From assembly GCA_032718475.1 (NCBI GenBank), contig JAUCBJ010003147.1, positions 1 to 64,000 of the forward strand: a stretch of DNA of 64,000 bases, in the 5' to 3' direction. A program made the translations under genes and the position numbers. Below the pieces are notes generated by a model. That model did no database searches, had not been told where the DNA came from, and saw only the letters and a list, made by a program, of their open reading frames with translations. Positions 1 to 64,000 of the stretch are shown here, one piece after another (within the stretch, counting starts at the first letter, position 1; the number at the start of each line of letters is the position of its first letter). The DNA is from Nemertoderma westbladi (Eukaryota; Animalia; Xenacoelomorpha).

Positions 1-3000
1 TATGAGCTCCGACCATTTAATAACGTACTCAGTTTTACTCACGACCAGTCAATAACACACTTAGTATGAACCCCGACCATTTAATTACGTACTCAGTTTT
101 ACTCACGACCAGTCAATAACACACTTAGTATATGAGCTCCGACCATTTAATAACGTACTCAGTTTTACTCACGACCAGTCAATAACACACTTAGTATATG
201 AGCTCCGACCATTTAATAAAACGTACTCAGTTTTACTCACGACCAGTCAATAACACACTTAGTATATGAGCTCCGACCATTTAATAACGTACTCAGTTTT
301 ACTCACGACCAGTCAATAACACACTTAGTATGAGCTCCGACCATTTAATAACGTACTCAGTTGTACTTACGACCAGTCAATAACACACTTAGTATGAACC
401 CCGACCATTTAATAACGTACTCAGTTTTACTCACGACCAGTCAATAACACACTTAGTATATGAGCTCCGACCATTTAATAACGTACTCAGTTTTACTCAC
501 GACCAGTCAATAACACACTTAGTATATGAGCTCCGACCATTTAATAACGTACTCAGTTTTACTCACGACCAGTCAATAACACACTTAGTATATGAGCTCC
601 GACCATTTAATAACGTACTCAGTTTTACTCACGACCAGTCAATAACACACTCAGTATGAACCCCGACAATTAAATTACGTACTCAGTTTTACTCACGACC
701 AGTCAATAACACACTTTGTATGAACTCCGACCATTTAATTACGTACTCAGTTTTACTCACGACCAGTCAATAACACACTTAGTATGAACCCCGACCATTT
801 CATTACGTACTCAGTTTTACTCACCACCAGTCAATAACAGACTTAGTATATGAGCTCCGACCATTTAATAACGTACTCAGTTTTACTCACGACCAGTCAA
901 TAACACACTTAGTATGAACCCCGACCATTTTATTACGTACTGAGTTTTACTCACGACCAGTCAATAACACACTTAGTATGAACCCCGACCATTTAATAAC
1001 GTACTCAGTTTTACTCACGACCAGTCAATAACACACTTAGTATATGAGCTCCGACCATTTAATAACGTACTCAGTTTTACTCACGACCAGTCAATAACAC
1101 ACTTAGTATATGAGCTCCGACCATTTAATAACGTACTCAGTTTTACTCACGACCAGTCAATAACACACTTAGTATATGAGCTCCGACCATTTAATAACGT
1201 TCTCAGTTTTACTCACGACCAGTCAATAACACACTTAGTATATGACCTCCGACCATTTAATAACGTACTCAGTTTTACTCACGACCAGTCAATAACACAC
1301 TTAGTATATGAGCTCCGACCATTTAATAACGTACTCAGTTTTACTCACGACCAGTCTATAACACACTTAGTATATGACCTCCGACCATTTAATAACGTAC
1401 TCAGTTTTACTCACGACCAGTCAATAACACACTTTACTCACCACCAGTCAATAACAGACTTAGTATATGAGCTCCGACCATTTAATAACGTACTCAGTTT
1501 TACTCACGACCAGTCAATAACACACTTAGTATGAACCCCGACCATTTAATTACGTACTGAGTTTTACTCACGACCAGTCAATAACACACTTAGTATGAAC
1601 CCCGACCATTTAATAACGTACTCAGTTTTACTCACGACCAGTCAATAACACACTTAGTATATGAGCTCCGACCATTTAATAACGTACTCAGTTTTACTCA
1701 CGACCAGTCAATAACACACTTAGTATATGAGCTCCGACCATTTAATAACGTACTCAGTTTTACTCACGACCAGTCAATAACACACTTAGTATATGAGCTC
1801 CGACCATTTAATAACGTTCTCAGTTTTACTCACGACCAGTCAATAACACACTTAGTATATGACCTCCGACCATTTAATAACGTACTCAGTTTTACTCACG
1901 ACCAGTCAATAACACACTTAGTATATGAGCTCCGACCATTTAATAACGTACTCAGTTTTACTCACGACCAGTCTATAACACACTTAGTATATGACCTCCG
2001 ACCATTTAATAACGTACTCAGTTTTACTCACGACCAGTCAATAACACACTTAGTATATGAGCTCCGACCATTTAATAACGTACTCAGTTTTACTCACGAC
2101 CAGTCAATAACACACTTCGTATGAACCCCAACCATTTAATTACGTACTCAGTTTTACTCACGACCAGTCAATAACACACTTAGTATATGAGCTCCGACCA
2201 TTTAATAACGTACTCAGTTTTACTCACGACCAGTCAATAACACACTTAGTATATGAGCTCCGACCATTTAATAACGTACTCAGTTTTACTCACGACCAGT
2301 CAATAACACACTTAGTATATGAGTACCGACCATTTAATAACGTACTCAGTTTTACTCACGACCAGTCAATAACACACTTAGTATGAGCTCCGACCATTTA
2401 ATAACGTACTCAGTTTTACTCACGACCAGTCAATAACACACTTAGTATGAACCCCGACCATTTAATAACGTACTCAGTTTTACTCACGACCAGTCTATAA
2501 CACACTTAGTATATGAGCTCCGACCATTTAATAACGTACTCAGTTTTACTCACGACCAGTAAATAACACACTTAGTATATGAGCTCCGACCATTTAATAA
2601 CGTACTCAGTTTTACTCACGACCAGTCAATAACACACTTAGTATATGAGCTCCGACCATTTCATAACGTACTCAGTTTTACTCACGACCAGTCAATAACA
2701 CACTTAGTATGAACCTCGACAATTTAATTACGTACTCAGTTTTACTCACGACCAGTCAATAACACACTTTGTATGAACTCCGACCATTTAATTACGTACT
2801 CAGTTTTACTCACGACCAGTCAATAACACACTTAGTATGAACCCCGACCATTTAATAACGTACTCAGTTTTACTCACGACCAGTCAATAACACACTTAGT
2901 ATATGAGCTCCGACCATTTAATAACGTACTCAGTTTTACTCACGACCAGTCAATAACACACTTAGTATGAACCCCGACCATTTAATTACGTACTGAGTTT

Positions 3001-6000
3001 TACTCACGACCAGTCAATAACACACTTAGTATGAACCCCGACCATTTAATAACGTACTCAGTTTTACTCACGACCAGTCAATAACACACTTAGTATATGA
3101 GCTCCGACCATTTAATAACGTACTCAGTTTTACTCGCGACCAGTCAATAACACACTTAGTATATGAGCTCCGACCATTTAATAACGTACTCAGTTTTACT
3201 CACGACCAGTCAATAACACACTTAGTATATGAGCTCCGACCATTTAATAACGTACTCAGTTTTACTCACGACCAGTCAATAATACACTTAGTATGAACCC
3301 CGACCATTTAATTACGTACTCAGTTTTACTCACGACCAGTCAATAACACACTTAGTATATGAGCTCCGAACATTTAATAACGTACTCAGTTTTACTCACG
3401 ACCAGTCAATAACACACTTAGTATATGAGCTCCGACCATTTAATAACGTACTCAGTTTTACTCACGACCAGTCAATAACACACTTAGTATATGAGCTCCG
3501 ACCATTTAATAACGTACTCAGTTTTACTCACGACCAGTCAATAACACACTTAGTATATGAGCTCCGACCATTTCATAACGTACTCAGTTTTACTCACGAC
3601 CAGTCAATAACACACTTAGTATGAACCCCGACCATTTCATTACGTACTCAGTTTTACTCACGACCAGTCAATAACACACTTAGTATATGAGCTCCGACCA
3701 TTTAATAACGTACTCAGTTTTACTCACGACCAGTCAATAACACACTTAGTATGAACCCCGACCATTTAATTACGTTCTCAGTTTTACTAACTACCAGTCA
3801 ATAACACACTTAGTATATGAGCTCCGAACATTTAATAACGTACTCAGTTTTACTCACGACCAGTCAATAACACACTTTGTATGAACCCCGACCATTTAAT
3901 AACGTACTCAGTTTTACTCACGACCAGTCAATAACACACTTAGTATATGAGCTCCGACCATTTAATAACGTACTCAGTTTTACTCACGACTAGTCAATAA
4001 CACACTTAGTATGAACCCCGACCATTTAATTACGTACTGAGTTTTACTCACGACCAGTCAATAACACACTTAGTATGAACCCCGACCATTTAATAACGTA
4101 CTCAGTTTTACTCACGACCAGTCAATAACACACATAGTATATGAGCTCCGACCATTTAATAACGTACTCAGTTTTACTCACGACCAGTTAATAACACACT
4201 TAGTATATGAGCTCCGACCATTTAATAACGTACTTAGTTTTACTCACGACCAGTCAATAACACACTTAGTATGAACCCCGACCATTTAATTACGTACTCA
4301 GTTTTACTCACGACCAGTCAATAACACACTTAGTATATGAGCTCCGACCATTTAATAACGTACTCAGTTTTACTCACGACCAGTCAATAACACACTTAGT
4401 ATATGAGCTCCGACCATTTAATTACGTACTCAGTTTTACTCACGACCAGTCAATAACACACTTAGTATATGAGCTCCGACCATTTAATAACGTACTCAGT
4501 TTTACTCACGACCAGTCAATAACACACTTAGTATGAACCCCGACCATTTAATTACGTACTCAGTTTTACTCACGACCAGTCAATAACACACTTAGTATAT
4601 GAGCTCCGAACATTTAATAACGTACTCAGTTTTACTCACGACCAGTCAATAACACACTTTGTATGAACCCCGACCATTTAATAACGTACTCAGTTTTACT
4701 TACGACCAGTCAATAACACACTTAGTATATGAGCTCCGGCCATTTAATAACGTACTCAGTTTTACTCACGACCGGTCAATAACACACTTAGTATATGAGC
4801 TCCGACAATTTCATAACGTACTCAGTTTTACTCACGACCAGTCAATAACACACTTAGTATATGAGCTCCGACCATTTAATAACGTACTCAGTTTTACTCA
4901 CGACCTGTCAATAAATCACTTCGTATGAACCCCGACCATTTAATTACGTACTCAGTTTTAATCACGACCAGTCAATAACACACTTAGTATGAACCCCGAC
5001 CATTTAATTACGTACTCAGTTTTACTCACGACCAGTCAATAACACACTTAGTATGAACCCCGACCATTTAATTACGTACTCAGTTTTAATCACGACCAGT
5101 CAATAACACACTTAGTATGAACCCCGACCATTTAATTACGTACTCTGTTTTACTCACGATCAGTCAATAACACACTTAGTATATGAGCTCCGACCATTTA
5201 ATAACGTACTCAGTTTTACTCACGATCAGTCAATAACACACTTAGTATGAACCCGGACCATTTAATTACGTACTCAGTTTTACTCACATCCAGTCAATAA
5301 CACACTTAGTATGAACCCCGACCATTTCATTACGTAATCGGTTTTACTCACGACCAGTCAATAACACACTTAGTATGAACCCCGACCATTTAATAACGTA
5401 CTCAGTTTTACTCACGACCAGTCAATAACACACTTAGTATATGAGCTCTGACCTTTTAATAACGTACTCAGTTTTACTCACGACCAGTCAATAACACACT
5501 TAGTATATGAGCTCCGACCATTTAATAACGTACTTAGTTTTACTCACGACCAGTCAATAACACACTTAGTATATGAGCTCCGACCATTTAATAACGGACT
5601 CAGTTTTACTCACGACCAGTCAATAACACACTTAGTATGAACCCCGACAATTTAATTACGTACTCAGTTTTACTCACGACCAGTCAATAACACACTTAGT
5701 ATATGAGCTCCGACCATTTAATTACGTACTCAGTTTTACTCACGACCAGTCAATAACACACTTTGTATGAACCCCGACCATTTAATTACGTACTCAGTTT
5801 TACTCACGTCCAGTAAATAACACGCTTAGTATGAACCCCGACCATTTCATTACGTACTCAGTTTTACTCACGACCAGTCAATAACACACTTAGTATATGA
5901 GCTCCGACCATTTAATAACGTACTCAGTTTTACTCACGACCAGTCAATAACACACTTAGTATATGAGCTCCGACCATTTAATAACGTACTCAGTTTTACT

Positions 6001-6660
6001 CACGACCAGTCAATAACACACTTAGTATGAACCCCGACCATTTAATTACGTACTCAGTTTTACTCACGACCAGTCAATAACACACTTAGTATATGAGCTC
6101 CGACCATTTAATAACGTACTCAGTTTTACTCACGACCAGTCAATAACACACTTAGTATGAACCCCGACCATTTAATTACGTACTCAGTTTTACTCACGAC
6201 CAGTCAATAACACACTTAGTATGAACCCCGACCATTTAATAACGTACTTAGTTTTACTCACGACCAGTCAATAACACACTTAGTATATGAGCCCCGACCA
6301 TTTAATAACGTACTCAGTTTTACTCACGACCAGTCAATAACACACTTAGTATATGAGATCCGACCATTTAATAACGTACTCAGTTTTACTCACGACCAGT
6401 CAATAACACACTTAGTATATGAGCTCCGACCATTTAATAACGTACTCAGTTTTACTCACGACCAGTCAATAACACACTTAGTATGAACCCCGACCATTTA
6501 ATAACGTACTCAGTTTTACTCACGACCAGTCAATAACACACTTAGTATATAAGCTCCGACCATTTAATAACGTACTCAGTTTTACTCACGACCAGTCAAT
6601 AACACACTTAGTATATGAGCTCCGACAATTTCATAACGTACTCAGTTTTACTCACGACCA
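1..6660. repeat. 64/66-bp satellite array 1 (runs off the window start)
   Basis: Tandem unit TATGAGCTCCGACCATTTAATAACGTACTCAGTTTTACTCACGACCAGTCAATAACACACTTAGTA (66 bp) intermixed with a 64-bp TGAACCCC variant. Confidence 0.98.
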
Positions 6661-7045
6661 GCACCCCCACCCTCATCCCACCTCTTTACCATGTGCCCCA
6701 CCGCCCTCCGGCCCCCCACAACCCGCCTCCAACCCCACACCCATCCCCGCCCCACCCCCCACCCCAACACAATCCCCACGCCCCCACCTCCACCCCTAAC
6801 CCCACCCACAGGCCCCACCAGAACGCCTAACACTCATCCCCAGACCCCTACCGCACCCCCAACCCAAACCCTAACCTCCCACCTCACACCCCCACCCCCA
6901 CACCCATCCAGCACCCCAAACCTCATCCCACCTCTTTACCATGTGCCCTTCCTCCCTCCGGCCCCCCACAACCTGCCTCCAACCCCACACACCATCCCCA
7001 CCCCAACCCCCATCCCAACACAACCCCCACACCCCCACATCCACA
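6661..7045. repeat. C-rich low-complexity block, copy 1
   Basis: CCCCAC-rich sequence with an internal duplication (CCTCATCCCACCTCTTTACCATGTGCCC occurs twice); near-identical to 19079-19570. Confidence 0.9.
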
Positions 7046-7335
7046 CTTGTCTGGTTGGACGAGAGGAACAACTGTTGGTGAAACGAATTCATATACCCCG
7101 GGTTGTCCTCATTTAGTCGATATCCGACCCGTCGACCCCTCCTATAGATTTGGAATATTCGGTTCCCGTTTCTGATTGTGTCTACTATGATCGACTCACC
7201 CGCAGGTAACTTTACACTCTTACAGCCATTATTTTCATATGTTTCATTGAAAAGTGCTATAAATAGACAATCACAAAAACCTAACCAAAATTTACGAAAT
7301 TATATTTCATCCTGATTATTTCCGTCCTGATTGTC

Positions 7336-7541
7336 GTACATTGTCAGTGCATACATATATGTGTTACATTAAGCCGTCCTGGTAGAACATTGTCAGTATA
7401 CATACATATATGTGTTACATTAAGCCGTCCTGGTAGAACATTGTCAGTGCATACATATATGTGTTACATTAAGCCGTCCTGGTAGAACATTGTCAGTATA
7501 CATACATATATGTGTTACATTAAGCCGTCCTGGTAGAACAT
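7336..7541. repeat. 49/51-bp tandem repeat, short array (about 4 copies)
   Basis: Unit TTGTCAGTGCATACATATATGTGTTACATTAAGCCGTCCTGGTAGAACA; same family as 20109-20630. Confidence 0.95.
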
Positions 7542-10500
7542 CAGTCAATAACACACTTAGTATATGAGCTCCGACCATTTAATAACTTACTCAGTTTTAC
7601 TCACGACCGGTCAATAACACACTTAGTATGAACCCCGACCATTTAATTACGTACTCAGTTTTACTCACGACCAGTCAATAACACACTTAGTATATGAGCT
7701 CCGACCATTTAATAACGTACTCAGTTTTACTCACGACTAGTCAATAAGACACTTAGTATGAGCTCCGACCATTTAATAACGTACTCAGTTTTACTCACGA
7801 CCAGTCAATAACACACTTAGTATATGAGCTCCGACCATTTAATAACGTACTCAGTTTTACTCACGACCAGTCAATAACACACTTAGTATATGAGCTCCGA
7901 CCATTTAATAACGTACTCAGTTTTACTCACGACCAGTCAATAACACACTTAGTATGGGCTCCGACGATTTAATAACGTACTCAGTTTTACTCACGACCGC
8001 AGTCAATAACACACTTAGTATGAACCCCGACCATTTAATAACGTACTCAGTTTTACTCACGACCAGTCAATAACACACTTAGTATATGAGCTCCGACCAT
8101 TTAATAACGTACTCAGTTTTTCTCACGACCAGTCAATAACACACTTAGTATGAGCTCCGACGATTTAATAACGTACTCAGTTTTACTCACGACCAGTCAA
8201 TAACACACTTAGTATGAGCTCCGACCATTTAATAACGTACTCAGTTTTACTCACGACCGCAGTCAATAACACACTTAGTATGAGCTCCGACGATTTAATA
8301 ACGTACTCAGTTTTACTCACGACCGCAGTCAATAACACACTTAGTATGAACCCCGACCATTTAATAACGTACTCAGTTTTACTCACGACCAGTCAATAAC
8401 ACACTTAGTATATGAGCTCCGACCATTTAATAACGTACTCAGTTTTACTCACGACCAGTCAATAACACACTTAGTATGAGCTCCGACCATTTAATTACGT
8501 ACTCAGTTTTACTCACGACCAGTCAATAACACACTTAGTATATGAGCTCCGACCATTTAATAACGTACTCATTTTTTATCACGGCCAGTCAATAACACAC
8601 TTAGTATGAGCTCCGACCATTTAATAACGTTCTCAGTTTTACTCACGACCAGTCAATAACACACTTAGTATGAACCCCGACCATTTAATAACGTACTCAG
8701 TTTTACTCACCACCAGTCAATAACACACTTAGTATATGAGCTCCGACCATTTAATAACGTTCTCAGTTTTACTCACGACCAGTCAATAACACACTTAGTA
8801 TGAACCCCGACCATTTAATTACGTACTGAGTTTTACTCACGACCAGTCAATAACACACTTAGTATGAACCCCGACCATTTAATTACGTACTCAGTTTTAC
8901 TCACGACCAGTCAATAACACACTTAGTATATGAGCTCCGACCATTTAATAACGTACTCAGTTTTACTCACGACCAGTCAATAACACACTTAGTATGAACC
9001 CCGACCATTTAATTACGTACTCAGTTTTACTCACGACCAGTCAATAACACACTTAGTATATGAGCTCCGACCATATAATAACGTACTCAGTTTTACTCAC
9101 GACCAGTCAATAACACACTTAGTATGAGCTCCGACCATTTAATAACGTACTCAGTTTTACTCACGACCAGTCAATTACACACTTAGTATGAACCCCGACC
9201 ATTTAATAACGTACTCAGTTTTACTCACGACCAGTCAATAACACACTTAGTATATGAGCTCCGACCATTTAATAACGTACTCAGTTTTACTCACGACCAG
9301 TCAATAACACACTTAGTATATGAGCTCCGACCATTTAATAACGTACTCAGTTTTACTCACGACCAGTCAATAACACACTTAGTATATGAGCTCCGACCAT
9401 TTAATAACGTACTCAGTTTTACTCACGACCAGTCAATAACACACTTAGTATGAACCCCGACAATTTAATTACGTACTCAGTTTTACTCACGACCAGTCAA
9501 TAACATACTTTGTATGAACTCCGACCATTTAATTACGTACTCAGTTTTAATCACGACCAGTCAATAACACACTTAGTATGAACCCCGACCATTTCATTAC
9601 GTACTCAGTTTTACTCACCACCAGTCAATAACACACTTAGTATATGAGCTCCGACCATTTAATAACGTACTCAGTTTTACTCACGACCAGTCAATAACAC
9701 ACTTAGTATATGAGCTCCGACCATTTAATAACGTACTCAGTTTTACTCACGACCAGTCAATAACACACTTAGTATGAACCCCGACCATTTAATTACGTAC
9801 TGAGTTTTACTCACGACCAGTCAATAACACACTTAGTATGAACCCCGACCATTTAATAACGTACTCAGTTTCACTCACGACCAGTCAATAACACACTTAG
9901 TATATGAGCTCCGACCATTTAATAACGTACTCAGTTTTACTGACGACCAGTCAATAACACACTTAGTATATGAGCTCCGACCATTTAATAACGTACTCAG
10001 TTTTACTCACGACCAGTCAATAACACACTTAGTATATGAGCTCCGACCATTTAATAACGTACTTAGTTTTACTTACGACCAGTCAATAACACACTTAGTA
10101 TGAACCCCGACTATTTAATTACGTACTCAGTTTTACTCACGACCAGTCAATAACACACTTAGTATATGAGCTCCGAACATTTAATAACGTACTCAGTTTT
10201 ACTCACGACCAGTCAATAACACACTTAGTATATGAGCTCCGACCATTTAATAACGTACTCAGTTTTACTCACGACCAGTCAATAACACACTTAGTATATG
10301 AGCTCCGACCATTTAATTACGTACTCAGTTTTACTCACGACCAGTCAATAACACACTTAGTATATGAGCTCCGACCATTTAATAACGTACTCAGTTTTAC
10401 TCACGACCAGTCAATAACACACTTAGTATGAACCCCGACCATTTAATTACGTACTCAGTTTTACTCACGACCAGTCAATAACACACTTAGTATATGAGCT

Positions 10501-13500
10501 CCGAACATTTAATAACGTACTCAGTTTTACTTACGACCAGTCAATAACACACTTTGTATGAACCCCGACCATTTAATAACGTACTCAGTTTTACTCACGA
10601 CCAGTCAATAACACACTTAGTATATGAGCTCCGACCATTTAATAACGTACTCAGTTTTACTCACGACCAGTCAATAACACACTTAGTATGAACCCTGACC
10701 ATTTTATTACGTACTGAGTTTTACTCACGACCAGTCAATAACACACTTAGTATGAACCCCGACCATTTAATAACGTACTCAGTTTTACTCACGACCAGTC
10801 AATAACACACTTAGTATATGAGCTCCGACCATTTAATAAAGTACTCAGTTTTACTCACGACCAGTCAATAACACACTTAGTATATGAGCTCCTACCATTT
10901 AATAACGTACTCAGTTTTACTCACGACCAGTCAATAACACACTTAGTATGAACCCCGACCATTTAATAACGTACTCAGTTTTACTCACGACCAGTCAATA
11001 ACACACTTAGTATATGAGCTCCGACCATTTAATAACGTACTCGGTTTTACTCACGACCAGTCAATAACACACTTATTATATGAGCTCCGACCATTTAATA
11101 ACGTACTCAGTTTTACTCACGACCAGTCAATAACACACTTAGTATATGAGCTCCGACCGTTTAATAACGTACTCAGTTTTACTCACGACCAGTCAATAAC
11201 ACACTTAGTATATGAGCTCCGACCATTTAATAACGTACTCAGTTTTACTCACGACCAGTCAATAACACACTTAGTATATGAGCTCAGACAATTTCATAAC
11301 GTACTCAGTTTTACTCACGACCAGTCAATAACACACTTATTATATGAGCTCCGACAATTTAATAACGTACTCAGTTTTACTCACGACCTGTCAATAAATG
11401 ACTTAGTATGAACCCCGACCATTTAATTACGTACTCAGTTTTACTCACGACCAGTCAATAACACACTTAGTATGAACCCCGACCATTTAATTACGTACTC
11501 GGTTTTACTCACGACCAGTCAATAACACACTTAGTATATGAGCTCCGACCATTTAATAACGTACTCAGTTTTACTCACGACCAGTCAATAACACACTTAG
11601 TATGAACCCCGACCATTTAATTACGTACTCAGTTTTACTCACGACCAGTCAATAACACACTTAGTATGAATCCCGACCATTTCATTACGTACTCAGTTTT
11701 ACTCACGATCAGTCAATAACACACTTAGTATGAACCCCGACCATTTAATTACCTACTCAGTTTTACTCACGACCAGTCAATAACACACTTAGTATGAACC
11801 CCGACCATTTAATTACGTACTCAGTTTTACTCACATCCAGTCAATAACACACTTAGTATGAACCCCGACCATTTAATTACGTACTCAGTTTTACTCACAT
11901 CCAGTCAATAACACACTTAGTATGAACCCCGACCATTTCATTACGTAATCGGTTTTACTCACGACCAGTCAATAACACACTTAGTATGAACCCCGACCAT
12001 TTAATAACGTACTCAGTTTTACTCACGACCAGTCAATAACACACTTAGTATATGAGCTCTGACCTTTTAATAACGTACTCAGTTTTACTCACGACCAGTC
12101 AATAACACACTTAGTATATGAGCTCCGACCATTTAATTACGTACTTAGTTTTACTCGCGACCAGTCAATAACACACTTAGTATATGAGCTCCGACCATTT
12201 AATAACGGACTCAGTTTTACTCACGACCAGTCAATAACACACTTAGTATGAACCCCGACAATTTAATTACGTACTCAGTTTTACTCACGACCAGTCAATA
12301 ACACACTTTGTATGAACCCCGACCATTTAATTACGTACTCAGTTTTACTCACGTCCAGTAAATAACACACTTAGTATGAACCCCGATCATTTCATTACGT
12401 ACTCAGTTTTACTCACGACCAGTCAATAACACACTTAGTATATGAGCTCCGAACATTTAATAACGTACTCAGTTTTACTCACGACCAGTCAATAACACAC
12501 TTAGTATATGAGCCCCGACCATTTAATAACGTACTCAGTTTTACTCACGACCAGTCAATAACACACTTAGTATATGAGCTCCGACCATTTAATAACGTAC
12601 TCAGTTTTACTCACGACCAGTCAATAACACACTTAGTATATGAGCTCCGACCATTTAATAACGTACTCAGTTTTACTCACGACCAGTCAATAACACACTT
12701 AGTATGAACCCCGACAATTTAATTACGTACTCAGTTTTACTCACGACCAGTCAATAACACACTTTGTATGAACTCCGACCATTTAATTACGTACTCAGTT
12801 TTACTCACGACCAGTCAATAACACACTTAGTATGAACCCCGACCATTTCATTACGTACTTAGTTTTACTCACCACCAGTCAATAACACACTTAGTATATG
12901 AGCTCCGACCATTTAATAACGTACTCAGTTTTACTCACCACCAGTCAATAACACACTTAGTATATGAGCTCCGACCATTTAATAACGTACTCAGTTTTAC
13001 TCACGACCAGTCAATAACACACTTAGTATGAACCCCGACCATTTAATTACGTACTGAGTTTTACTCACGACCAGTCAATAACACACTTAGTATGAACCCC
13101 GACCATTTAATAACGTACTCAGTTTTACTCACGACCAGTCAATAACACACTTAGTATATGAGCTCCGACCATTTAATAACGTACTCAGTTTTACTCACGA
13201 CCAGTCAATAACACACTTAGTATGAACCCCGACCATTTAATTACGTACTCAGTTTTACTCACGACCAGTCAATAACACACTTAGTATGAACCCCGACCAT
13301 TTAATTACGTACTGAGTTTTACTCACGACCAGTCAATAACACACTTAGTATGAACCCCGACCATTTAATAACGTACTCAGTTTTACTCACGACCAGTCAA
13401 TAACACACTTAGTATATGAGCTCCGACCATTTAATAGCGTACTCAGTTTTACTCACGACCAGTCAATAACACACTTAGTATATGAGCTCCGACCATTTAA

Positions 13501-16500
13501 TAACGTACTTAGTTTTACTCACGACCAGTCAATAACACACTTAGTATATGAGCTCCGACCATTTAATAACGTACTCAGTTTTACTCACGACCAGTCAATA
13601 ACACACTTAGTATATGAGCTCCGGCCATTTAATAACGTACTCAGTTTTACTCACGACCAGTCAATAACACACTTAGTATGAACCCCGAACATTTAATTAC
13701 GTACTCAGGTTTACTCACGACCAGTCAATAACACACTTAGTATATGAGCTCCGAACATTTAATAACGTACTCAGTTTTACTCACGACCAGTCAATAACAC
13801 ACTTAGTATATGAGCTCCGACCATTTAATAACGTACTCAGTTTTACTCACGACCAGTCAATAACACACTTAGTATATGAGCTCCGACCATTTAATAACGT
13901 ACTCAGTTTTACTCACGACCAGTCAATAACACACTTAGTATATGAGCTCCGACCATTTAATAACGTACTCAGTTTTACTCACGACCAGTCAATAACACAC
14001 TTAGTATATGAGCTCCGACCATTTAATAACGTACTCAGTTTTACTCACCACCAGTCAATAACACACTTAGTATATGAGCTCAGACCATTTAATAACGTAC
14101 TCAGTTTTACTCACGACCAGTCAATAACACACTTAGTATATGAGCTCCGACCATTTAATAACGTACTCAGTTTTACTCACCACCAGTCAATAACACACTT
14201 AGTATATGAGCTCCGACCATTTAATAACGTACTCAGTTTTACTCACGACCAGTCAATAACACACTTAGTATATGAGCTCCGACCATTTAATAACGTACTC
14301 AGTTTTACTCACGACCAGTCAATAACACACTTAGTATATGAGCTCCGACCATTTAATAACGTACTCAGTTTTACTCACGACCAGTCAATAACACACTTAG
14401 TATATGAGCTCCGACCATTTAATAACGTACTCAGTTTTACTCACGACCAGTCAATAACACACTTAGTATATGAGTTCCGACCATTTAATAACGTACTCAG
14501 TTTTACTCACCACCAGTCAATAACACACTTAGTATATGAACTCCGACCATTTAATAACGTACTCAGTTTTACTCACGACCAGTCAATAACACACTTAGTA
14601 TATGAGCTCCGACCATTTAATAACGTACTCAGTTTTACTCACGACCAGTCAATAACACACTTAGTATATGAGCTCCGACCATTTAATAACGTACTCAGTT
14701 TTACTCACGACCAGTCAATAACACACTTAGTATATGAGCTCCGACCATTTAATAACGTACTCAGTTTTACTCACGACCAGTCAATAACACACTTAGTATA
14801 TGAGCTCCGACCATTTAATAACGTACTCAGTTTTACTCACGACCAGTCAATAACACACTTAGTATGAACCCCGATCATTTAATTACGTACTCAGTTTTAC
14901 TCACGACCAGTCAATAACACACTTAGTATATGAGCTCCGAACATTTAATAACGTACTCAGTTTTACTCACGACCAGTCAATAACACACTTTGTATGAACC
15001 CCGACCATTTAATAACGTACTCAGTTTTACTCACGACCAGTCAATAACACACTTAGTATATGAGCTCCGACCATTTAATAACGTACTCAGTTTTACTCAC
15101 GACCAGTCAATAACACACTTAGTATGAACCCCGACCATTTAATTACGTACTGAGTTTTACTCACGACCAGTCAATAACACACTTAGTATGAACCCCGACC
15201 ATTTAATAACGTACTCAGTTTTACTCACGACCTGTCAATAACACACTTAGTATATGAGCTCCGACCATTTAATAACGTACTCAGTTTTACTCACGACCAG
15301 TCAATAACACACTTACTATATGAGCTCCGACCATTTTATAACGTACTCAGTTTTACTCACGACCAGTCAATAACACACTTAGTATATGAGCTCCGACCAT
15401 TTAATAACGTACTCAGTTTTACTCACGACCAGTCAATAACACACTTAGTATGAACCCCGACCATTTAATTACGTACTCAGTTTTACTCACGACCAGTCAA
15501 TAACACACTTAGTATATGAGCTCCGAACATTTAATAACGTACTCAGTTTTACTCACGACCAGTCAATAACACACTTTGTATGAACCCCGACCATTTAATA
15601 ACGTACTCAGTTTTACTCACGACCAGTCAATAACACACTTAGTATATGAGCTCCGACCATTTAATAACGTACTCAGTTTTACTCACGACCAGTCAATAAC
15701 ACACTTAGTATGAACCCCGATCATTTAATTACGTACTCAGTTTTACTCACGACCAGTCAATAACACACTTAGTATATGAGCTCCGAACATTTAATAACGT
15801 ACTCAGTTTTACTCACGACCAGTCAATAACACACTTTGTATGAACCCCGACCATTTAATAACGTACTCAGTTTTACTCACGACCAGTCAATAACACACTT
15901 AGTATATGAGCTCCGACCATTTAATAACGTACTCAGTTTTACTCACGACCAGTCAATAACACACTTAGTATGAACCCCGACCATTTAATTACGTACTGAG
16001 TTTTACTCACGACCAGTCAATAACACACTTAGTATGAACCCCGACCATTTAATAACGTACTCAGTTTTACTCACGACCTGTCAATAACACACTTAGTATA
16101 TGAGCTCCGACCATTTAATAACGTACTCAGTTTTACTCACGACCAGTCAATAACACACTTACTATATGAGCTCCGACCATTTTATAACGTACTCAGTTTT
16201 ACTCACGACCAGTCAATAACACACTTAGTATATGAGCTCCGACCATTTAATAACGTACTCAGTTTTACTCACGACCAGTCAATAACACACTTAGTATGAA
16301 CCCCGACCATTTAATTACGTACTCAGTTTTACTCACGACCAGTCAATAACACACTTAGTATATGAGCTCCGAACATTTAATAACGTACTCAGTTTTACTC
16401 ACGACCAGTCAATAACACACTTTGTATGAACCCCGACCATTTAATAACGTACTCAGTTTTACTCACGACCAGTCAATAACACACTTAGTATATGAGCTCC

Positions 16501-19078
16501 GACCATTTAATAACGTACTCAGTTTTACTCACGACCAGTCAATAACACACTTAGTATATGAGCTCCGACAATTTCATAACGTACTCAGTTTTACTCACGA
16601 CCAGTCAATAACACACTCAGTATATGAGCTCCGACCATTTAATAACGTACTCAGTTTTACTCACGACCTGTCAATAAATCACTTAGTATGAACCCCGACC
16701 ATTTAATTACGTACTCAGTTTTACTCACGACCAGTCAATAACACACTTAGTATGAACCCCGACCATTTAATTACGTACTCAGTTTTACTCACGACCAGTC
16801 AATAACACACTTAGTATGAACCCCGACCATTTAATTACGTACTCAGTTTTACTCACGACCAGTCAATAACACACTTAGTATGAACCCCGACCATTTAATT
16901 ACGTACTCAGTTTTACTCACGATCAGTCAATAACACACTTAGTATGAACCCCGACCATTTAATTACGTACTCAGTTTTACTCACGATCTGTCAATAACAC
17001 ACTTAGTATGAACCCCGACCATTTAATAACGTACTCAGTTTTACTCACGACCAGTCAATAACACACTTAGTATATGAGCTCCGACCTTTTAATAACGTAC
17101 TCAGTTTTACTCACGACCAGTCAATAACACACTTAGTATATGAGCTCCGACCATTTAATAACGTACTTAGTTTTACTCACGACCAGTCAATAACACACTT
17201 AGTATATGAGCTGCGACCATTTAATAACGGACTCAGTTTTACTCACGACCAGTCAATAACACACTTAGTATATGAGCTGCGACCATTTAATAACGGACTC
17301 AGTTTTACTCACGACCAGTCAATAACACACTTAGTATATGAGCTCCGACCTTTTAATAACGTACTCAGTTTTACTCACGACCAGTCAATAACACACTTAG
17401 TATATGAGCTCCGACCATTTAATAACGTACTTAGTTTTACTCACGACCAGTCAATAACACACTTAGTATATGAGCTGCGACCATTTAATAACGGACTCAG
17501 TTTTACTCACGACCAGTCAATAACACACTTAGTATGAACCCCGACAATTTAATTACGTACTCAGTTTTACTCACGACCAGTCAATAACACACTTTGTATG
17601 AACCCCGACCATTTAATTACGTACTCAGTTTTACTCACGTCCAGTAAATAACACACTTAGTATGAACCCCGACCATTTCATTACGTACTCAGTTTTACTC
17701 ACGACCAGTCAATAACACACTTAGTATATGAGCTCCGACCATTTAATAACGTACTCAGTTTTACTCACGACCAGTCAATAACACACTTAGTATATGAGCT
17801 CCGACCATTTAATAACGTACTCAGTTTTACTCACGACCAGTCAATAACACACTTAGTATGAACCCCGACCATTTAATTACGTACTGAGTTTTACTCACGA
17901 CCAGTCGATAACACACTTAGTATGAACCCCGACCATTTAATAACGTACTCAGTTTTACTCACGACCTGTCAATAACACACTTAGTATATGAGCTCCGACC
18001 ATTTAATTACGTACTCAGTTTTACTCACGACCAGTCAATAACACACTTAGTATATGAGCTACGACCTTTTAATAACGTACTCAGTTTTACTCACGACCAG
18101 TCAATAACACACTTAGTATATGAGCTCCGACCATTTAATAACGTACTTAGTTTTACTCACGACCAGTCAATAACACACTTAGTATATGAGCTGCGACCAT
18201 TTAATAACGGACTCAGTTTTACTCACGACCAGTCAATAACACACTTAGTATGAACCCCGACAATTTAATTACGTACTCAGTTTTACTCACGACCAGTCAA
18301 TAACACACTTTGTATGAACCCCGACCATTTAATTACGTACTCAGTTTTACTCACGTCCAGTAAATAACACACTTAGTATGAACCCCGACCATTTCATTAC
18401 GTACTCAGTTTTACTCACGACCAGTCAATAACACACTTAGTATATGAGCTCCGACCATTTAATAACGTACTCAGTTTTACTCACGACCAGTCAATAACAC
18501 ACTTAGTATATGAGCTCCGACCATTTAATAACGTACTCAGTTTTACTCACGACCAGTCAATAACACACTTAGTATGAACCCCGACCATTTAATTACGTAC
18601 TCAGTTTTACTCAGGACCAGTCAATAACACACTTAGTATGAACCCCGACCATTTAATAACGTACTCAGTTTTACTTACGACCAGTCAATAACACACTTAG
18701 TATATGAGCCCCGACCATTTAATAACGTACTCAGTTTTACTCACGACCAGTCAATAACACACTTAGTATATGAGCTCCGACCATTTAATAACGTACTCAG
18801 TTTTACTCACGACCAGTCAATAACACACTTAGTATATGAGCTCCGACCATTTAATAACGTACTCAGTTTTACTCACGACCAGTCAATAACACACTTAGTA
18901 TGAACCCCGACCATTTAATAACGTACTCAGTTTTACTCACGACCAGTCAATAACACACTTAGTATATAAGCTCCGACCATTTAATAACGTACTCAGTTTT
19001 ACTCACGACCAGTCAATAACACACTTAGTATATGAGCTCCGACAATTTCATAACGTACTCAGTTTTACTCACGACCAG
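7542..19078. repeat. 64/66-bp satellite array 2
   Basis: Same unit as 1-6660, about 11.5 kb long. Confidence 0.98.
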
Positions 19079-19570
19079 CACCCCCACCCTCATCCCACCT
19101 CTTTACCATGTGCCCCACCGCCCTCCGGCCCCCCACAACCCGCCTCCAACCCCACACCCATCCCCACCCCCCACCCCAACATAATTCCCACGCCCCCACC
19201 TCCACCCCTAACCCCACCCACAGGCCCCACCAGAACGCCTAACACTCATCCCCAGACCCCTACCGCACCCCCATCCCCAACCCAAACCCTAACCTCCCAC
19301 CTCACACCCCCACCCCCATACCCATCCAGCACCCCAAACCTCATCCCACCTCTTTACCATGTGCCCTACCTCCCTCCGGCCCCCCACAACCCGCCTCCAA
19401 CCCCACACACCATCCCCACCCCAACCCCCATCCCAACACAACCCCCACATCCACCCCCAACCCCACCCCCACCAAAACCCCCACCACCCATCCCCACACC
19501 CCTACCGCACCCCCAACCCAAACCCTAACGCCCCACCTCCCACCCCCACACCTATTCAGCACCCCCACCC
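19079..19570. repeat. C-rich low-complexity block, copy 2
   Basis: Same junction (CACGACCAG|CACCCCCACCCTCATCCC) and sequence as 6661-7045. Confidence 0.9.
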
Positions 19571-20108
19571 TGATCTCGTGGATGTGCTGACGGCTACTTC
19601 GACTGTATTTGGTGCACCTTAAATAACATTTCTGTATTTATTTAATTTGTAAATTATTGAGGTTGTCCAATTATTTATGTTACCTTGTGATAGTACTTTG
19701 TGCTAAATGACCTAAAACCATCTTATGCACGGTCTGGATCCAATCTCCAAATGCAATCACAGATAACCCTGTCCACCACTCTGTTGTTTAAAATCCTAAC
19801 TATATGTTTTTACTCAATTTAAACTAATCCATAAGCTAAATACTGACATTATGGCTATTTTGCAATTATATTTATTATTTAAAAATTGTTCTTAAAGTAA
19901 TACTTTCGGAAATTTTGCTTTAATTTTGTTTTTATATTTGAATTTACTTTAATTGTTAATTTGTGTACTGTATTATTATTAAAATTTATTTTTAGGTCTA
20001 CTTGCAATAGCTAAATGTGTTTTATCATTAGTATAAGCAGTAGTTAACCTACCACTACCAGTATGAATATTTATTTACTTGTATTGGTATGTAATTTTGA
20101 TATCGAAA

Positions 20109-20630
20109 ACATATATGTGTTACATTAAGACGTCCTGGTAGAACATTGTCAGTGCATACATATATGTGTTACATTAAGACGTCCTGGTAGAACATTGTCA
20201 GTGCATACATATATGTGTTACATTAAGACGTCCTGGTAGAACATTGTCAGTGCATACATATATGTTTTACATTAAGCCGTCCTGGTAGAACATTGTCAGT
20301 GCATACATATATGTGTTACATTAAGCCGTCCTGGTTGAACATTGTCAGTGCATACATATATGTTTTACATTAAGACGTCCTGGTAGAACATCGTCAGTGC
20401 ATACATATATGTGTTACATTAAGACGTCCTGGTAGAACATTGTCAGTATACATACATATATGTGTTACATTAAGACGTCCTGGTAGAACATTGTCAGTGC
20501 ATACATATATGTGTTACATTAAGCCGTCCTGGTAGAACATTGTCAGTGCATATATATATGTTTTATATTAAGACGTCCTGGTAGAACATTGTCAGTGCAT
20601 ACCATACATATATGTGTTACATTAAGACGT
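20109..20630. repeat. 49/51-bp tandem repeat, about 10 copies
   Basis: Unit CATATATGTGTTACATTAAGACGTCCTGGTAGAACATTGTCAGTGCATA. Confidence 0.95.
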
Positions 20631-20885
20631 CCACCCCACCCCACCCCACCCCACCCCACCCCACCCCACCCCACCCCACCCCACCCCACCCCACCCCACC
20701 CCACCCCACCCCACCCCACCCCACCCCACCCCACCCCACCCCACCCCACCCCACCCCACCCCACCCCACCCCACCCCACCCCACCCCACCCCACCCCACC
20801 CCCACCCCACCCCACCCCACCCCACCACCCACCCCACCCCACCCCACACCCCCACCCCACCCCCCCCCCCCACCGCCACCCCCAA
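20631..20885. repeat. (CCCCA)n / (TGGGG)n microsatellite
   Basis: Long perfect pentamer run that degenerates at its right end. Confidence 0.97.
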
Positions 20886-20984
20886 CATCCGCACTCCGAC
20901 GCACTGTTTTCTGTTATTTTCATTATGTGATTGTGGGACCCTTAATTAAAAGAGCCACTCATAAATTAGGACTTACTGTGGGCG

Positions 20985-21602
20985 CTACACCACAGCAAGT
21001 AGAGCATGGCGGATAATGCTATAGAGTTTGGCATGGCCAAGGTCACTCAGGTGTATACCATCGGAGTGCAGCAAGGTTCCTCCCTGCACCCGATGGCATA
21101 ATGCACCTTGCATTTTAATTAGAACGCCGTTCTGGGCGTGGTTGAACCACGCCGCCATCCGCATATTTGTGGCGACACGACGTGAATCATAATCGGGGTC
21201 CACAGACACACCTTTAGGGCGCATTAACCTGGGGAACATTTGTGTCCATAACACACAGGAAGCACCATTGGAAGAATATTCCTGAATCATTGACTTTAAT
21301 TTAGAGACAACGTAATCTGTGTCTCTCACACACAGATCGTTGCTTCCAAATAGAAGTACAATGAAACAAGGTTTATTGTCCCAATTGGCCATCACCTCCT
21401 GCGCGTTATGGGTGTCAAATATTCTCCCTGACCGCAGCTGAAAGGTAACTTTGGCAACTGTTGGACAGATACCAAAGTTACGATTGTGGCCGCGGTTGTT
21501 GTGGTCAAGGTACCGAAAGAGGTGGTCTGGGTGTGAAGACCCAACGATTATAATTTCATGTACATGATTGACAGTACAAATAGCTTGGACCGGTAGTGGC
21601 AT
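20985..21602 (-). CDS. Intronless SGNH/GDSL hydrolase (transposon-associated type), about 205 aa from the first ATG
   Basis: Block I IIIVGSSH, a block II glycine (LRSG), block III LLFGSNDL and block V DGIHL occur in canonical order. ATG at 21602 (MPLPVQ); a TATA-like motif lies about 75 bp upstream. Confidence 0.88.
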   Translation of the reverse strand: MPLPVQAICTVNHVHEIIIVGSSHPDHLFRYLDHNNRGHNRNFGICPTVAKVTFQLRSGRIFDTHNAQEVMANWDNKPCFIVLLFGSNDLCVRDTDYVVSKLKSMIQEYSSNGASCVLWTQMFPRLMRPKGVSVDPDYDSRRVATNMRMAAWFNHAQNGVLIKMQGALCHRVQGGTLLHSDGIHLSDLGHAKLYSIIRHALLAVV

Positions 21603-21675
21603 AATATCGACTGAATAGAGCAAATAAGTGGAGAGAAATGGGTAAAGTGATGATTTAATATGATACAGCGTTCCG

Positions 21676-21684
21676 TTTATATAG
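21676..21684 (-). promoter_or_regulatory. Putative TATA box of the SGNH gene
   Basis: CTATATAAA on the minus strand, about 75 bp upstream of the ATG. Confidence 0.5.
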
Positions 21685-21968
21685 AAAATTGTAAAGCATA
21701 TTGATGGTGGAGACAGTTGTTAATTCAGCGTGTGTATGGTTACGGTGTACATTACGGTGATAATTAGTAATTGATATTGGTTTGTAAATGTGCTGCAATG
21801 CAGTCAGGCAGTTGTTTCTCTAAGGCATAACCTTCCAATCCAATAATACCATATATGGTAATAATTCCCTTGGTTGCATCATGAAGCCTATTCATTGGTC
21901 GTAACATTGAGTAATTCTAACTGCAGCATACAGTGATATTCCTCTGACAATTTTGTTGGCGGGTTGTG

Positions 21969-22046
21969 ATTGGCTTGCTGGCTGTAATTGGATATAGCTT
22001 CAGCCTTCAGCTATATAATTAAATATTCAGTTGCCATACTTCATTC
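21969..22046 (+). promoter_or_regulatory. Putative Pol II promoter of the spliced gene
   Basis: Two inverted CCAAT boxes (ATTGG at 21969 and 21987), TATATAA at 22012, Inr-like TCATTC at 22041, followed by a consensus donor AAG|GTAAGT at 22150/22151. Confidence 0.55.
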
Positions 22047-22150
22047 ATTATTGAATTTGTTATCTCGCAAATATTTGGCAAATTATACATAATTATTTGC
22101 GTATTTCTTCTCCGTATTTTTCGCTCTGTTTTAACTTTAACACTTCTAAG
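22041..22150 (+). other. Putative non-coding first exon
   Basis: Lies between the Inr-like site and a perfect donor; the next clear acceptor is TTTTTTATAG|ATAACGTTATG at 24360/24361. Confidence 0.5.
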
Positions 22151-24368
22151 GTAAGTTTAATGTTACCCAAGGTGATTTGCACTTGCAGATTCAGATAAAC
22201 CTGCTTGCGTGCTGGACTGTTCTGATACCTACTGCAGTACTGGTAGCCTTACATTACTGCATTATACATACAGCCATATGTTTTTGAGTGAAAAGGTCAA
22301 TGCAGCAATGTTTGTGTTCCTGTCTGTGTAGACGTAGAACTGGTAGGCTAGTACAGTACCAAGCAAGGCAATTACCGGTACTGATCTACCGGAAACACAG
22401 TAAGCAAAACCAAAAACATGCCGATGTACATAGGCTACAGATATACATACGGATGTACTGATATAGGCCATACCTACTGCCTTGCCTACTGTACTAGTTT
22501 TCCCCTGTTGAAAGGTTTTATTTTCTGCGCCAAACGCTGTGTTATTTTAAGTGAATAAAATCCTTTGCCGGGTAGATGCAAAGCTTGTGCTGAGCGGACC
22601 TTTTGGCACCTTGTCCGGCGTAGCACATTTCTGCACCAGCTCCCGCCGCAAGTAGAAATGCTGCGCCAAAATAAGGCGTACAGACAGGCAGGTAGGCCTA
22701 ACACTTTTCAATTGGCTGATAGGGGTACAGGCCCAGTCTGACCGTCCCGTTACAAAGTTTTACACATACGGACTGACGGACGCAGAGCATGTAACGGTCT
22801 GCCGGTATTGTGCAATACTGCAATTCAGTTTAAATAGGCCTAGCCGTAATAAAATGTAAAGGTCTGCCGGTATCGTGCAATTCAGTTTAAATATCCCTAG
22901 GTAATAAAATCACAGTAATCTCTCACACGAACACGAAGCAGCCAAAGCAGAAAAACAATTCTTATTTTTATTTTTTATATCTGTAGGCAGATAGGCCTGG
23001 TGCCTGGATTGTTATTTTTTTTGTTTATTCTTTGTAACATGCTCCATTCTGCCATTACAGGTTAGGTAGGTAGGCCGACCACTGTTACACTGCCTTGTCT
23101 TGTCTTGCCTACTATTTTTACTCATTCCTATAGGCAATAAGATAACTTCCATCTATTTTACATTACGCCTACTATTTTGTTGTGTTAAAACAGAACTGTT
23201 ACCTGCCAGTCCTGCCTATACCTAGCACTGTGGCACCCTAGCAAGCGGTCTAGCGGCAGAACGGCCAAATTATTACGAGTAGGCCTACAGATCTGCCGAT
23301 AGGGCTACAGGTCAGCAGGTACCGGTACGAACCGGTCCGGTACTTATATTTTATACCAAATTTATTAATAGGTACGGTATTCTACAGTTCTATGTACCGG
23401 TACCCGTACCGGTGTATCAGAATTTTCACTCCCCATGTAAAATCATTTCATTTTTAAACTTCCCTAGTGCTGTAGTGTATTCTCATTCCCATGGTGTATT
23501 TTGTCTAGTGTATTTTATCCCCCTCAAGTGAAAACTCAACCCTGCATTTATATATTTTCGTATTAAGCAGATCCATCCCCAGTTAAATTGCTAAGGGCTA
23601 CCGCTATTAATTTATGGATTATTAATATATTTAAAAAAAATTTCAATTTAAAATATGAACACCATAATCACCATATGCCATACGCATACACCCTCTACAG
23701 TACTTTACTATATACAAATCTACAGCGTGTTTTTTTCTGTCTACTACAGCACCCTATAGATGATAGGATACTGCGGTCATCTATTCATTTAACTGAAGGG
23801 TTAGAATTATATCGAATTTAAATTACATTGAAATTTAAAATATATATAATGCTGTAATGGGGTAGGAATAAGCTGAGGGGAGTTACATTTCACTAAAAAA
23901 TCACCCGGAGTATTTTCATCCCCCGTTAAATATCCTAGTGAATTCTAACCGGGGGTGAAAACTGAAAGACAGCTAGACCTTGTGAATATTAACTGGGGGG
24001 TGAATTTTTAACTGTTTAGAGGGTGATGATTTTCTGCTACACCTGTACTGGTACTGGTAGCGTATTCTTTCTTCGTATTCGTACAGGTATATATATATTT
24101 ATATATACCGGTATATATATTTGTGTCATTGTAATGCTCGAATGAATGTTTAGCCCTAATCGTTCCGAATTTTGGTGGTGTCTTCTGTTTTGTATGTAGC
24201 GGTACCGTTATTTTATTTTTATTTCTATTTCGTTTTGCCTGTTCATTGCACATAATTAAATATATAGGGTCATAAATAGACATGAATGCGTAGGCCTATG
24301 CTGTTCTCTAGATCGGTTGTATTTTGTTAAATTATTTCTTTAATTTATTATTTTTTATAGATAACGTT

Positions 24369-24617
24369 ATGCCAAAACGAAAGCAATCTTTTGTTTGCTC
24401 GTACTGCCAAGGTCGCTGTGGCAAGAAGCGACACAACAAGGCAACCTGCCCTATGCGCATCGAACATCTGCGGAAAGGGATAGATGCCGCCAACATGGAC
24501 GCCGGTAGAGAGTTGGAAATAGGTGGCGTTGGTGACCAACCCATCGGTATTCATGTAGAGATTCCGGGAAGCGCCGATGTCCATCAGACCGGCCGTTTAC
24601 ACGCGGTGGAAGCCAAT
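24369..24617 (+). CDS. Coding exon 1: basic N-terminus and zinc knuckle
   Basis: MPKRKQSFVCSYCQGRCGKKRHNKATC...; donor GTAAGT at 24618. Confidence 0.85.
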
Positions 24618-27600
24618 GTAAGTTTTATTTAGGACTAACTTATATTAAGTATTATTCTAAACAGAGGCATGCTTAATACACTGTTTGTACGGCCTGCATA
24701 CTGTATCTGGGAAACACACCATTATCTGCACACTATTTAACCCACTTATCTATACCAGGAGATCTGCCATCGTGAGTTACCCTCCTTGATAACCAATCTT
24801 GATTTGACTTTTAATCTTACCCACCATTGTAACTCTATCTATATTGTCTTTTTACCAGCCATTGTCTACCTCCCTGTTTACCTTCCACCTTATTTGGTAA
24901 AGCTCCATTATAAATGTATATGTGCTGTGGGTCGGAGCTTTAAGGAGAAGGACTTCGATCCAATGTAACATAATAAATTGTGTAATGTTGTAGTATTATG
25001 TTGTGCTAATATACTAATTACTATAAATTCTACGTACTCCTTATTGTTGCTGTGAAGTGCGGTCATTTCTTTAGTATAGTTTCGTTATAATATGTTATTG
25101 TTATTCTTATTTATAATTACAGAATAACTATAAGTACCGGTATACTTATGGAACTATAACACCCCCCCTCCCTCACTTAAACGGAATATAAATTTTCTAA
25201 AATTAAAAAATACCTACCTATCTCTTTTTGTTGTTTGAAGTCAGTATAAGTATATCTCTCCGTGTCATTATTTTAAACTGCTACTTTCTAGGTGGAGTTG
25301 GATCGCGAGACTCCGGAGGTAGCGGTCGGACGCGAGACTCCCACTTCTCCATCCTACGCGGACGCGTTGAGATCGCCTCCACGGCCAAGTATCTGTTCTC
25401 CGCTGCAACCAACCCCGGTAGGACGCGGGACTCTCGACGTCACGGTGGGACGCCAGACTCCCCCTACATCTCCATCATACGCCGACGCGTTGAGATCGCC
25501 TCCACGGCGACGTACTACCCGTCCGCCAACACCACCAACGCCGGTTAGTTTAACATATATAAATATGTGGACCTACTTTGTCATTTTATATTTTGTTTCG
25601 GTGGTTTTCTAATACAATTACTGCATAAAACGATTAGCTGAAGCAATATATACAGTATATACCAGTATATACCTCCCAACACTCTACCCAGAGTCTCTCT
25701 TGACTCTTCACCCCGACCCCTCCCCCATTAATTCATTGAATCGTACATATTTGTTACATTTTTCTTCTATTTTTTCTCTTCTATCTATTATTTTTAAATT
25801 ATTTAGGTCGCCAATTCAAAGAGTTGGTTCCGCCAGGTCGCGGACGATCTCAACCTGGATGTGGTCGACATACCAAACCACCCACTGGCGCAGTTATCTG
25901 CGGTTTCAACGGCTGCGGGCTGGGGGATATCAGCCACCTATCTGAAACAACACGTGGCCGACTTCATGTTGCTGAGAACGGCCAAGTATTCGCGGCAGTG
26001 GCTCTTCCGTACGGGAGGGCCGCAATCGTTCGCCGCCTACTTACTTTCATTGGCGTCGGATGATTGCCAGGTTAACGACATCAACCTGGAGGCCATAAGA
26101 GATATGGAGGAGATGGAGATCACGGTCCATCGGGCGCAGCACCGAAACGCGCCAAGTTGTTACTGCGCCCCCCCAAGGAGACGAGGTGGTGCCATCCATA
26201 TCGGTGTGGACGGCGACCGATACGTCGCGTTTGTTTCGAGGTCTATCTCGACCCAGTCCGGCCGCGTGACCGAGTCGGAACCGATGGTTAGTTAATACTC
26301 TCCCTATAATGTTTCACTGTGTTTTTCAATAATGTTTGTGTTTATGTCACTGTTACATTAATGTTTGTATAAAAAGTATGTAACAAATACCATGAAATGT
26401 CTACAAAATAATTATATTTCCCGAATAGACGATGTTACACGGCTATTAATTAATTGAGACGTCGTCATTATTTTTATAGCTTCATATTAATTCCAAATTA
26501 TTGGTACCGACAATTAAAAACTCCATTTCGTTAATAAATATACATTTAGAATTCCTTTAAATACATTTAATATACATGGAATATTAAAATGGAATATGGA
26601 ATATTATAATACACATTGAATGTACCTTTAATTTCTTATTAAGTAAATATCAATTATCTCAAACTCCATATTTATAATTAATTGTTTAGGTTCTCCAGGA
26701 AGCTATTAAACCTATGGAGGACGTACATAATATCTCAGTCGCAACGGAGTTATTTACTACCGTTGTAGAATCTGATCTGCCCCGTAGATCCTATACGGTG
26801 TCCGGCCGTTTAGCTTCCAAACCTCCGACTGTAAGTGAATCTATATTATATATGTAATATCATATATTCATATATTATTTATTTAATTTGTTAAGAAATA
26901 ATTTCTTAAATTGTCAGAGGTTAGCTAAAATGTCACCCTATTTATAATTTATATGCACTTCGACATTTTACAATAATTCCACACTATAATAATATATTTA
27001 TATAATATTGATTATCGTTATTTTAGAGTTTTTTTTTGAATTCCCACTTGAACCACGGCGTTTATTTTGAATTGATGAGGAAAGTAACTTTATAATTTGT
27101 ATTAATATATTAACCTACAGGAGCTGCATTTAGTTGATAATATTATACGATATAATTTAACCGATATAATTAATTATTTAATTGTTATTTCCACAGAGAA
27201 CGTCGTCACGTAAAGGGAAGAAGAAATTATCAGCTCTGCAAGACGCAACTGATATCAGAGGTGACGCTATGTCTGAATGTTCAGATGTAGGTAGTATCGG
27301 CTCTGTCGGTAGTATCGGTTCTATTCGTAGTGTCGGTACTGCCGGTAGTGTTGGTTCTGTTAGCAGTATGGCGTCTAACGAGTCAACCCGTAGGAGGAAC
27401 GCCGCTCAAAAGTCCGGCTGTCCGTCTTCCCGTCCAGAAATCGTAAGTTTACTCAATAAATTATGTAATTAATTAATTATACAGAAACCTAATTAAATGA
27501 TATTTTTTGTATAATGTATTTAATTAATGGTAACTAACAGAACTCTTGTAAATATTTAATAATTTTTGTACAAATTAAATGACTGGAATACAATTGCATT

Positions 27601-30600
27601 TCGGTGCTTTAAAACTGAAAATATAAAATATTTTGTTTTAACTAATTCATATTTTCCCATTTAAATAAAGTTTATTTTATATAATTATTAATATTCCATA
27701 CGAATGGTAACTTAATTATTTGTTTAAATTTTAAAGACTATTTTATTCCATAATTTTTAATTTATAGCGTTTATTTTAAAATATTTAATTTAACTAACAG
27801 TTAATTATATAATCAACATCAATTATTATTTTTATTTTAGTTCACTAAACCAACTAAACGAAAGGGAGGCCAAACGTGTTCCTATTGTCAAGGACGTTGC
27901 GGGAAGAGGTCGCATAAGAAACAAACCTGTATTATGAGACTCTTCCATGAGAGTAAGGATATATGGGTGGCAAATATGGATGCGGGCATTCTTCTGGAAG
28001 TAGTACAGGACGCTGAGATGGACGAAATGGCCGCAGAGCCAGAGAGTACTGCTGATATGGACGCGGAATTCTTACAGGATATCGAACACGCGGAATTCTT
28101 ACAGGATATCGAGATGTTCGATATCGAGGCCGCCGAGAGTGGCGCTGTCCAGACCGGCCGCGTATCTGATCCAGAACCGATGGTTAGTTAACTTAAATAT
28201 ATCCTAAGCTATATTTACTAAATAACCCATAATATTGTCTATATTTCGGCGCACACGTACTGCATCCTATATACACGTTTGTACCATGTACAAATGTAGT
28301 GCGTGGATGTACACATGTAGTACATGGATGTACACATGTAGTACATGGATGTACACATGTACACATGCAGAATACACATGTGGTACATGGATGTACACTA
28401 GAGTTGCAACAGAGACCTGTTTTTCTTAATCCCGGTAAACCAGAGCCCTACCCAGAGAATTATTTTGAAAAATACCGGAGACCAGAGCCAGAGATCAGAG
28501 ACTTGGCTTATTTTTGTTCTTCCATTTTGATTAGTCCCATAAAGCACAAACAGGTACATATGGATGGACTGAAACTATTTTTATATGGTTGAATTACAGT
28601 AACTCCAACCCATATGAACCCTTACCAATTGAAATAAAATAAGCGCACGTACAGTTTACTTAATTAATATTAATTTGGTTATTTGTTTATTAATTCGTTC
28701 TTATTTTGTCATTGTTAATAATATGTTACATAAATTTGTTTTGCGCCATAGGTACCGGTACTTTGTTAAGTAAAGGCACTTATTTTACAATTGTTCAAAT
28801 CATATACATTTCAATAGACTATAAACTTAGTAAATTACGAATACAGTGCACAGGTATGGTACTCTACTCGCCCCATATGCAAGCCTCGTTACGCTCGTTC
28901 TCTTCATTTGGTCTTCATATTATCTATCCTACAACAAGTTGAACGGAGATCAGCCCTTTCTTTCACTTTTAAACATTATGGGTGCTCAAATTAAGCACCT
29001 TTATCCTTAAATAAGAACGACCTTTAGGTGCTAATTTAATTTAAAATTAAACGCACCTTAAATTAATAAATGTAAATATAATTATTATCGGTACATTTAG
29101 TTTGAGTCAGATTTAGAGTTAGATTAAAAACAGTGTAAAAGTGAATGTATAATTTTGTTGAAGCTGAGTATTAAAAATAAAAATTAAAGAAATTATTAAT
29201 TGTAAAAAATTTGTGAAAAATAATCTTCATTTCACATTTTGTGTTGTACAGGATCTATTTTTAAATATCTATTTTTAATTTGTAAAATCACTGATCTCTG
29301 GGTAAAATGTCTGTTTTCAATACCCGGGAACCAGAGACCCATCCAGAGACTAAAAAATTACCCGGAGAATCCAGAGATCAGTGACAGGTCTCTGTTTCAA
29401 CTCAATGTACACATGTGGTACATGGATGTACACATGTGGTACATGGATGTACACATGTGGTACATGGATGTACACATGTGGTACATGGATGTACACATGT
29501 GGTACATGGATGTACACATGTGGTACATGGATGTACACATGTGGTACATGGATGTACACATGTGTTACATGGATGTACACATGCGGTACATGGATGTACA
29601 CATGTAGTACATGGATGTACACATGTACCGCACCCTATATACACGATTGTACCATGTACAAATGTAGTACGTGGATGTACACATGTAGTACATGGATGTA
29701 CACATGTAGTACATGGATGTACACATGTACACATGCAGAATACACATGTGGTACATGGATGTACACATGTGGTACATGGATGTACACATGTGGTACATGG
29801 ATGTACACATGTGGTACATGGATGTACACATGTGGTACATGGATGTACACATGTGGTACATGGATGTACACATGTGGTACATGGATGTACACATGTGGTA
29901 CATGGATGTACACATGTGGTACATGGATGTACACATGTGGTACATGGATGTACACCTGTGGTACATGGATGTATACATGTGGTACATGGATGTACACATG
30001 TGGTACATGGATGTACACATGTGGTACATGGATGTACACATGTGGTACATGGATGTACACATGTGGTACATGGATGTACACATGTGGTACATGGATGTAC
30101 ACATGTGGTACATGGATGTACACATGTGGTACATGGTTGTACACATGTGGTACATGGTTGTACACATGTGGTACATGGATGTACACATGTGGTACATGGA
30201 TGTACACATGTGGTACATGGATGTACACATGTGGTACATGATGTACACATGTGGTACATGGATGTACACATGTGGTACATAGATGTACACATGTGGTACA
30301 TGGATGTACGCATGTGGTACATGGATGTACACATGTGGTACATGGATGTACACATGTGGTACATGGATGTACACATGTGGTACATGGATGTACACATGTG
30401 GTACATGGATGTACACATGTGGTACATGGATGTACACATGTGGTACATGGATGTACACATGTGGTACATGGATGTACACATGTGGTACATGGATGTACAC
30501 ATGTGGTACATGGATGTACACATGTGGTACATGGATGTACACATGTGGTACATGGATGTACACATGTGGTACATGGATGTACACATATGGTACATGGATG

Positions 30601-33600
30601 TACACATGTGGTACATGGATGGTACATGGGTGTACACATGTAGTGCATGGATGTACACATGTAGTGCATGGATGTACACATGTAGTGCATGGATGTACAC
30701 ATGTAGTGCATGGATGTACACATGTAGTGCATGGATGTACACATGTAGTGCATGGATGTACACATGTAGTGCATGGATGTACACATGTAGTGCATGGATG
30801 TACACATGTAGTGCATGGATGTACACATGTAGTGCATGGATGTACACATGTAGTGCATGGATGTACACATGTAGTGCATGGATGTACACATGTAGTGCAT
30901 GGATGTACACATGTAGTGCATGGATGTACACATGTAGTGCATGGATTTACACATGTAGTTCATGGATTTACACATGTAGTTCATGGATTTACACATGTAG
31001 TTCATGGATGTACACATGTAGTTCATGGATGTACACATGTAGTTCATGGATGTACACATGTAGTGCATGGATGTACACATGTAGTGCATGGATGTACACA
31101 TGTAGTGCATGGATGTACACATGTAGTGCATGGATGTACACATGTAGTGCATGGATGTACACATGTAGTGCATGGATGTACACATGTAGTGCATGGATGT
31201 ACACATGTAGTGCATGGATGTACACATGTAGTGCATGGATGTACACATGTAGTGCATGGATGTACACATGTAGTGCATGGATGTACACATGTAGTACACT
31301 GGATGTACACATGTAGTACACTGGATGTACACATGTAGTACACTGGATGTACACATGTAGTACACTGGATGTACACATGTAGTACACTGGATGTACACAT
31401 GTAGTACACGTACACATGTAGTACAGTACACGTACACATGGAGTACAGTACACGTACACATGGAGTACAGTACACGTACACATGGAGTACAGTACACGTA
31501 CACATGGAGTACAGTACACGTACACATGGAGTACAGTACACGTACACATGGAGTACACTACACGTACACATGTAGTTCACTACACGTACACATGTAGTAC
31601 ACTGGATGTACACATGTAGTACACTGGATGTACACATGTAGTACACTGGATGTACACATGTAGTACACTGGATGTACACATGTAGTACACTGGAAGTACA
31701 CATGTAGTACACTGGATGTACACATGTAGTACACTGGATGTACACATGTAGTACACTGGATGTACACATGTAGTACACTGGATGTACACATGTAGTACAC
31801 TGGATGTACACATGTAGTACATGGGTGTACACATGTAGTACATGGGTGTACACATGTAGTACATGGGTGTACACATGTAGTACATGGATGCACACATGTA
31901 GTACATGGATGCACACATGTAGTACATGGATGCACACATGTAGTACATGGATTTACACATGTAGTACAGTAATACACGTACACATGGAGTACAGTAATAC
32001 ACGTACACATGGAGTACACTACACGTACACATGTAGTACACTACACGTACACATGTAGTACACTGGATGTACACATGTAGTACACTGGATGTACACATGT
32101 AGTACACTGGATGTACACATGTAGTACACTACACGTACACATGTAGTACACTACACGTACACATGTAGTACAGTACACGTACACATGTAGTACAGTACAC
32201 GTACACATGTAGTACAGTACACGTACACATGGAGTACAGTACACGTACACATGGAGTACAGTACACGTACACATGGAGTACAATAATACACGTACACATG
32301 GAGTACAGTAATACACGTACACATGGAGTACACTACACGTACACATGGAGTACACTACACGTACACATGTAGTACACTACACGTACACATGTAGTACACT
32401 GGATGTACACATGTAGTACACTGGATGTACACATGTAGTACACTGGATGTACACATGTACAGTACACGTACACATGGAGTACAGTACACGTACACATGGA
32501 GTACAGTACACGTACACATGGAGTACAGTACACGTACACATGGAGTACAGTACACGTACACATGGAGTACAGTACACGTACACATGGAGTACAGTACACG
32601 TACACATGGAGTACACTACACGTACACATGTAGTACACTACACGTACACATGTAGTACACTACACGTACACATGTAGTACACTACACGTACACATGTAGT
32701 ACAGTACACGTACACATGTAGTACAGTACACGTACACATGTAGTACAGTACACGTACACATGGAGTACAGTACACGTACACATGGAGTACAGTAATACAC
32801 GTACACATGGAGTACAGTAATACACGTACACATGGAGTACACTACACGTACACATGTAGTACACTGGATGTACACATGTAGTACATGGGTGTACACATGT
32901 AGTACATGGATGCACACATGTAGTACATGGATGCACACATGTAGTACATGGATGCACACATGTAGTACATGGATTTACACATGTAGTACATGGATTTACA
33001 CATGTAGTACATGGATTTACACATGTAGTACATGGATTTACACATGTAGTACATGGATTTACACATGTAGTACATGGATTTACACATGTAGTACATGGAT
33101 TTACACATGTAGTACATGGATTTACACATGTAGTATTTCCGGTAGCTATCATAGTATAATTAATTGTAATTAACACTTAATTTTTTTTCCTTTTAGGATA
33201 CGGATACAAACACTCCAATTCGTTTAGATTCATTAAGAACACGTATCCTTTTGGGACCCACCTGCATGCTCCCTAGTGTCTCACCATTAGTCGTCCCTTC
33301 ATTCTCCCCTAGAATGGAGACTCCTGCCTTTTCACCATTGGCTAGATGTACTCCCACGTTTTCCCCACTCGTGGATGTTTCTCCTGGTGGCTACTCTGAT
33401 CAGTCGCAGTCGACGCCGGGCATTCTATCACCGTTTTTGAGGATGTCTGCAGTAGAGACGCCCCCTCGCTCACAATCCCGTCGACCAAAGCCACTGAACA
33501 TTCGTCCACGGCGGGAGCGAGGGGGTCGTATAATCGGGGTGAGTTGATATAATTTTGTAGTAAAGCTTTTGGTTGAGTCGAATGAATTAAAAGTATTTTG

Positions 33601-34361
33601 TATAGTTGTTTGTTTTTCTATGGTTTTAGTGAATGTTGATTAAGATGCTTATTGATATATATAACGAAATTGTTTCTATTTCAATTTAATGCTTTCTAAG
33701 TCTGTTATTTATTTATTTATACTGAAATTATTGTATTTTTCTGTATATTCTATAAATAATAATCACCCAATAATTACAGTTAATGAAACACAGCTAATTC
33801 AATAAGCATATTTCTATAGTCAATGAAACACACAGATTGGTGATTGCAGTATAGCTGTTTTTGTTGTGGCATTATTCGTTATTTCAGAGGTACTTACAGT
33901 TTGATTTATGTTTATTTTAGGATCCAACTGGTTCAGGAACCTGTACCCCTTTCTCCACCCCAACTATGAGTCCTCGCACAGATTCTCCCGTGTTTCGGTT
34001 TGACGATGACTCAATTCGCCGGCTTAATTCTAAGTCCGGGAAGGATACTCCTCCCCGATTTCTATCACGGCGACTATCTCCCTATGTTGTTCTATCACGT
34101 AAGGATATTGTATCAAGTCCAACACCGGATGTTGGACTAAACGCAGTACCATCTCCACCCGACGTGTTACCCAGCACAGAAATTGTACCTGGAGTGTTAC
34201 CAACCGCGCCTCGTGCAACACGACACACACCCAGTGCGGCACCACAATCTAGTTCTAGAACACCACACACATCGACCTCAACACCCCGCCCGTCGGGTGC
34301 AACAACACAGCCTTCAAATGCAAATCCGCAGCCTTCAACATCGGGCGGGGTCCCGTCAATG
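24369..34361 (+). CDS. Spliced gene with 8 coding exons (about 831 aa, 3'-incomplete): two zinc knuckles, an inactive OTU-like domain and S/P/T-rich regions; probably the N-terminal part of a Helitron-like polyprotein
   Basis: Exons 24369-24617, 25292-25543, 25807-26286, 26690-26830, 27197-27442, 27841-28182, 33197-33538 and 33921-34361. All have polypyrimidine-AG acceptors and GT(A/T/G)AGT donors, lengths divisible by 3, no stops when joined, and higher GC than the introns. Confidence 0.85.
25292..25543 (+). CDS. Coding exon 2: duplicated SP-rich motif
   Basis: PTSPSYADALRSPPR occurs twice; TTTCTAG acceptor and GTTAGT donor. Confidence 0.8.
25807..26286 (+). CDS. Coding exon 3: degenerate OTU-like cysteine protease domain
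   Basis: LDVVDIPNHPLAQLSAVS...LKQHVADFM...FAAYLLSL...INLEAIRDMEEMEITVH...IHIGVDGDRYVAF follows the OTU hydrophobic pattern; the catalytic Cys and His positions are Ala and Arg. Confidence 0.7.
26690..26830 (+). CDS. Coding exon 4 (not in the ORF track)
   Basis: VLQEAIKPMEDVHNISVATELFTTVVESDLPRRSYTVSGRLASKPPT; TGTTTAG acceptor and GTAAGT donor. Confidence 0.8.
27197..27442 (+). CDS. Coding exon 5: basic patch and (GSV/GSI)n repeat
   Basis: RTSSRKGKKKL...; TTTCCACAG acceptor and GTAAGT donor. Confidence 0.8.
27841..28182 (+). CDS. Coding exon 6: second zinc knuckle and acidic tract
   Basis: FTKPTKRKGGQTCSYCQGRCGKRSHKKQTCIMR...ANMDAG is a paralog of exon 1; TTTTAG acceptor and GTTAGT donor. 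Confidence 0.85.
28290..33135. repeat. Intronic 21/22-bp minisatellite array, interrupted by a MITE
   Basis: Unit ATGTACACATGTGGTACATGG and zoned variants; it explains the many repetitive ORFs in the track. Confidence 0.97.
28399..29404. mobile_element. Non-autonomous hAT-like MITE (about 1.0 kb)
   Basis: TIRs TAGAGTTGCAACAGAGACCTGT / ACAGGTCTCTGTTTCAACTCA; 8-bp TSD ATGTACAC at 28391-28398 and 29405-29412; subterminal CCAGAG repeats at both ends. Confidence 0.85.
33197..33538 (+). CDS. Coding exon 7: SP/TP-rich
   Basis: DTDTNTPIRLDSLRTRILLGPTCMLPSVSPL...; TCCTTTTAG acceptor and GTGAGT donor. Confidence 0.8.
33921..34361 (+). CDS. Coding exon 8: S/T/P-rich
   Basis: DPTGSGTCTPFSTPTMSPRTDSP...GGVPSM; TTATTTTAG acceptor and GTGAGT donor. 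Confidence 0.8.
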
Positions 34362-34393
34362 GTGAGTTTTATGCTAATTTAATTAATCATATT

Positions 34394-35461
34394 GTGAATC
34401 AATTGTCACGTAATTATGTAAGTGAATCAATTCCCATGTAATTATGTAAGTGAATCAATTGCCACGTTATTATGTAAGTGAATCAATTGTCGCGCAATTA
34501 TGTAAGTGATTCAATTGTCGCGCAATTATGTAAGTGAATCAATTGTCACGTAATTATGTGAGATAATGAATTGTCATGTAATTATGTTAGTGAATAAATT
34601 GTCATGTAATTATGTAAATGAATAAATTGTCGCGCAATTATGTAAGTGAATCAATTGTCACGTAATTATGTAAATGAATCAATTGTCATGTAATTATGTA
34701 AGTGAATCAATTGTCACGTAATTATGTGAGATAATGAATTGTCATGTAATTATGTTAGTGAATAAATTGTCATGTAATTATGTAAATGAATCAATTGTCG
34801 CGCAATTATGTAAGTGAATCAATTGTCGCGCAATTATGTAAGTGCATTTGTCACGTTATTATGTAAGTGAAACAGTGAATCAATTGTCACGTAATTATGT
34901 AAGTGAATCAATTGTTACGTTATGTAAGTGAATCAATTGTCACGCAATTATGTAAGTGAATCAATTGTCACGTAATTATGTAAGTGAATCAATTGTCACG
35001 TTATAATGTAAGTGAATCAATTGTCACGTAATTATGTGAGATAATGAATTGTCATGTAATTATGTTAGTGAATAAATTGTCATGTAATTATGTAAATGAA
35101 TCAATTGTCGCGCAATTATGTAAGTGAATCAATTGTCGCGCAATTATGTAAGTGCATTTGTCACGTTATTATGTAAGTGAAACAGTGAATCAATTGTCAC
35201 GTAATTATGTAAGTGAATCAATTGTTACGTTATGTAAGTGAATCAATTGTCACGCAATTATGTAAGTGAATCAATTGTCACGTAATTATGTAAGTGAATC
35301 AATTGTCACGTAATTATGTAAGTGAATCAATTGTCACGTTATTATGTAAGTGAATCAATTGTCACGTTATAATGTAAGTGAATCAATTGTCGCGCAATTA
35401 TGTAAGTGAATCAATTGTCACGTAATTATGTGAGATAATGAATTGTCATGTAATTATGTAA
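34394..35461. repeat. 28-bp minisatellite
   Basis: Unit GTGAATCAATTGTCACGTAATTATGTAA. Confidence 0.96.
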
Positions 35462-37048
35462 GACAATCAAGTCTCACACATAGATCTCGTTTTACGTAGA
35501 ATTTGTAATACCCAAAGACCTTTTGGAGGAAAGTTATTTATTGGCTGTGGAGATCACAAACAGCTAGAGCCAGTTGAGGGTAGAGTTGTCTGGCTTAGTA
35601 CACACTTTTTAACAACCTTTAAAGTAGCTGTTTGTAGACATTTTGTCCGTAGTGCCAACGATCAAGAATTACAGCTTGTTATAAATATCTTGCGGTCAAC
35701 AAATCCATCTCCAAATGAAATTGATCAAATGATTAATATCCTAAAGAGGCGTTGCAATTTTGTTGATACCTGGGAAGATGTCCCAGATGATGTGTTAAAG
35801 GTTGTAGGCACTAGGGCTGGTGAGCAGGAGGTATTAAAGAAATATCTGGACCGGCACCGAAATGAGTACGGAACTGTAATTATTGATAGTATTGATCAGG
35901 TCAATAACGGTAATCCAGCGGAGGAGCAATCTTGGAAAGAAACGCAAGCTACAAACATTATTACCTCAATAACAAAGTCTTGTCGTGAACCAAGACAATT
36001 GGTGTTATTTCTTAATCAGATTCTCCGATTTACATTTAATCGTTATTCTGTGCAACCACAATTTTCAAATGGTCAATTACTCTTTGTTACAAAGGTACCC
36101 ACTGATAGAACAGATAGATTACATGGGGCTATTGTCCCTAAAGGTTGCCGCCGTGTCAATTCAGAGGTTGCACAAACCTGGCCTATCGTTAAACTAGAGC
36201 AGCGTAAAATGCCCCCTCCTACTACTGTTGGTTATGGTAGGAATACTATCATGGGGAGGCGAATACAATATCCTGTACGTTATTTTGGAGCGAGCACTAT
36301 TCATGGTGTTCAAGGTCAAGGTACACCTTCTATAGCAACCCAGATAACTATGGACAAACAGAGTACATATAAAATTTGGCTTAAAACCCAAGTAACAACT
36401 TTAATCTCAAGAGTATATTTCCTTGACCAATTTACGTTTGTTGGGCCCACGGATGAAACTTTTAATTGTGTTAGGGTTTTAGCTAATAGAAAATCTCCAA
36501 ATCAAGAGTATGTAGATCAGTTACTGCATAGTCTCAATATTCTTGATGGGCCACCACAGGAGCCAATAGCACTTGCTGACCATCCTTTCTTGCCATACTA
36601 TATCGACATTCCTTCATCCCATACGGGATTTGTATATATGTTGATTAGCGTCAGATTTCCTAATGTTGTTACTTATATAGGGCAAACTGAGGAACTGAAA
36701 GCTCGGTTAAATGCTCACCAGAATAAGACAGGGTCTGAATTCACAAGAAATCCAGCCTACCATCCCTGGGCGCTTTATGCATTTGTAAGTGGCTTTCCTG
36801 GTGAAGCAAAGAGTGCACTCAATACTGATTACCGTAAGGAATTTGAGACTCAATGGCACCATGATACTGATACCAACAGAAGTGGTGGTAATACAACTCA
36901 TAGTAGAGAATATATCTATAACATTGGGATTGAGATTGTACGTCAGTATAACACTGATCATTTATATCATGATGAAAATGAAGATCCTCAGAAATTTGAA
37001 TTGATAATGGTTCAATGTCAACGTATAAATGTTATTGCCAATGAATAA
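35462..37048 (+). CDS. PIF1-family (SF1B) helicase C-terminal part fused to an SLX1-type GIY-YIG endonuclease; 5'-truncated, possibly a pseudogene
   Basis: The open frame extends 228 nt upstream of the track ORF. It contains IDLVLRRICNTQRPFGGKLFIGCGDHKQLEPV (motif III), HFVRS (IV), ASTIHGVQGQG (V) and QVTTLISRV (VI), then GFVYMLIS..TYIGQT..ARLNAHQ..HPWALYAFVSGF..EFETQW (GIY-YIG, about 36626-36860). Walker A and B are absent. Confidence 0.9.
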   Translation, partial: DNQVSHIDLVLRRICNTQRPFGGKLFIGCGDHKQLEPVEGRVVWLSTHFLTTFKVAVCRHFVRSANDQELQLVINILRSTNPSPNEIDQMINILKRRCNFVDTWEDVPDDVLKVVGTRAGEQEVLKKYLDRHRNEYGTVIIDSIDQVNNGNPAEEQSWKETQATNIITSITKSCREPRQLVLFLNQILRFTFNRYSVQPQFSNGQLLFVTKVPTDRTDRLHGAIVPKGCRRVNSEVAQTWPIVKLEQRKMPPPTTVGYGRNTIMGRRIQYPVRYFGASTIHGVQGQGTPSIATQITMDKQSTYKIWLKTQVTTLISRVYFLDQFTFVGPTDETFNCVRVLANRKSPNQEYVDQLLHSLNILDGPPQEPIALADHPFLPYYIDIPSSHTGFVYMLISVRFPNVVTYIGQTEELKARLNAHQNKTGSEFTRNPAYHPWALYAFVSGFPGEAKSALNTDYRKEFETQWHHDTDTNRSGGNTTHSREYIYNIGIEIVRQYNTDHLYHDENEDPQKFELIMVQCQRINVIANE

Positions 37049-40000
37049 GTTATTGACTTTCTGAATATTATTAGGCAATACTTTTGACCATTTTTATCAA
37101 TTTATATCTCGTAAATTATAGCCATTACTTATATAGGGATACGCATTTAATATTGTGAGTAATCTTAGGAAAACATTTGCGTATCACAACATATAATATA
37201 GATATTCTATTGTAAAAAAAATAAAGAATATCATTATATTCATATATATTATTATAGCAATGTCAATATATATTATCATAGCTTAAGATAACACTTAAAG
37301 CTACTTATAATAGCTTAAGATAACACTTAAAGCTACTTATAATAATCTGGGAATATATCACTCTTAATAATTGATACTAAGAAAGGCTATCAATAACATA
37401 GATATTCTATTATGAAAAACTGCTTTAAAGTATATGAAAAGCTTAACAAAGAATATCATATATTATGAATATATATTATTATAGCAATGTGAATATATAT
37501 TATCATAGCTTAAGTGTTATATGGCTCAAATTCAATTTTTATCAAATTTTACTTTTGATACTTTTTATACATACTTTTTATACAATTCCATATTTTAAGT
37601 AATGATTTATCAGCTGATGAAGTTTTGAACATTTTTAACCAATGGCAAGTGATGATTTATGCTAAAGTGAAGCACTATATCCTAGTGAACATTACTTTAC
37701 TGCAGAAAAGCCCTTGGGCAATATTTTACTGCAGAAAGGCCCTATATGTCTCTAAATTTATTCTTCTGAATAATTTCAATGGCTCCTGAATAATTTCAAT
37801 TTTTACTTAATTATTGAATAATATGTGCTTAATTTACTTCTATTTTTGAACCTTATAACACTTAAAGCTACTTACATTATAAACTGGGTAGATATCACTC
37901 TTAAATGATACTAAGAAAGGCTATCAATACATTAGTATCTAACTTTAACTGTACCCAGTTAATACTCAGTCATTAGTTGAGACTGGCATTAGTGTCTAAG
38001 CCAATTTAAAATATTCATAATAATAAGAATATAGCTTAGACTAAAATATGAGTATGCCACAATGTTTATATACTTATAATCTATAATCTAATAATAATAA
38101 ATAATATAACTAATAGAAAATACTATAAAATAATTTATATATATTATATATCATATAGTTTTTAAAATTAAATTATGATTTTTAAACTTTAATTTAATGT
38201 AATTTTTTTATATAGTAAAAAATTTGAATATATTTTATACCTATTTATTTTATATAAAATTTGAATATATTTTATACTTCTATTTTTATTTTTCTATATT
38301 TTTATTTAATATATTTATAATTTTATACTTATAATTTTATATTTATTTATATATTTATTTATATATTTGATATATATTGTTTTCTATAACGAATGAAAAA
38401 TTTAAACAAATTGTTAAATGAATATATTCTTTTGATAAATTGCTGTTTAATTTGTTATGACAATTTGGTGCAATATTGTCTTACAGCCATTCATTTCATC
38501 CATCTGTGCTCTAAGTAACCCTATAAACGGCTCTGCTGAACAGTATAGATTACAGTAGAAAATCATATCATCTTCACTCACTTTCCCTAAAGTTAGCTGA
38601 GTCATATCATTGGCTGTTAAAATGATTGTTTGCATCACATTGAATGGTGACATACTAAAACAGCATTATATATATTCTAATAATAATTCAATTTGTTAAA
38701 ATTATCTTGATTCACTATATAAACAATCTATATATCAAATATAATAAATAAATAATACTATTCATTATTTATATTTTATTTTAGTAATAATTAAATTATG
38801 AAATAATAATTATAATAATTAATTAAAAAACAAATAATTATATAACTAAATAAATTAGATATTGTGGCATACTTTATCCTGGTTTCTATTGCCAGAGTTT
38901 TATTGCCAGTTTACTTCACAGTAAACTGAAATATTATACTGTAGCACAGTATAATATTATATTGGTGAGGATAGGTATGGCTAATGGGGAGATGGGAGGC
39001 CATACTCATAACAATATGTTATGATATAATAAAGTGCTATAGTATAATATAATTTGGTGAGGATAGGTATGGCTAAAGGGGAGATGGGAGGCCATACACT
39101 CATAACAAATTGTTATGATTATATTCGATTTCATAAATTGACGAAATCATATATAAAACACCCTAAAATGCTTAGATGTAACTTATAGAGAACCCAATAA
39201 TTGAGAGTTTCTCCATTGCGGTACTGAAATGTATCCATATCATTGATCTACATATTAGGGTGTTTTAATTTTAAACTTAAACTTTTATTCAAAATTGTTA
39301 GTATATCTTTAACTATTAATTAATTTACAGTACTATAATTATATAATGGTTTTCTATAGAATAAGGTAGTATTTTATAAACTTTTATATTTTTTTCTTGA
39401 CTCATTTTCAGCTTGTCGATCATCATCAATTATTAGCAATAACTGCCATATTATCATTCTTCATCATCATCATCAATCATATGTGCTTCATCATAACTAA
39501 TCTGAAGTAATCTTATATCGCAAATAATAAGTTCTAATTAAAATATTTTGGAGTAGTATATAGTTTGTATATTATTTTGCAAAGCCTGAAATAGCCATTC
39601 TTATAAATTGACATTTCAAAACTATTTTGTGATATTGACCATTCTCAAAAATGGTCTTCAATTATACAAATATAATATTGACAAAATTATATATGAAACA
39701 CCCTAAAATGCTTAGATATAACTTAATAAATGGAATAGTTTGAGTCAAAAACTCAACAGGAACCCAACAATAATTGAGAGTTCCAGGACTGAAAAGTCCT
39801 TATCTAATTTCCATTGTGGTACTGAAATGTATCCATATCATTGATCTAACATATTGGGATGTTTTAATTTTTTATCAAAAATTTTAAGTATATCTTGAAC
39901 TATTAATTAATTTATAATATTATATTTACTTCATGGGTTTTTATAGCATAAGGTAGTATTTTATAAACTTATATATTTTTTTTGAACTTATTATTATTAG

Positions 40001-40526
40001 GTTGTCCATTATCATCAATTATTACCAATAACTGCTATATTATCATTCTCCATCATCTACCAAATCTGTTACATCATAACCAATTTCAAGTAATCCTGTA
40101 TCATAAATAATAAGTACTACATTATCATTAATCATAAGTTATCTAGTTCTCTATTATTATTATTTTATTACCAGTGATCATAACTGTGATTATAATGAAT
40201 TTACTTTGATTAATTTCATCTCTTATTATAAATTATAGTATTGCTTTTCTTAATATTATTATTATATTATTAATATTATTATATTAATATTATTATTCAT
40301 TATTAATAGCTTACAAATTTTAATATTCAAATATATTATATTAGAATGATATACTTATATTTAATACTTCATTAAAATTGTTTTGAAGTAATTACTATAT
40401 ATCATAAATAATCTTCATTATCATCAATCATAAGTGCTCCAGTTCTCTATCCATCAACTATCAATATTTGCTAGTACTCAATTATCATAAGTGCTTATTA
40501 TCAAAAATATATTATAATAAATATTA

Positions 40527-41155
40527 GGCACTAGTAAAGGAAAAGAATCCATAAATTATTTTTTCTAATATAAATTTTATTGTGAATAATTCTTGGATAT
40601 ATATTATGATTTGATTGTTACATAAATCTTGTTACATCTTTTGAGAGACATTACCTATTTTTGTTAATAAAAGCAAGTTTTTTTAAGGCAACTCTTTTTA
40701 AAATTATAAACCCAATTTTTATTACCTACTTTTTAATAAAAACATTAGACTTTTAATAGATTTTTTTCATTTTTTTTTGTTCTAGAATATAAATTTTTCC
40801 CTCTATGCTATATATTGTTTTTTTATGTAATATTTTTAATATTATAATAGAAAATTTCAGTGCGTATAGAATTTTCTTACTATCTAATTAATAATAGGTA
40901 CTATCTAATAGAAAAATTAAATTACTGATATTCCTTATAATTTGATTTTTACTGCTCAAAATTGATTTACAATTTCTATATTATAATTATAATTTTTTTA
41001 ATTAGCTAATAATAAGTAGTAGGTAATGAATTTCTTATTCTAATTTAGACCTCATATAAAGAAAAACAAATTTTTTTCTATATACCTTTAATAATTATAA
41101 TATAAAGTAACAAAAACACATTTTTATTTTGGATTTGTTTTCCTCTACTAGTGCC
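40527..41155. mobile_element. MITE/foldback element, copy 1
   Basis: TIRs GGCACTAGTAAAGGAAAAGAATCCA / TGGATTTGTTTTCCTCTACTAGTGCC, further internal inverted matches, and flanks AAATATTA / AAATATAG. Confidence 0.7.
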
Positions 41156-42102
41156 AAATATAGGTGAGGTACGGTATGGCTGAAGGGGTGTTGGGAGGCC
41201 ATATATTATAATATTTTTTTATAATACTGCCAACATAACTTCTTTATCATCATGAATCATATCTCGAACTATGCTCCATCATTACATTACCAATCTGAAC
41301 TAATCCTCTATAAAGTTCCCATTATCAATCTATCATAAGTAATCATAAGTATTACTTTTCTTAATAATATTATTATATTATTATTATTATTATATTATTA
41401 TTATTATTAATTATTCATTATTTATTAATAGCTTATAATTTTTAATATTCAAACTATTAGAATAATATACTTATATTTAATACTTCATTAAATTTGTTTT
41501 GAAGTAATATACTACTATTACTGATAAATTCATCCATTGACAAAATTATATATGAAACACCCTAAAATGCTTAGATGTAACTTAATAAATGGAATGAGTC
41601 AAAAACTCAACTGGAGCCCAATAATTGAGAGTTCCTCCATTGTGGTACTGAAATGTATCCATATCATTGATCTAACATATTAGAGTGTTTTAATTTTAAA
41701 CTTAAACTTTTATCCAAAATTTTAAGTATATCTTGAACTATTAATTAATTTATATTATTATATTTACTATAATTATTATTATTATATTAATATTCATTAT
41801 TAATAGCTTATAAGTTTTAATTGAAACTAAACTTGAAATACTAATTAATTTACATTTTTATATTTACTTCATGGTTTTGTATGTAGTACTTTATAAACTT
41901 TATATTTTTTTGGAACTCATTATTAGCTACCAATAACTGCTATATTATCAGTCTCTATCATCACCTACCAAATATGTTCCATCATTATCATTAATCATAA
42001 GTGCTCCAGTTCTCTTTATCTTCAATTATCAATATTTGCAAGTACTCCATTGTTTACAAATCATAAGTGCTTATTATCAAAAATATATTATAATAAATAT
42101 TA

Positions 42103-42745
42103 GGCACTAGTAAAGGAAAAGAATCCATAAATTATTTTTTCTAATATAAATTTTATTGTGAATAATTCTTGATTATATATTATGATTTGATTCTTACATA
42201 AATCTTGTTACATCTTTTGAGAGACATTACCTATTTTTTTTTAATAGAAGGTAAGTGTTTTTTAAGGTAGCTCTTTTTAAAATTATATAACCAATTTTTT
42301 CAATCTATCAATAATTTCAATCAATAATCCAATCTAGAACATAAATTTTTCCCTCATGGTATTTTGTAAGAAGTGTTTTTTAAGGTATGTTATGTTTTTA
42401 ATATTATAATAGAAAATTTTTGTGAGTATAGAATTGTTCTTACAACATAATAATAGGTACTATCTTATAGAAAAGTTAAATTACTGATATTCCTTATACT
42501 TTGTTCGAATTTAGACCTCATGAAACATAATTATTTTTACTAGTTCAAAATTGATTTACAATTTACATATTATAATTATATATTTTTTTAACTATCTAAT
42601 AATAATTAGTAGGTAATGTCTTCTTTATTCCAATTTAGACCTCATGTAAAGAAAATCAAAATTTTTTTTCTAATGTACCTGTAATAATTATAATATAAAG
42701 CAACAAAAACACTTTATTTTTGGTCCGTTTTCCTCTACTAGTGCC
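42103..42745. mobile_element. MITE/foldback element, copy 2 (duplicated with its flanks)
   Basis: Same TIRs and the same flanking sequence as copy 1. Confidence 0.7.
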
Positions 42746-45589
42746 AAATATAGGTGAGGTTCGGTATGGCTAAAGGGGAGTTGGGAGGCCATATATTATA
42801 ATATATTTTTTATAGTACCCTTAATATACCTTCTTTATCATCATGAATCATAACTGCTTCATTATTTATACCATACTACATCATAAATAATAAGTTCTCC
42901 ATTATTTTACTTCATGCTTTTGCATAGAAAAAAATAAGGTAGTAGTACTTTATAAACTTCTATATTTTTTTCTTGATCTGAAAGCTTTTAATTTTTTGGT
43001 AAGCTTGCATCATCATCAATTATTACCAACACCTGCTATATTATCCATCACCAATCATATGCACCATCATTACCAATCTGATAAGTAATCCTATATCATA
43101 AATAATAAGTTCTGCATTATCATCAATCATAAGTGATCCAGTTTTCTATCATCAATTATCAAAACTATATTATATAATTATGATTATTATTCTTGATTCT
43201 TGATTTTTATTATTTATTTTTATTATTATTATTCTTATTTTTTTTTAATACTTCATTTAATATTTAGCATTTAATAATATTTATATTATAGGAATTAAGC
43301 AGTCTTTGTATACAATTTAGTATGGGTCAATTAGTATAGTGCTTTTTATATTTTATTCAAATCCTCTATAAAATAGTACATTATTTTTTTATATTTATTT
43401 AGATAATTTTATTTCTAATTCATTTATAATTTAATCGTAATTATGATAGTATTTATATTTATGTAAGTGTATCATATAACTATATAGTATATTATAGGAA
43501 CTTCTACTCATACTTCTATTTACTAGTATATATGCTCGACTATATAAAATTGTTTTACTATTATATAACAGTAGAAAATACTACAAACATTAGAAAATAA
43601 ATAATATACAAAAACTAATTAAAATTTATATTCAACACTATTCTATAAAAAATACATATGCAATACAAATTTACTATTAGTGATAGTAAGGGAATAGTTT
43701 ATAGGATATTTTCAAGACTAAGAACAACTTAATAGTAATAATTTAATTTTAACTTATATATTTTTCCTTTAATTCAGATGTTTATACAAAAGTTATTGTT
43801 AAGGATAAGATGTCATGATATTATTACTATCCATTATTGAATTACAAATGAATATAAAATGAGCTTATACAGATCATACATATCTTAAGTCAGCTATTTA
43901 TAGATAAAGATATTAGTTTACTTCATAATATTTACAAATATCAATGATGAAGCAAGTATAAAGATCACATCATAATCATACTCATCAGGAATGGCAATGA
44001 AAGAGTAATCAACAATTAAGATTAAATATAATCAACTTCTATCACATGAAGCAAGTTATAAAGATCACATACTGGTAATCAAAGTGTAACCCTTTTTTTA
44101 TCTTTTTTTTTTGATCCAGTTCCCTATCATCAATTATTAATACTTTTATATAATTATAATTATTCTTTTAATAATTTATTTATTATTATTATTATTATCC
44201 AGAATATTTACAAACTCCATATTGTACAGTAGACCAAAAATATAATGAGATATTAATCTTCTTTGTATTGAGTAAATTTATATGAGAATAAATTCATGAA
44301 CCACTTTTATCTAATTATGAAACGTTATAGGAAAAATACAATATTGTAGACCAACAATATATGTAATTCTACAATAAAAGGATAATTATACACAGCATAG
44401 TAAGAGTAAAATACATTTAATAAAGTAGATATTATATACTGTATGTTAAATCAAGTCACCAGTAAATTATAGTTTTGCATTATATGAATTCGTAGTATCA
44501 CTGCTGTTTGCTGTTGTTATGCTTGTATTTTAAGTAATTTGGTATGGGTCTTTAGCATTTTTTTATGGTCCAATCAATATAGTATTTTTATTTAAAAGAG
44601 TACTATTTGAATTATAAGATTCCTTATCAATGCCCAGATAATTTTTATATATTTTATTATTTATATTCAAGTTGTAAGCTAATTTTATTTAAAAAATATT
44701 ATACTTATACTTAATTTATTATTAATTTATTATTATAGTATATATATATTTCTAAAAAAATTATATATTATAGGAACCTGTACTCATACCCCTACTTATA
44801 GTATATATGCTAGGGGCTATGTATAATTATTAAATATTTTAAACTAGGAATAATATAACACTAAATTATATTGTAGTTCAATATATATTTTTTTTCTTTT
44901 ATTCAGATTATATTCTAATGATATTTATTAATGGGGATTTGTAATGATTTAACACCCTCGATATGATTGTCTACAATGTTTAGCAACTATGTAAAGATTT
45001 TGTATATTCTTCAATAACAATAAGGATAAAACCACTCTTGATAGATATTCATCAATAATGCAAGCAATATATATAACAAAAAATTTGATATGCATTTGAA
45101 ATATAATTTCAAAATTAAATAATGGTCCTTGCATTCCTAATATATGGTCGTGCCATCTGGGATGTAGTATGGCTCCGTTGGAAAAGTAAGAAATTTTATT
45201 TCATTTATTGTTTTGGTTCTATGTAATATATTTTTATTTTTTTGTCATCTTTGTATTTCTAGCATCATTAAGAATTAGATATATATGGCAGTGCAAGCGA
45301 AAAGGTTACCTTAAGGTTAAAATGTTGTTTTGATAAAATTGCACTTTAAGAAAGCGTCTCATCTGGAGTGTATTGTTGTATCGTTGCAAAGTAAGAAATT
45401 TTGCTTTATTTATTGTTTTGGTTCTATCTAAAGGTTAAAATGTTATTTATTGTTTTGGTTCGATCTAAAGGTTAAAATGTTGTTTTGATGAAATTGCACT
45501 TTAAGAAAATTTAATTTAAAAGAAATTTAAAAATGTTAAATTTCTTTATTTTTTTGTTATATATGTCCAATATAATATAATAATATAAT

Positions 45590-47531
45590 ATAATATGTGT
45601 TTGAGATAGTCCACTTTGAAGGAATTTAAATTTTTATTTAAAAATATTCAATTTCGTTATTTTTTCTCGTAGTTTTCTATTAGGAATCCAAATCTGGTTC
45701 TGGCATGTTAATGGTAAATTAGGTTTTAAAATAATGCACCTTGAAGGAAGAGTAGTTGTAAGTTATGAAATTTAAATCTATAATGGTAAAAAATAATAAT
45801 TTATAAATAAAATATATAATAAATCTCGAAAATATAATAATTAGCTTAGTTGTTCAGGTGCTGGTCGAAGTTTCAAACTAGATAAATGTTTTCTATTGGG
45901 AATCCAAATCTGTTAATGGCGTATCAATAGCTAAATTAGTTTTTGAGATAATCCACTTTGAAGGAAGAGTATTCAAAATTTATGAGATTTAAATCTATAG
46001 TAGTAAAAGTAATAAAATAAATAATAATTTAAGTAATAAATGTATAATCTATATTAGTTAGCTTAATTGTTTACATGCTGCTTGAAGTCCCAATTTAGAT
46101 GTCCAGCATGCTTAGTTATTCATATTCTGCTTGAAGTCCCAAACTAGATAACCAGTTAGCTTAGTTATCCATGTGCTGCTTGAAGTCCCAAACAAGATAA
46201 CCATTTAGATTAGTTGTTAACATGCTGCTCTAAGTCTCAGACTAGATACCCATAGCTTAGTATATCATGTTGAAATATTGCACCTTGAAGGAAGAGTAGT
46301 TGAAAGTTATGAAATTTAAATCTATAATGGTAAAAAATAATAATTTATAAATAAAATATATAATAAATCTCGAAAATATAATAATTAGCTTAGTTGTTCA
46401 GGTGCTGCTCGAAGTTTCAAACAAGATAAATGTAGTTTTCTATTGGGAAACCAAATCTGTTAATGGTGTATCAATAGCCAAATTAGTTTTTGAGATAATC
46501 CACTTTGGAGGAAGAGTAATCAAAATTTATGAGATTTAAATTTATAGTAGTAAAAGTAATAAAATAAATAATAATTTAAGTAATAAATCTATAATCTATA
46601 TTAGTTAGCTTAATTGTTTACATGCTGCTTGAAGTCCCAATTTAGATGTCCAGCTTGCTTAGTTATTCATATTCTGCTTGAAGTCCCAAACTAGATAACC
46701 AGTTAGCTTAGTTATCCATGTGCTGCTTGAAGTCCCAAACAAGATAACCCTTTAGATTAGTTGTTAACATGCTGCTCTTATGTCTCAGACTAGATACCCA
46801 TAGCTTAGTTTATCATGTTGAAATAATGTACCTTGAAGGAAGAGTAGTTGAAAGTTATGAAATTTAAATCTATAATAGTAAAAAATAATAATTTATAAAT
46901 AAAATATATAATAATCCTCGAAAATATAATAATTAGCTTAGTTGTTCAGGTGCTGCTCGAAGTTTCAAACTAGATAAATGTAGTTTTCTATTGGGAATCC
47001 AAATCTGTTAATGTCGTATTAGTAGCTAAATTAGTTTTTGACATAATCGTCTTTGAAGGAAGAGTAATCAAAATTTATGAGATTTAAATCTATAGTAGTA
47101 AAAGTAATAAAATAAATAATAATTTAAGTAATAAATCTATAATCTATATTAGTTAGCTTAATTGTTTACATGCTGCTTCAAGTCCCAATTTAGATGTCCA
47201 GCTTGCTTAGTGATTCATATTCTGCGTGAAGTGCCAAACTAGATAACCAGTTAGCTTAGTATTAGTAGCTAAATTAGTTTTTGACATAATCGTCTTTGAA
47301 GGAAGAGTAATCAAAATTTATGAGATTTAAATCTATAGTAGTAAAAGTAATAAAATAAATAATAATTTAAGTAATAAATCTATAATCTATATTAGTTAGC
47401 TTAATTGTTTACATGCTGCTTGAAGTCCCAATTTAGATGTCCAGCTTGCTTAGTGATTCATATTCTGCGTGAAGTGCCAAACTAGATAACCAGTTAGCTT
47501 AGTTATCCATGTGCTGCTTGAAGTCCCAAAC
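45590..47531. repeat. About 545-bp tandem repeat (about 3.5 copies) with internal subrepeats
   Basis: ACCTTGAAGGAAGAGTAGTTG recurs near 45738, 46282 and 46830; GCTGCTTGAAGTCCCAAA subrepeats; the unit resumes at 49896. Confidence 0.9.
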
Positions 47532-49685
47532 CTAGTAACAATAACCTTATAGAACACGTCATCCCTCACTAACGTAGTAACAATAAACTTATAAAACACG
47601 TAATCCCTCACTAACTTAGTAAGAATAAACTTATAGAACACGTCATCCCTCACTAACGTAGTAACAATAAACTTATAGAACACGTCATCCCTCACTAACG
47701 TAGTAACAATAACCTTATAGAACACGTCATCCCTCACTAACGTAGTAACAATAACCTTATAGAACACGTCATCCCTCACTAACATAGTAACAATAAACTT
47801 CTAGAACATGTCATCCCTCACTAACGTAGTAACAATAAACTTATAGAACACGTCATCCCTCACTAACATAGTAACAATAACCTTATAGAACACGTCATCT
47901 CTCACTAACGTAGTAATAATAAACTTATAGAACACATCATCCCTCACTAACGTAGTAACAATAAAATTCTAGAACACGTCATCCCTCACTAATGTAGTAA
48001 CAATAAACTTATAGAACACGTCATCCCTCACTAACATAGTAACAATAAACTTATAGAACATGTCATCCCTCACTAATGTAGTAACAATAAACTTCTAGAA
48101 CACGTCATCCCTCACTAACGTAGTAACAATAAACTTATAGAACACGTCATCCCTTACTAACACAGTAACAATAAACTTATAGAACATGTCATCCCTCACT
48201 AACGTAGTATAGAACATGTCATCCCTCACTAACGTAGTAACAATAGAACACGTCATCCCTCACTAACGTAGTAACAATAAACTTATAGAACACGTCATCC
48301 CTCACTAATGTAGTAACAATAAACTTATAGAACACGTCATCCCTCACTAACGTAGTAACAATAAACTTATAGAACACGTCATCACTCACTAACGTAGTAA
48401 CAATAACCTTATAGAACACGTCATCCCTCACTAACGTAGTAACAATAACCATATAGAACAAGTCATCCCTCACTAACGTAGTAACAATAAACTTCTAGAA
48501 CATCCCTCACTTACATAGTAACAATAAACTTATAGAACACGTCATCCCTCACTAACGTAGTAACAATAACCTTATAGAACACGTCATCCCTCACTAACGT
48601 AGTAACAATAACCTTAAAGAACACGTCATCCGTCATTAACGTAGTAACAATAAACTTATAGAACACGTCATCCCTCACTAACGTAGTATCAATAAACTTA
48701 TAGAACACGTCATCCCTCACTAACGTAGTAACAATAACCTTATAGAACACGTCATCCCTCACTAACGTAGTAACAATAAACTTCTAGGACACGTCATCCC
48801 TCACTAACGTAGTAACAATAAACTTATAGAACACGTCACCCTAACTAACGTAGTAACAATAAACTTATAGAACATGTCATCCCTCACTAACATAGTAACA
48901 ATAACCTTATAGAACACGTCATCCCTCACTAACATAGTAACAATAACCTTATAGAACACGTCATCCCTCACTAACGTAGTAACAATAACCTTATAGAACA
49001 CGTCATCGCTCACTAACGTAGTAACAATAAACTTATAGAACACGTCATCCCTAACTAACGTAGTAACAATAAACTTATAGAAGACGTCATCCCTCACTAA
49101 CGTAGTAACAATAACCTTATAGAACACGTCATTGCTCACTAACGTAGTAACAATAAATTTCTAGAACACGTCATCCATCACTAATGTAGTAACAATAACC
49201 TTATAGAACACGTCATCCCTCACTAACGTAGTAACAATAAACTTAGAGAACACGTCATCCCTCACTAACGTAGTAACAATAAACTTGTAGAACACGTCAT
49301 CCTTCACTAACGTAGTAACAATAAACTTCTAGAACACGGCATCCCTTACTAACGTAGTAACAATACAACACGTCATCCCTCACTAACGTAGTAACAATAA
49401 ATTTATAGAACACATCATCCCTCACTAACTTAGTAACAATAAACTTATAGAACGCGTCATCCCTCACATAGAACACGTCATCCCTAGCTAACGTAGTAAC
49501 AATAAACTTATAGAACACGTCATCCCTCACTAACGTAGTAACAATAACCTTATAGAACACGTCATCCCTCACTAACGTAGTAACAATAAACTTATATAAC
49601 ATGTAATCCCTCACTAACTTAGTAACAATAAACTTATGGAACATGTAATCCCTCACTAACTTAGTAACACTAAACTTATAGAATA
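47532..49685. repeat. 42-bp satellite array
   Basis: Unit TAGTAACAATAAACTTATAGAACACGTCATCCCTCACTAACG. Confidence 0.97.
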
Positions 49686-50496
49686 GAGTATTCTCCATTG
49701 ATTATAACTAGTGTATAGTTGCTATAGTAACTGCAATTAATCGCTGATGGGCAAAATGTATGATGTGTATGATATGATAAATGTGTGATGGGCAATGATG
49801 TAAATTTGTAAATATTAATTTCGGCGGAAACTTTAATTTATTAAAAATATGCCTTGAAGGCGGCGAAATGTTGGTTAATATCACTAAAAGATAGAAAGAT
49901 AACCATTTAGATTAGTTGTTAACATGCTGCTCTTAAGTCTCTAGATACTAGATACTCATAGCTTAGTTTGTCATGTGCTGCTCAAAATCTTAAACTGTAT
50001 TACTGTCCCACTTTATAGATTTTGATAATAGATAGCAAATTAATCTATTCCTAATAACATCAATAAACGACGAATATTCAAAATTAACTTAACATTAAAC
50101 TTTAAAGGCAATTTACTCAGAACAGGTGTATTTGACAACTAATGAAAATAACTTAGTATGTTTTTTAGCTCTAGGATGTTGGCAAATTATATTCAATATC
50201 TAACTCAAAAACCTCAGAACCAACATTCAAACTTAACTTAACACTAAACTTTAAATGCAATTTACTCAGAACAGTATATTTGATAACTAAGACAAATAAC
50301 TCTCAATCTACTCCACCAATTAGTATATTTTTTAGTTCATTAGAGACCTGGGATGTTGGCAAATCACATTCAATATCTAACTTAAAAACCTCTCAATATC
50401 TAACTTAAAAACCTCATTTTTACCATAAGGTACCTTTTTGCTTGTACAAAAACCTCATTTTTACCATAAGGTACCTTTTTGCTTGTACTGCCACAT

Positions 50497-50725
50497 ATCG
50501 TTGTCTTCTTAGTCGTCGTCTTCTTAGTTGTTGTCTTCTTCGTCATCGTCTTCTTTGTCGTCATCTTCTTCGTCATCGTCGTCTTCTTCATCGTCGTCTT
50601 CTTCTTCGTCGTCATTGTCTTCTTCTTCGGTGTCGTTCGTTATCCTTTTCTTTGTTGTCTTCGTTGTCTTCGTTTTTATTGTCTTCGTCGTCTTCTTCTT
50701 TTTTGTCTCCTTCGTCTTCTTTTTT
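50497..50725. repeat. (TCG/TCT/TCA)n degenerate trinucleotide tract
   Basis: Low-complexity CGTCTTCTT runs. Confidence 0.9.
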
Positions 50726-53700
50726 TTATCAACACTATTAATTATCAACATCATCAACAATACAGTTTAATAATGAATACTCATCAACAATTACGTTTAT
50801 TCAGGTTTAATCATCAAAGAATCAGGATTAATTGTCAAACTATCAGGTTTAAATATCAACAATCAACTTTAATTATCAATATCAACAATCAAATTTAATT
50901 ATCAAAAGTTCATCAACAAACAAGGATAAATTATCAAAAAACATCAATCAAGTTTATTCAGTTTTAATCTTCATAGGTTTAATCAACAATAATCAACTTT
51001 AATAATTAAATTTAATTATCAAAAAACATCAACACAGTTTTATGATCTCAACATTCAAAACATCAACAATGCAGTTTAATAATAATCAGAATCAACTTTC
51101 ATCAACATTCAGGTTTATTCAGATTTAATCTTCAAAAATTATGATTAATCGTCAATCAGGTTTAATCATCAACAATCAACTTTAATTATCAACATCAATA
51201 ATCAAATTTCATTATCAAAAAACATCAACACAGTTTTATGATCTCAACACTCATCAATACATCTTCTTCATCGTCTTCTTTTTCTATTAACCGTTTCAAT
51301 TATCAACATCAAGTTTATTATGGCTTAATCTTCAAAGAATCAGGATTAATCATCAAAAAATCAGGTTTAATTATCAATAATCAACTTTAATTTTCAACAT
51401 CAACAATCAAATTTAATTATCAAAAAACATCAACACAGTTTTATGATCTCAACACTCATCAAATCAGTTTTGTTCATCAACAAACAAGGATTAATTATCA
51501 AAAAACATCAACAATACCGTTTAATAATCTTATCAACAATCAGAATCAACTCTCATCAACAATCAGGTTTATTCAGATTTAATCTTCAAAGAATCAGGAT
51601 TAATCATCAAGGAATCAGGATTAATCATCAACAATCAACTTGAATTATCAACATCAATAATCAAATTTAATTATCAAAAAACATTAACATAGTTTTATGA
51701 TCTCAACACTCATCAACACATCTTCTTCATTGTCTTCTTTTTCTATCAACAGTTTCAATTATCAACATCAAGTTTATTAAGGTTTAATCTTCAAAGAATC
51801 AGGATTAATCATCAAAAAATCAAGTTTAATCATCAATAATCAACTTTAATTTTCAACATCAACAATCAAATTTAATTATCAGAAAACATCAACACAGTTT
51901 TATGATTTCAACACTATCGAATCAGTTTTGTTTATCAACAAACAAGGATTAATTATCAAAAAATATCAACAATACCGTTTAAAACATTCAGAATCAACTC
52001 TCATCAACAATCAGTTTTATTCAGATTTAATCTTCAAAGAATCAGGATTAATCATCAAAGAATCAGGATTAATCATCAACAATCAACTTGAATTATCAAC
52101 AATCAACTTGAATTATCAACATCAATAATCAAATTTAATTATCAAAAAACATTAACAGTTTTATGATCTCAACACTCATCAACACATCTTCTTCATCATC
52201 TACTTTTTCTATCAACAGTTTCAATTATCAACATCAAGTTTATTAAGGTTTAATCTTCAAAGAATCAGGATTAATCATCAAAAAATCAAGTTTAATCATC
52301 AATAATCAACTTTAATTTTCAACATCAACAATCAAATTTAATTATCAGAAAACATCAACACAGTTTTATGATTTTAACACTCATCAAATCAATTTGGTTT
52401 TTCAACAAACAAGGATTAATTATCAAAAAATATCAACAATACCATTTAATAATCTTATCAACAATCAGAATCAACTCTTATCAACAATCAGGTTTATTCA
52501 GATTTAATCTTCAAAGAATCAGGATTAATCATCAAAGAATCAGCATTAATCATCAATAATCAACTTTAATTATCGACATCAACAATCAAATTTAATTATC
52601 AAAAAACATCAATACAGTTTTATGATCTCAACACTCATCAAATCAGTTTTGTTATCAACAAACAAGGATTAATTATCAAAAAACATCCGTTTAATAATCA
52701 TATCAACAATCAGAATCAACTCTCATCAATAATCAGGTTTATTCAGTTTTAATCTTCAAAGAATCAGGATTAATCATCAAAGAATCAGGATTAATCATCA
52801 ATAATCAAATTTAATTATCAACATCAACAATCAATTCAATTATCAAAAAACATAAACACAGCTTTACAAACTCAATACCAATCAACAATCAGTTTTGTTC
52901 ATCAGCAAACATGGATTAATTATCAAAAAACATCAACAATACAGTTTAATATTCAATACTAATCCGGTTTATTCATCAGAAGTTGAATCATCAAAGAATC
53001 ATCAGGCTATCAACAATCAACCTTAATTGTCAATATCAACTATAGAGTTTAATAATCAATACTCCTTAACAATGAGGTTTATTCAGCTTTAATCATCAAA
53101 GAATCACGATTAATCGTCATACAATCAGGTTTAATCATCAACAATAACTTTAATTATCAACATCAACAATCAAATTTAATTATCAAAAAACATCACAAAC
53201 AATATAGTTTAATAATCAATATTCATCAACAATCAGGTTTATTTATCAGAAGTTGAATCGTCAAAGAATCAGTCTTAATCGTAAAGAATAAGTTTTATTC
53301 ATCAATAATCAACTCTAATTATCAACATCAATTATAGAGTTTAATAATCAATACTCATCAACATTCAGGTTTATTCAGCTTTAGTCATCAAAGAATCAGG
53401 ATTAATCAATCGTCAAACAATCAGGTTTAATCATCAAAGAATCAGGATTAATCATCAAACACAGGTTTAATCAATATTCATCAACAACCAGGTTTATTCA
53501 TCAGAAGTTGAATCATCAAAGAATCAGGCTTAATCGTAAAGTATCAACATCAATTATAGAGTTTAATAATCAATACTCAACAACATTCAGGTTTATTCAG
53601 CTTTAATCATCAAAGAATCAGGATTAATTGTCAAACAATCAGGTTTAATCATCAAAGAATCAGGATTAATCACCAAGCAATCAGGTTTAATCATCAACAA

Positions 53701-53835
53701 TCAACTTTAATTATCAATATCAACAATAAAATTTAATTATCAAAAACATTACAGTTTTATAATCTCAACACTCATCAACAATCAGTTTCATTCATCAACA
53801 ATCAAGGATTAATTATCAGAAAACATCAACAATAT
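50726..53835. repeat. Degenerate ATCA-rich satellite (about 21-bp subunit, about 460-bp higher-order unit)
   Basis: AATCAGGATTAATCATCAAAG-type subunits; the marker ACATCTTCTTCAT occurs near 51259, 51718 and 52184. Confidence 0.88.
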
Positions 53836-55040
53836 ATACCAGAAATATTTTTAATATTATGAAGAAATCACTATATTGTATATAGTGGTATTACCTGTTT
53901 CCGAATACTGTTTAAACTCAATCATAATTATTTTACATTTGTGCTTAGTTTATTTTTTATGTGATCTTTGATTCAATATGAATAATAATAAGAGATTATA
54001 TGGCTTTGTTGGAGTATTACCAGCTATGCCAAATAAATTATGACATACATTGAATATGAAAAAGTTATTAACAGTTCCCTATAGATTTACTGAACATAAA
54101 ACATGTTGAACAGAAAACAGTAATCGATAGAATTATATTATTGATTTATACTAAAAAAAATTAATCAGTCTCTGACACAATGCTGTATGCACGCTATGCA
54201 GTATGCATTAACAGTAGGCTATTTCGTAATTCTCAGTCTGTCTGTCTGTTCTGGTATTCTAGGTCAAATTCTGTAAATTTATTTCAAGTGCTTTTATTTT
54301 TATTATTATTGGTCATGTAGGTTATAACAATTGGTGGTGGAATAATATTCGGTGCAATTATTTTTAATTAAATATAAATGTTTTTTGGTATTTTTTTGAA
54401 AGAAATTTATAATAAATGATTTATTACATTAGAACAGTAGGCTATTTCAAAACTCTCACTCTGTAAGTTCATCAGTACTATTCTGATAGTTTAGGCCAAA
54501 TTCTGTATATTTGTTATAACTGTTATTATGTTTTTTATTATTGGTCGTCTAGGTTATAATAAATGGTGGTGCGATAATATTTGGTGCAATTATTTTGAAA
54601 ATAAATTTATAATAAATGATTTATTACCTTAGTAACCTACTGACTTATTAAGATTTAACCACAAACTAAAACTGAATAAACTGTTTTCTGTTCAGTATAA
54701 TTTTGAGAGTTATTATTTGATATTCAGTGATGTAAATTTTAGATGACTGTTTATGTTCCTAATAAAACAATAGAGACTGTTTTATATTAAGTAAAGTCCA
54801 ATGAAGTTTGTTTTATGTTCAGTATATAAGTCTATATTCAGTCTTAATTTCTAGTTACTGAGTCAACCGATTTAATCTTTTAATAGCAATATTTTAGGCA
54901 TTGTATACAATATCTTAATACTTATAATCTATATTTATTAACCATATTTATGCACTAATATATTCCTCCTTTCCAGTATTATATATATATCCTTCTGAAT
55001 ATGATTTAGTAATCATTGTATTTTCTGGATATATTGATAA

Positions 55041-55078
<38 letters not shown>

Positions 55079-57423
55079 ATGGATTCATAACTTTGATGCT
55101 TTATATCAGTAATACACAACAAGTGATGGTAATTGTGGTGGCAATGACAAATGACAACAATTATTATACTTATAATGGTATAAAGATTCATCTTCTACTA
55201 ACAACTTCTACTATAATGATCTTCAAATTATTTATGTATACCTATGTTCTATATCAGTTATATATTACAAAGTGATGTCAATCAATATCATTAATTTAAC
55301 TTGTAACAGTAAAAAGATTCATCTCCAACCATAATGAATGTATATCTCCAGTAATGATTATCAAGCGATCATCTTCAATTATTATTAAAGGTAAGTTTAA
55401 ATTATATACTTGTGAATAAATTTTCATACCCACAAATGGTATAGCAATAAAGCAGAAATATTTATATTTTGTTTGTTATTATTGTTGTTATATTGTTTAG
55501 ATATAGTAAACCTTGTTAGCTAGGTATAGTATTTGATTATATATATATATTTATAAATAATGTTCTGCTAATCTTTTAAATCTACTTATTAATATATAAT
55601 TTAGAGTTTTCTTAGTAGTAGGGTCTGTTCTTTATTTATCCTAATATACCTAATTCTTACTATAGTGATCTTATAAAATAAATTTATTTCTAATTTTTAT
55701 TTTGATCAATTTCTATATAGTTTGAACCATATAATTCTTAATTAGTTCCCTTACTCAATTGTAGTTCCTGTCAAATTAAACAATATATTAAACTGGGACG
55801 TTTTTAAGGAATTAGGTATTAAAATCTAATTGAAATAATTTATGTTTATTGTAGTTCTACAAAATTTTTATTATAGTATAAAATTTTTATTGTAGTCGTA
55901 CTATGAATATAGAAAAATAATATTAATATATGGCACCTATTTACTTTAAATTATAAATATTAATTAATTTAAATGTGTAAAAGTAAATACTATTATTACG
56001 AAATTTTTATTGTAGTAATATAATAAATATATAATAATAATGTATGGTACATATTATTAACTTTTAATTATGAGTAATAAATAAGTTAAATATTGGTTAC
56101 TATGTGTTATATAGTATTTAGTTTTAATTAGAAGTTTAAATTAATTAAATGTTTACTTTTATGCTATATTTATTTATTTTAATTATTTCTTTATATATAT
56201 TATTATTATTATTTATTTAACATTCCTATGTCCTGGCCGTTTTCACGGTACTCTAATAGTATTTTTTAAATCCATAGCCTATGATATCCATGTTTTGGAA
56301 TCTGGGATTGCACCTATGGCCCACGCAGGACATTTGGAAATTCTTTTTTACTGTTTTTTTTAAGAGGATACACAATTTTTTTTAAATGATTCATTTTACA
56401 GTTATGAATTTTTATGAAATATAACTTTGACAATAATATATTTGATATATTTGGAAATTATACTAATGAAACAAATGGATATACAATATCATACAAGTAT
56501 ACTTAAGTATATAAGTAAAATTATATATAGACAGACAGCTTTAAGTTTAAAGCTTTTATTTAAAATTTCTATAGTACTTTTTTAACCTGGTCTATAGAAA
56601 TCCTTAAACTATTTAACAGATACAACTTAATTCAACCATAATTTAAAGTGGTGGTCTTAACACACAGACACAGCATCAGCCAGCTATATATGAATTTAGA
56701 TAATTTAAATTATTTTATACAGATATATCATAAATACATATACTTATATGGTCATTGACATATATTTCTAAGTCGATATGAAATAATTATAATATAATTT
56801 CAAAGCATAATGTAATTTTGTACTCTTATTTAAGTTACATTATGCTTTAGATTATGGATAAATGAAACATGGAAAACATGGATAAAATTACAATATAAAG
56901 ACATTTTTATAATCAAGTAAATAGAATGATAACTTGAAAATCTTACTTACGCAAAGAGAAACTTGAAATTAAAAAAAGTTTAACTTAAATATATAATTAT
57001 TATTGAGATAAATAAACTAAAAATCATAATTAATTAATTAATTATATTAAATTGTTTAAATGAAAAAAAAAGGGCTTACAATATTTTTCAAGAAAAATAT
57101 AAATAGGATAATTTAAACTATTTTACATGGCAATATCTTGTATAATTGATATAATCCTAAGTATATATGAACCAATACTAACTAAATAGTATAGTATAGC
57201 ATTTATATAGTCAAGTTTTAACTTAAAAAGTTAATATAGTATAGGTTTATTTTAAAAGGTGAACATGGGGATAACTACAACATAATGATGCAACTTAATC
57301 AAGTAAACAGATATAACTTAAACTCTGCATGTGTAAGGGATGAACTTAAACTTAAGTTGACATAAATATAGTGAATATTATAATGATGTATCCTCTTAAT
57401 TTTTTTATATTTTTTTTTGAGTC

Positions 57424-57578
57424 GTGGGAACTGCGCTACTCATATCTTTATTTAATATTATGGTTATAATCAAAGCATAAATTTTTTATTATTATATATT
57501 TGCTTTGTTTACTCCAAATATTGAAATAAATATGATAAATGAGTAATCGTCCAAAGCCGATTAAAGCAGGATGGCCAC
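57424..57578 (+). ncRNA. Twister ribozyme candidate (type P1), copy 1
   Basis: P1 GUGG/CCAC, L1 GAA and GAUGG, P2 CUGC/GCAG, GC, P3 UACUCAU/AUGAGUA with a long AU arm, P4 AUCG/CGAU closing UCCAAAGC, linker UAAA; both pseudoknots can form. Confidence 0.85.
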
Positions 57579-57619
57579 TTCCAAGTTTATCTTAAGTACA
57601 TTTGAAGGTGAAATATTTA

Positions 57620-60600
57620 CTTTATGTAATGTTATTTTGAGTCATGCGGTCCATTTTCATGGCAATGGTGAGATCCCTGTCGAACGTTCCCCATGTATTG
57701 CAGTTTCCCATAAACAGGCCACCCAGCGCAGTTGCCCATCACCAGGGCAATGGTCATAACCCTGTGGAACCTCCCCCACCCAGCCCTCTAACTTTGTTTG
57801 CTGGAAAATTATAATTGGATAGATGTATCAATATATCCTCCTCATCCTCATGAAAATAGTATTTTCTTCACTGAATGACTCTTGCATCACTAATCAATGT
57901 TATTGGTTATTATTTCAAATGTATGAGTTGTTTTCAAGAAAGATAACATTTCTTTATGCTGAGCTTCTTGCCAACAATCTCTTTCCAACATGTGGAATGT
58001 TTTTTTAAGTCCAGGATTGTTTTGATAATGAGCAATTTTCATGAGCATTTTCATGGCAATGGTCACATCCGTGTGGAACCTTCCGCCACCCAGTACAGTT
58101 TCCCATAAACAGGCCCCCCAGCACAGCTGTCCATCACTAGGGCAATAGTCAGAATGCTGAGATGATTTTGAGGTTGTGCCTAATGTAGGATTGTTTCGAT
58201 AATGAGGGTTTTTCAGTCAGTTTATCTGCTTGGTATCTTCTAACTTTGTTTGCTGGAAAATTATAATCGGATAGATGTATCCATATATCGTCCTCATCCC
58301 CTAACTATCCTATCATCTAACTTTGTTTGCTGGAAAATTATAATTGGATAGATGTATTCATATATCCTCCTCATCCTCATGAAAGTAGTATTTTCCTCAC
58401 CCAATGACTGTTGCATCACTAATCAATGTTATTGGCTATTATTTCAAAAGTATGAGTTGTTGGCAATAAAGATAACATTTCTTTATGCTGAGCTTCTTGG
58501 CAACAATCTCTTTCCAACATGTGGAATGTTATTTTGAGTCCAGGATTGTTTTGATAATGAGCAATTCTCATGACCATTTTCATGGCAATGGTCACATACG
58601 TGTGGAACCTTCCGCCACCCAGTACAGTTTCCCATAAACATGCCGCTCAGCACCGCTGTCCATCATTAGGGCAATGGTCAGAACCCTGACATGATTTTGA
58701 GGTTGTGCCTAATGTAGGATTGTTTCGATAATGAGGGTTTTGCAGTCAGTTTATTTGCTTGGTCTGAAGCAGATTATCCTCTAATCATCTAACTATCCTA
58801 TCATCTAACTTTGTTTGCTGAAAATTATAATTGGATAGATGTATCCATATATCCTCCTCATCCTCATGAAAGTAGTATTTTCTTCACCCAATGACTGTTG
58901 CATTACTAAATGTTATTGGCTATTATTTCAAAAGCATGAGTTGTTGGCAATAAAGATAACATTTCTTTATGCTGAGCTTCTTGCCAACAATCTCTTTCCA
59001 ACATGTGGAATGTTATTTTGAGTCCAGGATTGTTTTGATAATGAGCAATTTTCATGACCATTTTCATGACAATGGTCAAATCCATGTGGAACATTCCACC
59101 ACGCAGTGCAGTTTCCCATAAACAGGCCCCCCAGCACAGCTGTCCATCACTAGGGTAATGGTGAGAACCCTGAGATGATTTTGAGGTTGTGCCTAATGTA
59201 GGATTGTTTCGATAATGAGGGTTTTGCAGTCATTTTATATGCTTGGTCTGAAGGAGATTATCCTCTAATCCTCTAACTATCCTATCATCTAACTTTGTTT
59301 GCTGGAAAATTATAATTGGATAGATGTATCCATATATCCTCCTCATCCTCATGAAAGTAGTATTTTCTTAACGCAATGACTGTTGCATTACTAATCAATG
59401 TTATTGGCTATTATTTCAAAAGCATGAGTTGTTAGCAATAAAGATAACATTTTTTTATGCTGAGCTTCTTGCCAACAATCTCTTTCCAACATGTGGAATG
59501 TTATTTTGAGTCCAGGATTGTTTTGATAATGAGCAATTTTCATGACCATTTTCATGGCAATGGTCACATCCGTGTGGAACATTCCATCACGCAGTGCAGT
59601 TTCCCATAAACAGGCCCCTCAGCACAGCTGTCCATCACTAGGGCAATGGTCAGAACCCTGAGATGATTTTGAGGTTGTGCCTATTGTAGGATTGTTTCGA
59701 TGATGAGGGTTTTGCAGTCAGTTTATCTGCTTGGCCTGAAGGAGATTATCGTCTAACTATCCTATCATCTAATTTTGTTTGCTGGAAAATTATAATTGGA
59801 TAGATGTATCCATATATCCTCCCCATCCTCATGAAAGTAGTATTTTCTTCACCCAATGACTGTTGCATCACTAATCAATGTTATTGGCTATTATTTCAAA
59901 AGCATGAGTTGTTAGCAATAAAGATAACATTTCTTTATGCTGAGCTTCTTGCCAACAATCTCTTTCCAACATGTGGAATGTTATTTTGAGTCCAGGATTG
60001 TTTTGATAATGAGCAATTTTCATGGCCATTTTCATGGCAATGGTCACATCCGTGTGGAACATTCCATCACGCAGTGCAGTTTCCCATAAACAGGCCCCTC
60101 AGCGCAGTCAGTTTATCTGCTTGGCCTGAAGGAGATTATCGTCTAACTATCCTATCATCTAATTTTGTTTGCTGGAAAATTATAATTGGATAGATGTATC
60201 CATATATCCTCCCCATCCTCATGAAAGTAGTATTTTCTTCACCCAATGACTGTTGCATCACTAATCAATGTTATTGGCTATTATTTCAAAAGCATGAGTT
60301 GTTAGCAATAAAGATAACATTTCTTTATGCTGAGCTTCTTGCCAACAATCTCTTTCCAACATGTGGAATGTTATTTTGAGTCCAGGATTGTTTTGATAAT
60401 GAGCAATTTTCATGACCATTTTCATGGCAATGGTCACATCCGTGTGGAACATTCCATCACGCAGTGCAGTTTCCCATAAACAGGCCCCTCAGCACAGCTG
60501 TCCATCACTAGGGCAATGGTCAGAACCCTGAGATGATTTTGAGGTTGTGCCTATTGTAGGATTGTTTCGATGATGAGGGTTTTGCAGTCAGTTTATCTGC

Positions 60601-62265
60601 TTGGCCTGAAGGAGATTATCGTCTAACTATCCTATCATCTAACTTTGTTTGCTGGAAAATTATAATTGGATAGATGTATCCATATATCCTCCCCATCCTC
60701 ATGAAAGTAGTATTTTCTTCACCCAATGACTGTTGCATCACTAATCAATGTTATTGGCTATTATTTCAAAAGCATGAGTTGTTAGCAATAAAGATAACAT
60801 TTCTTTATGCTGAGCTTCTTGCCAACAATCTCTTTCCAACATGTGGAATGTTATTTTGAGTCCAGGATTGTTTTGATAATGAGCAATTTTCATGACCATT
60901 TTCATGGCAATGGTCACATCCGTGTGGAACATTCCGCCACGCAGTGCAGTTTCCCATAAACAGGCCCCTCAGCACAGCTGTCCATCACTAGGGCAATGGT
61001 CAGAACCCTGAGATGATTTTGAGGTTGTGCCTATTGTAGGATTGTTTCGATGATGAGGGTTTTGCAGTCAGTTTATCTGCTTGGCCTGAAGGAGATTATC
61101 GTCTAACTATCCTATCATCTAACTTTTGTTTGCTGGAAAATTATAATTGGATAGATGTATCCATATATCCTCCCCATCCTCATGAAAGTAGTATTTTCTT
61201 CACCCAATGACTGTTGCATCACTAATCAATGTTATTGGCTATTAATTCAAAAGCATGAGTTGTTGGCAATAAAGATAACATTTCTTTATGCTGAGCTTCT
61301 TGCCAACAATCTCTTTCCAACATGTGGAATGTTATTTTGAGTCCAGGATTGTTTTGATAATGAGCAATTTTCATGACCATTTTCATGGCAATGGTCACAT
61401 CCGTGTGGAACATTCCACAATGCAGTGCAGTTTCCCATAAACAGGCCCCCCAGCACAGCTGTCCATCACTAGGGTAATGGTCAGAACCCTGAGATGATTT
61501 TGAGGTTGTGCCTAATGTAGGATTGTTTCGATAATGAGGGTTTTGCAGTCATTTTATATGCTTGGTCTGAAGGAGATTATCCTCTAATCCTCTAACTATC
61601 ATATCATCTAACTTTGTTTGCTGGAAAATTATAATTGGATAGATGTATCCATATATCCTCCTCATCCTCATGAAAATAGTATTTTCTTCACTCAATGACT
61701 GTTGCATCACTAATCAATTGGCTATTATTTCATAAGCATGAGTTGTTGGCAAGAAAGATAACATTTCTGTTGAGCTTCTTGCTAACAATCTCTTTCCAAC
61801 ATGTGGAATGTTATTTTGAGTCCATGATTGTTTTGATAATGAGCAATTTTCATGACCATTTTCATGGCAATGGTCACATCCGTGTGGAACCTTCCCCCAC
61901 CAAGTGCAGTTTCCCATGAACAGGCCCCCCAGCACAGCTGTCCATCACTAGGGCAATGGTCAGAACCCTGAGATGATTTTGAGGTTGTGCCTAATGTAGG
62001 ATTGTTTTGTTGATGAGGGTTTTGCAGTCAGTTTATCTGCTTGGTCTGAAGGAGATTATCCTCTATTCTATCATCTAACTTTGTTTGCTGGAAAATTATA
62101 ATTGAATAGATGCATCCATATATCCTCATCATCCTCATGAAAGAAGTATTTTCTTCACCCAATGACTGTTGCATCACTAATCAATGTTATTGGCTATTAT
62201 TTCAAATGTATGAGTTGTTGACAAGAAAGATAACATTTCTTTATTTTGAGCTTCTTGCCAAAAAA
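57620..62265. repeat. About 480-bp satellite array (about 9-10 copies)
   Basis: GATAGATGTATCCATATATCCTC-type marker near 57818, 58347, 58834, 59319, 59799, 60189, 60669, 61150, 61638 and 62105. Confidence 0.96.
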
Positions 62266-63255
62266 CTCTTCCCTACCCGGTGCTGGTCTGCAACAGGTGC
62301 TCCTCCCCTACCCGGTGCTGGTCTGCAACAGGGAGCTGCTCCCTCATTGGCACTGGAAGTGTATGACGCCTGGGTGGTTTTATCTTAACAGTTGTTTGCC
62401 ACTTATAAACCTGCGAATGTATGGATTCATTCAAATAAGATTGGGCAGCAGTTATGTTGTTTAAGAGGGGGATTTTGTTAAACTAAAATTTAGCCGGACT
62501 CAACAACTTATCTTCATCAACATAATTATGTTGTGACGTTTTTATTCGAGTCCATGTCCTCACCATATTTAGTTGATCGTTTCAACGACTACACCTTACC
62601 CAATATTCAATTTTATCTTCATCACTCTTAACCCGTTTTACCTCTCCCATTACAATCGTACTACCTCCAACCTGTGCATTGTGCAATCACTTAACTACAT
62701 TTCAAACCCATGTTCCTAAAAAACTTATTTCAAACCCATGTTCCTGAAAAACTTATTCATTCTACAACTCTTATCTTTATATGCACCTTTTACTTCTAAT
62801 TAAACTAAAGAAGAGTCTATTAAAGACGAGTATGGTATGGTATATCTTCAATTATTTATTAACTATTTATTATAACTGAGTCATATCAGAGCAATTATCA
62901 TAATGTATTGCCCAGTGATGGTCCAGGTATAAATTCTGAAATATGTAAATAATTAATATTTACTATATTTAAAAATTATTACACAAAAAATGGCATGTAT
63001 ACTTGGCACTATACTTGTAATTGTCCACTTGTCAGACTTCTTGGCATCTTGTTAATACAAAATATTCATATATTACATTATATTAGTTACTAATGAAGTA
63101 ACTTCTGCCGGCGCAGGTCTCCAACAACAGGGCGGACAGAACTCAGTGGCACCTCTGAATATATTCTTCCATTGGATGTATGCCTGAAACTGGGCGTTTC
63201 ATCCAGCCTTGATGTATTGACTGCATTAACTAGTAATATAATTGTTATTTTCATT

Positions 63256-63408
63256 TGTGGGAACTGCGCTACTGCATTTATATTTATTTATAATGGTCGT
63301 AATCATTAAATTAAAGCTTTAGCTTTAAATTGCCTTGGTTCCGTTAAATATTTTTAAATAAATATAAATGAGTAATCGTCCAAAGCCGATCAAAGCAGGA
63401 TGGCCACA
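63256..63408 (+). ncRNA. Twister ribozyme candidate (type P1), copy 2
   Basis: P1 UGUGG/CCACA, GAA, P2 CUGC/GCAG, GC, P3 UACU(G)CAUUUAUAUUUAUUUA/UAAAUAAAUAUAAAUGAGUA, P4 AUCG/CGAU with loop UCCAAAGC, linker CAAA, then GAUGG. Confidence 0.87.
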
Positions 63409-64000
63409 TGATATCTACTTATTGGAATTATTTAAGATATCTACATGCATTAACTGGTAATTGTCCATTATACTCTGACTTATTGGCAGTTATTAATTCC
63501 TCAATAGTCATCATTTGCACTTTATTATATATTTCATATGGGATGGCTACATCATATCTAGTTATTGGAATTATTTAAGATATCTACACGTTGTAATTAT
63601 TTAAACTATTTTTACAATTTTTCAGGGTGAGTGAAAAATCTGGTTCTAAGCTAGTATGTACTTATTAGTACCAGCTTGTAATACTTATTTATACACTTAT
63701 TTAATTAGTTGCTTTATGTCTCCTTATATACTCATTTACATACTTCATGGTTAATTACTTATACTAAATTACATATGTATACAAGTGTGTGAAAATAAAC
63801 ATGTAAATTAAAAAGTGACAAAACATTTAGGGACTAAGTACTTATACAGAACTTACTTATATAGTGTAGTTACTAATGAAGTAACTTCTGCTGGCCTTTT
63901 GAGTCCTGGTAGGTATATTTGCAGCAGGATGAGGAAGTCACTTTAACAATTGTAGAATGGCACAACACAATAATATAGGCCTAGAATATAACATGTGCCA

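Follow-up and report, generated by a model that had tools for sequence, protein, structure and literature searches.

A probable Helitron-superfamily transposase gene with an SLX1-like GIY-YIG nuclease tail in Nemertoderma westbladi

The window analyzed here is the whole stretch of 64,000 nucleotides at positions 1 to 64,000 of contig JAUCBJ010003147.1 from Nemertoderma westbladi (assembly GCA_032718475.1). The coding region of interest is a stop-to-stop reading frame of 528 codons on the plus strand (35462-37048), preceded by the exons of a spliced gene and, further upstream, by a hydrolase-like ORF in the opposite orientation. Four public runs of the same organism, belonging to three studies and denoted X1 to X4, supplied contigs that were compared with the window over 35440-38000. 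The principal features are as follows.

20985-21719, minus strand: SGNH/GDSL-hydrolase ORF without introns, arranged head-to-head with the spliced gene (matched by Lipase_GDSL in Pfam with an E-value of 5.3e-6, above the cut-off)
24369-24617, plus strand: first coding exon, with ATG at 24369 and a zinc-knuckle-like Cys/His motif (X4 joints 22148>24359 and 24617>25292; frame test)
25292-25543, 25807-26286, 26690-26830, 27197-27442 and 27841-28182, plus strand: five coding exons (X4 joints 26285>26689, 26830>27197 and 27442>27841; frame)
28286-33135, no strand: 21-bp tandem arrays in a predicted intron of the upstream gene (TRF)
33197-33538 and 33921-34361, plus strand: two Ser/Pro-rich exons predicted from GT/AG sites and frame
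34394-35477, no strand: 28-bp tandem array of 38.6 copies, located in the intron that follows the final upstream exon and abutting the deletion junction at about 35480 (TRF)
35480-36496, plus strand: helicase of the Pif1 family (SF1B), C-terminal half only, running from just past Walker B (residue 7) to motif VI (Pfam PIF1, Foldseek, conserved columns in 128 relatives)
36626-36868, plus strand: GIY-YIG nuclease domain, residues 389-469, in frame (Pfam, profile of relatives, six residues intact)
37046-37225, plus strand: stop codon and short 3' region with a single AATAAA at 37220 (the X4 contig ends at 37234)

The original prediction of a PIF1 helicase followed in frame by a complete GIY-YIG domain is borne out, and the fusion of the two in frame 35462-37048 is confirmed as real. 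Pfam places GIY-YIG at residues 389-469 with an E-value of 1.5e-8, above the gathering cut-off, whereas PIF1 is found at residues 6-39 with an E-value of 5e-4, below it. When an AlphaFold model of the frame (pLDDT 83.5, with an alignment of 25 sequences as input) was searched with Foldseek, the top matches were Pif1 helicases (best E 2.8e-14), and the Helitron transposase 7LCC ranked 35th (E 2.6e-9). All six key residues of the nuclease (Y392, Y405, G407, R415, H419 and E462) are kept, and each is the majority residue (75-91%) among 128 aligned relatives. The first six codons of the frame, however, are part of the 28-bp tandem array rather than of the helicase.

Against solved structures, the single frame sequence reached SLX1 weakly (E 0.075-0.4); a profile of eight relatives reached SLX1 chains with E-values of 6e-11 to 4e-9, and bacterial UPF0213 proteins ranked behind them (1.6e-3). 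By these sequence comparisons, the SLX1 catalytic domain is the nearest solved relative of the fused nuclease, with which it shares the GIY-YIG catalytic residues. Cellular SLX1 also has a C-terminal RING finger and depends on SLX4. The lineage studied here differs in having the catalytic domain alone, fused to a helicase: Pfam matched no RING finger in the frame, where 59 residues with a single cysteine remain after the GIY-YIG domain. The designation 'SLX1-type' is therefore appropriate for the catalytic domain only.

Full-length relatives have the organization Rep(HUH,Y2)-Pif1-GIY-YIG in a single protein, with Rep upstream of the helicase. A Helitron-type Rep is present in all long relatives, and its fold is nearest to that of the Helitron transposase Helraiser, far nearer than to any viral Rep. 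Pfam PIF1 was found in all 19 long relatives scanned at E<=0.05 and in 14 of 19 others scanned at the stricter E<=0.005, and GIY-YIG in 15 and 17 of the same two sets, respectively; Exo_endo_phos was found in none of the 38. An OTU protease was detected in five of 19 relatives scanned. Considering the overall state of the nuclease, GIY-YIG is intact in 92 of 126 relatives and decayed, with three or fewer of the six key residues, in 23. Relatives are multi-copy and often broken, and variants and diverged paralogues of the frame are present in contigs from this organism. The lineage was found in an alveolate and an amphipod, probably also in diatoms. Its members are named 'hypothetical', Pif1, SLX1-like, 'Slx4p interacting protein' or 'ATP-dependent DNA helicase' in databases. 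Since the family is large (843 representatives at 50% identity, with large 90% clusters among the relatives) and goes under such names, it matters for repeat annotation. Two relatives carry an extra protease beyond GIY-YIG, namely, OTU in P0030 and Ulp1/Peptidase_C48 in P0063, suggesting that the C-terminus keeps gaining domains. A further family member (L005:1-2512) belongs to a Poribacteria MAG, in which it lies on a contig of 2.5 kb that is probably host DNA binned with the symbiont.

The frame very probably forms the 3' end of a transposase gene of the Helitron superfamily (Rep-Pif1-GIY-YIG), and the copy to which it belongs is devoid of Rep and helicase motifs I-II; the Rep identity is taken from the sequences of relatives rather than from that of the window organism. 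Animal Helentrons normally carry an AP (APE) endonuclease at the C-terminal position. The original prediction of a rolling-circle transposon with GIY-YIG in that position is upheld by the Rep-Pif1-GIY-YIG relatives, by their Helitron-like Rep fold and by the absence of Exo_endo_phos matches among the 38 long relatives. The window element is very probably an internally deleted, or mis-assembled, copy of a Helitron variant that occurs widely, has been little described and ends in an SLX1-like nuclease.

Upstream of the frame, tblastn with 155 fetched proteins gave no match to Rep or helicase in the window outside the ORF and its junction, suggesting that Rep and Walker A/B are absent from the window. 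Judged from its sequence, the window copy appears to be without Rep and helicase motifs I-II, so it is likely unable to move on its own and, being broken, is a poor representative of its family. Upstream of 35480, same-organism contigs of X1 and X2 no longer match the window. A 1671-nt contig of X1 agrees with the window over 35480-36244, followed by about 900 nt more that are unlike it, whereas two contigs of X2 have a loose end before 35480, with a 30-letter consensus (agreement 0.67) that, by eye, gives ten in-frame codons similar to the post-Walker B segment of relatives. The contigs extending past 35480 suggest that other copies hold more of the helicase upstream. Further loose ends at 35565, 35616, 36249, 36776 and 36813 correspond, by eye, to a diverged in-frame paralogue that includes the nuclease.

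A less likely alternative is that the window copy is not biologically deleted, and that an assembly collapse or mis-join between tandem arrays has shortened a locus that in truth holds a full-length element. The junction lies exactly at the end of the 1.08-kb tandem array, at 35480 the contigs from two studies go on with other sequence, and none of the contigs listed bridges the junction seen in the window. However, copies become merged and rare variants are lost in short-read contigs, so that a lone deleted copy would look identical, and Helitron families commonly include internally deleted copies according to the available text of PMC11417382. A mis-assembly would in any case alter the status of the window copy only, not the identity of the gene.

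The exons upstream of the junction, eight in number, extend from 24369 to 34361, have GT-AG borders and are each divisible by three; joined, they form a stop-free frame of 831 codons that runs up to a GT donor. The five joints given in the feature list are GT-AG joints among those listed for X4, whereas three of the introns, including 25543>25807, are predicted from GT/AG sites and frame. Exon 27841-28182 bears a second zinc-knuckle-like motif. The 831-codon product showed no similarity to 256 fetched proteins; zinc knuckles occur near the N-terminus in four of 47 long relatives examined, with sequence similarity to the upstream frame being undetectable. Because the 831-codon frame is free of stops and is followed by the helicase frame as the next long plus-strand ORF, we infer that the spliced exons are the 5' part of the helicase-nuclease gene, i.e., that the two form one gene of which the middle has been lost. 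No contig linking the upstream exons with the helicase frame was found among the same-organism contigs. Accordingly, the predicted absence of introns is correct within 35462-37048, but not for the probable parent gene, which is spliced upstream.

Run X4 appears to be RNA, although automatic typing guesses DNA. It also contains a contig covering 35794-37234, 98.8% identical to the window with 17 differences, which ends just beyond the AATAAA; together with the spliced upstream forms, this contig suggests that copies are probably transcribed. Several variant contigs of the SGNH ORF are present in the three DNA-like runs. This ORF is possibly, as a guess, an accessory gene of the element.

Sixteen of the 23 best-supported substitutions in the ORF, from a listing with 54 further rows, are synonymous, where 22% would be expected (p 1e-6), and the frame is, by these substitutions, under purifying selection. 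Such selection, along with the probable transcription of copies and the naming of database entries as, for example, 'Slx4p interacting protein' or 'ATP-dependent DNA helicase', would also suit a domesticated or cellular DNA-repair gene, that is, a Pif1-SLX1 fusion kept by the host. We regard this as very unlikely, given the Helitron-type Rep in all long relatives, their multi-copy and often broken state, the diverged paralogues in this organism and the missing RING finger of SLX1; moreover, active transposons are likewise transcribed and under selection. Least probable of all is a virus or plasmid-like replicon, such as an integrated ssDNA or giant virus: the layout of HUH Rep and helicase is also viral and plasmid-borne, one relative lies on the bacterial MAG contig and the SGNH ORF adjoins the gene, but alignment-based scans found no relative in IMG/VR, the window shows no ORF for a capsid or polymerase, spliceosomal introns interrupt the upstream gene, the Rep fold resembles that of Helraiser much more closely than any viral Rep, and the MAG contig is probably host DNA.

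With the Helitron-superfamily assignment preferred, the relationship of the lineage to known groups can be considered. Helentrons (HLE2 subgroup b) share with it a large RepHel with a second nuclease at the C-terminus and, in some members, an OTU protease; however, their nuclease is an AP endonuclease, whereas that of the lineage is GIY-YIG. Helitron1 (HLE1), represented by Helraiser (PDB 7LCC), has no C-terminal nuclease and shows 12% identity in the structural alignment. Bit scores of family profiles against Helraiser versus cellular Pif1 were 75.7 and 75.7 in one comparison and 29.8 and 57-62 in another, and the relative P0005 had no match to Helraiser at E<=1. The lineage thus appears far from Helitron1, in score comparisons with Helraiser as the sole HLE reference. 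The domain DUF6570, proposed as an HLE2 marker in the available text of PMC11417382, was unmatched in 38 of 38 long relatives (19 at E<=0.05 and 19 at E<=0.005), although a strongly diverged form of it could have escaped these scans.

The precedent that we found is the moss HLE2 family HelenSM92 from Sphagnum magellanicum, which, by its description in the available part of PMC11417382, likewise has GIY-YIG beside RepHel but as a capture in one family; the same text reports a few unclassified HLE clusters in addition to this family. On the GIY-YIG fusions suggested for some algal Helitron-like elements, PMC9977147 speaks neither for nor against in the parts available, where GIY-YIG is named only in a figure legend spanning several kinds of transposable elements; PMC3627910 and PMC6431247 mention it in connection with other elements, and PMC8788227 describes two Helitron helicase clades with no mention of GIY. 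No description of a RepHel-GIY-YIG lineage was found in the literature searched, with most subscription journals and Repbase Reports lying outside that coverage. The suggestion that novelty might lie merely in the host range does not hold, because the lineage covers an alveolate, an amphipod and probably diatoms. The lineage may be a subgroup of HLE2. Tentatively, and with somewhat less than even confidence, it could instead represent a third deep Helitron branch outside HLE1 and HLE2, which gained an SLX1-like nuclease once, early on, spread among diatoms, alveolates and animals, was missed by Helitron detectors and was mislabelled as Pif1 or SLX1. If so, the parallel with the Helentron AP endonuclease would mean that rolling-circle transposition had acquired a second nuclease step on two occasions.

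In Helraiser, nicking and joining of single strands is the work of Rep, and unwinding that of the helicase. Elements of the present lineage are presumed to transpose. An intact copy would use its Y2 HUH Rep to nick the end of the element and keep that end as a phosphotyrosine link, and its Pif1 domain would displace one strand for rolling-circle copying and strand transfer. The fused GIY-YIG domain may act as an SLX1-like structure-specific nuclease cutting the flap or branched junction left at the donor or target. Its kinship to SLX1 and its place behind the helicase make such cutting the most likely role, although confidence in it is evenly balanced. Target nicking, as proposed for the Helentron AP endonuclease, would be a less probable role, and that of a dispensable passenger is less probable still. 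Decay in 23 of 126 members suggests that the nuclease is helpful but not essential. A lineage in which another nuclease takes this C-terminal position, intact in 92 and decayed in 23 of the 126 members, offers a natural comparison for the resolution of branched intermediates by Helitrons and for the role of the Helentron AP endonuclease, and the GIY-YIG tail is a small domain open to assay.

Ends of HLE1 elements comprise 5'-TC and a 3' hairpin with CTRR, with insertion between A and T, whereas HLE2 (Helitron2/Helentron) ends are asymmetric terminal inverted repeats with hairpins and an insertion site of TT. Element termini, insertion sites and empty sites were looked for around the window element and none were found. 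Two weak CTRR-T candidates with poor hairpins are located at 38680 and 39807, and inverted 11-mers between the 5' and 3' zones number five (three sites), versus a mean of 1.3 and a maximum of 10 in shuffles. The motif GGTGAGG..GGTATGGCT, followed by an A/T-rich hairpin, is present in four copies (38964, 39056, 41163 and 42753), which are possibly a repeated element end. If colinear, those contigs of X1 and X3 that begin at 37842 would extend to about 39116.

The window contains several other repeats. A short segment at 37714-37759 is common to many contigs, whose flanks differ on both sides in all four runs, and is likely a separate small repeat family. A 66-bp satellite of some 290 copies fills about 19 kb at positions 1-19078, where it is broken up by C-rich segments and by an array of 51-bp units near 7338; a 49-bp array similar to the latter, together with a CCACC run, is found at 20109-20882. 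Tandem arrays are also present at 47529-49683 (42 bp), 50750-53750 (a degenerate mosaic of 20-26 bp) and 57651-62276 (about 480 bp), and the minus strand of 50498-50725 carries a microsatellite resembling a Lys/Asp/Glu-coding sequence.

What the first reader, a model, noticed from the sequence alone, without database searches (positions are those of the whole stretch)
57424..63408. Two same-strand twister ribozyme candidates bracket a ~480-bp satellite array
Seen: two copies about 5.83 kb apart read GUGG-GAA-CUGC-GC-[P3]-AUCG-UCCAAAGC-CGAU-(U/C)AAA-GCAG-GAUGG-CCAC. Established: this order of P1, L1, P2, P3, P4, linker, P2', L1' and P1' matches type-P1 twister ribozymes. The loop GC can pair with the GC after P2, and loop CCA can pair with UGG where the well-studied twisters, as I recall them, have CCC/GGG, which would be a compensatory change. 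Inference: a plus-strand transcript would be cut near G57428|A and G63261|A, releasing a ~5.8-kb RNA made mostly of the satellite. That resembles a retrozyme-like or ribozyme-bounded mobile unit.
Basis: partly seen in the sequence, partly recalled or inferred. Interest (0 to 1): 0.9.

Follow-up and report, generated by a model that had tools for sequence, protein, structure and literature searches.

The report
Long-armed twister pair beside a satellite
Two copies of a known self-cutting RNA fold (the twister ribozyme), each with an unusually long hairpin arm, flank a tandem repeat in a eukaryotic genome; they are predicted to cut RNA, but they are likely separate members of a small scattered family and not the two ends of one 5.8-kb jumping unit.

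Summary
Type-P1 twister folds lie at 57424-57578 and 63257-63407 (+). A descriptor finds exactly these two and none in 30 shuffles, and each stretch folds unconstrained into the twister secondary structure. The cores differ at 1 of 46 positions, the P3 arms at 42 of 109 columns. Rfam misses them, likely because P3 is 105-109 nt. Phage twisters with the same loop and pseudoknot letters do hit RF03160, and G|AA cleavage is published.

The 5.8-kb unit model is poorly supported. Homology stops at the ribozymes, there are no LTRs and no target-site duplication, and contig depth shows no step across copy 2. Public DNA contigs show at least four further contexts of the 3' core.

Each copy has its own short direct repeat, 220 and 224 bp apart (weak to moderate support). 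This hints at short, retrozyme-sized twister elements inserted separately. Cleavage and transcription are untested. Interest 0.42.

The parts
57424..57578 (+). Type-P1 twister ribozyme, copy 1. Predicted cut G57428|A57429; predicted general-base G57570; 109-nt AU-rich P3 hairpin at 57437-57545.
   Evidence: Descriptor hit; unconstrained MFE equals the twister fold, -33.1 kcal/mol; second-ranked hit of a model built from phage twisters, 3' half only, E about 0.005.
63257..63407 (+). Type-P1 twister ribozyme, copy 2. Predicted cut G63261|A63262; predicted general-base G63399; 105-nt P3 hairpin at 63270-63374.
   Evidence: Descriptor hit; MFE equals the twister fold, -37.5 kcal/mol; top hit of the phage-twister model, 3' half only, E about 0.002.
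57628..62276 (.). Tandem array of about 480-bp units (about 9-10 copies, one 390-bp unit, degenerate first piece). No ribozyme was detected inside the unit.
   Evidence: left edge from a loose end at 57628; no twister-P1 descriptor hit, hammerhead core or Rfam ribozyme hit.
63222..63237 (+). Left member of a 16-bp direct repeat (15 of 16 identical) around copy 2; possible target-site duplication or terminal redundancy of a 208-224-bp element.
   Evidence: 1 of 300 shuffles as high; 5 of 1000 shuffles; 34 of 637 background windows.
63446..63461 (+). Right member of the 16-bp direct repeat, 224 bp from the left member.
63541..63588 (+). Partial second copy of the last 10 nt of twister 2 plus its 38-nt tail (45 of 48 identical to 63398-63445). 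It ends at the same point where the right direct repeat begins after copy 2.
   Evidence: E 9e-15.
57415..57423 (+). 9-bp sequence abutting P1 of copy 1 and repeated 220 bp downstream at 57635-57643. Ambiguous: the downstream copy lies inside 16 bp that match the satellite unit.
   Evidence: extended match reached by 18 of 300 and 122 of 1000 shuffles.
56357..57381 (.). Old, about 60%-identical repeat of about 400-bp period upstream of copy 1; diverged versions exist in public contigs.
   Evidence: E 9e-17; 0 of 100 shuffles for the last two units; the earlier pair was not significant.

Best explanation
These are two type-P1 twister folds with 105-109-nt P3 arms, predicted to self-cleave at G|A, that belong to a small multi-copy family in this genome and were likely placed here separately as short (about 210-225 bp) non-coding retroelement-like units, so that the satellite between them is likely a bystander. 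Shown: the fold, the conserved core, further family contexts, and the lack of shared flanks. Inferred from known twister chemistry: A+1 as general acid and the L1' guanine as general base give a 2',3'-cyclic phosphate and a 5'-OH end whenever a plus-strand transcript crosses a copy. Inferred and weak: the family spreads through an RNA released by such cuts (from head-to-tail copies, as in animal non-LTR retrozymes) and copied by a retrotransposon reverse transcriptase in trans; the copies here would be single insertions with short flanking repeats.
For: Fold and chance control. Module order matches the Schistosoma twisters tabulated in PMC8501958. Core 1 of 46 versus P3 42 of 109 differences, Fisher p = 4e-7, while both P3 arms stay hairpins (z -3.6 and -4.9): a pattern of selection on RNA structure. 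At least four further contexts of the 3' core, with other P3 ends or tails, appear among the listed contigs of runs X1-X3; three of them are in X1 alone. Summed depth over the core is about 4-7 times that of the flanks, a rough sign of a handful of copies. One contig joins the T-rich leader to unrelated upstream DNA at 57402, and another carries the upstream repeat on into other DNA at 57397, hinting at a module edge about 25 nt before P1 (one contig each). Per-copy direct repeats lie 220 and 224 bp apart; 8 of 304 random anchors in the window's non-satellite DNA have such a repeat. Coral retrozyme monomers are 220-240 bp (PMC7229834), and Nematostella repeats have 15-bp TSDs (PMC4918200).
Against: No intact head-to-tail dimer, no joint closing a 220-224-bp unit and no empty-site allele appear in the listed joints (rows were cut and contigs drop rare forms). 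The direct-repeat criterion was set after seeing the data. Copy 1's repeat is not significant alone (122 of 1000) and overlaps satellite sequence. The highest-depth relative lies in a contig of about 500 nt, longer than a monomer. A diverged contig in X3 runs from the upstream repeat 16 nt into copy 1, and a 97%-identical variant in all three runs joins copy 1's tail to the first satellite piece, so copy 1 has kept its neighbours in more than one version. No reverse transcriptase family was seen among the 5 ORFs scanned, and no long ORF lies within 62250-64000. With 50-150 nt of flank the predicted P1 probability drops to 0-0.6 in most settings (pseudoknots not modelled).
Confidence: 0.5

Rival explanations
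1. The twisters are processing modules inside longer repeated elements or segmental duplicates (for example Helitron-like or Penelope-like elements, or their remnants). They would cut read-through RNA or define an element's 5' end, and they travel with kilobases of flank, not as 220-bp units.
For: Diverged versions of copy 1's upstream flank and of its tail-satellite junction exist. The highest-depth relative sits in a contig of about 500 nt. The window holds the C-terminal part of a Helitron-like PIF1/GIY-YIG protein 20 kb away. Twisters at the 5' end of Perere-3 are published (PMC8501958).
Against: The two copies share no tail or leader. No retroelement ORF follows copy 1. P1's 5' strand is identical in both copies, unlike Perere-3, where the target site supplies it and the TSD abuts the cut. 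The Helitron-like match is confined to 35480-36868.
Confidence: 0.27
2. One reading: one plus-strand transcript is cut twice and releases a 5,833-nt, 80%-satellite RNA with 5'-OH and cyclic-phosphate ends. It could be ligated into a circle and may be the mobile or amplifying unit.
For: Same strand, both cores intact, and these are the only two descriptor hits in 64 kb. Copy 1 lies 49 nt from the array, and a second version keeps that junction. Tandem twisters yield RNA circles in engineered constructs (PMC7229834 discussion).
Against: No LTR-like homology and no TSD around the span. The P3 arms are old-diverged while full satellite units are 93-99.6% alike. There is no depth step and no listed alternative outer flank at copy 2: X1 91-97 inside versus 84-86 outside, X2 87-107 versus 93. 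Known retrozyme RNAs are 150-1000 nt.
Confidence: 0.13
3. The folds are inactive or silent relics: never transcribed, or misfolded in context because AU-rich flanks and the long P3 compete with P1 and P2.
For: Predicted P1/P2 probabilities fall with flanks. In copy 1 the first tail bases can pair with the 5' strand and bury the cut site. G at -1 was seen in 0 of 27 phage descriptor hits.
Against: The core is conserved far beyond P3. G|AA twisters cleave in vitro (PMC8501958). T1 base-pair swaps are mostly tolerated and P1 is dispensable (PMC5113685). Copy 2 folds correctly with its 3' flank (P1 0.89-0.98).
Confidence: 0.1

Closest known systems
Type-P1 twister ribozyme (Rfam RF03160; Osa-1-4 and Sma-1 examples)
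   Same: Order and pairing of P1, L1, P2, GC, P3, P4/L4, linker, P2', L1', P1'; both pseudoknots; conserved AA, GC and GA positions.
Animal non-LTR retrozymes (Cervera and de la Pena 2020, PMC7229834; passages and Discussion read)
   Same: Non-coding, AT-rich, ribozyme-bearing; candidate unit of 220-224 bp; one possible 16-bp TSD.
   Different: Those carry type I hammerheads in tandem arrays and make abundant circles. Here the ribozyme is a twister, no intact tandem dimer was seen, copy number looks low, and RNA is untested.
Plant LTR retrozymes (Cervera et al. 2016, PMC4918200; passages read)
   Same: Two same-strand ribozymes around a non-coding middle.
   Different: They have 300-400-bp LTRs, 4-bp TSDs, PBS/PPT and a 600-1000-nt RNA. 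Here there are no LTRs, no TSD, and a 5.8-kb span.
T-variant twisters of Perere-3 RTE retrotransposons (Liu et al. 2021, PMC8501958; sections 3, 17, 19, 21 read)
   Same: Eukaryotic genomic type-P1 twisters with P3 and a non-U base tolerated at -1.
   Different: No APE/RT ORF downstream, no TSD at the cut, and a fixed 5' P1 strand.
Hammerhead-bearing satellites of newts, schistosomes and cave crickets (as cited in PMC7761336 and PMC6765202; passages only)
   Same: Ribozymes next to satellite DNA.
   Different: There each satellite unit holds the ribozyme; here none was detected in the 480-bp unit.

Membership tests
Type-P1 twister ribozyme | P1-L1-P2-(P3)-P4-P2'-L1'-P1' secondary structure | tested here: met
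   Descriptor 2 hits, 0 in 30 shuffles; MFE equals the fold for both copies.
Type-P1 twister ribozyme | Pseudoknots T1 and T2 can pair | tested here: met
   GC/GC and CCA/UGG pair by sequence. The same loop and L1' letters occur in 4 phage loci that hit RF03160 at E 2e-11 to 2e-8, below its 67.2-bit gathering score. That pair is C-G in 20 and A-U in 4 of 24 aligned twisters, a split set by my two search patterns.
Type-P1 twister ribozyme | Catalytic A+1 and L1' guanine, NAA at the cut | tested here: met
   GAA and GAUGG are present; G|AA is reported active (PMC8501958); the general acid and base roles are from PMC6154101 passages.
Type-P1 twister ribozyme | Significant score against the Rfam model | tested here: inconclusive
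   No twister hit on the native sequence; the model has 68 positions. A model from 24 phage twisters ranks both 3' halves first of 7 hits in 44 kb; 4 of its 24 rows were found with a window-derived pattern. A P3-trimmed Rfam search was not run.
Type-P1 twister ribozyme | Site-specific self-cleavage | not testable with these tools
   Needs an in vitro assay or raw RNA reads.
Plant-type LTR retrozyme / ribozyme-bounded unit | Ribozymes inside 300-400-bp direct repeats (LTRs) | tested here: not met
   Homology is limited to about 165 nt at 76%.
Plant-type LTR retrozyme / ribozyme-bounded unit | TSD around the whole unit | tested here: not met
   Only one AT-only 6-mer among repeats of 6 bp or more. 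A 4-bp TSD cannot be judged without element ends.
Plant-type LTR retrozyme / ribozyme-bounded unit | Other copies of the unit with new outer flanks | tested here: not met
   None among the listed contigs at copy 2 in X1 and X2 (11 loose ends and 26 pieces not shown).
Animal non-LTR retrozyme | Type I hammerhead ribozyme | tested here: not met
   The ribozyme is a twister; the only hammerhead-core match in the window is at 54475 (-).
Animal non-LTR retrozyme | 150-450-bp head-to-tail units | tested here: inconclusive
   Per-copy repeats 220 and 224 bp apart and a partial second copy, plus an 82-bp go-back joint in all 3 runs, but no intact dimer.
Animal non-LTR retrozyme | Monomer-size linear and circular RNA | not testable with these tools
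   Needs RNA data.
RTE/Perere-3 5' twister | APE/RT ORF 110-150 nt downstream and TSD at the cut | tested here: not met
   No such ORF after either copy within the window (only 593 nt are available after copy 2); no repeat at the cut apart from the ribozyme itself.

The most novel reading that the evidence does not exclude
A family of natural twister-based retrozymes: about 220-nt AU-rich RNA circles, cut and released by a long-armed twister in place of the hammerhead of described animal retrozymes, and written back into the genome by a retrotransposon enzyme. The two copies here would be single insertions, and as a side effect would let any read-through RNA excise a ligatable 5.8-kb satellite RNA.
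Probability: 0.25. Interest if true: 0.7.

Novelty: new variant of a known kind. Interest (0 to 1): 0.42.

Why it matters
It shows a eukaryotic twister family that standard Rfam scans miss, likely because of a 105-109-nt P3 arm, so genomic twisters may be under-counted. If the 220-bp units prove to be circle-forming mobile elements, the retrozyme life cycle would extend from hammerheads to twisters; I found no paper describing that in 10 full-text searches (open-licence library only; a 2026 retrozyme preprint named was not read).

Tried and rejected
Rfam scans of the window, of 55000-64000 and of copy 2 alone gave no ribozyme hit; the miRNA-type hits are weak. No whole genome is held, so no genome-wide census or spacing test was possible. 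No RNA holder was listed among 6 runs, which is no evidence on expression. X3 and X5 do not cover copy 2's flanks; this is not used as evidence. Exact-pattern searches for close relatives: 24 viral hits and 1 metagenome hit were all chance. No earlier findings by place or by sequence. The satellite unit is not homologous to the upstream 400-bp repeat or to either unique flank. Copy 1's tail versus copy 2's leader is not significant (65 of 1000 shuffles; 72 of 637 background windows). A perfect sigma-70-like promoter at 57357-57384 was rejected as chance: the host is eukaryotic, the DNA is AT-rich, and position 57361 differs in other versions. No tRNA. The loop and L1' motifs of these copies were not found as twisters in the one supplement file searched of PMC8501958. 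The supplement of PMC5113685, which holds the double-mutant values, was not read and bears on the activity of the A-U pseudoknot pair.
Full report
1. Observation. A type-P1 twister descriptor with a free P3 length found exactly two hits on both strands of the 64-kb window, 57424-57578 and 63257-63407, and none in 30 shuffled windows. Folded alone and unconstrained, each stretch gives the twister secondary structure as its minimum-energy fold, with P3 as one long hairpin of 109 or 105 nt. The predicted cuts, G57428|A and G63261|A, are 5,833 nt apart. The satellite runs 57628-62276 and is 80% of that span. It begins 49 nt after copy 1 and ends 980 nt before copy 2.

2. Are they twisters? The module order matches the Schistosoma twisters tabulated in PMC8501958 (section read). 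Rfam gave no twister hit on the native sequence; its model has 68 positions, so the long P3 is the likely cause. To test the unusual letters I collected natural twisters from viral contigs: 27 distinct descriptor hits among 243 loci from two pattern scans. Four share this window's loop and L1' letters, and all four hit RF03160 at E 2e-11 to 2e-8, below the gathering score. The 4-nt linker is the commonest length (21 of 27). G before the cut was seen in 0 of 27, but G|AA twisters cleave in vitro (PMC8501958), and most T1 pair swaps keep activity (PMC5113685, whole text read). A model built from 24 of the 27 (three further hits of one repeated core type left out) ranks the two 3' halves first of 7 hits in 44 kb, at rough E values of 0.002 and 0.005; four of its rows came from a window-derived pattern. 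Between the two copies the core differs at 1 of 46 positions and P3 at 42 of 109 columns (p = 4e-7), while both P3 arms remain stable hairpins. That is the pattern of selection on an RNA fold. Against activity: with 50-150 nt of flank the predicted P1 probability falls to 0-0.6 in most settings, more so for copy 1, though pseudoknots are not modelled. Cleavage is untested.

3. Do they bound a unit? The copies share only about 165 nt at 76%. Leaders and tails do not align better than shuffles. The only repeat of 6 bp or more around the whole span is an AT-only 6-mer. No ribozyme was detected in the satellite unit. No genome is held, so I laid public DNA contigs on the two unique flanks. Across copy 2, contigs of runs X1 and X2 tile 62780-64000 with 0-1 differences, at similar depth inside and outside (X1 91-97 versus 84-86; X2 87-107 versus 93). 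No listed contig keeps the inner flank and changes the outer one (11 loose ends and 26 pieces not shown; depth is no copy number). At copy 1 the DNA outside the proposed unit has diverged versions, and one X3 contig runs from it 16 nt into the ribozyme. One result favours a link between copy 1 and the satellite: a variant with 6 differences in about 200 nt, in all three runs laid, joins copy 1's tail to the first satellite piece. It may be an allele or a paralogue. Overall the 5.8-kb mobile unit fails the LTR, TSD and other-copy tests that define plant retrozymes (PMC4918200 passages).

4. What the family looks like. The listed contigs show at least four further contexts of the 3' core with different P3 ends or tails. 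One has a 5-nt linker and the highest depth; one places copy 1's tail directly before the P4 hairpin (joint 57625 to 57544 in all three runs). Only short pieces were laid, so it is not shown that each is a whole ribozyme. Summed depth over the core is about 4-7 times that of the flanks, which roughly suggests a handful of copies. Each window copy has its own flanking direct repeat. Copy 2 has a 15-of-16 match at 63222 and 63446 (1 of 300 and 5 of 1000 shuffles; 34 of 637 background windows), followed by a partial second copy of its tail. Copy 1 has 9 bp at 57415 and 57635, not significant alone and overlapping satellite sequence. Eight of 304 random anchors have a comparable repeat; the criterion was set after the fact. 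The spacings, 220 and 224 bp, match coral retrozyme monomers of 220-240 bp (PMC7229834 passages), and 15-bp TSDs are reported for Nematostella repeats. No intact dimer or empty site was listed.

5. Context. The window is gene-poor and full of satellites. It holds the C-terminal part of a Helitron-like protein: 843 relatives at E up to 0.001, and of 7 long ones scanned, 7 carry PIF1, 5 Helitron_like_N, 5 GIY-YIG and 2 OTU. The match lies 20 kb from copy 1 and nowhere else in the window. I infer a eukaryotic nuclear genome, probably of an invertebrate; this is not shown.

6. Mechanism and odds. Shown: two intact twister folds in a small family with unrelated flanks. Inferred from known chemistry (PMC6154101 passages): cleavage at G|A leaving cyclic-phosphate and 5'-OH ends. 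Best reading (0.5): short twister-bearing elements placed separately, with the satellite a bystander. Rivals: modules of longer repeated elements (0.27); a doubly cut satellite RNA or mobile unit (0.13); silent relics (0.10).

7. Novelty. The ribozyme is a known class with an unusually long P3 that hides it from Rfam. In the passages I read, retrozymes are described with hammerheads, and genomic twisters are tied to RTE 5' ends; ten searches found no report of twister-based retrozymes. That reading gets probability 0.25 and interest 0.7 if true. Overall interest 0.42.

Noticed in passing
window 35462-37048 (+): 528-aa open frame with a PIF1 helicase tail and GIY-YIG nuclease: the C-terminal part of a family of 2,000-2,800-aa Helitron-like proteins (Helitron_like_N, PIF1, GIY-YIG, some with OTU). 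Its 5' side is replaced by a 28-bp satellite.
   Followed up: partly
window 20985-21719 (-): 244-aa open frame with a GDSL/SGNH hydrolase match, among satellites; possibly cargo of a mobile element.
   Followed up: no
window 63084-63112 and 63867-63895 (+): 29-bp direct repeat (28 of 29 identical) containing a 7-bp-stem hairpin, on either side of copy 2 and 783 bp apart; both places show extra contig variants. Could be element ends or another small RNA motif.
   Followed up: partly
window 58934-58996, 59422-59484, 61253-61315: Each satellite unit carries a roughly 14-bp inverted repeat that forms a hairpin (weak mir-31_2 scores far below the gathering score).
   Followed up: no
window 57544-57625: In all three runs a variant places copy 1's tail directly before the P4 hairpin (82-bp go-back joint): a duplicated enzyme half of the twister without an adjacent substrate strand, or a deleted dimer.
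   Followed up: partly
window 24312-24632 and 27841-28191 (+): Two related short frames with a CxxC...H...C zinc-knuckle-like motif; no Pfam match for the one scanned.
   Followed up: no
window 54475 (-): Single hammerhead-core-like pattern match; stems not checked.
   Followed up: no
L026, L064, L108, L140 and 23 further hits in L147-L264: Phage type-P1 twisters; the four scanned score 45-56 bits, below Rfam's 67.2-bit gathering score, so default scans miss them. L026 holds a second, cut-off twister.
   Followed up: partly
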